From Macrostomum lignano (lineage: Eukaryota), in the NCBI GenBank assembly GCA_002269645.1, contig NIVC01001359.1, positions 1 through 64,000 on the forward strand: a stretch of 64,000 bases of DNA. The letters are read 5' to 3'. A program made the position numbers and the translations under genes. The notes beneath the pieces were generated by a model. That model made no database searches and was not told the origin of the DNA. It saw only the letters and a program-made list of their open reading frames with translations. Below are positions 1 through 64,000 of this stretch, piece after piece; position 1 is the stretch's first letter; each line of letters opens with the position of its first letter.

Positions 1-3000
1 GCTACTCTCAGCATCTCTAACTAGCCCTGTCGCTGTCAATATATAGAATTAAATGGAGAGCTTAGAAATGACACTCAATGGGGCTGATATACACAGGTGC
101 AGGTGCAAGATGACGCAGAGCCCGCTACTCTCAGCATCTTAACTAGCCCTGTCGCTGTCAATATATAGAATTAAATGGAGAGCTTAGAAATGACACTCAT
201 GGGGCTGATATACACAGGTGCAAAGATGACGCAGAGCCCGCTACTCTCAGCATCTCTAACTAGCCCTGTCGCTGTCAATATATAGAATTAAATGGAGAGC
301 TTAGAAATGACACTCAATGGGGCTGATATACACAGGTGCAAAGATGACGCAGAGCCCGCTACACTCAGCATCTCTAACTAGCCCTGTCGCTGTCAATATA
401 GAATTAAATGGAGAGCTTAGAAATGACACTCAATGGGGCTGATATACACAGGTGCAAAGATGACGCAGAGCCCGCTACTCTCAGCATCTCTAACTAGCCC
501 TGTCGCTGTCAATATATAGAATTAAATGGAGAGCTTAAATGACACTCAATGGGCTGATATACACAGGTGCAAAGATGACGCAGAGCCCGCTACTCTCAGC
601 ATCTCTAACTAGCCCTGTCGCTGTCAATATATAGAATTAAATGGAGAGCTTAGAAATGACACTCAATGGGGCTGATATACACAGGTGCAAAGATGACGCA
701 GAGCCCGCTACTCTCAGCATCTCTAACTAGCCCTGTCGCTGTCAATATATAGAATTAAATGGAGAGCTTAGAAATGACACTCAATGGGGCTGATATACAC
801 AGGTGCAAAGATGACGCAGAGCCCGCTACTCTCAGCATCTCTAACTAGCCCTGTCGCTGTCAATATATAGAATTAAATGGAGAGCTTAGAAATGACACTC
901 AATGGGGCTGATATACACAGGTGCAAAGATGACGCAGAGCCCGCTACTCTCAGCATCTCTAACTAGCCCTGTCGCTGTCAATATATAGAATTAAATGGAG
1001 AGCTTAGAAATGACACTCAATGGGGCTGATATACACAGGTGCAAAGATGACGCAGAGCCCGCTACTCTCAGCATCTCTAACTAGCCCTGTCGCTGTCAAT
1101 ATATAGAATTAAATGGAGAGCTTAGAAATGACACTCAATGGGGCTGATATACACAGGTGCAAAGATGACGCAGAGCCCGCTACTCTCAGCATCTCTAACT
1201 AGCCCTGTCGCTGTCAATATATAGAATTAAATGGAGAGCTTAGAAATGACACTCAATGGGGCTGATATACACAGGTGCAAAGATGACGCAGAGCCCGCTA
1301 CTCTCAGCATCTCTAACTAGCCCTGTCGCTGTCAATATATAGAATTAAATGGAGAGCTTAGAAATGACACTCAATGGGGCTGATATACACAGGTGCAAAG
1401 ATGACGCAGAGCCCGCTACTCTCAGCATCTCTAACTAGCCCTGTCGCTGTCAATATATAGAATTAAATGGAGAGCTTAGAAATGACACTCAATGGGGCTG
1501 ATATACACAGGTGCAAAGATGACGCAGAGCCCGCTACTCTCAGCATCTCTAACTAGCCCTGTCGCTGTCAATATATAGAATTAAATGGAGAGCTTAGAAA
1601 TGACACTCAATGGGGCTGATATACACAGGTGCAAAGATGACGCAGAGCCCGCTACTCTCAGCATCTCTAACTAGCCCTGTCGCTGTCAATATATAGAATT
1701 AAATGGAGAGCTTAGAAATGACACTCAATGGGGCTGATATACACAGGTGCAAAGATGACGCAGAGCCCGCTACTCTCAGCATCTCTAACTAGCCCTGTCG
1801 CTGTCAATATATAGAATTAAATGGAGAGCTTAGAAATGACACTCAATGGGGCTGATATACACAGGTGCAAAGATGACGCAGAGCCCGCTACTCTCAGCAT
1901 CTCTAACTAGCCCTGTCGCTGTCAATATATAGAATTAAATGGAGAGCTTAGAAATGACACTCAATGGGGCTGATATACACAGGTGCAAAGATGACGCAGA
2001 GCCCGCTACTCTCAGCATCTCTAACTAGCCCTGTCGCTGTCAATATATAGAATTAAATGGAGAGCTTAGAAATGACACTCAATGGGGCTGATATACACAG
2101 GTGCAAAGATGACGCAGAGCCCGCTACTCTCAGCATCTCTAACTAGCCCTGTCGCTGTCAATATATAGAATTAAATGGAGAGCTTAGAAATGACACTCAA
2201 TGGGGCTGATATACACAGGTGCAAAGATGACGCAGAGCCCGCTACTCTCAGCATCTCTAACTAGCCCTGTCGCTGTCAATATATAGAATTAAATGGAGAG
2301 CTTAGAAATGACACTCAATGGGGCTGATATACACAGGTGCAAAGATGACGCAGAGCCCGCTACTCTCAGCATCTCTAACTAGCCCTGTCGCTGTCAATAT
2401 ATAGAATTAAATGGAGAGCTTAGAAATGACACTCAATGGGGCTGATATACACAGGTGCAAAGATGACGCAGAGCCCGCTACTCTCAGCATCTCTAACTAG
2501 CCCTGTCGCTGTCAATATATAGAATTAAATGGAGAGCTTAGAAATGACACTCAATGGGGCTGATATACACAGGTGCAAAGATGACGCAGAGCCCGCTACT
2601 CTCAGCATCTCTAACTAGCCCTGTCGCTGTCAATATATAGAATTAAATGGAGAGCTTAGAAATGACACTCAATGGGGCTGATATACACAGGTGCAAAGAT
2701 GACGCAGAGCCCGCTACTCTCAGCATCTCTAACTAGCCCTGTCGCTGTCAATATATAGAATTAAATGGAGAGCTTAGAAATGACACTCAATGGGGCTGAT
2801 ATACACAGGTGCAAAGATGACGCAGAGCCCGCTACTCTCAGCATCTCTAACTAGCCCTGTCGCTGTCAATATATAGAATTAAATGGAGAGCTTAGAAATG
2901 ACACTCAATGGGGCTGATATACACAGGTGCAAAGATGACGCAGAGCCCGCTACTCTCAGCATCTCTAACTAGCCCTGTCGCTGTCAATATATAGAATTAA

Positions 3001-6000
3001 ATGGAGAGCTTAGAAATGACACTCAATGGGGCTGATATACACAGGTGCAAAGATGACGCAGAGCCCGCTACTCTCAGCATCTCTAACTAGCCCTGTCGCT
3101 GTCAATATATAGAATTAAATGGAGAGCTTAGAAATGACACTCAATGGGGCTGATATACACAGGTGCAAAGATGACGCAGAGCCCGCTACTCTCAGCATCT
3201 CTAACTAGCCCTGTCGCTGTCAATATATAGAATTAAATGGAGAGCTTAGAAATGACACTCAATGGGGCTGATATACACAGGTGCAAAGATGACGCAGAGC
3301 CCGCTACTCTCAGCATCTCTAACTAGCCCTGTCGCTGTCAATATATAGAATTAAATGGAGAGCTTAGAAATGACACTCAATGGGGCTGATATACACAGGT
3401 GCAAAGATGACGCAGAGCCCGCTACTCTCAGCATCTCTAACTAGCCCTGTCGCTGTCAATATATAGAATTAAATGGAGAGCTTAGAAATGACACTCAATG
3501 GGGCTGATATACACAGGTGCAAAGATGACGCAGAGCCCGCTACTCTCAGCATCTCTAACTAGCCCTGTCGCTGTCAATATATAGAATTAAATGGAGAGCT
3601 TAGAAATGACACTCAATGGGGCTGATATACACAGGTGCAAAGATGACGCAGAGCCCGCTACTCTCAGCATCTCTAACTAGCCCTGTCGCTGTCAATATAT
3701 AGAATTAAATGGAGAGCTTAGAAATGACACTCAATGGGGCTGATATACACAGGTGCAAAGATGACGCAGAGCCCGCTACTCTCAGCATCTCTAACTAGCC
3801 CTGTCGCTGTCAATATATAGAATTAAATGGAGAGCTTAGAAATGACACTCAATGGGGCTGATATACACAGGTGCAAAGATGACGCAGAGCCCGCTACTCT
3901 CAGCATCTCTAACTAGCCCTGTCGCTGTCAATATATAGAATTAAATGGAGAGCTTAGAAATGACACTCAATGGGGCTGATATACACAGGTGCAAAGATGA
4001 CGCAGAGCCCGCTACTCTCAGCATCTCTAACTAGCCCTGTCGCTGTCAATATATAGAATTAAATGGAGAGCTTAGAAATGACACTCAATGGGGCTGATAT
4101 ACACAGGTGCAAAGATGACGCAGAGCCCGCTACTCTCAGCATCTCTAACTAGCCCTGTCGCTGTCAATATATAGAATTAAATGGAGAGCTTAGAAATGAC
4201 ACTCAATGGGGCTGATATACACAGGTGCAAAGATGACGCAGAGCCCGCTACTCTCAGCATCTCTAACTAGCCCTGTCGCTGTCAATATATAGAATTAAAT
4301 GGAGAGCTTAGAAATGACACTCAATGGGGCTGATATACACAGGTGCAAAGATGACGCAGAGCCCGCTACTCTCAGCATCTCTAACTAGCCCTGTCGCTGT
4401 CAATATATAGAATTAAATGGAGAGCTTAGAAATGACACTCAATGGGGCTGATATACACAGGTGCAAAGATGACGCAGAGCCCGCTACTCTCAGCATCTCT
4501 AACTAGCCCTGTCGCTGTCAATATATAGAATTAAATGGAGAGCTTAGAAATGACACTCAATGGGGCTGATATACACAGGTGCAAAGATGACGCAGAGCCC
4601 GCTACTCTCAGCATCTCTAACTAGCCCTGTCGCTGTCAATATATAGAATTAAATGGAGAGCTTAGAAATGACACTCAATGGGGCTGATATACACAGGTGC
4701 AAAGATGACGCAGAGCCCGCTACTCTCAGCATCTCTAACTAGCCCTGTCGCTGTCAATATATAGAATTAAATGGAGAGCTTAGAAATGACACTCAATGGG
4801 GCTGATATACACAGGTGCAAAGATGACGCAGAGCCCGCTACTCTCAGCATCTCTAACTAGCCCTGTCGCTGTCAATATATAGAATTAAATGGAGAGCTTA
4901 GAAATGACACTCAATGGGGCTGATATACACAGGTGCAAAGATGACGCAGAGCCCGCTACTCTCAGCATCTCTAACTAGCCCTGTCGCTGTCAATATATAG
5001 AATTAAATGGAGAGCTTAGAAATGACACTCAATGGGGCTGATATACACAGGTGCAAAGATGACGCAGAGCCCGCTACTCTCAGCATCTCTAACTAGCCCT
5101 GTCGCTGTCAATATATAGAATTAAATGGAGAGCTTAGAAATGACACTCAATGGGGCTGATATACACAGGTGCAAAGATGACGCAGAGCCCGCTACTCTCA
5201 GCATCTCTAACTAGCCCTGTCGCTGTCAATATATAGAATTAAATGGAGAGCTTAGAAATGACACTCAATGGGGCTGATATACACAGGTGCAAAGATGACG
5301 CAGAGCCCGCTACTCTCAGCATCTCTAACTAGCCCTGTCGCTGTCAATATATAGAATTAAATGGAGAGCTTAGAAATGACACTCAATGGGGCTGATATAC
5401 ACAGGTGCAAAGATGACGCAGAGCCCGCTACTCTCAGCATCTCTAACTAGCCCTGTCGCTGTCAATATATAGAATTAAATGGAGAGCTTAGAAATGACAC
5501 TCAATGGGGCTGATATACACAGGTGCAAAGATGACGCAGAGCCCGCTACTCTCAGCATCTCTAACTAGCCCTGTCGCTGTCAATATATAGAATTAAATGG
5601 AGAGCTTAGAAATGACACTCAATGGGGCTGATATACACAGGTGCAAAGATGACGCAGAGCCCGCTACTCTCAGCATCTCTAACTAGCCCTGTCGCTGTCA
5701 ATATATAGAATTAAATGGAGAGCTTAGAAATGACACTCAATGGGGCTGATATACACAGGTGCAAAGATGACGCAGAGCCCGCTACTCTCAGCATCTCTAA
5801 CTAGCCCTGTCGCTGTCAATATATAGAATTAAATGGAGAGCTTAGAAATGACACTCAATGGGGCTGATATACACAGGTGCAAAGATGACGCAGAGCCCGC
5901 TACTCTCAGCATCTCTAACTAGCCCTGTCGCTGTCAATATATAGAATTAAATGGAGAGCTTAGAAATGACACTCAATGGGGCTGATATACACAGGTGCAA

Positions 6001-8597
6001 AGATGACGCAGAGCCCGCTACTCTCAGCATCTCTAACTAGCCCTGTCGCTGTCAATATATAGAATTAAATGGAGAGCTTAGAAATGACACTCAATGGGGC
6101 TGATATACACAGGTGCAAAGATGACGCAGAGCCCGCTACTCTCAGCATCTCTAACTAGCCCTGTCGCTGTCAATATATAGAATTAAATGGAGAGCTTAGA
6201 AATGACACTCAATGGGGCTGATATACACAGGTGCAAAGATGACGCAGAGCCCGCTACTCTCAGCATCTCTAACTAGCCCTGTCGCTGTCAATATATAGAA
6301 TTAAATGGAGAGCTTAGAAATGACACTCAATGGGGCTGATATACACAGGTGCAAAGATGACGCAGAGCCCGCTACTCTCAGCATCTCTAACTAGCCCTGT
6401 CGCTGTCAATATATAGAATTAAATGGAGAGCTTAGAAATGACACTCAATGGGGCTGATATACACAGGTGCAAAGATGACGCAGAGCCCGCTACTCTCAGC
6501 ATCTCTAACTAGCCCTGTCGCTGTCAATATATAGAATTAAATGGAGAGCTTAGAAATGACACTCAATGGGGCTGATATACACAGGTGCAAAGATGACGCA
6601 GAGCCCGCTACTCTCAGCATCTCTAACTAGCCCTGTCGCTGTCAATATATAGAATTAAATGGAGAGCTTAGAAATGACACTCAATGGGGCTGATATACAC
6701 AGGTGCAAAGATGACGCAGAGCCCGCTACTCTCAGCATCTCTAACTAGCCCTGTCGCTGTCAATATATAGAATTAAATGGAGAGCTTAGAAATGACACTC
6801 AATGGGGCTGATATACACAGGTGCAAAGATGACGCAGAGCCCGCTACTCTCAGCATCTCTAACTAGCCCTGTCGCTGTCAATATATAGAATTAAATGGAG
6901 AGCTTAGAAATGACACTCAATGGGGCTGATATACACAGGTGCAAAGATGACGCAGAGCCCGCTACTCTCAGCATCTCTAACTAGCCCTGTCGCTGTCAAT
7001 ATATAGAATTAAATGGAGAGCTTAGAAATGACACTCAATGGGGCTGATATACACAGGTGCAAAGATGACGCAGAGCCCGCTACTCTCAGCATCTCTAACT
7101 AGCCCTGTCGCTGTCAATATATAGAATTAAATGGAGAGCTTAGAAATGACACTCAATGGGGCTGATATACACAGGTGCAAAGATGACGCAGAGCCCGCTA
7201 CTCTCAGCATCTCTAACTAGCCCTGTCGCTGTCAATATATAGAATTAAATGGAGAGCTTAGAAATGACACTCAATGGGGCTGATATACACAGGTGCAAAG
7301 ATGACGCAGAGCCCGCTACTCTCAGCATCTCTAACTAGCCCTGTCGCTGTCAATATATAGAATTAAATGGAGAGCTTAGAAATGACACTCAATGGGGCTG
7401 ATATACACAGGTGCAAAGATGACGCAGAGCCCGCTACTCTCAGCATCTCTAACTAGCCCTGTCGCTGTCAATATATAGAATTAAATGGAGAGCTTAGAAA
7501 TGACACTCAATGGGGCTGATATACACAGGTGCAAAGATGACGCAGAGCCCGCTACTCTCAGCATCTCTAACTAGCCCTGTCGCTGTCAATATATAGAATT
7601 AAATGGAGAGCTTAGAAATGACACTCAATGGGGCTGATATACACAGGTGCAAAGATGACGCAGAGCCCGCTACTCTCAGCATCTCTAACTAGCCCTGTCG
7701 CTGTCAATATATAGAATTAAATGGAGAGCTTAGAAATGACACTCAATGGGGCTGATATACACAGGTGCAAAGATGACGCAGAGCCCGCTACTCTCAGCAT
7801 CTCTAACTAGCCCTGTCGCTGTCAATATATAGAATTAAATGGAGAGCTTAGAAATGACACTCAATGGGGCTGATATACACAGGTGCAAAGATGACGCAGA
7901 GCCCGCTACTCTCAGCATCTCTAACTAGCCCTGTCGCTGTCAATATATAGAATTAAATGGAGAGCTTAGAAATGACACTCAATGGGGCTGATATACACAG
8001 GTGCAAAGATGACGCAGAGCCCGCTACACTCAGCATCTCTAACTAGCCCTGTCGCTGTCAATATATAGAATTAAATGGAGAGCTTAGAAATGACACTCAA
8101 TGGGGCTGATATACACAGGTGCAAAGATGACGCAGAGCCCGCTACTCTCAGCATCTCTAACTAGCCCTGTCGCTGTCAATATATAGAATTAAATGGAGAG
8201 CTTAGAAATGACACTCAATGGGGCTGATATACACAGGTGCAAAGATGACGCAGAGCCCGCTACTCTCAGCATCTCTAACTAGCCCTGTCGCTGTCAATAT
8301 ATAGAATTAAATGGAGAGCTTAGAAATGACACTCAATGGGGCTGATATACACAGGTGCAAAGATGACGCAGAGCCCGCTACTCTCAGCATCTCTAACTAG
8401 CCCTGTCGCTGTCAATATATAGAATTAAATGGAGAGCTTAGAAATGACACTCAATGGGGCTGATATACACAGGTGCAAAGATGACGCAGAGCCCGCTACT
8501 CTCAGCATCTCTAACTAGCCCTGTCGCTGTCAATATATAGAATTAAATGGAGAGCTTAGAAATGACACTCAATGGGGCTGATATACGCAGGTGCAAA
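1..8597. repeat. 118-bp tandem satellite, ~73 copies, begins before the window
   Basis: Unit gctactctcagcatctctaactagccctgtcgctgtcaatatatagaattaaatggagagcttagaaatgacactcaatggggctgatatacacaggtgcaaagatgacgcagagccc; period measured 601->719 = 118. Small indels only in the first ~560 bp; the array ends at ...gcaggtgcaaa (8597). Confidence 0.99.
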
Positions 8598-8920
8598 TAT
8601 TGTTATTTACATAGTTATTTGAATAACTATAACTTCAAATAGTTTTTCGAAGGATTGTAGTTTTGTCTCTTGAAGTCTAATATGTGTCTTTGTTTTTCTC
8701 CTTAAAGTAGTGTATCTGATTTTAGCTTTATTTTTGTTGGGATAGGGAAAATCTTGTGTTGTTTTATTGGTTTAAGTTTCGTCATTTTTTATATGGGGTA
8801 TATTTAGAATATATCCTTTTTTGAAACGGTAATTTTTTGCGCGTCATTTTTAGTTACTTAGAGGATATATTCGATTGTGTCATTTCTACATTCTGCGTCA
8901 TCCAAACGCCCCTGTGAAAG

Positions 8921-9081
8921 CCGAAATGGGCCTGTTTGCCTACTTGGAGGGTCACGAGTATCGCATGTTTTCCACTTATGACGTGCACACCTACGCTTCC
9001 TGGGCGTTTTTGGAGAATTTCCCCAAATTGCAGATCGCTATCCAGTACGATTTTGGTAAGTATTCTGTTTTATAGTTAGTC

Positions 9082-9164
<83 letters not shown>

Positions 9165-12100
9165 CAGTTAGCTAGTTAGTCAGTCAGTCAGTCAGTTAGT
9201 TAGTCAGTTAGTTGTTAGTTAGTTAGTAAGTGAGTTAATTATTATATTAAAGCAGTATAAAGCTTAAACACGAGTATTATTCAGCGGCCTCGACTTGCTT
9301 AAAACGGTTCTTTTTGTAACACTTCATTTCAGCCAAAGCGGCGGTGGATGAAGACCAGACCAAAGTGCACTGGCTGGTTACTAATGTTCGAACCGGACGG
9401 AATCAGCGCATGTGTCTGCCTCACGATTTAGGCGATCCAGGTTGGGACCATTTTTTCTAAAATCCCAGCTTAGCGGGATTTTATTCCCGAATCCACAGTA
9501 TAAAATCCCAAATCCCTATTCTAGAATCCCAAATCGCCATTCAAGCATCCAAAATCCCTATTCTAGAATACCAGATCCCTGTTCTAGAATCCTAAATCTT
9601 TGTTCTAGAATCCCAAATCCCCATTCTAGAATCCTAAATCCCTGTTCTAGAATCCCAAATCCCCATTCTAGCATCGCAAATCCGCATTCTAGATCCCAAA
9701 ACCCCATTCTCGAATCAGATCCCAAAACCCCATTCTCGAATCAGATCCCAAAACCCCATTCTCGAATCAGATCCCAAAACCCCGTTCTCGAATCAGATCC
9801 CAAAACCCCATTCTCGAATTAGATCCCAAAACCCCATTCTAGAATCCTAAATCCCCATTCTAGCATCGCAAATCCGCATTCTAGATCCCAAAACCCCATT
9901 CTCGAATCAGATCCCAAAACCCCATTCTCGAATCAGATCCCAAAACCCCGTTCTCGAATCAGATCCCAAATCATCATTCTAGAATCCCAAATCCCCATTC
10001 TAGAATCACAGATTCCCATTCTAGAATCGCAGATCCCTATTCTAGAATCCTAAATCCCCATTCTAGAATCACAGATTCCCATTCTAGAATCGCAGATCCC
10101 TATTCTAGAATCCCAAATCCCTGTTCTGGAATCCCAAATCCCCATTTTCATTTATTCCGGATATTGGAATAAATTCCTCATTCTCATTTACTCCAACCCT
10201 GCGTGCAGAGGACGAGACATTCATCCGAGTCAACAGCTACATCATGATGTGCAGCGACGATTGGCGCGATTTGAATCCCAAATTTGTACTTAGCGTCTAC
10301 CGGGATTGGAAGCTTCTGCCCGAGCACAATACCGAGTATTTGGCCGATATGATGCCCATTGTTGAGGGCCTGATGCGACGCTGCCTACAGTGGGACACTG
10401 ACAATGATGGATTGGTTGAGAATACCGGTAAGTGATCGAGACTAAGAACCAGCGAGTTACCTGGGTAAACAGCAGGAGTAACTATACTCCCATTTATATA
10501 GGTAGATTCCTCGCCATCTTCCTTATAACCCATCCTGAATGAGCATATCCGAACTCTGCAATCACAATCCCATCCAAATCCTTATTCTCATGCTCAAGCA
10601 CAACTTCTAAAACTTGCCCTAAAATACCTTAAATCCCCATCATAGAATCCTAGAATCTTTAAAATCCCAGAATGTTACTCTGGAATCCAACAATCCCACC
10701 CTAAAATCTCAGGATCTCACCCTAACGTTTCAGGATCTCGCCCTAGAATTTCAGAATCTCATCCTACAATCCCAGAATCATCTCACCGTAGAATCTCAGA
10801 ATCATCTCACCCTAGAATCCCAGAATCTCACCCTAAAATCCCAGAATAATCTCACCGGTACCCTAGAATCCCAGAATCTCACCCTAAAATCTCAGAATCT
10901 CCCCAAAATCCCAGAATGTCACTCTAAAATCCAAGAATAATCTCACCCTAGGATCTGAGATCCCAGAATCTCACCCTAGAATCCCAGAATCCCAGAATCT
11001 CGCCCTAGAATCCCAGAATCATCTCACCGGTACCCCAGAATCCCAGAATCTCACCTATAATCTCAGAATCTCACCCTATAACCCCAGAATCCATTTCTCC
11101 TTTCTTACAAATCAATATACCCCCATCAAGGCTACGCCGATCAGACCTACGACGCCTGGCCAATGACGGGCGTGTCGGCCTACTGCGCCGGCCTCTGGTT
11201 GGCCGCCCTGCGAGCCACTGCCGAAATGTCAGCTGTCGCCTCTGCTGACAGAGCCAGCGCCAACGAATGGCGCCAATTAGCGGATAAAGCTCGGACCAGC
11301 TACCTGGATAAGCTGTGGACTGGCCAGCAGTTCCGCTTCGATACTGGCGGCCGATTTAACGACACGGTCATGTCCGACCAGCTGTTCGGCTATTGGATGC
11401 TTAAAACTTCCCAGCAAGATCAGGCTGCCACAGTTGGCGAGCAAGATCCGCTACTGCCGGAACAGGCTGTCCGGGTTACTATGGAAACTGTCTACAGGTG
11501 CAACTGTCTGGCTCAGGTGATGCTTTGATTTGTCTGGATTCATTTAAGTATTTGCTGCGCATGTTTTTATAATCTCTGCCATATCCCCTCCCTTCTTCAC
11601 CTCTCCCCTCCGCCCTCTCCCTCTCTCCGCCCTCTACCTCTCTCTGCCCTCTCCCCTCTCCGCCCTCTCCCCTCTCCGCCCCCTTCCCTCTCCGCCCCCT
11701 TCCCTCTCCGCCCCCTTCCCTCTCCGCCCTCTCCCCTCTTCGCCCTCTCCCCTCTTCGCCCTTTCCCCTCTCCGCCCCCTCCCCTCTCCGCCCTCTCCTT
11801 TTCCACCCTCTCCCCTCCGCCCTCTCCCCTCTCCGCCCTCTCCTTTTCCACCCTCTCCCCTCCGCCCTCTCCCCTCTCCGCCCTCTCCCCTCTCCGCCCT
11901 CTCCCCTCTCCGCCCCCTCCCCTCTCCGTCCTCTCTCTTTTCCACCCTCTCCCCTCCGCCCTCTCCCCTCTCCGCCCTCTCCCCTCTCCGCCCTCTCCCC
12001 ATATTCCTCCCCCTCGCCCCCCGTCTTTTCTTCTCTCTCTGTGTGCCCCTCACGTGAGTGACAACTGGAGTCCTAGAATACCTCAAAGTTCCAGATCCAC

Positions 12101-12553
12101 AACGCGTATACTGTAAGTTGCTATTAATGGGAAGCAGTCACGTGACAGCAGGCAAACGTGGGGCTAACACTATGAATCTAAGATTCCCACCAGTCTATAG
12201 CTAAGCCGCAAGTCTCAATCTGTACTACTCCACAGGGCTTCAACGGTCAGATGGGCCTATTTAACGGCGGTCGATTAAAGAATCCGCTAGGACCGGAGCT
12301 GCGGTCAATTCAAGCTGAAGAATCCTGGATTGGCGTATCCTATGGCGTCGCCTCGCTTATGCTAGAGTCCGGACTCGCTGAGCAGGGCTGGTCCTGCGCC
12401 GCCGGCACCTACGAAACTGTGTGGAACGATTTCGGGCTGGCTTATCAGACGCCGGAGGCGATCTTCTCCGATAGGCGGTTCCGCTCGTTAGGCTATATGC
12501 GACCGCTGTGCGTGTGGGCTCTGCTTAGGTCGGCTAGGAAATCTTCATCGTAA
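8921..12553 (+). CDS. GBA2: Non-lysosomal glucosylceramidase (GH116), 3' part; upstream exons lie outside the window
   Basis: Phase-consistent GT-AG exons: ~8854/8921..9055, 9333..9440, 10209..10427, 11131..11516, 12236..12553 (TAA). Motifs [72 protein letters not shown] match GBA2; nucleophile Glu (YLEG) and acid/base Asp (DQTYD) motifs are both present. The first acceptor is uncertain. Confidence 0.95.
9073..9235. repeat. (TAGT)n microsatellite in GBA2 intron
   Basis: Direct reading of tagttagttagt... with tcag variants. Confidence 0.95.
9490..10140. repeat. Degenerate ~21-24 bp minisatellite (tctagaatcccaaatccccat family) in GBA2 intron
   Basis: Repeated ctagaatcc/cagatcccaaaacccc units; source of spurious ORF 9412..9822. 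Confidence 0.9.
10620..11095. repeat. Degenerate ~21-bp minisatellite (atctcaccctagaatcccaga) in GBA2 intron
   Basis: Shares the ctagaatcccaga core with the array in the previous intron. Confidence 0.85.
11590..12020. repeat. Polypyrimidine low-complexity array (ccctctccgccctctc) in GBA2 intron
   Basis: Direct reading; source of the E/G/R-rich minus-strand ORFs. Confidence 0.9.
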
Positions 12554-12769
12554 TTTACTACTGACTTGTGGTTAGGCAAGTATTGTAGTAACTACTGACA
12601 GCGACGCTGTGTGTTTTTGTATACTTGTTTGATATTTTTGTTTTTTCTAACAATTTAAAGAATATTTATTAGACAAATAGGATTCTAATTATTTTACGTA
12701 TTCTCCTAAAGTTGATTACCCATAGGGATTTCTTTTAGGAATATCCCTGGGATCTTTCATGGGATTCCC

Positions 12770-13345
12770 CAATAATCCCCCATGCAATTCCCCAGGGATT
12801 CTCTAAGGATTTCCCATGCAATTTACTGCAGATTCCCCAAGAATTCCCCAGGGATTCTCTAAGGATTTCCCATACAATTTACTGCAGATTCCCCAAGAAT
12901 TCCCCAGGGATTCTCTAAGGATTTCCCATACAATTTACTGCAGATTCCCCAAGAATTCCCCAGGGATTCTCTAAGGATTTCCCATACAATTTACTGCAGA
13001 TTCCCCAAGAATTCCCCAGGGATTCTCTAAGGATTTCCCATACAATTTACTGCAGATTCCCCAAGAATTCCCCAGGGATTCTCTAAGGATTTCCCATACA
13101 ATTTACTGCAGATTCCCCAAGAATTCCCCCGTGCAATTCCCCAGGGATTCTATAAGGATTTCACATACATTTACTGCAGATTCCCCAAGAATTCCCCAGG
13201 GATTCTCTAAGGATTTCCCATACAATTTACTGCAGACTCCCCAAGAATTCCCCCGTGCAATTCCCCAGGGATTCTCTAAGGATTTCCCATACAATTTATT
13301 GTAGATTCTCCAAGAGTCCCCCGTACAGTTCCCTATGTATTTCTT
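12770..13345. repeat. 56-bp minisatellite downstream of the GBA2 stop
   Basis: Period 12841->12897; unit gaattccccagggattctctaaggatttcccatacaatttactgcagattccccaa. Confidence 0.92.
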
Positions 13346-14299
13346 AAGGATTTCCCATGGAATTCCCCAGCTGTAAAAAAATCCCAGCATAGAATAATTA
13401 CAAATTTCCTGAAAAGATTTTTTCGTAAATTCATAAACAACTGTGTTTCTTAAAGAGCTTATTAAATGTTTTTTTCGCTTTAAATATGTACTCATTAACC
13501 CTATAAAACGCATGTGCAATGCCGAAGATTCCCAATTTTTGGTCAGCCAATAACTTCGGCTACTCCTGAAACCGCGTTAGTTTAGTAAAATATCGACTGC
13601 TATTTCCTACTACCTGATTATAATATTTTAGTTAATTTTTTATAAAGATAGGCATATTGGCTTTCTTTCAGCAAATTTTCATTGTGTTTGTTTGTTTGTT
13701 TTGTCATGCAGACATGTCTGTCGTTTTTATAATTGTTTTCAATAAAAGTACAAAAAATATGCGGATTTTTCTTCTCAACTACTTTTCTACTGTTAGTAGA
13801 TTATGCGGAAATTTTGTTGTTATTTTATTTGTTTTTTATTCAATTTGACCGAAGTATTTCTCTTCCATTGTTTTTAATTGACAAATTCAGTTAGTTTTAC
13901 AAAAACCCTCAAGTGTGTGCAGATAAACTTTTAATTGCTAGCTGCAGTTATCGGTTTCTATTAGAAATTGATTGATTGATCAATTGACGTTGCTTTCAAT
14001 TGTTTATTATATTTATTATAGATATTTTTGTTAATTGTTTTTAACAGAGCTTTACTTGTTATTATTATAATTGTTATTATTATTATTATTTATTATAATA
14101 AGATCCAGCCCCTTTGTATGTGTGCTTCCTTTACTGTACATGCACGATAACTGAGTAGTATTCGAATAAAAGTACATTGTGCACTTTCATGTCTCTTCTG
14201 GCCTAATTTCAATCCGAACTTGACTTTAATCGTATCTAATCGAATTCAAGCGTAATAATTATTTGTACTCCTCTCTGCCTGCCCCTCTCCCCCATTCTA

Positions 14300-14600
14300 A
14301 CCCATCTTCTACCCTATCTACCCACTCTACCCCATCTTCTACCCTATGTACCCACTCTACCCCATCTTCTACCCTATGTACCCACTCTACCCCATCTACC
14401 CTATCTACCCACTCTACCCCATCTTCTACCCTATGTACCCACTCTACCCCATCTTCTACCCTATCTACCCACTCTACCCCATCTTCTACCCTATCTACCC
14501 ACTCTACTCCATCTTCTACCCTATGTACCCACTCTACCCCATCTTCTACCCTATCTACCCACTCTACCCCATCTTCTACCTTGTCTACCCACTCTACCCC
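14300..14600. repeat. 30-bp minisatellite
   Basis: accctatgtacccactctaccccatcttct, period 30. Confidence 0.92.
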
Positions 14601-15469
14601 AATATATTGCCTTATTTCCCAATCTCTACCCTTACTACCCCTATCCAGTTAACTATACTCTACACTTTACCCTCTCTCTATATCTATATCTACCCCTATC
14701 TATTCCTATCTACAATAATCTACCTGTTGCCCCTATATCTGCATCTACAAGCTAATTCCGTTTTTCTCTTCCACCTCTCTCCCAGACTCGCCCTCTGTAA
14801 CTTGGAATTATATTAATATATGTTAGTTTTCACAGTATGTCCCCTTTAATATTATATTTGCCAAACTATTATAGTGACATTTAATCTGCAATTGTAAGCA
14901 TTGAATATCTTCAGCTGACAATGTGCTAATTATATTTACGAGTAGAATAGCTTTTTTCTAAGTAAATTAATCAACTAATAAAATATAGCAAACTGTTTGT
15001 TAATGTTTGTTATAATTTGTATTCATTTTTTACAATATTTTGCATACTAAATACGCTTATTATAGTGGAGGTTTAAGAGCGTAAGATTGTGTACCTACTT
15101 TTTAGCTGTAGTAGATCACAAGACTCAACCCCTGGACAGTTTAGCTACTTCAACAAATGAATGCTCTTTTAGTATAGGGTCTGTCCTCTGCTGCTGTGTC
15201 TCCCTATACTCATATTCTTAGTTCAGCTGGACACAGAGACTTAAAAACTGGAGTAGGAAAGAAATGACAATTTAGCAATTCCAGCCATTGTCTAGCTGTA
15301 TTGTGCGAACCCCTGCGCTCGCCGGCAAAGCATTCGGAGTGCAGCCATGGGAGACCCACAGTCAAAGTCTAGAGCATAGCAACTCCTCAGACAACTGTAG
15401 GCTGAATGCAGGTTTTACACACAGTTTAATGCTACTATACCGTAGGAAAGAGGGACGAAGGAAGAGGGA

Positions 15470-16530
15470 AAGAAGAGGTAGAGGAGAGAAGAGGGGAGAG
15501 GAGAGAAGAGGGGAGAGGACAGAAGAGAAGAGGGGGAGAGGTGTGAGGAGAGAAGAAGGGAGAGGAGAGGAGAGAAGAGATGAGATGAGAGGAGCAAAGA
15601 GGGGAGAGGAGAAAAGAGGAGAGGGTAGATAAGATAAGAAGGGAAGGGAAATGAGAGAAGAGGGGAAAGGAGATGAGAGAAGAAGGGAAGGGAGATGAGA
15701 GAAGAGGTGAAGGGAGATGAGAGAAGAGGTGAAGGGAGATGAGAGAAGAGGGGAGGGGAGATGAGAGAAGAGGGGAAAGGAGATGAGAGAAGAAGGGAAA
15801 GGAGATCAGAGAAGAAGGGAAGGGAGATGAGAGAAGAGGTGAAGGGAGATGAGAGAAGAGGTGAAGGGAGATGAGAGAAGAGGGGAGGGGAGATGAGAGA
15901 AGAGGGGAAAGGAGATGAGAGAAAAGGGAAGGGAGATGAGAGAAGAAGGGAAGGGAGATGAGAGAAGAGGTGAAGGGAGATGAGAGAAGAGTTGAAGGGA
16001 GATGAGAGAAGAGGTGAAGGGAGATGAGAGAAGAGTTGAAGGGAGATGAGAGAAGAGGGGAGGGGAGATGAGAAAAGAGGGGAGAGGAGAAAAGAGGAGA
16101 GGGTAGATAAGATAAGAAGGGAAGGGAGATGAGAGAAGAGGGGAAAGGAGATGAGAGAAGAAGGGAAGGGAGATGAGAGAAGAGGTGAAGGGAGATGAGA
16201 GAAGAGGTGAAGGGAGATGAGAGAAGAGGGGAGGGGAGATGAGAGAAGAGGGGAAAGGAGATGAGAGAAGAAGGGAAGGGAGATGAGAGAAGAAGGGAAG
16301 GGAGATGAGAGAAGAGGTGAAGGGAGATGAGAGAAGAGTTGAAGGGAGATGAGAGAAGAAGGGAAGGGAGATGAGAGAAGAGGTGAAGGGAGATGAGAGA
16401 AGAGTTGAAGGGAGATGAGAGAAGAGGTGAAGGGAGATGAGAGAAGAGGTGAAGGGAGATGAGAGAAGAGGGGAGGGGAGATGAGAAAAGAGGGGAGAGG
16501 AGTGAAGAGGGGAGGGGAGAGAAAGAAAGA
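15470..16530. repeat. Polypurine ~20-22 bp minisatellite (gggagatgagagaagaggtgaa)
   Basis: Almost entirely G/A on the + strand; source of the SSLL-rich minus-strand ORFs. Confidence 0.92.
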
Positions 16531-16574
16531 GCGAAGAAAACACGAACAATCAGCAGGCAATCAGCAAGTTTCAA

Positions 16575-16612
16575 AGTAGCCAATGGCCCGATAGAGAGAC
16601 GTCACGCGTCAC
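16575..16612 (+). promoter_or_regulatory. Possible promoter of the amidase-like gene (CCAAT plus CRE-like element)
   Basis: CCAAT at 16580-16584 and gacgtcacgcgtcac at 16598-16612, ~300 bp upstream of ATG 16885. Motif match only. Confidence 0.3.
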
Positions 16613-16884
16613 ATCTGGGCAGTGCAGTCGGGCCTAAAGTTGTCTAAAGAGTTGCTACTCCATGCTCTGCTTCAAGTCCTCCTTGGGTATGGCTAAAGGG
16701 GTAAGGAGAGAGAGAGAGAGAACTGACAGAGTCTGGTTGGGTGGCACTTGTATAGTCTCGCTAGCTAGCTAGGGTGTATTAATACAACTGTTAGGCAGCC
16801 GCTGCTACCCAATAGTTTTATTAAGCGTTCATTGCGACTTGGTTTAGCTACAGATTAATATATATATATAATCCCTATTCCTCA

Positions 16885-19876
16885 ATGCAGCCTCCATCGG
16901 TGCCATCAGTGCTAGCGGCTGGTGCTTTGGCGGTGCCGCTGGCTTTGGTCTTTTCGCGACTATTCTTCGAATCTAGCGTTGCTTGGGGCGTTAAACTGTT
17001 GCTAACCGGTCTATTGACTGTTTCTATCCTGTTGCTGGCCAAATTTGCCTGGCGTCTGATATCAGCCTATCGTACCAAGCGCAAGACTAAGAAAGAGCAA
17101 TTAGAGAAGAAGGCAAGGCTATGGAATAAATTGAATAGTCTAAGCGGACCAGTGGCCAATTCTAAAACTTTGTGCCTGGAAGAATACGAGGATTTGAAAA
17201 ATCGAATGCAAAGTGGAGCTTTGGCGCCTATTGATGTTCTGGAGGCCTTTCAGGTAAGCGATTAGATTCTAAAACCTTATGAATCCATACACTGCCCTCG
17301 TTTGCCCCCCCCCCTAGTGGACCTACACTGCCCTCGTTTGCCCCCCCCCTAGTGGACCTACACTGCCCTCATTTGCCCCCCCCTAGTGGACCTACACTGC
17401 CCTCGTTTGCCCCCCCCCTAGTGGACCTACACTGCCCTCGTTTGCCCCCCCTAGTGGACCTACACTGCCCTCATTTGCCCCCCCCCCTAGTGGACCTACA
17501 CTGCCCTCATTTGCCCCCCCCCCCAAGTGGACCTACACTGCCCTAATTTGCCCCCCCCCGAAGTGGACCTACACTGCCCTAATTTGACCCCCCCCAAGTG
17601 GACCTCATTTGACCCCCTGGTGACATACGTTGCCTTCATTTGACCCCCCTAGTGGCATAAATTGCCCTCATTGGACCCCCCTAGTGGCATAAATTGCCCT
17701 CATGTGACCCCCCTGGTGACATACGTTGCCTTCATTTGACCCCCCTAGTGGCATAAATTGCCCTCATTGGACCCCCCTAGTGGCATAAATTGCCCTCATT
17801 GGACCCCCCTAGTGGCATAAATTGCCCTCATTGGACCCCCCTAGTGGCATAAATTGCCCTCATTTGACCTCCCTAGTAACACAAATTGACCTCATTTTAC
17901 CCCCCCAAGTGGACCTACACTGCCCTCATTTGACCCCCCTCATTAGTAATACCCTGATTCGACCCCCTGTCTGACCCCTCACGCAATTGCTTTCATGACT
18001 ACCCTAAACCATCAGGCTCGCACTCTGATGCTAGATCAGAAAGGCAAAGCGGCCAAGGTCAAAGAAGTTGTTTACGATGCCGACGTTCAAGCCCTGATGC
18101 TGGAGGGCGGCCGCGCTAGCGAGGTGCTGCTGCCAGCCGCCGCGTTCTATTACAACGCGGCTCTGATGCCGTTTGAGGACAAAGACGAGGATGGAGATCC
18201 TTGTCAAAAAGATCACCCTGTGGTGGCTGCTCTTCGCTCCGAGGGCGCCATAGATATTGCTCTGGTGGACAAAGACCTCACTCAGGTGAGAGAATTGTAT
18301 GTTATTTGTCTTTTCATGTTCGAAATTTTTCTTTTGCTATTGTGTGGGTTGCCCGTTCTAAAATTCAGATGGTTACTGTTTTCCCTGGGTGTCTGTAAAG
18401 GGTTGCCTGTTCTCATAAAGTGTGTCTGTAAGGGGCTGCCTGTTCTCATAAAGTGTGTCTGTAAGGGGCTGCCTGTTCTCATAAAGTGTGTCTGTAAGGG
18501 GCTGCCTGTTCTCATAAAGTGTGTCTGTAAGGGGTTGCCTGTTCTCATAAAGTGTGTCTGTAAGGAGTTGCCTGTTCTCATAAAGTGTGTCTGTAAGCGG
18601 TTGCCTGTTCTCATAAAGTGTGTCTGTAAGCGGTTGCCTGTTCTCATAAAGTGTGTCTGTAAGGGGTTGCCTGTTCTCATAAAGTGTGTCTGTAAGGGGT
18701 TGCCTGTTCTCATAAAGTGTGTCTGTAAGCGGTTGCCTGTTCTCATAAAGTGTGTCTGTAAGGGGCTGCCTGTTCTCATAAAGTGTGTCTGTAAGGGGCT
18801 GCCTGTTCTCATAAAGTGTGTCTGTAAGGGGCTGCCTGTTCTCATAAAGTGTGTCTGTAAGGGGCTGCCTGTTCTCATAAAGTGTGTCTGCAAGGGGCTG
18901 CCTGTTCTCATATAGTGTGTCTGTAAGGGGCTGCCTGTTCTCATATAGTGTGTCTGTAAGGGGCTGCCTGTTCTCATAAAGTGTGTCTGCAAGGGGCTGC
19001 CTCTTCTCATAAAGTGTGTCTGCAAGGGGCTGCCTCTTCTCATAAAGTGTGTCTGCAAGGGGCTGCCTGTTCTCATAAAGTGTGTCTGCAAGGGACTGCC
19101 TGTGTCTTTAAATCAGGGACTCCGGGTTGATTTTCTGTTAAGACCCCAAATCCCCAAAAGCAACAACCGCTGCCGCCGCACTCCTAATCCGCGCCTTGCC
19201 CCAGGTGAGCGGCCTTCTCCTCAACCACGGCGCCCTGTTCTTCGCTGGCCAGTATTCGACCTGCAACCTCGGCCAGGTGCTGCGTGCCATCGCCAGTAAG
19301 CCGATCTGCGCCACCCTGCTTCGACGCGACCAACCCGACGGTAAATTCCTAGCCATCCTGGCCAGTCAGTCTCGTCTGCCTTCGCTGGCCGCTGCCGCCG
19401 TCACGCCGGGACTTCGCGATCACCTGCTGACTCCGCCGTCGTCGCCAAGTGGCAGCCAGCCGCCGTCGCCGCGTCGCATCGGCTTCCTGTTTGAGCACCA
19501 GCGCCGATCGCAAGCCGACGGCCGACTTCCACCTGGCGAGGACAGCGTCGCCCAGCTGTTGTCACCGGCCTCCGGCTCGGCCACTCTGGTTCGCGATGTC
19601 GATTTTGCTCGACTATTATCGGCATCGAAATCGGCCAATAGTAAGTCGGAAGTTCGAGTCGCAGCTGAGGCTATCCTAGCTGAGAATTCGTTAGATGGAA
19701 TCGCTTTAGTTGCTGGGCAAGACTGCCGGCTGGCTGAGCAGTTGGCCGGCTTCATGGATTTGTCTGTGTTCCACCTGACTGAGCAGCTGGCTGAGCTGTA
19801 CCTGTGCCATCCTCACGACAGGCTTCGATCCGGGCTCACCATTGCTCAGGCATTTGGCTCGGCTATCCGACTGTGA
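16885..19876 (+). CDS. Highly divergent FAAH/amidase-signature-like membrane protein, probably catalytically inactive
   Basis: Phase-0 exons 16885..17253, 18016..18285, 19205..19876 (start of exon 3 uncertain); ~436 aa. N-terminal hydrophobic segment, then LKNRMQSGALAPIDVLEAF (cf. FAAH LVQKLHSRELAPEAVLFTY), KDHPVVAALRSEGA (cf. CDSVVVHVLKLQGA), ENSLDGIALV (cf. ALDLDVVLTP). Alignment by eye. Confidence 0.7.
17290..17945. repeat. ~33-bp minisatellite in amidase-like intron 1
   Basis: gtggacctacactgccctcatttgcccccccta with variable C runs. Confidence 0.9.
18385..19100. repeat. 33-bp minisatellite in amidase-like intron 2
   Basis: aaggggctgcctgttctcataaagtgtgtctgt; translates as repeated KGLPVLIKCVC. 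Confidence 0.95.
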
Positions 19877-19964
19877 ACTTGGGGGGCAGAGGTTGGCACA
19901 CTTTTTATTTAAAGGGCCAGATAGAGAATCTAGCGCGTGACTGCGGCCCAGAGGAGGGGAGAGA

Positions 19965-20585
19965 TGAAAAGAGAAGGGAGAAGAGAAGAGAGAGGAGAAG
20001 AGATAGGAGAGAGGAGAGGGGACAAGTGACAAAGGAGAGAGGCGAAGGAAGAGGAGAGAAGGGAGAGGTGAGAAGAGAGAGGACAAGTGAGGGATAGGAG
20101 AAGAGAGAGGACAAGTGAGGGATAAGAGAAGAGAGAGGACAAGTGAGGGATAGGAGAAGAGAGAGGACAAGTGAGGGATAGAAGAAGAGAGAGGACAAGT
20201 GAGGGATAGGAGAAGAGAGAGGACAAGTGAGGGATAGGAGAAGAGAGAGGACAAGTGAGGGATAGGAGAAGAGAGAGGACAAGTGAGGGATAGGAGAAGA
20301 GAGAGGACAAGTGAGGGATAGAAGAAGAGAGAGGACAAGTGAGGGATAGAAGAAGAGAGAGGACAAGTGAGGGATAGGAGAAGAGAGAGGACAAGTGAGG
20401 GATAGAAGAAGAGAGAGGACAAGTGAGGGATAGGAGAAGAGAGAGGACAAGTGAGGGATAGGAGAAGAGAGAGGACAAGTGAGGGATAGGAGAAGAGAGA
20501 GGACAAGTGAGGGATAGGAGAAGAGAGAGGACAAGTGAGGGATAGGAGAAGAGAGAGGACAAGTGAGGGATAGGAGAAGAGAGAA
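19965..20585. repeat. 28-bp polypurine minisatellite
   Basis: aagagagaggacaagtgagggataggag, period 20101->20129. Confidence 0.93.
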
Positions 20586-20639
20586 GGGCTCGGGTACCGT
20601 TTTTATCGGGTAAAGTCAAGGCCGATTCGCTTATAAACC

Positions 20640-21255
20640 CCACATCAGAAATCGCCCATAAATCCCACACCAAAAATCGCTCATAGACTCCACATCAGAA
20701 ATCACCCAAAGACCCCACAACAAAAATCGCCCATAGACTCCACACGAGAAATCGCCCATAGACTCCACATCAGAAATCGCCCATAGACTCCACATCAGAA
20801 ATCGCCCATAGACTCCACATCAGAAATCGCCCATAGACCCCACATCAGAAATCGCCCATAGACTCCACATCAGAAATCGCCCATAGACTCCACATCAGAA
20901 ATCGCCCATGGACTCTACACCAGAAATCGCCCATAGACTCCACACGAGAAATCGCCCATAGACTCCACACCAGAAATCGCCCATAGACTCCACACCAGAA
21001 ATCGCCCATAGACCCCACATCAGAAATCGCCCATAGACCCCACATCAGAAATCGCCCATGGACTCTACACCAGAAATCGCCCATAGACTCCACACCAGAA
21101 ATCGCGCATAGACTCCACACTAGAAATCGCCCATAGACCCCACACCAGAAATCGCGCATAGACTCCACACTAGAAATCGCCCATGGACTCCACACTAGAA
21201 ATCGCCCATGGACTTCACACGAGAAATCGCCCATAGACTCCACACCAGAAATCGC
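20640..21255. repeat. 25-bp minisatellite
   Basis: gactccacatcagaaatcgcccata, period 20761->20786. Confidence 0.93.
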
Positions 21256-22236
21256 CAGTGACTAAACATTATAAACATAATAAATTAGCATTAACAGTTT
21301 GTTTTAATTAGAAATTCATAAAGTTTAATCAGACAACCATATTTAAATACCTTTTTTTAAACTGTTATGTTTCCTGTAAACGGAATAATGTGATTAAAAG
21401 TAGGGAATCAACATCAACTTGCCAAAATGTAAATTTTGACGTGCTTTTTTATTTTAAGTTTTCGATCTGATTTAATTTTTCATTCATTTTTTGGATTGCC
21501 TGTTTATTACTCCTGCGCTGTGCCTTGAACTGGTGTTCCGTTAACTAGTTTATACTATTTGTAAACTAGCTTTATTACAGTTTTATTTAAATTTTCTATA
21601 TATTATACGTTTAAGCTAAATTTGTTTATTAACTTATTCTACTTATTGTTCTACTTATGTCAGTAGTGTGCTACGAGTATTTCTAAACTTTGTTTTCCTT
21701 TTTCGTAACTGTTTTCTGCTAATTTTTAAAATACTTTTCATATTTATTCACTCGCTGGTGGTATGTGTAGTTGGCTATTGCCGATATGTTGTGTAAACAA
21801 CTTTGTTGAGTTGGCTGCTATTTTGAATTGTATTGTATGCAAATTATATATATATACTTGCATATTGCTACTCGTATAATATACGTTTTATTTTAAAAAC
21901 ATTTTTTAGTTTAACGAACTTTTGTATACGCTCAAACGTTTATATATTGCTGGCTATTAGTTTTTTATATGCCTTAAATAAAAGCCATTTAAATGCTCAT
22001 GCAAGCATATCTTTAACTTCTTTTTTTAGTAGAATTTAGCACCAATATTTAACTGTGTGTGTACGATTTTCTCTGCTTCAAGTAGATTAATCAGATCATT
22101 TTTAATTAATAATAATGAATTAATTGAAGCCACGAATTGCATATTTAGCAGTTTTTTCTTCACGTATGCTTATTACCGTCTTTTACATCCCTCTGTTTAC
22201 TCACTACTGATAATAGTCTTCTATCAGTAGTATTAA

Positions 22237-22310
22237 GGGCCATAACCAAGTGGTCTAGCGCGGCGCTCTGATGTGCCAGCGGCCCAGGCTCGATTCCAAG
22301 TGCAGTCACA
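22237..22310 (+). mobile_element. tRNA-derived SINE head or tRNA pseudogene
   Basis: A-box-like TAACCAAGTGG (22243-22253) and B-box-like GGCTCGATTCC (22287-22297) at tRNA-like spacing; no acceptor stem can be formed. Confidence 0.45.
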
Positions 22311-22324
22311 TTAATTTTGGGGCT

Positions 22325-22905
22325 AAATGTAGACAAATACAGACCCTAACTGACAGACAACAGACCCTAACTGACAGACAAATACAGACCCTAACTGACA
22401 GACAAATACAGACCCTAACTGACAGACAAATACAGACCCTAACTGACAGGTAAATACAGACCCTAACTGACAGTCAAATACAGACCCTAACTGACAAATA
22501 CAGACCCTGACAGGCAAATACAGACCCTAACTGACAGACAACAGACCCTAACTGACAGACAACAGACCCTAACTGACAGACAACAGACCCTAACTGACAG
22601 ACAAATACAGACCTAACTGACAGGTAAATACAGACCCTAGCTGACAGGTAAATACAGACCCTAACTGACAGTCAAATGCAGACCCTAACTGACAGACAAA
22701 TACAGACCCTGACTGACAGGTAAATACAGACCCTAACTGACAGACGAATGCAGACCCTAACTGACAGACAAATACAGACCCTAACTGACAGACAAATACA
22801 GACCCTGACAGACAAATACAGACCCTAACTGACAAATACAGACCCTAACTGACAAATACAGACCCTGACAGGCAAATACAGGCCCTAACTGACAGACAAA
22901 TACAG
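22325..22905. repeat. ~24-bp minisatellite
   Basis: aatacagaccctaactgacagaca with 20-24 bp variants. Confidence 0.93.
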
Positions 22906-22958
22906 AAAGAAAAGAAAAATACCAATCAGGCAACTCAAGGCGCAATTTTGCTTTCCAG

Positions 22959-23690
22959 GAAACGCCAGAAGCGGCCGAAGCGGCCAGAAAATACCCCAGC
23001 CTGGTGCTGAACATCAGGTCGGATATTGCATCAGGCGCCCCATCAAAAGATGCAGCACCGGCTTCTAAGAACAATTTGGCAGCCTCCTGTGCTTCGGAGC
23101 AGCAGCAGAAAAGGTGCCTACAGTTTGAAGCTGAGCAAAAATTGCAATTGGAGAAGCAGCTTGAACGGCAGCGCCGAAAGCAGCAACGCAGCATGCGTCA
23201 GCATCTTGCATGGCAACTAGACCATCGATTTAGTTCGCCTAACTGCGGCCCGTTGCACTTTCTCTGGCGCTGCGCCAATGTCTCACTTGAAGGTGAAAGC
23301 CAGCCACCCAGAGTAGCGGTGTACACCAGAGCTATGAACCAGATCGATGCCATCATACGGGGCAGGCTGGTGTCATTCGATAGGCATGTAAATCTTGTAC
23401 TGACAGACGCTGTGGAGACTCGCCTAGTTAACCTGGACACCGGCTGCGTCAGAGAGCTGCAACGCAAGCAGAGGCGCAACGCTAAACGCGCCGTCGCTAG
23501 ATCGGCTAGAGAAGTTGTCAGGAAAAAGAAAATCGCCGATTTCGTAGAACCCAGTGATGATTGCGAAGCGGTTGGAGATGACGGTAGTGGCGGCGCTAGT
23601 TCGAGTCGGTGTCGGGCTCAAGTTGAGCACTCTACCTTGGGTCAGGTTCTGCTGAGAGGATCTTGCGTTGTCTTGGTGCGATTGGCCTGA
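22959..23690 (+). CDS. LSM11: LSm11-like U7 snRNP protein (split Sm fold)
   Basis: Open frame from acceptor ttttgctttccag|GAA (22959) to TGA 23690. GPLHFLWRC, RVAVYTR, GRLVSFDRHVNLVLTDAVET (Sm1), a long basic/acidic insert, then LGQVLLRGSCVVLVRLA-stop (Sm2) follow the LSm11 layout (GPLxxLxRC...GFLVAFDKFWNMALTDV...QIFIRGENVLLV). Confidence 0.85.
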   Translation, partial: ETPEAAEAARKYPSLVLNIRSDIASGAPSKDAAPASKNNLAASCASEQQQKRCLQFEAEQKLQLEKQLERQRRKQQRSMRQHLAWQLDHRFSSPNCGPLHFLWRCANVSLEGESQPPRVAVYTRAMNQIDAIIRGRLVSFDRHVNLVLTDAVETRLVNLDTGCVRELQRKQRRNAKRAVARSAREVVRKKKIADFVEPSDDCEAVGDDGSGGASSSRCRAQVEHSTLGQVLLRGSCVVLVRLA

Positions 23691-23734
23691 AGCTTGTTTT
23701 TCCTTGCTATGAGTGATGAGGGTATCAGAGCGGA

Positions 23735-23774
23735 AATCAGACAGACAGACAGACACTAAGACAGACAGACACTA

Positions 23775-23811
<37 letters not shown>

Positions 23812-23846
23812 CTAAGACAGACACTACGACAGACAGACAGACAGGC

Positions 23847-23883
<37 letters not shown>

Positions 23884-23970
23884 CTACGACAGACAGACAG
23901 ACAGACAGACAGACACTACGACAGACAGACAGACAGACAGACAGACACTACGACAGACAGACAGACAGAC
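23735..23970. repeat. (GACA)n microsatellite
   Basis: Direct reading. Confidence 0.95.
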
Positions 23971-24382
23971 CGGCTGGATTAACAGATTCAAATCTGATAT
24001 TATTTAACGATAATTACATAATAGTCCGAAAAATCAGGCTTAACTATTTCCAATGCGATTAAGTATTTAGAATGCATTTGCTGTATGCTTTTATACAGTA
24101 CAATAGCAATATGCCAGTTTTCTAAACCTTGCAGTGAGGCATTTAAGAACTCATTTTAATAATTGCTTCCTATAGGTAGGGTTCACATGCTTTTCTGACT
24201 ACTTATACCTTTTTTAAACAGTGAGAAAATTTTTTTCGGTGCTATGATTTTCTATATGTTCTCTTTGTACTTGAATAATAAAACGATTTTCTGAAACATA
24301 TATTTTCCTATGACGAGAGTTTCCTACGCTGTCTTTTTTTCATTTGAGTTTTGAGTGCGAGTTATAAGACGAAGATACAATT

Positions 24383-24448
24383 TGTGTCCTTGAGCAAGAC
24401 ACTTAACTCTGCATTGCTTCAGTTCACCCAGCTATAAAATGGGTGCCA
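24383..24448 (+). mobile_element. CORE-SINE-like domain fragment
   Basis: tgtgtccttgagcaagacacttaactctgcattgcttcagttcacccagctataaaatggg resembles the MIR/CORE consensus gtgaccttgggcaagtcacttaacctctctgagcctcagtttcctcatctgtaaaatggg (recalled consensus, compared by eye). Confidence 0.55.
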
Positions 24449-24572
24449 GCATTAGCTGGGGTAATTGAGGGTGTGTGGCGACCCCCCCCCCCCCCCCCAG
24501 TCCTTGGACTGAACAGCCGCCAGCACTTTTGACATAATGTGATAGCAATTAAAACTCAAATTTGCTGCCACA

Positions 24573-27500
24573 ATGACGTCACTAGCCAGCGTTGGTTCGC
24601 GCAGAACAGCTCAAGCCTACTCAGCCGCTATGCTGTTAAGCGCCTGCGGCGACGCCATGGGCTACAAGAATGGCGAATGGGAGTTCTGCTTCGATGGGTC
24701 CAGATTGCACGCCGCGGTTGAAAGAATGGGTGGATTGAATAACTTAAATATTACTCTGCCACATTTTCGAGTTAGCGACGATACGGTTATGCATATGGCC
24801 ACGGCTAAGGGTGAGAATGTGGCCTTGTAGACCGCTTTACCGGACAGATACTTTCAATATACTCTACTGAAGTAGAATACAGTGTTAGTTAGTTAGTCAG
24901 TCAGTTAGCTAGTCAGTAGTTAGTTAGTTAGTTAGTTAGTTGGTCAGTTAGTTCGTTAGTCAGTTAGTTAGTCAGTTAGCTAGTTCTTTTTGACGATTTT
25001 TATTCTCCTATTATTTATATTTAATGGCAGCTTTAATTGCCAAGGCGACCGCCCCGGACGAGGAGCAGCTGTACCTGCAGCTGGCTAGGGAGTACTGCGA
25101 CTGCATGAACTATATGGCTGGTCGGAGCCCAGGTGAGTTGGTTTTTTGTATTAGTTTCGCAATTTTTTTAATTACAAGTATTGTGGCTTTTACTTACAGC
25201 TTTAAAATGTTTCTAAGAATTATAGCTTTCACCCATTTCTTAGAAACGTAGCTTTTGCCTATTACTAGGAATCATATTTAATCCTGTTCCAGGAATCTTA
25301 TTTTATTCGTTTTTACGAGTTCTAGTCAATCAGTTTTCAACTACGCTTTAACTATGCTAATTCCACCCCTTTTTAAACAACTATATATCTCACACATTTA
25401 AAAAATCTTTCACCCATTTCTAAGAATCCTATTTCACCGTTTCTAAGAATTGTATTTCACTATTTTCAAAAATTATATTTTATTTTTTCCAAAATCATAT
25501 TTTACCATTTCTAGGAATCCTCTTTCACCCATTTGTAAGAATCCTATTTCACCCATTTCTATGAATCCTATTTCACCATTTCTAAGAATCCTGTTTCACC
25601 CATTTCTATGAATCCTATTTCACCCATTTCTAAGAATCCTATTTCACCATTTCTAAGAATACTATTTCACCCATTTCTATGAATCCTATTTCACCATTTC
25701 CAAGAATCCTGTTTCAACCATTTCTAAGAATCCTGTTTCACCCATTTCTATGAATCCTATTTCACCATTTCTAAGAATACTATTTCACCCATTTCTATGA
25801 ATCCTATTTCACCATTTCCAAGAATCCTGTTTCACCCATTTCTAAGAATCCTATTTCACCCATTTCTTAGAATCCTATTTCACCATTTCTAAGAATCCTA
25901 TTTCACCATTTCTAAGAATCCTATTTCACCCATTTCTTAGAATCCTATTTCACCCATTTCTAAGAATACTATTTCACCCATTTCTTTGAATCCTATTTCA
26001 CCATTTCTAAGAATCCTATTTCACCCATTTCTATGAATCCTATTTCACCCATTTCTATGAATCCTATTTCACCCATTTCTAAGAATCCTTTTTCACCATT
26101 TCTAAGAATCCTATTTCACCCATTTCTAAGAATCCTATTTCACCCATTTCTAAGAATCCTATTTCACCCATTTCTAAGAATTCTATTTCACCCATTTCTA
26201 AGAATCCTATTTCACCCATTTCTAAGAATTCTATTTCACCCATTTCTAAGAATCCTATTTCACCCATTTCTAAGAATTCTATTTCACCCATTTCTAAGAA
26301 TTCTATTCACAATTTTAAGAATCCTTTTTCACCGGATTGTAAGAATTCACTCCGTTTCTAAGAATCTTATTCAATCAATTCGTTTTTTACAATCCGACTC
26401 AATCCATTTCTTAGAAAACTTTTCACCCGTTTCTAAGAATGATCGCTCACGAACTGATTATCTAGCTGCATAATTATATTTTAACACGCGCAGGTGACTG
26501 CACCTCATTCAGCTGCAACGATCTCATAGACACTGGCGGTTACAAAATCGAATTTAATGATCGGTAATTGATTTAATATTTTAAATATCGTTGCCTGATT
26601 TGAAAATTTTAGTTTATCTATAAAGCTAATAAAAACGATTGATTAAAAATCTTGAAGAGGCGGCGGCTGCGGTGGTGCCATGCGGTCCATGTGCATCGGC
26701 ATGGTGTTCTGGCAGCCGCACCAGCTCAAGCGGCTGGTGTCCACCGCTGTGGAGGCTGGCAGGATGACCCACAACCACCCCACTGGCTACCTGGGCAGCC
26801 TGGCTTCTGCCTACTTCGCCTCGCTCGCTTTGCAAGGCCAGCCGTTGGAGAAATGGGGAGCTGAACTGCTGCAAACCGCACTGCCGGCCGCGTGGAAGTA
26901 CGTGGAGGAGACTGGTGAGTCTGTGGCTGCTGCCGGCCTCCCAGATCCTCAGTTGCTGCTGCCGGCCTCCCAGATCCTCAGTTGCTGCTGCCGGCCTCCC
27001 AGATCCTCAGTTGCTGCTGCCGGCCTCCCAGATCCTCAGTTGCTGCTGCCGGCCTCCCAGATCCTCAGTTGCTGCTGCTGGCCTCCCAGATCCTCAGTTG
27101 CTGCTGCCGGCCTCCCAGATCCTCAGTTGCTGCTGCCGGCCTCCCAGATCCTCAGTTGCTGCTGCCGGCCTCCCAGATCCTCAGTTGCTGCTGCCGGCCT
27201 GCCAGATCCTCAGTTGCTGCTGCCGGCCTCCCAGATCCTCAGTTGCTGCTGCCGGCCTCCCAGATCCTCAGTTGCTGCTGCCGGCCTCCCAGATCCTCAG
27301 TTGCTGCTGCTGGCCTCCCAGATCCTCAGTTGCTGCTGCCGGCCTCCCAGATCCTCAGTTGCTGCTGCCGGCCTCCCAGATCCTCAGTTGCTGCTGCCGG
27401 CCTCCCAGATCCTCAGTTGCTGCTGCCGGCCTCCCAGATCCTCAGTTGCTGCTGCCGGCCTCCCAGATCCTCAGTTGCTGCTGCCGGCCTCCCAGATCCT

Positions 27501-28519
27501 CAGTTGCTGCTGCCGGCCTCCCAGATCCTCAGTTGCTGCTGCCGGCCTCCCAGATCCTCAGTTGCTGCTGCCGGCCTCCCAGATCCTCAGTTGCTGGGCC
27601 ACCAGCCTCCCAGATCCTCAGTTGCTGGGCCAGCCTCCCAGATCCTCAGTTGCCGTACAAAGCCCCTTCGTTCTCCCCGCAGGCCGCGACCTCGCTGAGA
27701 ACAAGCGTCACTGGCCCTACTTCTCCACCGCCTGGGCCAACTACCTTCGCCAACGCGGCCTCCTTGACGGCCGGGGGCCTGCGCAGTTCAAGCAGCCCTA
27801 CGGCCCGGCCGAGAGGGACGCCTTCTACAAGTCTTTGTCCTACAGCGGCTGGGGCGGCGCCTCCGGTCACGACGCCCCGATGATCGCCTACGATGCCCTG
27901 CTGTTCGCCTGCAGCGCTGGGAGTAGCGGTGGTGGCGACGAGGGCAGCGGTGAGCAGTGGCTGCGACTGTGTGAAGCTGCCGTGCTGCACGGCGGAGACA
28001 ATGACTCTACGGGGGCCATCGCCTGCTGCCTGTATGGCCTGCTGAATGGCGGGCTGGAGGGAGTGCCCGATGGCCATCACAGCGTGAGTGCTGGCTGGAG
28101 TAGAGAGATAGATTAGCAATCCATTAGGATTGGGGAGATAGATTAGCAATCCATTAGGATTGGAAAGATAGATTAGCAATCCAATCTGACTGGAGAGATA
28201 TATTAGCAATCCATTAGGATTGGGGAGATAGATTAGCAATCCATTCTGATTGGGGAGATAGATTAGCAATCCATTCTGATTGGGGAGATAGATTAGCAAT
28301 CCATTATAATTGAAGAGATAGATTAGCAATCCATTCTGATTGGAGAGATAGATTAGCAATCCATTCTGATTGAAGAGATAGATAAGCAATCCATTCTGAT
28401 TGGGGAGATTGAAATTAAATAAAAAAATCGATATAAACTTTTGCTTTCAGGGTTTGGAGTTCCGCTCTGAATTGGCCTCACTGGGCGAGCAGCTGCATCA
28501 GGTGTCGGAGCAGCTGTAA
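24573..28519 (+). CDS. ADPRH: ADP-ribosylarginine hydrolase (ARH1), 378 aa
   Basis: Phase-consistent exons 24573..24810, 25031..25132, 26494..26563, 26658..26914, 27683..28083, 28451..28519 (total 1137 nt). Motifs [75 protein letters not shown]; metal-binding acidic residues are intact. Confidence 0.96.
24885..24985. repeat. (TAGT)n microsatellite in ADPRH intron 1
   Basis: Direct reading. Confidence 0.9.
25400..26380. repeat. 22-24 bp minisatellite in ADPRH intron 2
   Basis: atttctaagaatcctatttcaccc with deletion variants. Confidence 0.93.
26925..27655. repeat. 29-bp minisatellite filling ADPRH intron 4
   Basis: gccggcctcccagatcctcagttgctgct; the last units are 28-bp gggccagcctcccagatcctcagttgct. 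Confidence 0.95.
28105..28410. repeat. 30-bp minisatellite in ADPRH intron 5
   Basis: gagatagattagcaatccattctgattggg. Confidence 0.93.
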
Positions 28520-29534
28520 TTAATTTTTTTTGTTATTTGTAAATCCCGCTGGAAAACACGCTGGATTTTGCGTCAACAATTTTTTTCCATGGCTTTTGCC
28601 TATTCCAGAACAGATTTGTATGCATTGTAGTATATATTTAATTGCCATGTGTACCTTAATGAATCCATGGTTTTTAATGATAATGATAGCCATGTATAAT
28701 TTTTTGATGAGATTTTGTTTTAAAAAACTATTTATTCCGATTTTTATCTGTTTTGTATTTGCCTACTTTTCTTGCGCTGTTTATCCAGTCGAGTAACTGA
28801 ATAACTCGGTATATTACACAATTTATTATAAGTTACTTAATAAACTGCTATTTTTCTATCTGCTTACATTTCTATTAAAACTGGATCTACTTGGATTTTA
28901 GATTCTTTCTTGAATTTACATGTATATACTTACTGTGTTCAAAGCTCAAATGGGATTTGAATGGTCAGTGTTAAAAACACAGATATCAGCGGTCAGTACA
29001 TGAATGACTAAATAATGCAAAAATGCGCTCATCTAGTATCAAGTCTTTCTTCAGTAGTATAATTAGCGTTTTCCGCCTTCGTATTTGTAAAATTCAACAT
29101 TCACATTTACAATATTGCATGTCCAACTAATTTCCACCACATCCGATGCATCCACCCTCATTTCCGCCCCCCCCCATCGGATGCAGCCACCCTCATATCC
29201 GCGTGTTAAAAAAGGCAACTAAACATATTTGAAATTTTGCACTTTTTCCGGAATGATTAAAAATGTTTTATTACATATATTTGAGCCAAAAAACTACAGC
29301 ACTTTTTACATAAAGTATTATTAATATATGTAACCTATTTTAGCTTTAAGAAACTATAAACGAAAAACGGAGAACATGAGAAATTATGAAGCAATACAAT
29401 TAAGCTCTGATTTTTATACTGGGAAATACGCATGGAATGGTTTGACGCTAAGTGCAGTAGAAATTAATACAACATCTAGTGCGTTACCAGTACTAATAGC
29501 AACTTGTAAAATGTTCATGGGGCTCTTGGCTGTT

Positions 29535-31040
29535 GGCCCAGTAACTGACACTCTGGGAGGCTGGCCCAGCAACTGACACTCTGGGAGGCTGGCCCAGCAA
29601 CTGACACTCTGGGAGGCTGGCCCAGCAACTGACACTCTGGGAGGCTGGCCCAGCAACTGACACTCTGGGAGGCTGGCCCAGCAACTGACACTCTGGGAGG
29701 CTCGCCCAGCAACTGCAACACTCTGGGAGGCTAGCCCAGCAACTGACACTCTGGGAGGCTGGCCCAGCAACTGCAACACTCTGGGAGGCTAGCCCAGCAA
29801 CTGCAACACTCTGGGAGGCTAGCCCAGCAACTGCAACACTCTGGGAGGCTAGCCCAGCAACTGCAACACTCTGGGAGGCTGGCCCAGCAACTGACACTCT
29901 GGGAGGCTGGCCCAGCAACTGACACTCTGGGAGGCTGGCCCAGCAACTGCAACACTCTGGGAGGCTGGCCCAGCAACTGACACTCTGGGAGGCTGTCCCA
30001 GCAACTGACACTGGGAGGCTGGCCCAGCAACTGACACTCTGGGAGGCTGGCCCAGCAACTGACACTCTGAGAGGCTGGCCCAGCAACTGACACTCTGGGA
30101 GGCTGGCCCAGCAACTGACACTCTGGGAGGCTGGCCCAGCAACTGACACTCTGGGAGGCTGTCCCAGCAACTGACACTCTGGGAGGCTGGCCCAGCAACT
30201 GACACTCTGGGAGGCTCGCCCAGCAACTGCAACACTCTGGGAGGCTAGCCCAGCAACTGACACTCTGGGAGGCTGGCCCAGCAACTGCAACACTCTGGGA
30301 GGCTAGCCCAGCAACTGCAACACTCTGGGAGGCTAGCCCAGCAACTGCAACACTCTGGGAGGCTAGCCCAGCAACTGCAACACTCTGGGAGGCTGGCCCA
30401 GCAACTGACACTCTGGGAGGCTGGCCCAGCAACTGACACTCTGGGAGGCTGGCCCAGCAACTGCAACACTCTGGGAGGCTGGCCCAGCAACTGACACTCT
30501 GGGAGGCTGTCCCAGCAACTGACACTCTGGGAGGCTGGCCCAGCAACTGACACTCTGGGAGGCTGTCCCAGCAACTGACACTCTGGGAGGCTGGCCCAGC
30601 AACTGACACTCTGAGAGGCTGGCCCAGCAACTGACACTCTGGGAGGCTGGCCCAGCAACTGACACTCTGGGAGGCTGGCCCAGCAACTGACACTCTGGGA
30701 GGCTGGCCCAGCAACTGACACTCTGGGAGGCTGGCCCAGCAACTGACACTCTGGGAGGCTAGCCCAGCAACTGCAACACTCTGGGAGGCTGGCCCAGCAA
30801 CTGACACTCTGGGAGGCTGGCCCAGCAACTGCAACACTCTGGGAGGCTGGCCCAGCAACTGACACTCTGGGAGGCTGGCCCAGCAACTGACACTCTGGGA
30901 GGCTGTCCCAGCAACTGACACTCTGGGAGGCTAGCCCAGCAACTGCAACACTCTGGGAGGCTGGCCCAGCAATTGGGGACCTGGGTGGCTAGCTGGCCCA
31001 GCAACTGACACTCTGGGAGAACTGACGATCTGGAAGGCTG
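29535..31040. repeat. 28/31-bp minisatellite between the convergent 3' ends of ADPRH and centlein
   Basis: ctgggaggctggcccagcaactgacact with ctgcaacact variants. Confidence 0.95.
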
Positions 31041-31182
31041 GCAACTTTAGTGAACAGACTAAGTAATTAACAAAGCAGTTAACTCGCTCAGCGATTTTAA
31101 ATAAGTAACATTAGAGAATTACTTGAGCAGATAGAGAGCTGAGATTTCTAAAGGAAAAATAATGTACTAACTAGCTCGCAGG

Positions 31183-34100
31183 TCAGTTTGCTAGCAGTCT
31201 GACCGTGTTCACAAAATCGTCCAATTTTTCAGTGAATTTGTCCAGCAGCTGATCCAGCTCAGCTGGCGATGAGGTATTCGGTGAGCTGTTGTACGCCTGG
31301 AATGAGTCAACGTGAAGAGGCTCAATGAGGTTTCGGCCATAGACATAATTACATGTGAGTTTTGCTAAGCATTTTGCTCCCGTCAATCTGCACGCATATC
31401 CGCACGCAAGTTTACTTGACGTTTCAGAGTTCGTAAGTATCCCCTGAAGTTTCAGAGTTTGTAAGTATCCCCTGAAGTTTCAGAGTTCGTAAGTATCCCC
31501 TGAAGTTTCAGAGTTTGTAAGTATCCCCTGAAGTTTCAGAGTTTGTAAGTATCCCCTGAAGTTTCAGAGTTCGTAAGTATCCCCTGAAGTTTCAGAGTTT
31601 GTAAGTATCCCCTGAAGTTTCAGAGTTTGTAAGTATCCCCTGAAGTTTCAGAGTTCGTAAGTATCCCCTGAAGTTTCAGAGTTTGTAAGTATCCCCTGAA
31701 GTTTCAGAGTTTGTAAGTATCCCCTGAAGTTTCAGAGTTCGTAAGTATCCCCTGAAGTTTCAGAGTTCGTAAGTATCCCCTGACGTTTCAGAGTTCGTAA
31801 GTATCCCCTGAAGTTTCAGAGTTCGTAAGTATCCCCTGAAGTTTCAGAGTTCGTAAGTATCCCCTGAAGTTTCAGAGTTTGTAAGTATCCCCTGAAGTTT
31901 CAGAGTTCGTAAGTATCCCCTGAAGTTTCAGAGTTCGTAAGTATCCCCTGAAGTTTCAGAGTTTGTAAGTATCCCCTGAAGTTTTAGAGTTTGTAAGTAT
32001 CCCCTGAAGTTTCAGAGTTCGTAAGTATCCCCTGAAGTTTCAGAGTTCGTAAGTATCCCCTGAAGTTTCAGAGTTCGTAAGTATCCCCTGAAGTTTCAGA
32101 GTTTATAAAAATCCCCTGTTTATATGAAGCTTCCAGGGTTGAATATCGAATGCCAAATATCGCATGTCGAATATCAAATGTCGAATACCGAATGTCAAAT
32201 GTCGAATATCGAGTATCGAATGTCGAATATCGAGTATTGAATATCTAATTTCGAGTTAGAGCAAAATGCATTTCCAGTTAGTGATCTCCTCAAAAAGACA
32301 CAAACCTTGACAGCCTGCGCCAACCGCATGCACTGATTGGCCCATTGCTTGTCGGTCTCGCGGCTACCCATTGCGGTTCTCAGCTCTGCCAGTTTAGTCT
32401 TTGTCGGCTGCTGCTGCTGCTGCTGCGGAGATCCCGAAGCCATCAGAAGCGAATCCAGCTCTCCATCGCTGAGGTTCAGGATGCTGGCAGCTCGTTGCCT
32501 AGCTCGAAGCTGGTGCACCTCCGACTCTGTGGGACCGACAGGCTGCTGCTGCTGCGGTGGCAACGGCGGCGGCAGAGCCTCCACTCTGTCGCAATGCGTC
32601 GACACCAGCAGCCTGGTTGATTCAGACTTGGCTTCGACTAGTCTGGCAATCTGGCCTAGCAACCGTTCTGCCAGGCTCAGCCGATTCTCACAGCGCAACA
32701 GCTCCTCGCGAGCCGCCGCCTCGGAGGCCTGGGCTCGATTCGACGCCTCGTCGATTTGTCGACGTCGACGTTCGGAATCGACAGCCGACGAGCGGGCCCG
32801 GCTGCGGGCCTGGTCCAGCTCGGCCCGGCTCTCCTGCCACAGCTGCTCGAACCTGCGGCGCTGCTCGCCAGCTGAGGTGGCGGCCGAGCGGGCGGAATCC
32901 AGCTGGGACTGGATGCGCCTGCGGGTTTGAGGGGGCGGAAATGAGGGCGGATTCCAGAGCTGGGATTGGAAAAGTCTGTTGAGGCGAAAATCGGGGGGCG
33001 GAAAAATCAGTTGGGGTGGAAATAGGGGGCGGAAATGGAGGGGCGGTAATAGGGGGCGGAAATCGAGGGCGGAAATCGAGGGGCGGAAAAATAAGTTGGC
33101 GGAAAAATGGGAGGGCACACGATAAAGCAGTTAATCCGTTATTTTAAAAAATCGCATGAATTGCGCACAAGGCAATTGTCAGAAAAAATGCACGCTTAGA
33201 AGATCCGATGACTCACCTCACGGTCTCCTTCAGCGTGCCCGCTTTAGTCTTGGCCTTCTCCGCCGCTGTCCGCTCGCTAGCAGCAGCCGCCTCGGCCTCT
33301 CTAACCCGACGCCTGAGCTCGTCTATAGTGTCCTTAGCGACGCGCAGTTCTCGTTCAGCGCGCGATTTAGCCTGACGACAGCGCGCTAAGGAGTCGGAGA
33401 GCTCAGCTGTGGCCGCCGCTGCCGCGGATGTCGATTCGTCCGATTTGGTCAAGTAGTCCTCGGCTGTTGGTCCTTCGGAATGGTAGCCCGGGTCCTTGGC
33501 CGATTGTTGCTGTTTTTATATGGTAGTAAAAAGCATTGTAAAGCGTTGTAAAGTACTGACTGAGAGTGACCTTCATGGTGAGTATTCGGGTGAGATTTAT
33601 GGTGAGATAGGTGAGAGTCATGGTAAAAAAGAAGGTGAGATTTATGAGACAGTGTGAGATAGACACACTGAGACAGGGTGAGATAGACACACTGAGACAG
33701 GGTGAGATAGACACACTGAGATGGGGTGAGATAAGCGCAGTGAGACGGCGAAATAGACACAGTGAGACAGGGTGAGACAGGGTGAGATAGACAGTGAGTC
33801 AGGGTGAGACAGACAGTGAGTCGGGGTGAGAAAGACAGCGAGACAGGGTGAGACAGGGTGAGACAGACAGCGAGACAGGGTGAGACAGACAGTGAGACAG
33901 GGTGAGAAAGACAGCGAGACAGGGTGAGACAGGGTGAGACAGACAGCGAGACAGGGTGAGACAGACAGTGAGACAGGGTGAGAAAGACAGCGAGACAGGG
34001 TGAGACAGACAGCGAGACAGGGTGAGACAGACAGTGAGACAGGGTGAGAAAGACAGCGAGACAGGGTGAGACAGACAGTGAGACAGGGTGAGAAAGACAG

Positions 34101-37100
34101 CGAGACAGGGTGAGACAGACAGCGAGACAGGGTGAGACAGACAGTGAGACAGGGTGAGACAGACAATGAGACAGGGTGAGACAGACAGTGAGACAGGGTG
34201 AGACAGACAGTGAGACAGGGTGAGACAGACAGTGAGACAGGGTGAGACAGACAGTGAGACAGACAGTGAGTCGGGGTGAGACAGGGTGAGACAGACAGTG
34301 AGACAGGGTGAGAAAGACAGCGAGACAGGGTGAGACATGGTGAGACAGACAGCGTGACAGGGTGAGACAGACAGTGAGACAGGGTGAGACAGACAGTGAG
34401 ACAGACAGTGAGTCGGGGTGAGACAGGGTGAGACAGACAGTGAGACAGGGTGAGAAAGACAGTGAGACAGGGTGAGACAGACAACAGCATCTCACAGCTC
34501 TATCGCAGGCCTCCTTCAGCCTCCGACACCGCGCCTGGCTCTGCGCCAATTCCCTTCGAAGCCGTTCCACCTCGCCAGCCAGTCGATCTCGCTCCGCCGA
34601 CGCCTTCTGACGTGCCCGACGGCACTGCAGCAGCTGCTGCTGAAGAGCGCCAGTCCGAGCCTGCAGCCTGGCAACGAACATCGGTCGATGTGCATCGCCC
34701 TGGCTCTTGGCTCTGTTGGCGATCGCTCTGCCAAGACTGCGGCCGCTGTCCGGCTGACGCAGCTGTCGTTCGTCGACATCCTCGAGACCGTCGACGGAGG
34801 CATCGTCGAAATCTTTGTGCGCGGCGGTTCTTCCATCGCCGCAGTCATCCGTTGGCACGTCCTCCCAGCCGCAATCTTCGCCGTCTTCGTCGTACTCGTC
34901 GTCGATAATCGAAGCGGATTCGGCGTTTATTTGCGATCGACTATTCGCCGTTGCTGTTGGTCGATTGTGATTGGCTCGGCGAGCGGCGGTCGCGGCGCCG
35001 GTTCTGAGGCCGCTGACTCGACGGCCGAGATGACGCAGGTAACGTTTCATTTCGATTAGAACCTGAGAGAAGTTCAATTTTTTTTATAAAATAACGAGAA
35101 TTGAATTGCGGATCGCGCTCAAACTACACTACTCAAAGTAGAAATAAAAGAAAGTTTAAAAACTTCAACAGAAAAAACGGTATTAGCTAATGCATTTCTG
35201 ATTTGCCTACTGATAGTAGACAAATCGGGTTTTTATTGTATATTTAAAAGTTCCGCTAACCTGACTCTTGCGCGCCAATTCTGCGCGCACCGATTCTGCG
35301 CGTTCTTCTGCTTCGCGCCTGGCGCGCGCGTGACCCTCCAGCTCGCGAGTCTGCCGACCAATCAGATCGCGCAGCTGCAACACCTTGCGTCGGGCACTAT
35401 CCAGCTCATTAGTGAGCTCTCGCACCTCATCAGGTTGAGCAGCGGCAGCTTGAGCTGCTGAGTTGGCGGACTCAAGAGCCTGGCTAAGCTCTGCGTTGGC
35501 ACGCCTCTCAAAGTCTAACGATTTGCGCAACTGCTGGCCTGTGGCCGCGTGCTCGTCTAATTGCACCTGCACCAGGGCCAGTTCGTTCTGCAAGCGCGCA
35601 CTGAAAATTGAGACAGATGATTGCTGATGAAAAGATTCCTTTGAAGTTGCCGCCGCTACCAAAATGCTATTTTATCTATTAGATGATTTTTTTATTAAAG
35701 ATAAGAATCTTTTGATGTTGCCGGCGCTAGTTTAATTAAATTCATCTAAACTGCTATATAGTTCATCTATACAGATGATTCCAATTTGAAGATAAAAATC
35801 TAGCTTTTGATGTCGTCGCCGCTCCGCTAGTACTCTATTTTACTCTTTTTATCAAGAGTTCAATATTAATTAGTGGACAAAACTGCTATATATAATTGTT
35901 GAGAGGAGAGGAGCTCAGCGAGTTCACAAACATAAGGATACCGTCAGGGTTACTGTGATATTTCGGACATTTAATATCGGCGATATTTCACTTCTACGAC
36001 ACACATCTCCGACACTCCATATCTCCGACACTTCATATCTCTGATGATTCACATATCTCCGACACTCCATATCTCCGACACTCCATATCTCCGACACTCC
36101 ACATCTCCGACACTCCACATCTCCGACACTCCACATCTCCAACACTCCACATCTCCAACACTCCACATCTCCAACACTCCATATCTCCGACACTCCATAT
36201 CTCCGACACTTCATATCTCTGATGATTCACATATCTCCGACACTTCATATCTCCGACACTTCACATCTCCGACACTCCATATCTCCGACACTCCACATCT
36301 CCGACACTCCATATCTCCGACACTCCATATCTCCGACACTCCACATCTCCGACACTCCATATCTCCGACACTTCATATCTCCGACACTTCACATCTCCGA
36401 CACTCCATATCTCCGACACTCCACATCTCCGACACTCCATATCTCCGACACTCCATATCTCCGACACTCCATATCTCCGACACTTCATATCTCCGACACT
36501 TCACATCTCCGACACTCCATATCTCCGACACTCCATATCTCCGACACTCCATATCTCCGACACTCCATATCTCCGACACTCCATATCTCCGACACTCCAC
36601 ATCTCCGACACTCCACATCTCCGACACTCCATATCTCCGACACTTCATATCTCCGACACTTCACATCTCCGACACTCCATATCTCCGACACTCCATATCT
36701 CCGACACTCCATATCTCCGACACTCCATATCTCCGACACTCCATATCTCCGACACTCCACATCTCCGACACTCCACATCTCCGACACTCCACATCTCCGA
36801 CACTCCATATCTCCGACACTCCATATCTCCGACACTCCACATCTCCAACACTCCACATCTCCAACACCCGCCAAGGTACTCAAGCATCTTTTTAAGAAAT
36901 CCTACCTATTATCAGCTAGCATTAAACTTTCATGTGGTTACTACTACAAAGCTCAAAGTAGACAGAGCAGAAATTCGCTTTATATTCTATTCTCACTACT
37001 CCTAAGTAGGATGTTCTCTGTAAACTAAACCTGATCGATCGACTGACTCACTTCTCTTCAAGCAGTCGCTCAATCTCCAGCCGCTGTTCAGCATCAGCTT

Positions 37101-40100
37101 TGGCCTGGCGCAGTGAAGCCTTCAGCGCAGTCACCCTGGCGGATTTATTGCGCAACTCGCCGCTCAGCCGGACAGCTTCAGCGTCCCGCAGTTTCAACTC
37201 GGCCTCGGCAGCGGCTGCCCGCTTATTGGCTGCGTTCACCTTGCTCTGCAGTTCCACCATGGCCTGCGGCACTGGCGTTGTGCCAACATTGCGCAGACGG
37301 CTTTTCAAATTGGCCACCTGAGCCTCCAGCTGGGCCACTTTGTACGGATAGTCTGTCACGGGCGAGGTCGCGGCCGAAGGTCGCGCAGCAGCGTCGCCGT
37401 TGCCTTCGGCTGCTAGACAGCGAGATTCCAACTCGCTGCATCGGTCGCGCCAGCGTTGAAGTTCGGTTCTCAGGCCGGTGATCTCGTCTGATTGAGTCTC
37501 CAGCATGGCCTGCAATTGAGTCATTTGTCAATTGGCTTGGCCTGGCAGCAATTTTGTGGCTTTTGTGGGTCTATGAACTTTTCTTCTGTGTTTACTTCTG
37601 GGAAGTTTACTGGTAGGATGTTTAATTGTAGAATGTTTACTTGCAGAATGTTTAATTGTAGGATGTTTAATTGTAGGATGTTTACTTGCAGAATGTTTAA
37701 TTGTAGGATGTTTAATTGTAGGATGTTTAATTGCAGGATGTTTAATTGTAGGATGTTTACTTGCAGAATGTTTAATTGTAGGATGTTTACTTGCAGAATG
37801 TTTAATTGTAGGATGTTTAATTGCAGGATGTTTAATTGCAGAATGTTTAATTGTAGGATGTTTACTTGTAGGATGTTTAATTTTAGGATGTTTAATTGCA
37901 GGATGTTTAATTGCAGGATGTTTAATTGCAGGATGTTTGATTGTAGGATGTTTAATTGTAGGATGTTTACTTGCAGAATGTTTAATTGTAGGATGTTTAA
38001 TTGCAGGATGTTTAATTGCAGGATGTTTAATTGTAGGATGTTTACTTGCAGAATGTTTAATTGTAGGATGTTTACTTGCAGAATGTTTAATTGTAGGATG
38101 TTTACTTGCAGAATGTTTAATTGTAGGATGTTTACTTGCAGAATGTTTAATTGTAGGATGTTTACTTGTAGGATGTTTAATTTTAGGATGTTTAATTGCA
38201 GGATGTTTAATTGCAGGATGTTTGATTGTAGGATGTTTAATTGTAGGATGTTTAATTGCAGGATGTTTAATTGTAGGATGTTTACTTGCAGAATGTTTAA
38301 TTGTAGGATGTTTACTTGTAGGATGTTTAATTTTAGGATGTTTAATTGCAGGATGTTTAATTGCAGGATGTTTAATTGCAGGATGTTTAATTGTAGGATG
38401 TTTAATTGTAGGATGTTTAATTGTAGGATGTTTACTTACACGATGTTTAATTGTAGGATGTTTAATTGTAGGATGTTTATTTGTAGGATGTTGACTATGT
38501 AATAATAGATTATCTATGTGTATATAGTATTTAAAATCTGATTTTCACCTGAGTTCCCTCTTGAAGCGATTGAACCTGCTGCAGCAGAGCTGCCTGACCT
38601 TCCAGTTGATCGCGGCGCTCTTTATCGGCGGCTGCTGCTGCGCGCGCTGCCCGACTTTCGTCGAGCGATTGGCGCGCCGCCAGCCGCGCGCTAGCCGCCT
38701 GGTCGCGCAGTTCGGCGGCTTCGGCTTGCAGGGCGCCAACTTGGGCGCGCAGGCGGCTGGCCTCAGCTTCGCTGCGCGCCAGACTGTCGCGCGCCAAAGT
38801 GTCGTGACTTTGCGCGCCGCGCTCGACATTTTTTAGCTGGCGGAGAAAAATTGAGATGGTCATACTGGTCATACAGATTGGCAATACTGGTCATACAGAT
38901 TGGCAATACTGGTCATACAGATTGGCAATACTGGTCATACAGATTAGTAATACTGGTCATACAGATTGGCAATACAAGTCATACAGATTAGTAATACTGG
39001 TCATACAGATTGGCAATACAAGTCATACAAATTAGTAATACTGGTCATACAGATTGACAATACTGGTCATACAGATTAGTAATACTGGTCATACAGATTG
39101 GCAATACTGGTCATACAGATTAGTAATACTGGTCATACAGATTGGCAATACTGGTCATACAGATTGGCAATACAAGTCATACAGATTAGTAATACTGGTC
39201 ATACAGATTGGCAATACTGGTCATACAGATTAGTAATACTGGTCATACAGATTGGCAATACTGGTCATACAGATTAGTAACACTGGTCATACAGATTGGC
39301 AATACTGGTCATACAGATTAGTAATACTGGTCATACAGATTGGCAATACAAGTCATACAGATTAGTAATACTAGTCATACAGATTGACAATACTGGTCAT
39401 ATTGATTGGTGATACTGGTCATACAGATTGGCAATACTGGTCATACAGATTAGTAATACTGGTCATACAGATTGGCAATACTGGTCATACAGATTGGCAA
39501 TACTGGTCATACAGATTAGTAATACTGGTCATACAGATTGGCAATACTGGTCATACAGATTGGTAATACTGGTCATACAGATTGGCAATACTGGTCATAC
39601 AGATTGGCAATACTGGTCATACAGATTGGCAATACTGGTCATACAGATTGGCAATACTGGTCATACAGATTGGCAATACTGGTCATATTGATTGGCAATA
39701 CTGGTCATACAGATTGGCAATACTGGTCATACAGATTGGCAATACTGGTCATACAGATTGGCAATACTGGTCATACAGATTGGTAATACTGGTCATACAG
39801 ATTGGCAATACAAGTCATACAGATTAGTAATACTGGTCATACAGATTGACAATACTGGTCATATTGATTGGTGATACTGGTCATACAGATTAGTAATACT
39901 GGTCATACAGATTGGCAATACTGGTCATACAGATTGGCAATACTAGTCATACAGATTGGCAATACTGGTCATACAGATTGGCAATACTGGTCATACAGAT
40001 TGGCAATACTGGTCATATTGATTGGCAATACTAGTCATACAGATTGGCAATACTGGTCATACAGATTGGCAATACTGGTCATACAGATTGGCAATACTGG

Positions 40101-42175
40101 TCATATTGATTGGCAATACTGGTCATACAGATTGGCAATACTGGTCATACAGATTGGCAATACTGGTCATATTGATTGGTGATACTGGTCATATTGATTG
40201 GTAATGCTGGTCATACAGATTGGTAATACTGGTCATACAGATTAGTAATACTGGTCATACAGATTAGTAATACTGGTCATACAGATTGGCAATACTGGTC
40301 ATACAGATTGGCAATACTGGTCATAATCATACAGATTGTTAAATCTGTAACTGCATTGATACATAGGTCATAAAGGATTCAAGCGAATCGAATCACCAAT
40401 TAACTCACCTGTCCGTTAAGGTGGCGATTTTTATCGTGCAAGCCGACAATTTCGGCGTCAAGTCGTTCGACTCTTTCTAACAAATCCGATTTTCTGCGTT
40501 GGGAGACAATAACAAATTTATTACATAGAGTTTTTACCAAACTAAATTTATCTCTTTTATACGTCTCTTTTACGTATGAGGATTGCTTGCAGAGTAAACT
40601 CTCGCTCCAAATCTGCGTCCTTGGTTCGAATCCACAGCGTAGCCAAATTAATAATTTAGATTAAAGCGCAAGAAGACGCTACGGCACCAAGACATGAAGA
40701 AACCAAGGCACCAAGACATGAAGACACCAAGACATGAAGACACCAAGGCACCAAGACATGAAGACACCAAGACATGAAGACACCAAGGCACCAAGACATG
40801 AAGACACCAAGGCACCAAGACATGAAGACACCAAGACATGAAGACACCAAGGCACCAAGACATGAAGACACCAGGGCACCAAGACATGAAGACACTGCCG
40901 GCGCCAAGACATGAAGACACCAAGGCACCAAGACATGAAGACACCAAGGCACCAAGACATAAAGACACTGCCGGCGCCAAGACATGAAGACACTGCCGGC
41001 GCCAAGACATGAAGACACCAAGGCACCAAGACATGAAGACACCAAGGCACCAAGACATGAAGACACCAAGGCACCAAGACATGAAGACACTGCCGGCGCC
41101 AAGACATGAAGACACCAAGGCACCAAGACATGAAGACACCAAGGCACCAAGACATGAAGACACCAAGGCACCAAGACATGAAGACACTGCCGGCACCAAG
41201 ACATGAAGACACTAAGGCACCAAGACATGAAGACACCAAGGCACCAAGACATGAAGACACTAAGGCACCAAGACATGAAGACACCAAGGCACCAAGACAT
41301 GAAGACACCAAGGCACCAAGACATGAAGACACCAAGGCACCAAGACATGAAGACACCAAGGCACCAAGACATGAAGACACCAAGGCACCAAGACATGAAG
41401 ACACTAAGGCACCAAGACATGAAGACACCAAGGCACCAAGACATGAAGACACCAAGGCACCAAGACATGAAGACACTAAGGCACCAAGACATGAAGACAC
41501 TAAGGCACCAAGACATGAAGACACTAAGGCACCAAGACATGAAGACACCAAGGCACCAAGACATGAAGACACTAAGGCACCAAGACATGAAGACACTAAG
41601 GCACCAAGACATGAAGACACCAAGGCACCAAGACATGAAGACACCAAGGCACCAAGACATGAAGACACTAAGGCACCAAGACATAGCTCTTTGAAGAAAC
41701 AAACTAACCTTCTGTGTCAATACAGTAACTCATGTTACTTTCGATACATACCGGATTATCTACTATACAAAGACTCACTGTTTCATTAGTCCGGACACTT
41801 CCGAAGACAGTCGAGCATTTTGCGATTCCAATTCAGCTAATCGAGCGTCTTTTGCTTGCAAAATTTGCAACACCTTTTGATCTTTTGCTTCTGCCCGTTC
41901 TCGCTCTCTGAAATAAAGAAAGCAGTTTATTTGATTGAAGAAAAGTAAAATATAAACACACGGTGCAGGTCGTGTCGAATTAATAATGCGACTCACCTTT
42001 GAGCAACCAGACTAACAGCTTGACCAACATCGGGCGTCGTAGCTTGCAACTTCTTCCACAAAGACCAGACAAACTCTTTGTCGGCGCGCAATTTTGCTAG
42101 CTGATCGCGAAGGTCGTCGTTTTCGCTGCGCAATGCCGCAAAACTACTTGCCGATGGCGTTAAAGGTTCTTCCAT
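31183..42175 (-). CDS. CNTLN: Centlein-like centrosomal coiled-coil protein, ~1021 aa, 10 exons
   Basis: Phase-consistent exons (minus) 42175..41997, 41907..41779, 40493..40409, 38836..38549, 37509..37052, 35600..35261, 35062..34496, 33509..33217, 32918..32306, 31296..31183 (3066 nt). KEFVWSLWKKLQATTPDVGQAVSLVAQRERERAEAKDQKVLQILQAKD matches the centlein N-terminal motif; the acidic GWEDV segment is also centlein-like. The last exon is less certain. Confidence 0.88.
31430..32105. repeat. 28-bp minisatellite in the last centlein intron
   Basis: gtaagtatcccctgaagtttcagagtt(c/t), period 28. Confidence 0.96.
32140..32245. repeat. Short 7/14-bp repeat (gaatatcgaatgtc)
   Basis: Direct reading. Confidence 0.75.
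32928..33110. repeat. ~11-12 bp GC-box repeat (ggggcggaaa) abutting a centlein acceptor
   Basis: Repeated gggcggaaa motifs. Confidence 0.8.
33570..34485. repeat. gtgagacagg/gtgagacagaca composite minisatellite in centlein intron 7
   Basis: Direct reading; source of the LSHPVS-type ORFs. Confidence 0.93.
35985..36870. repeat. 16-bp minisatellite in centlein intron 5
   Basis: atctccgacactccat with ccac/ttcat variants. Confidence 0.95.
37610..38500. repeat. 15-bp minisatellite in centlein intron 4
   Basis: tttaattgtaggatg with tttacttgcagaatg variants. Confidence 0.95.
38865..40340. repeat. 22-bp minisatellite in centlein intron 3
   Basis: ggtcatacagattggcaatact. Confidence 0.96.
40685..41685. 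repeat. 24-bp minisatellite in centlein intron 2
   Basis: acaccaaggcaccaagacatgaag, period 41281->41305. Confidence 0.96.
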
Positions 42176-43920
42176 TTATAAGTAAACGGAAAAGTGGGCG
42201 CAACAGTTTTAGTGAAACTGTACCAGTCTAATTGGAGGGAGCATCTGAAAGATAAATAAGCGGGAATATTTTAAACGATATATAAAAAATATAGTAAAAC
42301 GCTCTGAGTCGCTGATAGTAGTAAGAAAACTAATTAAAAAAACTTTTATTGAATACTAGGAAAATAAAGAAGAAAAGAAAACAAGCATTGCATACGAACT
42401 GAATAAAATTCATCTTATCACTCCGCAATACATGGTCGATGCTGTTCCTTAACTGATAATGTTTAATTTCTATGCATAAATATCAAAATAATTATATTTT
42501 CGGCATTCTCTATGCCGCCAACTGGGTGTAACAAATTCAAATTAACATAATAAGGCGCACAACCGATTGAAATTGATAAAGCAATGAATCAAAATTTAAC
42601 CATGAAAATTGGAAGCATCCATGTGTTTGAAGCGACCGCATAGTCAATACATGAAACCATTGATATATTGTAAAATTCGCTACTAGTACAAAAATCACGG
42701 CCTAATTAATTTAAAAAAACGGTGAGACACAAGAGAGTCAGTTGGTAACAAAGGACCAAGTACAAAACAGAAAAAAATAATTGATAGGAATCAAAATGGA
42801 ACACATCTGCCAAAGTTGCATACGCACAATTGAATTCCTTGGATAAAATTGACACTTTTATATCTTACTTCCCTTCATACTATTCATAAAATTTTAATGG
42901 AAAGCAAAACAGAAATGTTCCGAAATAGTTGCGAAAAAAAATAGTTGGCATGGAGACAAAATTCGATGATAAAAATGTTACAGTTGGGTAGGTAGTAGTA
43001 CGAAGTACCGATACCAAAGTCTGGATTTAAGAAACTTGTCAGAACAATGTGGGACTGCATCCTTCATAGCACCATCGAAGATACAAAGAAAAAGGTAAAG
43101 ACTTAAATAAATATGGAGATACAGTAGTATAAGTGTTCTGTCGCTATTTTTAAGACATTAGATAAAAACAGACATTTTAAAATGATGTATATTTTACACT
43201 GTTCTACTATTAGTAGATAAAAAAACCACAGTTGAATGTTTTATAATTAATCTAAAACTGACAAATAGACCAATATAAATGGTGGGGTGAATTCGCCTTG
43301 CGCAGAATTTTTTTGAACTTCTTGCATAAGGCACGACACAGCAGCACGTAAATAAGCTAGGTTGATTCTTTATTGCCTGATGGCAGTCTGCAATCTGCGC
43401 GCCCCCTCGGGGGGGGGGGTGGCCAGCCCAAGGATAAGAAAAGAAAAAACGAATGTACATTGAAAAGATAAGAAAACAGGAATGTACATTAGCTACTGTC
43501 CGCGCGGAGAGGGTAGAAGTCGACGCGGGGGGCGAGAAACTTTGGGGCTGTGGAATGCGGCGGATGAGCGAACACATTAAGGGGCAGTTTTGAGCGGCAA
43601 TTAAAGAATGAACTTGGGGGGGGGTCTGGTGCAAGTTTATCGCCAGCAAGATTAGTCTTAGACAGTTAATAATATGCGGTTTAAAACTGCAACACATTTC
43701 ATTTCATCTTGGATGTTTAAATTGTACTGCAGGCATTAGGTGAAACGGTGGCGGGTCAAGACAAAGTGAATGAAATCGACAGGTTAACTCTTATATAACA
43801 GAGACAAATAAAGGGTTTGCTAGCAAAATAGCTCTGTTATCTTAAACGGTTCTTAACAAGAAAATCGTTGCAATATAATAAACCGAACTAATGTTGAATG
43901 AATAAATGAATTTTACATTA

Positions 43921-45858
43921 TTAACCTTTCGATTTATTAAAAGCGTTAGTGAATGGTTGAACTCGCGGAAATGACGTCGTTGGCTTAAAAGTGAATCTAT
44001 CAGCAAAGCCGCGTGACTGGCGTGGCTGCTGCTGTTGAAACTGCTGACGCTGCGCCTGCTGCTGTTGAGGCGGACCTGGCGGCGGCACTGACGGAGGAGC
44101 GCGAGGCGGCGGCGGCGGCGGAGGCGGTCGACTAGCAACACCTTTTGAAGGGCCCGTTGAAGGCGTTGGAGCCGGCCTAGGGTGCTGCGGCACTGGCGGC
44201 GGCCGCTGCTGCTGTGACTGCGGAGGCAAACTAGGAATCCCGGCTGCTTTTAAACCGGGCATTGCTTTGTTAATAGCCGCTTCTGGCGAGGGCGCCTTTC
44301 CAACTGGCGGTACGGGAGGCGGAGGCGGCGGCTTCTGCTGCTGTACAGCTGGCGTCGTTGGCGAAACTGGCTTCTGGCTCTGCGACGGCGGTGGCGGTGG
44401 CGGCCCAGATGCGGCTGGCACTGCAGGCTTCAAACCCGGAGATGGAGGCGGCGGAGGCGGCCCAGATGCGGCTGGCACTGCGGGCTTCAAACCCGCAGAT
44501 GGAGGCGGCGGAGGCGGCCCAGATGCGGCTGGCACTGCGGGCTTCAAACCCGCAGATGGAGGCGGCGGAGGCGGCCCAGATGCGGCTGGCACTGCAGGCT
44601 TCAAACCCGCAGATGGAGGCGGCGGAGGCGGCCCAGATGCGGCTGGCACTGCAGGCTTCAAACCCGGAGATGGAGGCGGCGGAGGCGTTGTTGCTGCAGC
44701 TGGTGGGGCATTCGAAGCCGTCGGCTTCAGATTAGCCGCGGGCGGAGGCGGAGCACCCGAGGTGGCAGCAGCGGCGGGGATGAACGGCTTTGGACCGGGC
44801 CGAGAGGCTTTCTGAGCTCCGCCTCCGCCGCCACCTGGGCCCCCTCCGCCTCCGCCAGCTTTATTCTGGCGACGGGCGATGCGAGCTGCCAGCTCGTCTT
44901 GCAGAGAGCCGCCGCCGCCGCCCATTGAAAACGGAGCTGCGGGCCTCGGTCCCGACGAGGTGTCATCGCCTCCGCCCCCCCGCCAGCTGCTGGAGACGGT
45001 CTGGCCGACGACGGGCCGTTGCCTGGGCAATGGTGGATATTTTGACAGTGCCTATAAGCAAAACCGTTCATTTCAATCAAAATATAAGAGCCAGAAGCAG
45101 CCAACGAAAACCTGGGAGGGTGACACCCAGTTGCTGAGTTTCTGGGAGGCTGGCCCAGCAACTGAGGATCTGTGAGGCTGGCCCAGCAACTGACACTCTG
45201 GGAGGCCGGCCCAGCAACTGAGGATCTGGGAGGCTGGCCCAGCAACTGAGCATCTGGGAGGCTGGCCCAGCAACTGAGCATCTGGGAGGCTGGCCCAGCA
45301 ACTGAGCATCTGGGAGGCTGGCCCAGCAACTGAGGATCTGGGAGGCTGGCTCAGCAACTGAGGATCTGGGAGGCTGGCCCAGCAACTGAGGATCTGGGAG
45401 GCTGGCCCAGCAACTGAGGATCTGGGAGGCTGGCCCAGCAACTGAGGATCTGGGAGGCTGGCCCAGCAACTGAGGATCTGGGAGGCTGGCCCAGCAACTG
45501 AGGATCTGGAAAGGTGAACTATAATATTTGTGAAGCCATAAGCTCACTGAGGTATCAGGTGGAGCAGTGCAGCAGCTCACTGAAAACAGCAGAAATTAAT
45601 AAATGAGCACAAGTCCATAGACTCACTTGGCTTGTCCGATCCAACTAGTGCAGTGCTGCGATCATTTTTCTCGCTTTCAGGCACTTTCTTTAGCCGTGTA
45701 CCTTTCTGAATGGCGCCCAGCAGGGCATTTCTATCGTTCCCACCGCCGGGAGGCTTTGGAGCTCCGCCGCTTGGTGCCTTCGGAGCCGAGGGTGCTGGCG
45801 GAGGCGGCGGCGGAGGCGGTGGCGGTGGAGGCGGCGGTGGCGGCGGAGGTGGCGGCAT
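43921..45858 (-). CDS. WIPF: WIP/verprolin-like actin regulator (poly-Pro, WH2, proline-rich body, C-terminal WASP-binding-like motif); apparent frameshift near 44978
   Basis: Exon 1 45858..45627: M + 20 Pro, then WH2 RNALLGAIQKGTRLKKV..NDRS. Exon 2 from ~45022 ends with GFADRFTFKPTTSFPRVQPF (cf. WIP FESRFYFHPISDLPPPEPY). The exact 3' end (stop at 43921 or a further small exon) is unresolved. Confidence 0.82.
44385..44680 (-). repeat. 57-bp coding minisatellite (19-aa GLKPAVPAASGPPPPPPSA x ~5) within WIP
   Basis: Period 44404->44461 = 57; in frame with the WIP ORF. Confidence 0.92.
45110..45510. repeat. 28-bp minisatellite in WIP intron 1; same family as 26925 and 29535 arrays
   Basis: ctgggaggctggcccagcaactgaggat. 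Confidence 0.95.
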
Positions 45859-46257
45859 GTGGATGATAGTACAGGTTAGAAGAGTGACTGCAATTTTAAA
45901 AAAAATGTTGATTGAACTTATCTTTTAGTTCCTGAAAGATGCTAAACTGCAAATGGCGCTTATTAACGTTTAAATAGAGTGGAAAATCTATTTTTAGACT
46001 CTGATGCTTTTTTAGACAATGCCCAGCTAATGAGATAATTGTGCTTCAAGTAATTTGCGTTGCGCACTACTGACTCATATAGTTCAAAATTGGCATATAG
46101 AGTAAGCTGACTACTCCTGCACTGTATGCATGATTAATCTAGTATGATTCGAGGGACATACAGGTACATGCGCAACCCCTCTGATTTAAAAAGTAAGTCG
46201 GTGTGACTTACTTTTTGACCAAACATGCAACTTACCTATGAAATAAACCTAAGCAGA

Positions 46258-47263
46258 AGGGCCTGTCAACTTAACCTCATAAAGTGGAGCCTGAGTAACC
46301 TATGTACACAAATGATCCATCATTCTGCCCACAATGATACCAGGAATATGTAAACTAATGATACATCATTCTGCCCACAATGATACCAGGAATATGTACA
46401 CTAATGATACATCATTCTGCCCACAATGATACCAGGAATATGTAAACTAATGATACATCATTCTGCCCACAATGATACCAGGAATATGTAAACTAATGAT
46501 ACATCATTCTGCCCACAATGATACCAGGAATATGTAAACTAATGATACATCATTCTGCCCACAATGATACCAGGAATATGTACACTAATGATACATCATT
46601 CTGCCCACAATGATACCAGGAATATGTAAACTAATGATACATCATTCTGCCCACAATGATACCAGGAATATGTACACTAATGATACATCATTCTGCCCAC
46701 AATGATACCAGGAATATGTACACTAATGATACATCATTCTGCCCACAATGATACCAGGAATATGTACACTAATGATACATCATTCTGCCCACAATGATAC
46801 CAGGAATATGTACACTAATGATACATCATTCTGCCCACAATGATACCAGGAATATGTACACTAATGATACATCATTCTGCCCACAATGATACCAGGAATA
46901 TGTACACTAATGATACATCATTCTGCCCACAATGATACCAGGAATATGTACACTAATGATACATCATTCTGCCCACAATGATACCAGGAATTGTATACTA
47001 ATGATACATCATTCTGCACACAATGATACCAGGAAGCAGGGTTTGGCAAAAAAAGCAACAAAAATTGAACTTGGGAGAAAAAGCAAGGCAATAATTTGAG
47101 GACTATTTTGTCAACTTAAGCTCATAAAGTCCCTAATTCTTCACTTGCTTGCCAAACCCAGCAGCTCTCTAGTGTGATTGTGAGCAGAATGACATATTGT
47201 TTGTTTATGGCTTATATATAATTTAATTAGGCTCCACTTTATAAGCTTAAGTTAACAGGCCCT
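46258..47263. mobile_element. Non-autonomous TIR DNA transposon (Kolobok-like termini) carrying an internal 46-bp array
   Basis: 35-bp TIRs at 46258-46292 and 47229-47263 match at 32/35; termini AGGGCC...GGCCCT; TTAA follows on the right, but the left flank reads CAGA. Confidence 0.7.
46313..47035. repeat. 46-bp minisatellite (~15 copies) inside the TIR element
   Basis: cattctgcccacaatgataccaggaatatgtacactaatgatacat, period 46321->46367. Confidence 0.96.
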
Positions 47264-49474
47264 TTAATGTATTAGTGCAATTTTGGGTGAATGATAGGAG
47301 TTAATATAACTATATTATAAGGCTAAATACCTCATCATTGATTTATTACTATGTCCATATATTTGGATAGGCAATTTTGCAACTTAGGTTGGCTGGGCCC
47401 CTCACCCACCAGCCAAAATGTATATGCATGTATAATTTGAGATATTGTTGACTAAACTTAATTGGTGCTTTTGCATTTGGAGTTAAGCTAGTCTTTGATA
47501 AGTTTAGAGACAGTAAATAATCTATGTACTTTAAAGAACATATTTCTTAAAATTTATAAAAGTGCAACCATTACTGATTAGATAATAGTTTTCTTACTAA
47601 CCTTTAGAGTTTTGAAAGTTTATAAACATCAAACTGAGTCAAGAACTATAGAAAATTCTTTCTTTAATTTGTTGTATTAATGATTACAAGGAATCCCTAA
47701 ATGCTGTTGACTTAAAAATTACCCAAAATCCAAGCTTGGTTGGACCTTACTAGTTTAGTCTTAATAATGCAAGCTCTAAATACAAAGCATAAAAAAGAAA
47801 ACAAAAATAATGAAATTCTTTAGAAATTCTTTAGAAAACTTATCAAATATTTTTTTATCTGAAAACCTATAAAATCATCTCGTGACTTCATCTAGTGGCA
47901 TAAAAGTAATTATTAAAAACTTTTTTTCAAGAAAGAGTGTTGCTTAACCTGATAGATATGAATAAGATAATGAATTTGCTAGCAGGGTCCAATAATTATA
48001 TTTTTGTTAGCCTAGCCTATTGGAAGAGGATAATGGATATAGCTTCTATTATTGTATATAATGGCCATGTAGTTACCACAGACATAACTTATTGATATAA
48101 GGCCTAATAAAAAATATAATAAATAGAATATTCTATATAAAGCAACAAATTGTATTAAATAATTTAAAAACAAAATGAGAAATGACTTTGTTTAAGACAT
48201 AAAACTTTATTGTATTATATATAATTACTAAAATATATATTAGGCTAAAAATATTAGCTTCCACCCAATATATATTTGGGTGGCATTGGCAATGTCCTAG
48301 TTTCTTGCATTAAATTATTTTGACCCAAAATTTGAAACAAACAAACAAAAGCAAGTTTATTCAAGATTTAAAATGAGTCTTTGGTCTTAAAAGAGTATTA
48401 CATAGCGTAGTAATGTATTAGCCAGTACAGAAAGCTGCTGAAGCTCTTTTTGGGTAGAGTTGGTACTAGAGAAATTTGCTAAGCTAGGAGTCAAAAAGAT
48501 CATCACTGGTGCCAAGTTGACTACAAAAATTTGCCTTCCTGTGAGCCCAGGTGCCTTCAATGGTATTCTCAATGACTGATCTCAAGGTCATAGAAGTCGG
48601 CCAATGGCCACAAATTGGTAGGAGGTAGGATATTTACAAGTGCTTGAGGTTATCCAGCCATGATTTAAACTGAAAATAATGAAAATCAGGTCAAAATAAT
48701 TTAATGCAGGAAACTAAGACATTGCCATTTGGGTTGAAAGTGATTTAATCTGCTACATTTTATTTGTCACTTCTATATTTGCTAATATTTGTGGAGTCAT
48801 TTTGTTTGTTATGAAAAGCTATATATCAAGTTGTGGGACTTAGAATGGTGATGGAACAAGGTGGCCAGACCAATGTGGCCACAAGGCAAAAAATATTGGA
48901 AAATAAATAAAAAAAACTAAAAGTGCTGCTTATATGCAACCAATATAGTTCTTAATTTTAAGTAAATAAAGTTTTATAAGTAAGAAGTTGTTACATTTGC
49001 ATGATTTTGTAAGAATTGCTTGTAAGAATTGTTTGCATGAACAAAGTTTAATTAGGCACTTAGGTTTAGGTAAATAGAATACATTTGTAATGTAATGTAA
49101 TATTGTAACTTCTCATCATAGGCCCTACTTTATAATTATATGACATGACAATTAAAGTGACATGCCAATTAATTACTATCTATAAGTTATGGTATATTAT
49201 GTTCTTTTTTGCATTTTTGGTCTCATTGGCTTGTCATTAATGTTAGTTACCTATAATTTGTCATTATTTATGCAAATTTGTTAATCAGTGAGAGTTAGTG
49301 CAAAAATCTTACATTGAATATTTAATAAATTCTTATTAATGCTTATTAATGGATTAGCACTTATTAACGGAATGGTGTCCGTATTTACTTAAAACAATCT
49401 GTATTTATACCAATAGATAATGAAGACGAATTCGTACCAATAGATAATCAAGACAAAATAAATTCTATGATATC

Positions 49475-51041
49475 TGACGAATTTTACAAGCTTAAAGTTT
49501 CATGAGTGTACAAAAAATTGACGTGAATAACTTATGCCGCATGTTATTCCGTACGTTATTCCGCACGTAATTCCGCATGTTATTCCGTAAGTTATTCCGC
49601 ACGTTATTCCGCACGTTATTCCGCACATTATTCCTCATGTTATTCCGTACGTTATTCCGCACGTTTTTCCGTACGTTATTCCGCACGTTATTCCGCACAT
49701 TATTCCGCACGTTATTCAGCACTTTATTCCGCACATTTTTCGCATGTTATTAGGCATTTTTCCACGATGTCCTGTATAAGATTTACAAGTAATTTTTCCA
49801 TTTGATACATTTTAAATGTAAAGCAAAAGCCTAATGTACATGAGCTTGTCGTTATATTTTCCTGGATTACGCGAGTTGAGTGCATGTACATGGCATTCGT
49901 AAAATTATAATTGACTGCAACAGAGTACTGTAGTTGCAGAGTTGTAAGTTGAGTTACAGAGTTGCATGCACAGAGCTGGGGTCGCGGAGAGGTTGAGAAA
50001 AGAAGATAAAAGTGACTACTTATCAACATATATTAAATTAATGAAAGAATCACATCATACATGTACAAGGTCACTACAGGACGCAAAATGAAGTGTTCTT
50101 TGATACTGAAAGAAGTTTACGCTTTAACAAATATTATAAGTGCTAACACCAAATAAAAAACTAATGTGTAGTAAGTAAACCGTATTACTGCATTTAGCTA
50201 ATTTAGCTTTTTTTACAATTATATTTTATGCAGATCGTCATACTTATTAAAAACTATCTATATCTTCACGTTTTTGACGTGGAAATCATGTATGGAACGC
50301 GTAAGTTAGACTAGGGGCCTTTTCATATTACCAATTCCAGAACCAGAATCGGTTCGGAATTCCAAGAAAAACAGCAGTATAACTTAAACTCTGTTAATAT
50401 TTGACTGCCTTAATAAACCTCACTTAGCACAATTTTTCACTTTCTTCTTGGCGATTGTCATTTAATAATAAAAACTTTATAGCACGTATCTCCCTAGCTC
50501 TAGTTATGGAGACTAAAAGTTATACTTCACAAATTGGTTCTGGTTCTAGAACCAGAACAAGCAATATGAAAAAACCCTTTGGTGGGAAATATGTTAAAAA
50601 AGTAGATGTGCGGACTATTGTGCGGAATAAAAATTCGGAATAGCGTGCGGAATAATATTCGGAATAATGTGCGGAATAACGTGCGGAATAAAATGCGGAA
50701 TAACGTGCGGAATAAAATGCGGAATAACGTGCGGAATAACATGCGGAATAAAATTCGGAATAGTGCGGAATAATATTCGGAATAATGTGCGGAATAACGT
50801 GCGGAATAACGTGCGGAATAACGTGCGGAATAACATGCGGAATAATATGCGTAATAACGTGCGGAATAAGATGCGGAATAACGTGCGGAATACCGTGCGG
50901 AACAACATGCGGACCATGCGGAATAACTAGCGGAACGTGCGGAATAACGTGCGGAATAACATGCGGAATAACATGCGTAATAACGTGCGGTGTATGTTAC
51001 ACTCATAAAAATTGCGGACATTAATCTTTTAAAACTCGTTA
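49475..51041. mobile_element. Foldback-like element: inverted pair of 12-bp arrays with matching outer unique arms
   Basis: Left array (ttattccgcacg)n ~49534-49750; right array (cgtgcggaataa)n ~50603-50990. Outer arms acgaattttacaagcttaaagt..atgagtgta versus reverse complement acgagttttaaaagattaatgt..atgagtgta (18/22 plus a shared 9-mer). Confidence 0.7.
50323..50580. mobile_element. Possible small MITE nested inside the foldback-like element
   Basis: ggggccttttcatatt...aatatgaaaaaaccc inverted ends and shared agaaccagaa motifs; no clean TSD. Confidence 0.35.
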
Positions 51042-52463
51042 AGTTTAGTTAGGGCTCAAACAGCGTTTGTTTATGCAGAGAAAAAATTGTGTTCTTTTGT
51101 AAAAATATTTATAAGTAAAATTTTATTTTAACGATTGTCTACTTTATGCATTTTAATAAAATCTAGTAATAAAGGTTTTGTTTTAACTTACATTTACTGA
51201 ACTCTTTACAAATTTTTAACAAATATATTTTCGCTCCATTTTGAAGGCGCAAAACCAGATTCAATTTACTCTACAACCTCCTAAATTTGTGCTTAGAAGT
51301 GTGATTGTAAACCTATTCATATTGTTCATATTTCCAGCGTATATGGTCAAAATAAGTGCTTAATTCAGTTTTGTCCCAAAAAGTCTATGCAATTTGCGAT
51401 TCATTTAAGTTACTCTCTTAAAACTGTGATATAATAGGTGAGTCCATTTGCTTTGACCTGCTTTCGCTTAATTGTTAATACTGGTGTGTTTAAACTGTTA
51501 GATATATAAAAATTTTACTTATTGTCTATTGTTTATTTATCCTACACTAACCCTTCAATTATTTCGTTTAAAACCTCAGCCATAATGTCAAAGATAAGCA
51601 AGATAGGCCTAACTCTATAATTGTTAATTGATCATCACCCAGTGACCTAGGTTCATTTTTACTATTTAAATAAGGAAATACATAAAAACCTTGAGACCAT
51701 AGCCTGTATTACTAAACAAAAAACAATATATGACATATGGTTACAATGTTGTGTGTTTAATATTTTTTATTAATTTTATAATTATAAAATTATCATAATT
51801 AAGAGTAAGAAAACCTATGATGGCTATGAATCATTATATATTTCACTATTTTAAATGTATAATGCTCAACAGTTTAGGAGAGAGCCTACTAGATACTATC
51901 TTTATTATTATAATCTAACAATGCTTACTTTTTGATCAGTTTTTTCTATATTAGTATATAATTTGTATAGGCCTAAATTTAATTGATAAATAGGCATGAA
52001 GTAAAAATTTTAGCTTTATTCAAATTATTTAACATAATTCATTATAATATGAATTATATATACTATATTATTTAATTTTATACCATAACTCAAAATTCAA
52101 ATTCAATTCCATAATTCAAAATTTAATAACTCTGAATTTAATAGCCTTATTTTTATTTTATATTAAAGTTAACAATTAAAATCTTTTAAATGATTAATAA
52201 ATATTTATACATTTCATAATAGGCTGTTTTGGTTATAGAAAATAATTTAAAGTAAACAATTTTATAGAGTTGATATATTGTCTTTGGTAGTTTATTTCAT
52301 TTAATTAATTTAATGTGAAATATTATCAAGAAACTAAGATGTTAATATTTTTTAGAGTTTTATAGAATTTTAATTTAACTAAACCTTGTTCAATATTTTT
52401 ACCTATGTGAATGAAAATAATTAAGCAATTCTTACAAAATAAAATTTTCACAGGCCAAACATA

Positions 52464-55400
52464 ATGCGAACAAAAACTCAGCCAGGTGGCAGCAACAGTT
52501 GCAAGTCTTCATCTGGCGCCCCATCTGAAGCTGGCGATGTCTCTGTCCCTGCCACAGCCTCCATGGCTACCTCTAGCACTGCTGCTACCTCGCCAACCCC
52601 AGTGAAGAAGTCAGATCGCCTGGCTAAAAAGCGACTCCTTGGCGGCCCCCTGACTGGTCTGGCCGCAGCTGCCATGGCCGCCATCTCCCGGCCAGCCAAG
52701 CGAGCTCGAACTTCAACAGCTGGCAGAGCTGCCAGTCCCAGTGTCAGCCAAGATCCCGCCGCAGAAGCGGCTGGCTTGTCCAACCAATCTACTAAGCCGT
52801 CAAAGCGCGGCCGACCGCCAAATCCTGATAAAATTTCGCGGCCTGTCACCCAGCGACGGTCTGTGGGCCGACCGCCAACTAAAGCTCTGCAGGTGCCAAT
52901 GAAGGTGATGCATCAATACGAGGAGCGCCAGCAGCAACTGAGGCGCAAAGCCGCCGCTTTAAAAGATCAGGCTAGTGATGAGCAGGCTCAGAAACAGGAG
53001 CAACAGGCTCCTCTGCTGCCATTGGCTGCTCAGCGTCGTAGCCTCGATACCAATGTTGTTGTTAGGCTTCGCAGGCTGAGCTCAAACGATGCCGAGGTTC
53101 TAGCAGCCGCCGCCGCTGCTAGGGACGCTATCTCTTCGTTACCAGGGAGACGGTCTACAGACACATTGGAGTGCAATAAGCAATTGAAACGGTTGGTTAA
53201 ATTAAATTGTATTTTCATGTTAATAGTCTTTCTTTGTGTGCTAGGGATGTTATTTGACTTACCTGTAATCTTGGTACATAAATTATTATGAAAGATAAAG
53301 TACAAGACAATCACGAACTGTTAGAACCAGCAGAATGATGGAAAGTTTAGAGTAGAAAGATTAATATACATAAGGTAAAACAGATAGGAAGCACATGAGA
53401 ATGCGATTGAAGATGTAGGGGATTAGCATCAATGAAATAGAAGATTTGAGATATGTATGATTTAGGATATGGGGGATCAGAAACTGGAGATTATAGATTT
53501 TGGGGTTCAGGGACGTACATGATTTGAGATATTGGGGATCAGGGACCTACGGGATTTGGAATATTGGGAATCAGGGACACACGGGATTAAGGATATTGGG
53601 GATCAGGGACCTACGGGATTTGGAATATTGGGAATCAGGGACACACGGGATTAAGGATATTGGGGATCAGGGACCTACGGGATTTGGAATATTGGGGATC
53701 AGGGACACACGTGATTAAGGATACTGGGTATCATGGAAATACGGGATTAAGGATATTGGAGATCAGGGACACACGGGATTAAGGATATTGGGGATCAGGG
53801 ACACACGAGATTAATGATATTGGGGATCAGGGACACACGGGATTAAGGATATTGGGGATCAGGGACACACGGGATTAATGATATTGGGGATCAGGGACGT
53901 ACAGCATTTGGGTATTGAAGATCAGAGGTGTCGAATAGTCATGTCCCCATGCCTGATCTCTATGTTCCTAATCCCCTATATTCTTATCTCCCGAATAAAA
54001 GAGACTAATGGTGCTCTCAAATTCACAGGCTGGTATCGTCACTGCGAGACGTGTGCCCAGCCGGCTACCGGGCCTGCTCCCTGATCGATCCTGGCGAAGT
54101 CAACGCCGAGGCCGAAGCAAAAGTAGCCGGCCTGGCCTGTCTTGGCCTGGTGCCATCTGAGGCTGGGCAGGCTATCCGGGAAGCTATCCAGGTTTGTTTC
54201 GCAGTTTCTGCGTTTTGAGTTAGCAGCCCCGCTGGATGTTAGATAGATCGTCTGAGTTTTACACTCTTTTTTTCAGAATTTCAGACAGATCTTGTCAGTT
54301 TGAAATAGACGCCAGATTTAGATTGACCTCAATTTTAGAGAGACCCTGGTTTTAAGTTAGACCTCAGTTTTAGGTAGACCCACAGTTTTAGTTTTAGATA
54401 GACCCTCAGTTTTAGATAGACCCCATTTTTAGATTGACCTCAGGTTTAGATTGACCTCAGTTTTAGATAGACCCCATTTTTAGATTGACCTTAGTTTTAG
54501 ATAGACCTTAGTTTTAGAGAGACCCAGGTTTTTAGTTAGACCTCAGTTTTAGATAGATGTCCGTTTTAGTTGGATCAACCCAGTTTTAGATAGACCTCTC
54601 TATCGTAGACCTCAAAGCTTGAGTCTCCACCCACCCGCTATGCAGGGCCAGGCGCTCCGGCTGCAGCTTCACCGAGCCACATCGTCTCGCCAGCCAATGC
54701 GGCTCTGCCGTCACGTGCACAAGCGCAAGCCCGACCCCAACATCCTGGTGCTGCACAACGGCAAGTACATCTCCAAGGAGGAGGTCCGGCAGCAGAAGCA
54801 GGCTGCTCAAGTTGCTAACGCCGCAGCCGCCGCCGCCTCCTCCATGGAACAGCAGAAGCGTCGTCGCCTAGCAACCGGCCTAGCAACCGCTTCAAGTTCG
54901 AAAACAACAACGGGAGGTCGACGGCGTCACGCCGGGCAGGAGCATCGGCATCGACTGTGGCCGCTCTGCCGGCAGCCAAACCTTCGGGCGTCCAGCCAGC
55001 CGACTTTCAGCCTGCACCCGGGCTCCGCTAAGTTTGTCAAAATGCCGACGTGGCCAGCGACTCGCTTGGCGGAGTTCTGTCCGAGGACGACTTCGAAGAG
55101 GAATACGAGGAGGAGCTGCTGGATGAAGAGCCGGACGATGGCGAGGACTCTGAAGGCGTTGCCAGTTCCGTTGAACCGGCTGGCACGGCCAAATCAACTG
55201 CTTCCAGCGGCTCGCAAGGATTCGAAGTGGCCGGTCTGGCTCAGGGTCAGACAGACGATCCTGCTAGCGAGAAGCAGAGTCTGCAACGACGAAAGCAGCA
55301 GACTCGACCGGAAGCACTGCAGAGCTCCGAAGATCGGCATCAGTCCATGATCAAGCGGGAGCCGCGGGTTGCCATTCGCCGATTCGGTAAGCGTCGTCAA

Positions 55401-58400
55401 GTCGGCACAGCGGCGGCGGCGGCGGCGGCTTCAAGGAAGAAGCAGGAAATCGAGAACGAAGACGATTCGGTGTCGTCTGCCTCGGGTCACGGCGGCATTC
55501 GCCGATCGAAGCGTAAAGTTGATCTCAGATCGAAACTGCTGCAGTGGAACATGTTTAGCGAGGAGCGGAAGCAGCAGCAAAGAGACCAGGCGGCGATGCC
55601 CGGCGGCGCCAAGCCGAAGGTCAGCATCATGGACAGTGACAAGAAGCGGCACGCACCAGTCGGCGTTGAAACCCAATTGAACAAACTGTGGCAGCAATCA
55701 ACCGGCGGCAATAAGAAGAAAAAGAAGCGCCTACAGAAGCAGCCAATGTCGCCGCTAAGCTTGCCGTGGTCCAGCACTGCCGCTGCTGATGGTGGCGGAG
55801 ATGCCAAAGAGTTCCCTGACAACAACAACTCGGCAACAGTTGACACCGGCATCAAGTCGGAGAATCAGCAAGCGGACAACAACGATCCGTCCACGGTGCC
55901 GAAATCGACATCGAGCGGCGCCGGCCGGCAGGAGCGGAAGCAGATTTTTGGCAGCGGCGTGACGCCCGCATTTCCACTGTCGCACAGCCTGACCAGGGAG
56001 CTGCAGGCGCTCACTAACGATCTGAGCTGCGACGTTGAAATTCAACGCTCAATGCCGTTCGACAAGTTCATTGTTAACGTTGTAGATTTGAGCCTGGGCG
56101 ATTTAGAAACTTTGCAGGAACGTTTAGACGATTCGTCTTTTAAATTGCGCGCGGTGAAGCACAAACTGGTGAACAGTACAGGCCTGGTGTTCTGTGCCGT
56201 TCTTGTCCAGAGAAAGTCCAATGTTATTCGCAGCATTCGCAGGATGTTAGACAGCGCTGATAATTGGGAGAGCTCCAGCTCAAATGCTGAGGATGCCGAA
56301 GAGGAAACTGCCGAAGAGAAGGCCGCTATTGCTAATCTGTCTGCTTCTGTGTCTGCTAACGCTACTGCGACTGCCGCTTGCAGCAGCGCCGGCGTTGCCC
56401 AGTTCACCTCCGAGGAGGTCAAAGCTGCCATCAGCTATGTTCGAATCGAGAAAGCGGCGGCCGCTGCTGCCACCGGCGCCGCGTCAGCTAGTTCAACTGG
56501 AAGCGACGGCAACGCACCGGAAGCAGAAACGGAAGCCGCTGTTGCGATGCTACAACAGCAGGAACAGCAACAGCCTCCGCCGCCGCCTCCGCCCCCGCCG
56601 CCGCCTCCTCAGCCGCGCCAACCGACAGCATTTGAGCTGCTAAAGATGCAACGCCGTCAACAGCAGAGCCAGCATCAGAAGCATCAGCAGCCACATTCTC
56701 CATCGCTGTTGCCAACGCAGACTGTGCATCTACGTCACGGATCTGGTAGTCAGTCGGCTGTACCTGTCGGTGTACTCTCTGCTCAGCCGAATCAACAGGC
56801 CGCTGCTCCAGCACAACGGCATTGTCAGGTTCGACCAGCCTATCCTGGCATTGTGCTACGGCATCCTAGCGGGGCATCACTGAGCTCGCAGCCTTATCAA
56901 CGGGTGCCTGTGGCCTCTCCTAATCTGACTCGGCTGGCTCCTGTTAGCTCGGGCAACTCCCTGTTCCGGTCCATCCTACCAATGCAGCAGCCGCAGCAGC
57001 CCCCGCAGTTGTCTACAGCGTCTTCTACAACAGCAGCACCAGTTGCCACCGCAACCGCTGCGGCGTCAACTTCGACAACAATTCGAATGCCGGCACCGAA
57101 TCGAGTGTTTAATGTACACGTCAGCGCGTCCAATCAGACCGAACAGCCGCGCCAAGGTCCTAAACGCAAATCTATGATTGTCTTACCGGAAGGCGACACT
57201 CTGTTTATCGAGGGCAATCATCCCAATCTTGAGTCGGTTATTAACAGCGTGCTGGAGTCTCGGCCGGCTTATCGTCAGTCCAGAGCCGACGCCGCTGCCA
57301 CCGCTGTCGCCACCGCGCGACACCAGCTGTCTCGTTGGCCAGTTCGACAAGTTCGAGCCAGCTGGAGTCCCCAGTAGCACCCACGCATCAGGTCCAGCAG
57401 GCGCCGTCGTCCGTCAGAATGGTGCAGCAGTTTCCCAAGACCACGGCTATTATAAGAATAGTTTTAAAACTATGCAACAGCAACAGCAGCAATTGCTTCT
57501 TCAAGGTGTGGCTGCATCGTCTGCTACTACTGCTACTCCAGCGTCTAGTAGTAGTTACACTGTCACTTCGGTTAAAATTCGCAATCCAAACTCGCGACCG
57601 ACTAGTGGCGACAATGTGTCCAGCGTATTCGATAGCGCCTCAGTAGGTGCTCCATCTAGCAGCAGCGAACTGACTACTCAATCGCTGTGTCTGCTCAACC
57701 GTTTCGTGTCAGCTTCAAAGAGTACATGAATGTGAAGCTGAAGATGGAGCAGCAGCGGCAGGATGAATTGGAGCAGACACGCGGTCGACTGATTGATCAC
57801 CTTGGACGGGCCGGCGCGGCGGCCGTTGCGGCTCCAACAGTCGCTAGCATCGCGGCACCTGGCAATACAGCAGTAGTAGCAGCAGATGCGGCCAATACCA
57901 GTGTGTCTGCTTCAAGCGCTACAGCTGCTGCTGCTGCTGCTGCTGGCAACAAAAGAATCATGTTTCCTATAGTGTGTCGGTGCCCAAATGGGCTACTAGA
58001 GGTCAGCAGCAGCAACAGCAGGAAGTGTCAAATCAGGCATCTGCAACTCAGTCTCCTGTAGCTAACCATCCCGCAGTGGCTACTAGCAGTAGTGCTACCA
58101 GCATTAGTAGCAGTCCCGGTTCTGCGCCAACCTCCACTGCACCAATTGGTATTGTTCACGGTAAAGTGTCCGTTCTGCGAACTGCTGTCGCCTCCGCAGC
58201 AACTTCGGCTGGGACTGCTGCAACTCCAACTGCATCGGTTGCTCCGCCAGTTCTAGTTCTGGCAGCCGCTCAGCGCACCACAGATCTGCAACGACAAGCG
58301 GCCGTGTTTCCCATGAGCTTGTTGAAGAAGAGTACAATTCTGCAGATGCCGCAGGGTGTCCTGTCGACTAATAGTAATACTACTACGGCTGCGGCTACTT

Positions 58401-58516
58401 CAAGTTCGACTTCGTCACCACCCGGTGGAGAAGCCGCCGCTAATACCGTTTCTGCTTCGACTGCTTCTTCAACTGTTTCCGCTGTTAGTAGAAGCTCTTC
58501 ATCGCCAACGAAATGA
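52464..58516 (+). CDS. Large low-complexity orphan, probably nuclear (AT-hook-like motifs); reading frame interrupted by ~5 frameshifts in the last exon
   Basis: Phase-consistent exons 52464..53191, 54029..54191, 54646..58516. KRGRPP and VGRPPTK motifs, acidic tract EDDFEEEYEEELLDEE, basic KKKKKR, Gln/Ala/Ser/Thr-rich tail. Overlapping ORFs 54619, 55050, 57335, 57178, 57687, 57974 tile the exon in successive frames. Confidence 0.7.
53480..53910. repeat. 26/27-bp minisatellite in orphan intron 1
   Basis: tattggggatcagggacacacgggattaagga-type units. Confidence 0.9.
54290..54610. repeat. Degenerate ~17-19 bp minisatellite in orphan intron 2
   Basis: ttttagatagacctcag-type units. Confidence 0.85.
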
Positions 58517-60399
58517 TGCTGCATGAACACTGTAAGCTATTTTATAGTTTGAGGCAAATAATGACCATACTGTTTTGCTTCAAAAAAGAGTTGCAAAAGT
58601 TAAGCAGACTTTGACAGGAGCTTATTAACAATTAATGAATGCAATTGTCACCTTTGGTATTATTTAATTCTGTGTAAGTAGTCCATTGCAAGTAGTTCAA
58701 AACTAGAATAATCATTTGTTTAACACAGTGAAAACACACATTTTACTGCAGCTGAATATACTGTTCTTGTTGTTATGGTGGTTTTGCTTTTTGTTAATTT
58801 GCTTGTCTAATATAAATGCCATTATTTATTTTGTTGCTATAATTATTATTTTGTCAATTTGTCAATGCCTTTTTATTTTTAATATTATATAGGTGTGATT
58901 GGCGGTAAAGTATTATTATAGTAACAATTATTAATTAATAGACTTGTTGTGCTTACTTCAATGTGTTTTGTTCTAAATTTCATAAATCTTGCCTCAAGTT
59001 GGGCTTTTCTTATTTTTTATGGTCAAAATTGCTCTCTGGTTGGCAATAATTTTGTTGCTATTAAATCACAATGAAAATCCCCATTAGTGAGTAGCTAGAT
59101 ACGCTTCGTGCAATCATTTTATAAACTTAGTTTAAAACGCTGTTTCTTTCATTTCTAAATGCTACCCACTGTAAGTCAATATTTTTTCATTCATTTGTTT
59201 CTGTTTGTTTTAAAATAAAATGAAAATAATTCTGTATCGAACACTTCAAAAATATTATATTCGTGCTTGCTTACTTACTAGTAGTAGTATTTGTCTTGTC
59301 TCAATTTTGCATGTCATTATTAACTTATTAACTTATATTATATATTGTTTAACAACACAATGCACTACTTGCGGTACAGTAATATCTGTGCTGCAGTGTT
59401 CAAATGACTCGATTGTAATTTGGATTCTCCATCCCGCAAAATGCTTTTCAGTTTTGTCTGTCTGTTTTGCCTTGGTTAATTTCAGTGTTTCAGGGGCCAA
59501 GCACCACAGCTCAGAGAGTGTGCGATTAGACAGTCAGGGCTGGGGTTGTGGAATGATGTCGCCCGAATTTTACAAACTCTTGCTTGAAATGCCCGAAATT
59601 GAAATCTCTGTTACTCCACCCACATAATGTACATGTATTCGTGTTGCATGTGCATGTGTCCCTCCAGTAAAAGCTATTACATGTAAGGGGATATGCCAAT
59701 GCTTTTTGCCCCCTCCACCCCACGTTGTGAACCGTTGTTTCAGGGCGTCGCCTGCTAAGACAATTTATTGAGATTTGCTTCAGGCAACAGACCCCTCCAA
59801 TTCTCCGATTACGTCATATATTACCTCTCATAGAAGCAGATATATGTATGTAGCAATTGAAACTGACTTTTTCGTTGCACATTATGTTATAGTATCATCC
59901 GATTCATACCCAAACAAACCTCTACCTAAATTTGACACCATAACCCCTGAATTGTTTAGGTGTAGGCCGCCTACAGGTAGCCTGTATAGGTGTGTGTTAT
60001 CAATGCAAAACTCGAGACTGAATTGGGGCTTCATAAGAACCAAATTCCACAACACCAAAAATTACTGCATGTTCCTTGTTCTATTTAGTTTTCTATGATA
60101 TGAAATTTGAAATAAATGTAATGTACATGTAGCTGTTTATAAATAGTCTGCATGTCGCGACTTATACAGTTCTCAGCGTTTGTAATTAATGTGCATCGTC
60201 CTTTCACGTGGCATTCATTCAGCGGCTTGCGTGCCTCTTCGCATTATTGAGTGGCTTCCGTTGTACGCGATGCGCGTCAAAAGACAGTGAACTAGCCCAG
60301 TCCAAAATTGTGTCTAATGTGTGTCCTGGATACCCCGTCTTGCAGCCTACAAGGCAGTACAGTGTTGACGGTAATCCTGAATCTGTCACCGAACTTTCC

Positions 60400-60900
60400 G
60401 CTCAGTTGCATGTCGTGCTCCAAAGCAACGCCCTGTCGGACCAGTTGAAGACCCGACTGTTCCAGGCAAGCGGTGCTCCTCTACAACGCCGAGACATGGA
60501 CCAAACGGATGGAGGTCCTGGAGCGAAAACTGGACGCGGTGCACTCCAGCCTGCTACGCGCTACCTTCAACATCCACCGTCACGCCGAGCACGTCACCAA
60601 CCAGGCCCTCTGTCAACGGGCCAAGCTGGGCCCTCCCAGCATGACCCTGCGACAGCGACGCCTGAAGCTGGCGGGTCGCGTCATCCGTGCCGCGTCAACT
60701 GCCCAGAACTCCTTCCGGCGGGGCAGGCCCGGACCCGGAGGTTCGTCGACTGTGTTGACGGAAGGTGCCAAGTCGCCTGATCAGGCCAACGGTGTTGCCT
60801 TTATTAGAGACTGTGCGACTAAGCCTGTTTTTTTGACATTGTCCCCCCTTTTCCTGACCACTTTGTGGTCGGAGGACCTTGTATCTATTGTATTGTATTG
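60400..60900 (+). mobile_element. 5'-truncated, frameshifted non-LTR retrotransposon (RTE-like) 3' fragment
   Basis: LQSNALSDQLKTRLFQA / VLLYNAETWT...KLDAVHSSLLR...RQRRLKLAGRVIR...RRGRP is the typical post-RT region of RTE-clade elements; short (TATTG)n tail at ~60886-60900. Confidence 0.8.
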
Positions 60901-60978
60901 TCACCGAACTAGCTGCAGCCTCCAGCTTCATGCTTCCGGAAAAACTGTAGCTCAATGGAATTTAGCCTGATACATGTA

Positions 60979-61175
60979 CTCAACAACACTGAAAAGTCGC
61001 CATCACAGAAGATTCCGTCAGTGGTCGCCACTTTTGAGTGCAGGTAAAGTCTCTCAATCTTTGCGAGTGACGCAACTTGCAGCTACGCCGCGGAAGACTT
61101 GAGTTGAGGAATGAAGTGGGGCCAAGAGATATTGCTCACTGGCGCATCGAGTGGCGACTTTTCAATGTGGCTGAG
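60979..61175. mobile_element. 197-bp Tc1/mariner-type MITE with TA target-site duplication
   Basis: 24-bp TIRs CTCAACAACACTGAAAAGTCGCCA (60979-61002) and 61152-61175 match at 21/24; TA on both sides (60977-78, 61176-77). Confidence 0.8.
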
Positions 61176-61384
61176 TATACGTAGCTCGTACTTTAATCAT
61201 GCTTACGGGCGTATCTATTGATAAAACTTATCCAGCCGATTGTCTGCCTTAGACTTAGAGTTCTCAGCCATAGACAATTGATGATCTTAATATTCCCCAA
61301 TCGAGAACTTAATAACGTGTATAAGCTGTCATTGCACTGGCATTAAATAGGTTAGATTACATCAGACTGATTCACAAAAGAAGA

Positions 61385-64000
61385 ATGACCAGCAAAGGTC
61401 CGAAGCACCGCCAGAAGCAGCAGCAGCAACAGGACCGCGTACTCCGGGCCTCGTTCCTCATACCGGCCTATCAGAAAACTTTGCCTCAGGCATTGTTTAG
61501 CGACTTGCCAGACGATCATCGACTGCGCAAAATCGAGTCAACCTGCGGCTGCAAAATCAGCTGGGGCAAGCTGCCGGACAGGCTGGCCGAGAAGTACCGT
61601 CTGCTGCAGTTGGCATTCGATCAGCGCGAGAGGCGCGGAAACTATTTGGGCGCGTTGAACCTGCTGAGACTGTACTTTCTGGGACAGATGGCGATGATGC
61701 CGTTTCAGCAGACCCTGATTAGACCAGATGGGAAGCAGGTGAGAGAACTTTCTCGGAATTAAAAAAAAATGGTAGTATCTGAAGAAGGCTGTGGGGGGGG
61801 GGCACCCTAGCGCAGCGCCTTTGACGCCATTGTCCCACGCAGACATGTATTAATATTGAAATCAAGTACATTACGAGCGTATAATCTTACTTCATAAAAT
61901 GTCAACAAATTGTTCCCTAAATTAATAGTCCAGAAAATACGCACACTCACACACAATCCTTCATTACAAAGACAAGCTCATTACCGGACACTGCCAAACC
62001 TTATTGACATTCGGTCCTACCTTTCCGACACACGGCCTTACCGACACACGGTCCTACCTTTCCGACACACGGTCCTACCTTTCCGACACACGGTCCTACC
62101 TTTCCGACACACGGTCCTACCTTACCGACACACGGTCCTACCTTTCCGACACACGGTCCTACCTTTCCGACACACGGTCCTACCTTTCCGACACACGGTC
62201 CTACCTTACCGACACACGGTCTACCTTCCGACACACGGTCCTACCTTACCGACACACGGTCCTACCTTTCCGACACACGGTCCTACCTTACCGACACACG
62301 GTCCTACCTTACCGACACACGGTCCTACCTTTCCGACACACGGTCTTACCTTACCGACACAGTCCTACCTTACCGACACACGGTCCTACCTTTCTGACAC
62401 ACGGTCTACCTTACCGACACACGGTCCTACCTTTCCGACACACGGTCACCTTTCCGACACACGGTCCTACCTTTCCGACACACGGTCCTACCTTTCCGAC
62501 TACCTTACGGTCCTACCTTTCCGACACACGGTCTTACCTTACCGACACACGGTCCTACCTTACCGACACACGGTCCTACCTTTCCGACACACGGTCCTAC
62601 CTTACCGACACACGGTCCTACCTTACCGACACACGGTCCTACCTTACCGACCCATGGTCCTACCTTACACACTTACCACTTCTATCAACCCCGTCTTTTG
62701 CCGCAGGTTACGCGAAAATTCCCAACCTCGGTTGACGACTGTCGCTTGTTGATGCCGCGTCGATTCGATCGATTCGGACGCGATGCAAACGGCATTGTTG
62801 CCAATTTGGCGAAAGCTGCCGCAGCGGCGACGGCGGCGAGAGACTCGGAGTGTCGTCAGCTGGCCGAACAAGTCATCGACAGCTGCCTGCGCTGCTTGGC
62901 GATGCAGGCGGCTTTTGTCGAATCCGAGGCGGCTGCCAACGACGAGGCCACCGCGCGACGAGCCGAAGCGGCCGGTGTCTCGGCGGCCCACCTGGTCAGC
63001 GCCGTTGACACGCTGGCACATTGCGAGATCAGCCGCGCCTGCGTCTGCGCTCTTGTTGAAGCTGGCGAAGCCACTCGGCTGTTGGCCCGTCTGCACACGT
63101 CACTGCAGCCGGCAGCGCCGCCGCCCCTTCATCAATCGTCTGTTTCGCCGTCCCGTCGCCGTATCGACTTCAACTTGTCGACGCAGACTTCAAAATCGTC
63201 CAGCACAGATGCTAAAAAGCGGCCGAGCACTAGAAAAGCTGAAGCGTCCGCTACGACCCGGTTTCGTCCTGGAAACAAGCAGCAGCTGCAGAAGCAACAG
63301 CAGCAGCAACAGCTGCAGCGTCAGAAGCAGCGAACGGTTACAGCAACAACTACAGCTCAACAGGCGAATAACCACCATAAGCCCTACGCAGACAGAGTAA
63401 AGCGCGCCCAGTGCCAGTCTCCGCCTCATCAGCCAGTTCAAGCTTCTAGTCCATACCAGAACCTGCAGCATCGCGCCCAGCTGCAGAAGCAGCAAGCTGC
63501 CCAACACCTTGAGGAATCGTGCGACACCACCCTGGCCGACGTTGAGGCCATCACCTTTGCCGAGTCCGAGTACGTCAACGCGGCCACAGCCGGGGCCAAG
63601 AAGTCTCCCAACTCCGCAGTTGCTTCAACAAAGTTGCCAACAGCCTCGAAGGCCAGTTTGCCAGAGACTCTCCTGCTGTGCGGCCTGCAGCCGAGAGCCG
63701 CCCTGGCTCTGGCCGCGTTGGACCGCTCAGACAGACGTCTGAAAGCGATGGAGCAACGCACCGGCTGTCGGTTGGAACTTCGCGAGCGTCGGTGCAGCAC
63801 AATGCCAGCGACTGAAACTGACACGCCCGTTGGCGACGTCACTCACCAAGTCAGCTATGCTCTGAAGGTGGTGCCGCTTCGATCGGACTCTAAGCCGCGC
63901 GGTTGCGCCAACATGCTTCGATCTCTGCTCCGACGCGTCGACCCGTCCGGTCGGTATTTTTTCTGCGTTGTCGGCGCCTCGGAGATGCCGATAGTGGCGG
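61385..64000 (+). CDS. Orphan protein with two degenerate KH-like motifs; 3' end beyond the window
   Basis: Exon 1 61385..61738 (cag|gtgaga, phase 0); exon 2 from 62707 (ttttgccgcag|) is stop-free for 431 codons to the window edge, checked codon by codon (absent from the ORF track). Motifs LRKIESTCGCKISW and LKAMEQRTGCRLEL. Confidence 0.8.
62005..62670. repeat. 21-bp minisatellite in the intron of the KH-like gene
   Basis: cctacctt(a/t)ccgacacacggt, period 21. Confidence 0.95.

What the first reader, a model, noticed from the sequence alone, without database searches (positions are those of the whole stretch)
22946..23030. LSm11 has no upstream ATG but a phase-0 acceptor that yields METPEAAE... 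if a spliced-leader AUG is added
Seen: ttttgctttccag|GAA ACG CCA GAA at 22959 opens a 243-codon frame whose first in-frame ATG is ~78 codons downstream (23193); I found no candidate upstream coding exon, only repeats and AT-rich DNA back to the previous gene's stop. Knowledge: flatworm spliced leaders end in AUG, which can serve as initiator Met. Inference: SL trans-splicing supplies the start codon, giving M-ETPEAAEAARKYPSLVLNIRSD, whose LNIRSD recalls the LDVSSD N-terminal motif of LSm11. Translation of a core snRNP subunit would then depend on trans-splicing.
Basis: partly seen in the sequence, partly recalled or inferred. Interest (0 to 1): 0.7.

Follow-up and report, generated by a model that had tools for sequence, protein, structure and literature searches.

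The report
LSm11-like flatworm gene lacking own ATG
A Macrostomum lignano gene for an Sm-like (probably LSm11) protein opens at a splice acceptor with no start codon of its own, so it most likely borrows the AUG at the end of the trans-spliced leader, a trick already known in flatworms and not confirmed here with RNA data.

Summary
A pyrimidine-rich acceptor, ttttgctttccag|GAA at 22958/22959, opens a 243-codon frame (stop TGA 23688-23690). An in-frame stop lies 22 codons upstream, and the first in-frame ATG is codon 79 (23193).

The window is Macrostomum lignano: a GH116 exon is 98% identical to a UniRef M. lignano protein. Its single 35-nt spliced leader (SL) ends in ATG.

- The acceptor fits the published trans-acceptor motif [T/C]TNCAG.
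- G+C jumps from 0.37 to 0.54 at 22959.
- The ATG-less 78 codons score as coding in this frame only.
- An out-of-frame ATG at 23050 would hinder scanning to M79.
- The 3.1 kb upstream holds only nine weak ATG...|GT exon candidates, none with a consensus donor.

No transcript evidence could be reached. The protein is absent from every protein collection searched.

The LSm11 identity is probable but unproven. The architecture fits, but similarity to LSm3 is as high, and the full N-terminal LSm11 motif is absent.

Use of the flatworm SL AUG as initiator methionine has been known since 2006. At best this is a new, unverified example of a known mechanism.

The parts
22331..22906 (.). 24-bp tandem repeat array (about 25 copies, unit AGACAAATACAGACCCTAACTGAC) just upstream; presumed outron or intergenic DNA
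   Evidence: stops in all three + frames
22890..22892 (+). In-frame TGA that closes the reading frame upstream of the acceptor
22946..22958 (+). Pyrimidine tract plus AG (ttttgctttccAG). Candidate 3' splice (trans-splice) acceptor; TTCCAG fits [T/C]TNCAG
   Evidence: motif from PMC8629364
22959..23192 (+). 78 codons with no ATG, coding-like (ETPEAAEAARKYPSLVLNIRSD...QQRS): the proposed N-terminal extension that needs an external start codon
23050..23052 (+). Out-of-frame ATG (context caaaagATGc) opening a 56-codon ORF that runs past 23193. A scanning ribosome would meet it before M79
23193..23195 (+). First in-frame genomic ATG (codon 79); the alternative start, giving a 165-aa protein
22959..23690 (+). 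Single-exon open frame of 243 codons plus TGA stop: Sm-like protein, probable LSm11
23250..23420 (+). Pre-Sm helix (PLHFLWRC) and Sm1 motif (RVAVYTRAMNQIDAIIRGRLVSFDRHVNLVLTDAVET)
   Evidence: Pfam LSM E=2.3e-10; BLASTP to human LSm11 residues 155-204; hhalign
23421..23636 (+). Insertion of about 70 residues, basic then acidic, between Sm1 and Sm2 (split Sm domain)
   Evidence: read from the translation; Pfam LSM hit in two stretches
23637..23687 (+). Sm2 motif at the very C-terminus (LGQVLLRGSCVVLVRLA*). Human LSm11 ends INQIFIRGENVLLVHLAQ*
24277..24282 (+). First AATAAA after the stop; candidate poly(A) signal about 220 nt before the next gene's likely acceptor (24499/24500)

Best explanation
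The locus is a single-exon M. lignano gene for a split-Sm protein with a long N-terminal extension, most likely the U7-snRNP protein LSm11. Its pre-mRNA is transcribed through the repeat-rich upstream DNA, either from its own promoter or as a downstream member of a co-directional gene cluster. The outron is removed by SL trans-splicing at the TTCCAG acceptor (22958/22959). Because the 35-nt M. lignano SL ends in AUG and the acceptor is in phase 0, the junction reads ...UUGCAUG|GAAACG. The SL AUG, the first AUG on the mRNA, starts a 244-residue protein, METPEAAEAARKYPSLVLNIRSD.... Shown here: the sequence anatomy, the species, the coding-like character of the ATG-less stretch, and the lack of a good upstream exon. 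Inferred: that trans-splicing actually happens at this site, that the SL AUG is used, and that the protein is LSm11.
For: Species and SL: a window exon is 98% identical to M. lignano A0A1I8H9T9. The SL ends in ATG, and [T/C]TNCAG is the top trans-acceptor motif (PMC8629364). The SL with its terminal ATG is conserved across Macrostomum species (PMC10468722). Priors: 45% of conserved M. lignano genes and 85% of neoblast genes are trans-spliced. SLBP, the histone-mRNA partner factor, is flagged TRANSSPLICED and Neoblast. Anatomy: TTCCAG is the only motif-matching in-frame acceptor at the point where G+C rises from 0.37 to 0.54. There is no in-frame ATG for 78 codons. Codon score of 22959-23192 is +0.215 bit/codon in frame 0, against -0.20 and -0.26 in the other frames and at most 0.01 antisense; it exceeds 99.1% of null windows. 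The open frame has P about 0.04. The out-of-frame ATG at 23050, with A at -3 and a 56-codon ORF overlapping 23193, argues against leaky use of M79. Upstream 19877-22958 has only 9 phase-0 ATG...|GT candidates, against 41 +/- 12 in shuffles. None has GT[AG]AG, and all encode AT-rich nonsense peptides. Mechanism precedent: the SL AUG is used as initiator in Schistosoma and Echinococcus.
Against: There is no RNA evidence of any kind. The protein, with or without the added Met, is absent from the gene-position index, from the 5.8-billion-protein search, and from the exhaustive search of 1.84 billion representatives. LSM11 is not listed in the held M. lignano supplementary tables. Being in frame with the SL AUG has a 1-in-3 chance in any case. 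The composition of this stretch is T-poor, so open frames are not rare; one antisense frame is open too. The codon model was trained on only about 2,800 codons from this window. The -3 position of the SL AUG is U, a weak Kozak context by vertebrate standards. The N-terminal residues are not demonstrably conserved with LSm11.
Confidence: 0.6

Rival explanations
1. The acceptor at 22958 is a cis-splice acceptor. A short upstream exon with its own ATG, or an exon of the upstream co-directional gene, is joined to it, so the start codon is genomic.
For: The acceptor motif does not distinguish cis from trans; CAG is also the cis motif. Flatworms share acceptors extensively between cis- and trans-splicing (PMC12582326). 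The upstream + strand gene has consensus phase-0 donors at 17253|GTAAGC and 18285|GTGAGA that would be in frame with 22959. Two weak candidates exist: ATG 21367 (MFP|GTAAAC) and ATG 21763 (MCSWLLPICC|GTAAAC).
Against: Candidates are fewer than chance (9 against 41 +/- 12). None has the GT[AG]AG donor, and none looks coding. The size of the N-terminal extension is already in the LSm11 range without further exons. A fusion with the upstream gene has no support.
Confidence: 0.17
2. Translation starts at the genomic ATG 23193 (M79), giving a 165-aa Sm protein. The open frame upstream is 5' UTR that happens to lack stops.
For: It is the first genomic in-frame ATG. The open frame upstream is only modestly unlikely (P about 0.04), and the region is T-poor. 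Standard annotation would choose it.
Against: The frame-0 codon score of the upstream 78 codons is higher than that of the downstream part. The out-of-frame ATG at 23050, with a 56-codon overlapping ORF, precedes M79. M79 sits only 20 residues before the pre-Sm helix, which would delete the whole N-terminal extension that characterises LSm11. The context of ATG 23193 has a C at -3 (cgcagcATGc), neither purine.
Confidence: 0.12
3. The locus is a decaying or non-expressed duplicate that has lost its 5' exon or start codon. M. lignano is a hidden polyploid with many gene copies.
For: It is embedded between tandem repeats, has no ATG, and has no database counterpart. BUSCO duplication in M. lignano is 79% (PMC10468722).
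Against: The frame is intact over 243 codons, with preserved Sm1 and Sm2 motifs and a coding-like codon score. A well-formed acceptor lies exactly at the start of the coding-like sequence.
Confidence: 0.08
4. Initiation at a near-cognate codon within 22959-23192, for example GTG 23004 or CTG 23007.
For: In-frame GTG and CTG codons exist (one search lists the GTG-started ORF 23004..23690).
Against: Non-AUG initiation is rare and inefficient. There is no supporting context, and the organism offers a ready AUG through the SL.
Confidence: 0.03

Closest known systems
[quoted passage not shown]
   Same: The SL ends in AUG. The acceptor is in phase 0 with the main ORF. There is no usable AUG of the gene's own near the 5' end. 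The N-terminus would be truncated without the SL AUG.
   Different: Those cases rest on SL-bearing cDNAs and in vivo tests in Schistosoma and Echinococcus. Here only the genomic anatomy is available. The species is a free-living macrostomid, for which use of the SL AUG has been noted as likely (PMC10468722), but no systematic catalogue turned up in the papers I searched.
slORFs (SL-created open reading frames; slORFfinder, PMC9851317)
   Same: An ORF whose start codon is supplied by the spliced leader.
   Different: slORFs are defined from SL reads plus ribosome footprints. Neither is available here, and no flatworm footprint data were used in that study.
LSm11, the U7 snRNP-specific Sm-like protein (human, 360 aa; PDB 6V4X, 8G1U)
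   Same: LSM domain; pre-Sm helix PLxxLxRC; Sm1 ...F-D-x-x-x-N-x-x-L-T-D-x-x-E-T; a long insertion between Sm1 and Sm2 containing a basic run; protein ends 3-4 residues after Sm2 (LVRLA* against LVHLAQ*); an N-terminal extension of more than 100 residues.
   Different: Shorter (244 against 360 aa). The vertebrate-invariant N-terminal motif RLDVSSxxFDPLLALY...CFNNxAEYESF is not detectable; only PSLVLNIRSD resembles PSPRLDVSSD. Overall sequence similarity is no higher than to LSm3.
LSm3 and SmD2 (canonical Sm-ring proteins with a short loop-4 insertion)
   Same: Best raw scores for the Sm1 motif: LSm3 35.8 bits by BLASTP and 22 bits by phmmer. SmD2 shares GPLxxL and FDRH.
   Different: These are proteins of about 100-120 aa. 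They lack a 115-residue N-terminal extension and a 70-residue insertion, and they carry C-terminal tails after Sm2.

Membership tests
SL-trans-spliced mRNA that uses the SL AUG as initiator (flatworm class of Cheng et al. 2006) | Organism has SL trans-splicing with an SL ending in AUG | tested here: met
   Window assigned to M. lignano; the SL sequence ends in ATG
SL-trans-spliced mRNA that uses the SL AUG as initiator (flatworm class of Cheng et al. 2006) | SL sequence found joined to the acceptor in cDNA or RNA-seq | not testable with these tools
   No M. lignano transcript data reachable. The one metagenome hit to the exon 25-mer is an unrelated GC-rich bacterial contig
SL-trans-spliced mRNA that uses the SL AUG as initiator (flatworm class of Cheng et al. 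2006) | Acceptor in phase with the main ORF, with no stop between the SL AUG and the ORF | tested here: met
   Phase 0 at 22959; open to 23687
SL-trans-spliced mRNA that uses the SL AUG as initiator (flatworm class of Cheng et al. 2006) | No nearby AUG of the gene's own; the SL AUG is needed for an N-terminus matching orthologues | tested here: inconclusive
   The first ATG of its own is 78 codons downstream (met). N-terminal correspondence to orthologues is not demonstrable
SL-trans-spliced mRNA that uses the SL AUG as initiator (flatworm class of Cheng et al. 2006) | No cis donor upstream that pairs with the acceptor | tested here: inconclusive
   No consensus-donor ATG exon in 3.1 kb, but phase-0 donors exist in the upstream gene
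LSm11 (U7 snRNP) | Sm/LSM fold domain | tested here: met
   Pfam PF01423 E=2.3e-10, 40.5 bits against a cutoff of 23.4
LSm11 (U7 snRNP) | Sm1 and Sm2 separated by a long insertion; protein ends right after Sm2 | tested here: met
   About 70 residues between ...DAVET and LGQVLLRG; ends ...VVLVRLA*
LSm11 (U7 snRNP) | Long N-terminal extension before the Sm domain | tested here: inconclusive
   About 97 residues precede the pre-Sm helix if translation starts at the SL AUG, but only about 20 if it starts at M79
LSm11 (U7 snRNP) | N-terminal FLASH-binding motif (LDVSSDxFDPLLALY; invariant in 12 vertebrates) | tested here: not met
   hhalign does not align it. The 16-residue motif gives P=0.68 against shuffles; only the 6-10-residue fragment resembles it (P about 0.02). 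The newer LSm11-associated Pfam family PF28412 is not in the available library
LSm11 (U7 snRNP) | Closer to LSm11 than to other Sm paralogues | tested here: inconclusive
   BLASTP: LSm3 35.8, LSm11 33.9, SmE 28.5, SmB 27.7, SmD2 25.8 bits. phmmer favours LSm3. hhalign to the LSm11 profile: prob 62%, E=7.6e-5
LSm11 (U7 snRNP) | Association with U7 snRNA and a role in histone pre-mRNA 3' processing | not testable with these tools
   Biochemical. U7-dependent histone processing is inferred for planarians

The most novel reading that the evidence does not exclude
Production of full-length LSm11, and so assembly of a FLASH-competent U7 snRNP and histone mRNA 3' processing in proliferating neoblasts, depends obligatorily on SL trans-splicing in Macrostomum. 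The arrangement would be conserved across the genus and act as a regulatory coupling between trans-splicing capacity and S-phase histone supply, rather than being a neutral way of obtaining a start codon.
Probability: 0.1. Interest if true: 0.45.

Novelty: new member of a known kind. Interest (0 to 1): 0.3.

Why it matters
If confirmed, this is a clean example in a free-living, transgenesis-capable flatworm of a conserved RNA-processing factor whose start codon is not in its gene. Standard ORF callers and annotations miss or truncate such genes. No counterpart of this protein exists in any of the protein collections searched, which may or may not be for that reason. It also bears on reporter and transgene design in M. 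lignano, because genomic fragments of such genes lack an initiator. The mechanism itself has been known since 2006, so the value lies in annotation and in one more documented case, not in a new principle.

Tried and rejected
- **Transcript or annotation look-ups.** I tried the M79-started, GTG-started and Met+ETPE... products, and the M. lignano GH116 protein. None is on record.
- **Homologue searches with the 243-aa protein.** There were 0 hits among 5.8 billion clustered proteins and 0 among 1.84 billion representatives. No orthologue, allele or homeologue was therefore available for conservation or dN/dS tests.
- **SL RNA gene in the window.** None found.
- **Single-sequence AlphaFold2.** All-helical, pLDDT 61, pTM 0.26, unusable. 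No fold search was run.
- **Pfam scan for an LSm11-specific N-terminal family.** PF28412 appears in the precomputed annotations of the vertebrate LSm11 hits but is not in the available library.
- **Metagenome scan for the first 25 exon bases.** One exact hit, but it lies in a GC-rich bacterial contig with a GAAGCGGCC repeat. This is a chance match.
- **Supplementary tables of three M. lignano papers searched for LSM11/LSM10.** Absent. Only SLBP was found.
- **tRNA-like stretch at 22230-22310.** ARAGORN and Rfam find nothing.
- **Retrocopy idea.** I considered that the DNA upstream of 22959 might be a degenerate SL left by retroposition of a trans-spliced mRNA. I rejected it on inspection: there is only scattered similarity (ACTCAA, CAATTT, TGC), no ATG, and no poly(A) remnant after the stop.
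- **Alternative in-frame acceptors.** 22896 has a weak pyrimidine tract and non-coding composition. 23124 lies inside coding-like sequence. Both are less likely than 22959.

Full report
**1. What is in the sequence**

At 22946-22958 the + strand reads ttttgctttccag. It is followed by GAA ACG CCA GAA GCG.... In that frame the sequence is open from 22893, just after an in-frame TGA at 22890-22892, to a TGA at 23688-23690. Counted from 22959 this is 243 codons. The only in-frame ATGs are at 23193 (codon 79) and 23334.

Immediately upstream lie several features:
- a 24-bp tandem repeat array (22331-22906);
- AT-rich DNA (about 21260-22220);
- two more tandem arrays (20070-20584 and 20633-21256);
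- the end of a co-directional ORF at 19876.

**2. Whose genome this is**

A GH116/DUF608 exon in the window (11163-11528) is 98% identical to UniRef A0A1I8H9T9 of Macrostomum lignano. The extreme load of tandem repeats fits that genome.

M. lignano has one 35-nt spliced leader, CGGTCTCTTACTGCGAAGACTCAATTTATTGCATG, which ends in ATG. Between 30% and 39% of its genes are trans-spliced, as are 45% of genes conserved with human and 85% of neoblast genes. The top motif at trans-splice acceptors is [T/C]TNCAG (PMC8629364; PMC5730564). The SL and its terminal ATG are conserved in M. cliftonense and M. hystrix (PMC10468722).

The condition 'host lacks SL trans-splicing' is thus ruled out. No SL RNA gene lies in the window itself.

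**3. Is 22959 an exon start, and is the ATG-less stretch coding?**

TTCCAG fits the trans-acceptor motif. Among in-frame AG sites between the upstream stop and codon 79, only 22959 and 23124 fit it. Only 22959 sits where the composition changes, from G+C 0.37 in 22893-22958 to 0.54 afterwards. The motif occurs about 0.0025 times per nt in the window, so an in-frame match within the 22 available positions is expected about 0.06 times.

I built a codon model from about 2,800 codons of other ORFs in the window.
- 22959-23192 scores +0.215 bit/codon in frame 0, and -0.20 and -0.26 in the other two sense frames.
- It scores at most 0.01 in antisense frames.
- This exceeds 99.1% of other 234-nt windows and frames.
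- It is also higher than the score of the C-terminal part that contains the Sm domain.

Base shuffles keep 78 codons open only 3.8% of the time. The region is T-poor, however, and one antisense frame is open as well, so openness alone is weak evidence.

An out-of-frame ATG at 23050 (A at -3) opens a 56-codon ORF that runs past 23193. On an mRNA beginning at 22959, a scanning ribosome would meet it before M79.

Together these points say that the coding sequence most likely begins at or very near 22959, and not at 23193.

**4. Is there an upstream exon with an ATG?**

I searched the 3.1 kb between the previous ORF's stop and the acceptor for ATG-started open stretches ending in phase 0 at a GT. 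Nine were found, against 41 +/- 12 in shuffles. None has the M. lignano donor consensus GT[AG]AG. Their peptides (MFP, MS, MCSWLLPICC..., MQIIYIYLH..., MLIT) look like translated AT-rich DNA.

It is not proof. The upstream co-directional gene has consensus phase-0 donors at 17253 and 18285 that would in principle be in frame with 22959. Flatworm acceptors are also often shared between cis- and trans-splicing (PMC12582326).

**5. What the protein is**

Pfam finds an LSM domain (E=2.3e-10), in two stretches. The architecture has these parts:
- about 97 residues of extension;
- a pre-Sm helix, PLHFLWRC;
- Sm1 (RVAVYTRAMNQIDAIIRGRLVSFDRHVNLVLTDAVET);
- an insertion of about 70 residues with a basic run (RKQRRNAKRAVARSAREVVRKKK) followed by an acidic and Gly/Ser stretch;
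- Sm2 (LGQVLLRGSCVVLVRLA) at the very C-terminus.

That is the LSm11 layout. I checked my copy of human LSm11 against PDB 8G1U chain D, and it was 360/360 identical. Human LSm11 aligns over residues 155-204 (PLGELHRC...LTDVDET) at 33.9 bits, E=2e-6. A profile of 12 vertebrate LSm11 sequences aligns over the same region at E=7.6e-5, probability 62%. Both proteins end a few residues after Sm2 (LVRLA* against LVHLAQ*).

Sequence scores do not single out LSm11, though.
- LSm3 scores 35.8 bits by BLASTP and is the best PDB hit by phmmer.
Their phmmer scores reproduce those of the PDB search exactly: LSm3 22.0, SmB 14.3, SmE 13.6 bits.
- The vertebrate-invariant N-terminal motif RLDVSSxxFDPLLALY is not found. 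Only PSLVLNIRSD resembles PSPRLDVSSD, at a similar distance from the N-terminus (P about 0.015-0.02 against shuffles, chosen post hoc). The 16-residue motif gives P=0.68.

I rate 'LSm11 orthologue' at about 0.65. 'Sm-like protein with a split Sm domain' is secure. U7-dependent histone mRNA processing is inferred to operate in planarians (PMC6312358), and M. lignano SLBP is itself trans-spliced and neoblast-enriched. An LSm11 gene with this expression mode would therefore be unsurprising.

**6. What could not be done**

No RNA evidence was reachable. Exact-product look-ups all returned nothing: M79 start, GTG start, and Met+ETPE. The protein has no relative at all in the 5.8-billion-protein search or in the exhaustive scan of 1.84 billion representatives. 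The M. lignano GH116 protein has no contig on record. LSM11 is not named in the held supplementary tables of the M. lignano transcriptome papers.

A metagenome scan for the first 25 exon bases hit only an unrelated GC-rich bacterial contig. Single-sequence structure prediction failed.

That no entry in these collections, the UniRef M. lignano proteins included, matches this protein is compatible with an annotation blind spot for ATG-less genes. It proves nothing on its own.

**7. Mechanism and alternatives**

The best-supported reading (about 0.6) is as follows. The outron is removed by SL trans-splicing at 22958/22959. The junction reads ...UUGCAUG|GAAACG. The SL AUG, as the first AUG on the mRNA, starts a 244-residue protein.

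The rivals are:
- a cis-spliced upstream exon or an exon of the upstream gene (about 0.17);
- initiation at M79, yielding a 165-residue protein without the extension (about 0.12);
- a decaying duplicate in this polyploid genome (about 0.08);
- near-cognate initiation (about 0.03).

The gene sits in a co-directional run: an unknown gene at 16885-19876, then this gene, then an ADP-ribosylglycohydrolase gene from 24573. The first AATAAA after the stop is at 24277, about 220 nt before a C18-AG acceptor-like site at 24499/24500. This spacing fits the operon-like distances described for M. lignano, with a peak near 100 bp and a threshold of 1 kb after subtracting repeats. That raises the prior for trans-splicing in this neighbourhood.

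**8. Comparison with what is known, and novelty**

All reported flatworm SLs end in AUG (with rare exceptions among individual SL-RNA gene copies), and that AUG can serve as initiator methionine. This has been known since Cheng et al. 2006.
- In S. mansoni, more than 40 cDNAs need the SL AUG (PMC9851317).
- In E. granulosus, several conserved proteins need it for a full N-terminus, and its use is conserved among Neodermata (PMC3510090).
- For Macrostomum, the terminal ATG has been explicitly flagged as a likely translation start (PMC10468722).

This finding is at most a new, still unverified member of a known class. It points to annotation of ATG-less genes and offers a simple test case in a transgenic model, and it does not introduce a new principle. 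Interest 0.3.

Noticed in passing
window 1-8597: A 118-bp satellite, about 73 head-to-tail copies at 99% identity, fills the first 8.6 kb of the window.
   Followed up: partly
window 24482-24500 and 24573: A run of 18 C followed by AG lies 73 nt before the ATG of the next + strand gene (ADP-ribosylglycohydrolase, Pfam PF03747; exons at 24573-24830 and up to 28116). It looks like another (trans-)splice acceptor about 220 nt after the first AATAAA (24277) downstream of the Sm gene. The two genes may form an operon-like pair.
   Followed up: partly
window 26900-27700: A tandem repeat encoding (A)[28 protein letters not shown] stays open in frame within the long ORF that also carries the ADP-ribosylglycohydrolase exons. 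It is probably an intron, or an in-frame repeat expansion. Related repeats occur on the - strand at 29400-30900 and 44700-45600.
   Followed up: no
window 16885-19876 (+): The upstream co-directional gene has no Pfam match. Exon 1 starts with a transmembrane-like segment, and there are consensus phase-0 donors at 17253 and 18285. A 33-bp repeat at 18400-18900 carries a GTAAG at each copy.
   Followed up: partly
window 22230-22310: A tRNA-like stretch (gggccataaccaagtggtctagcgcggcgctctgatgtgccagcggcccaggctcgattcc) lies directly before the 24-bp repeat array. ARAGORN and Rfam do not call it. It may be a tRNA-derived SINE head.
   Followed up: partly
window 22781-23194 (-): A 137-codon ATG-started ORF runs antisense to the N-terminal extension. 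Its codon score is non-coding (-0.09 bit/codon), and it is probably a by-product of the T-poor sense strand.
   Followed up: yes
window 11163-11528 (+): An exon of a GH116 (GBA2-like, DUF608) glucosylceramidase gene, 98% identical to M. lignano A0A1I8H9T9. This identifies the species.
   Followed up: yes
window 60208-60970 (+): ORFs with ...LLYNAETWT... resemble the C-terminal part of a LINE-type reverse transcriptase (assignment from memory). There is only a weak Pfam DUF6238 hit (E=0.0016). Probably a transposon remnant.
   Followed up: no
L001 1447-1471 (JGI20214J51650_10013898): An exact 25-nt match to the first exon bases occurs in a GC-rich bacterial metagenome contig, caused by a GAAGCGGCC repeat. 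It is a chance match and a reminder that this 5' coding sequence is of low complexity.
   Followed up: yes
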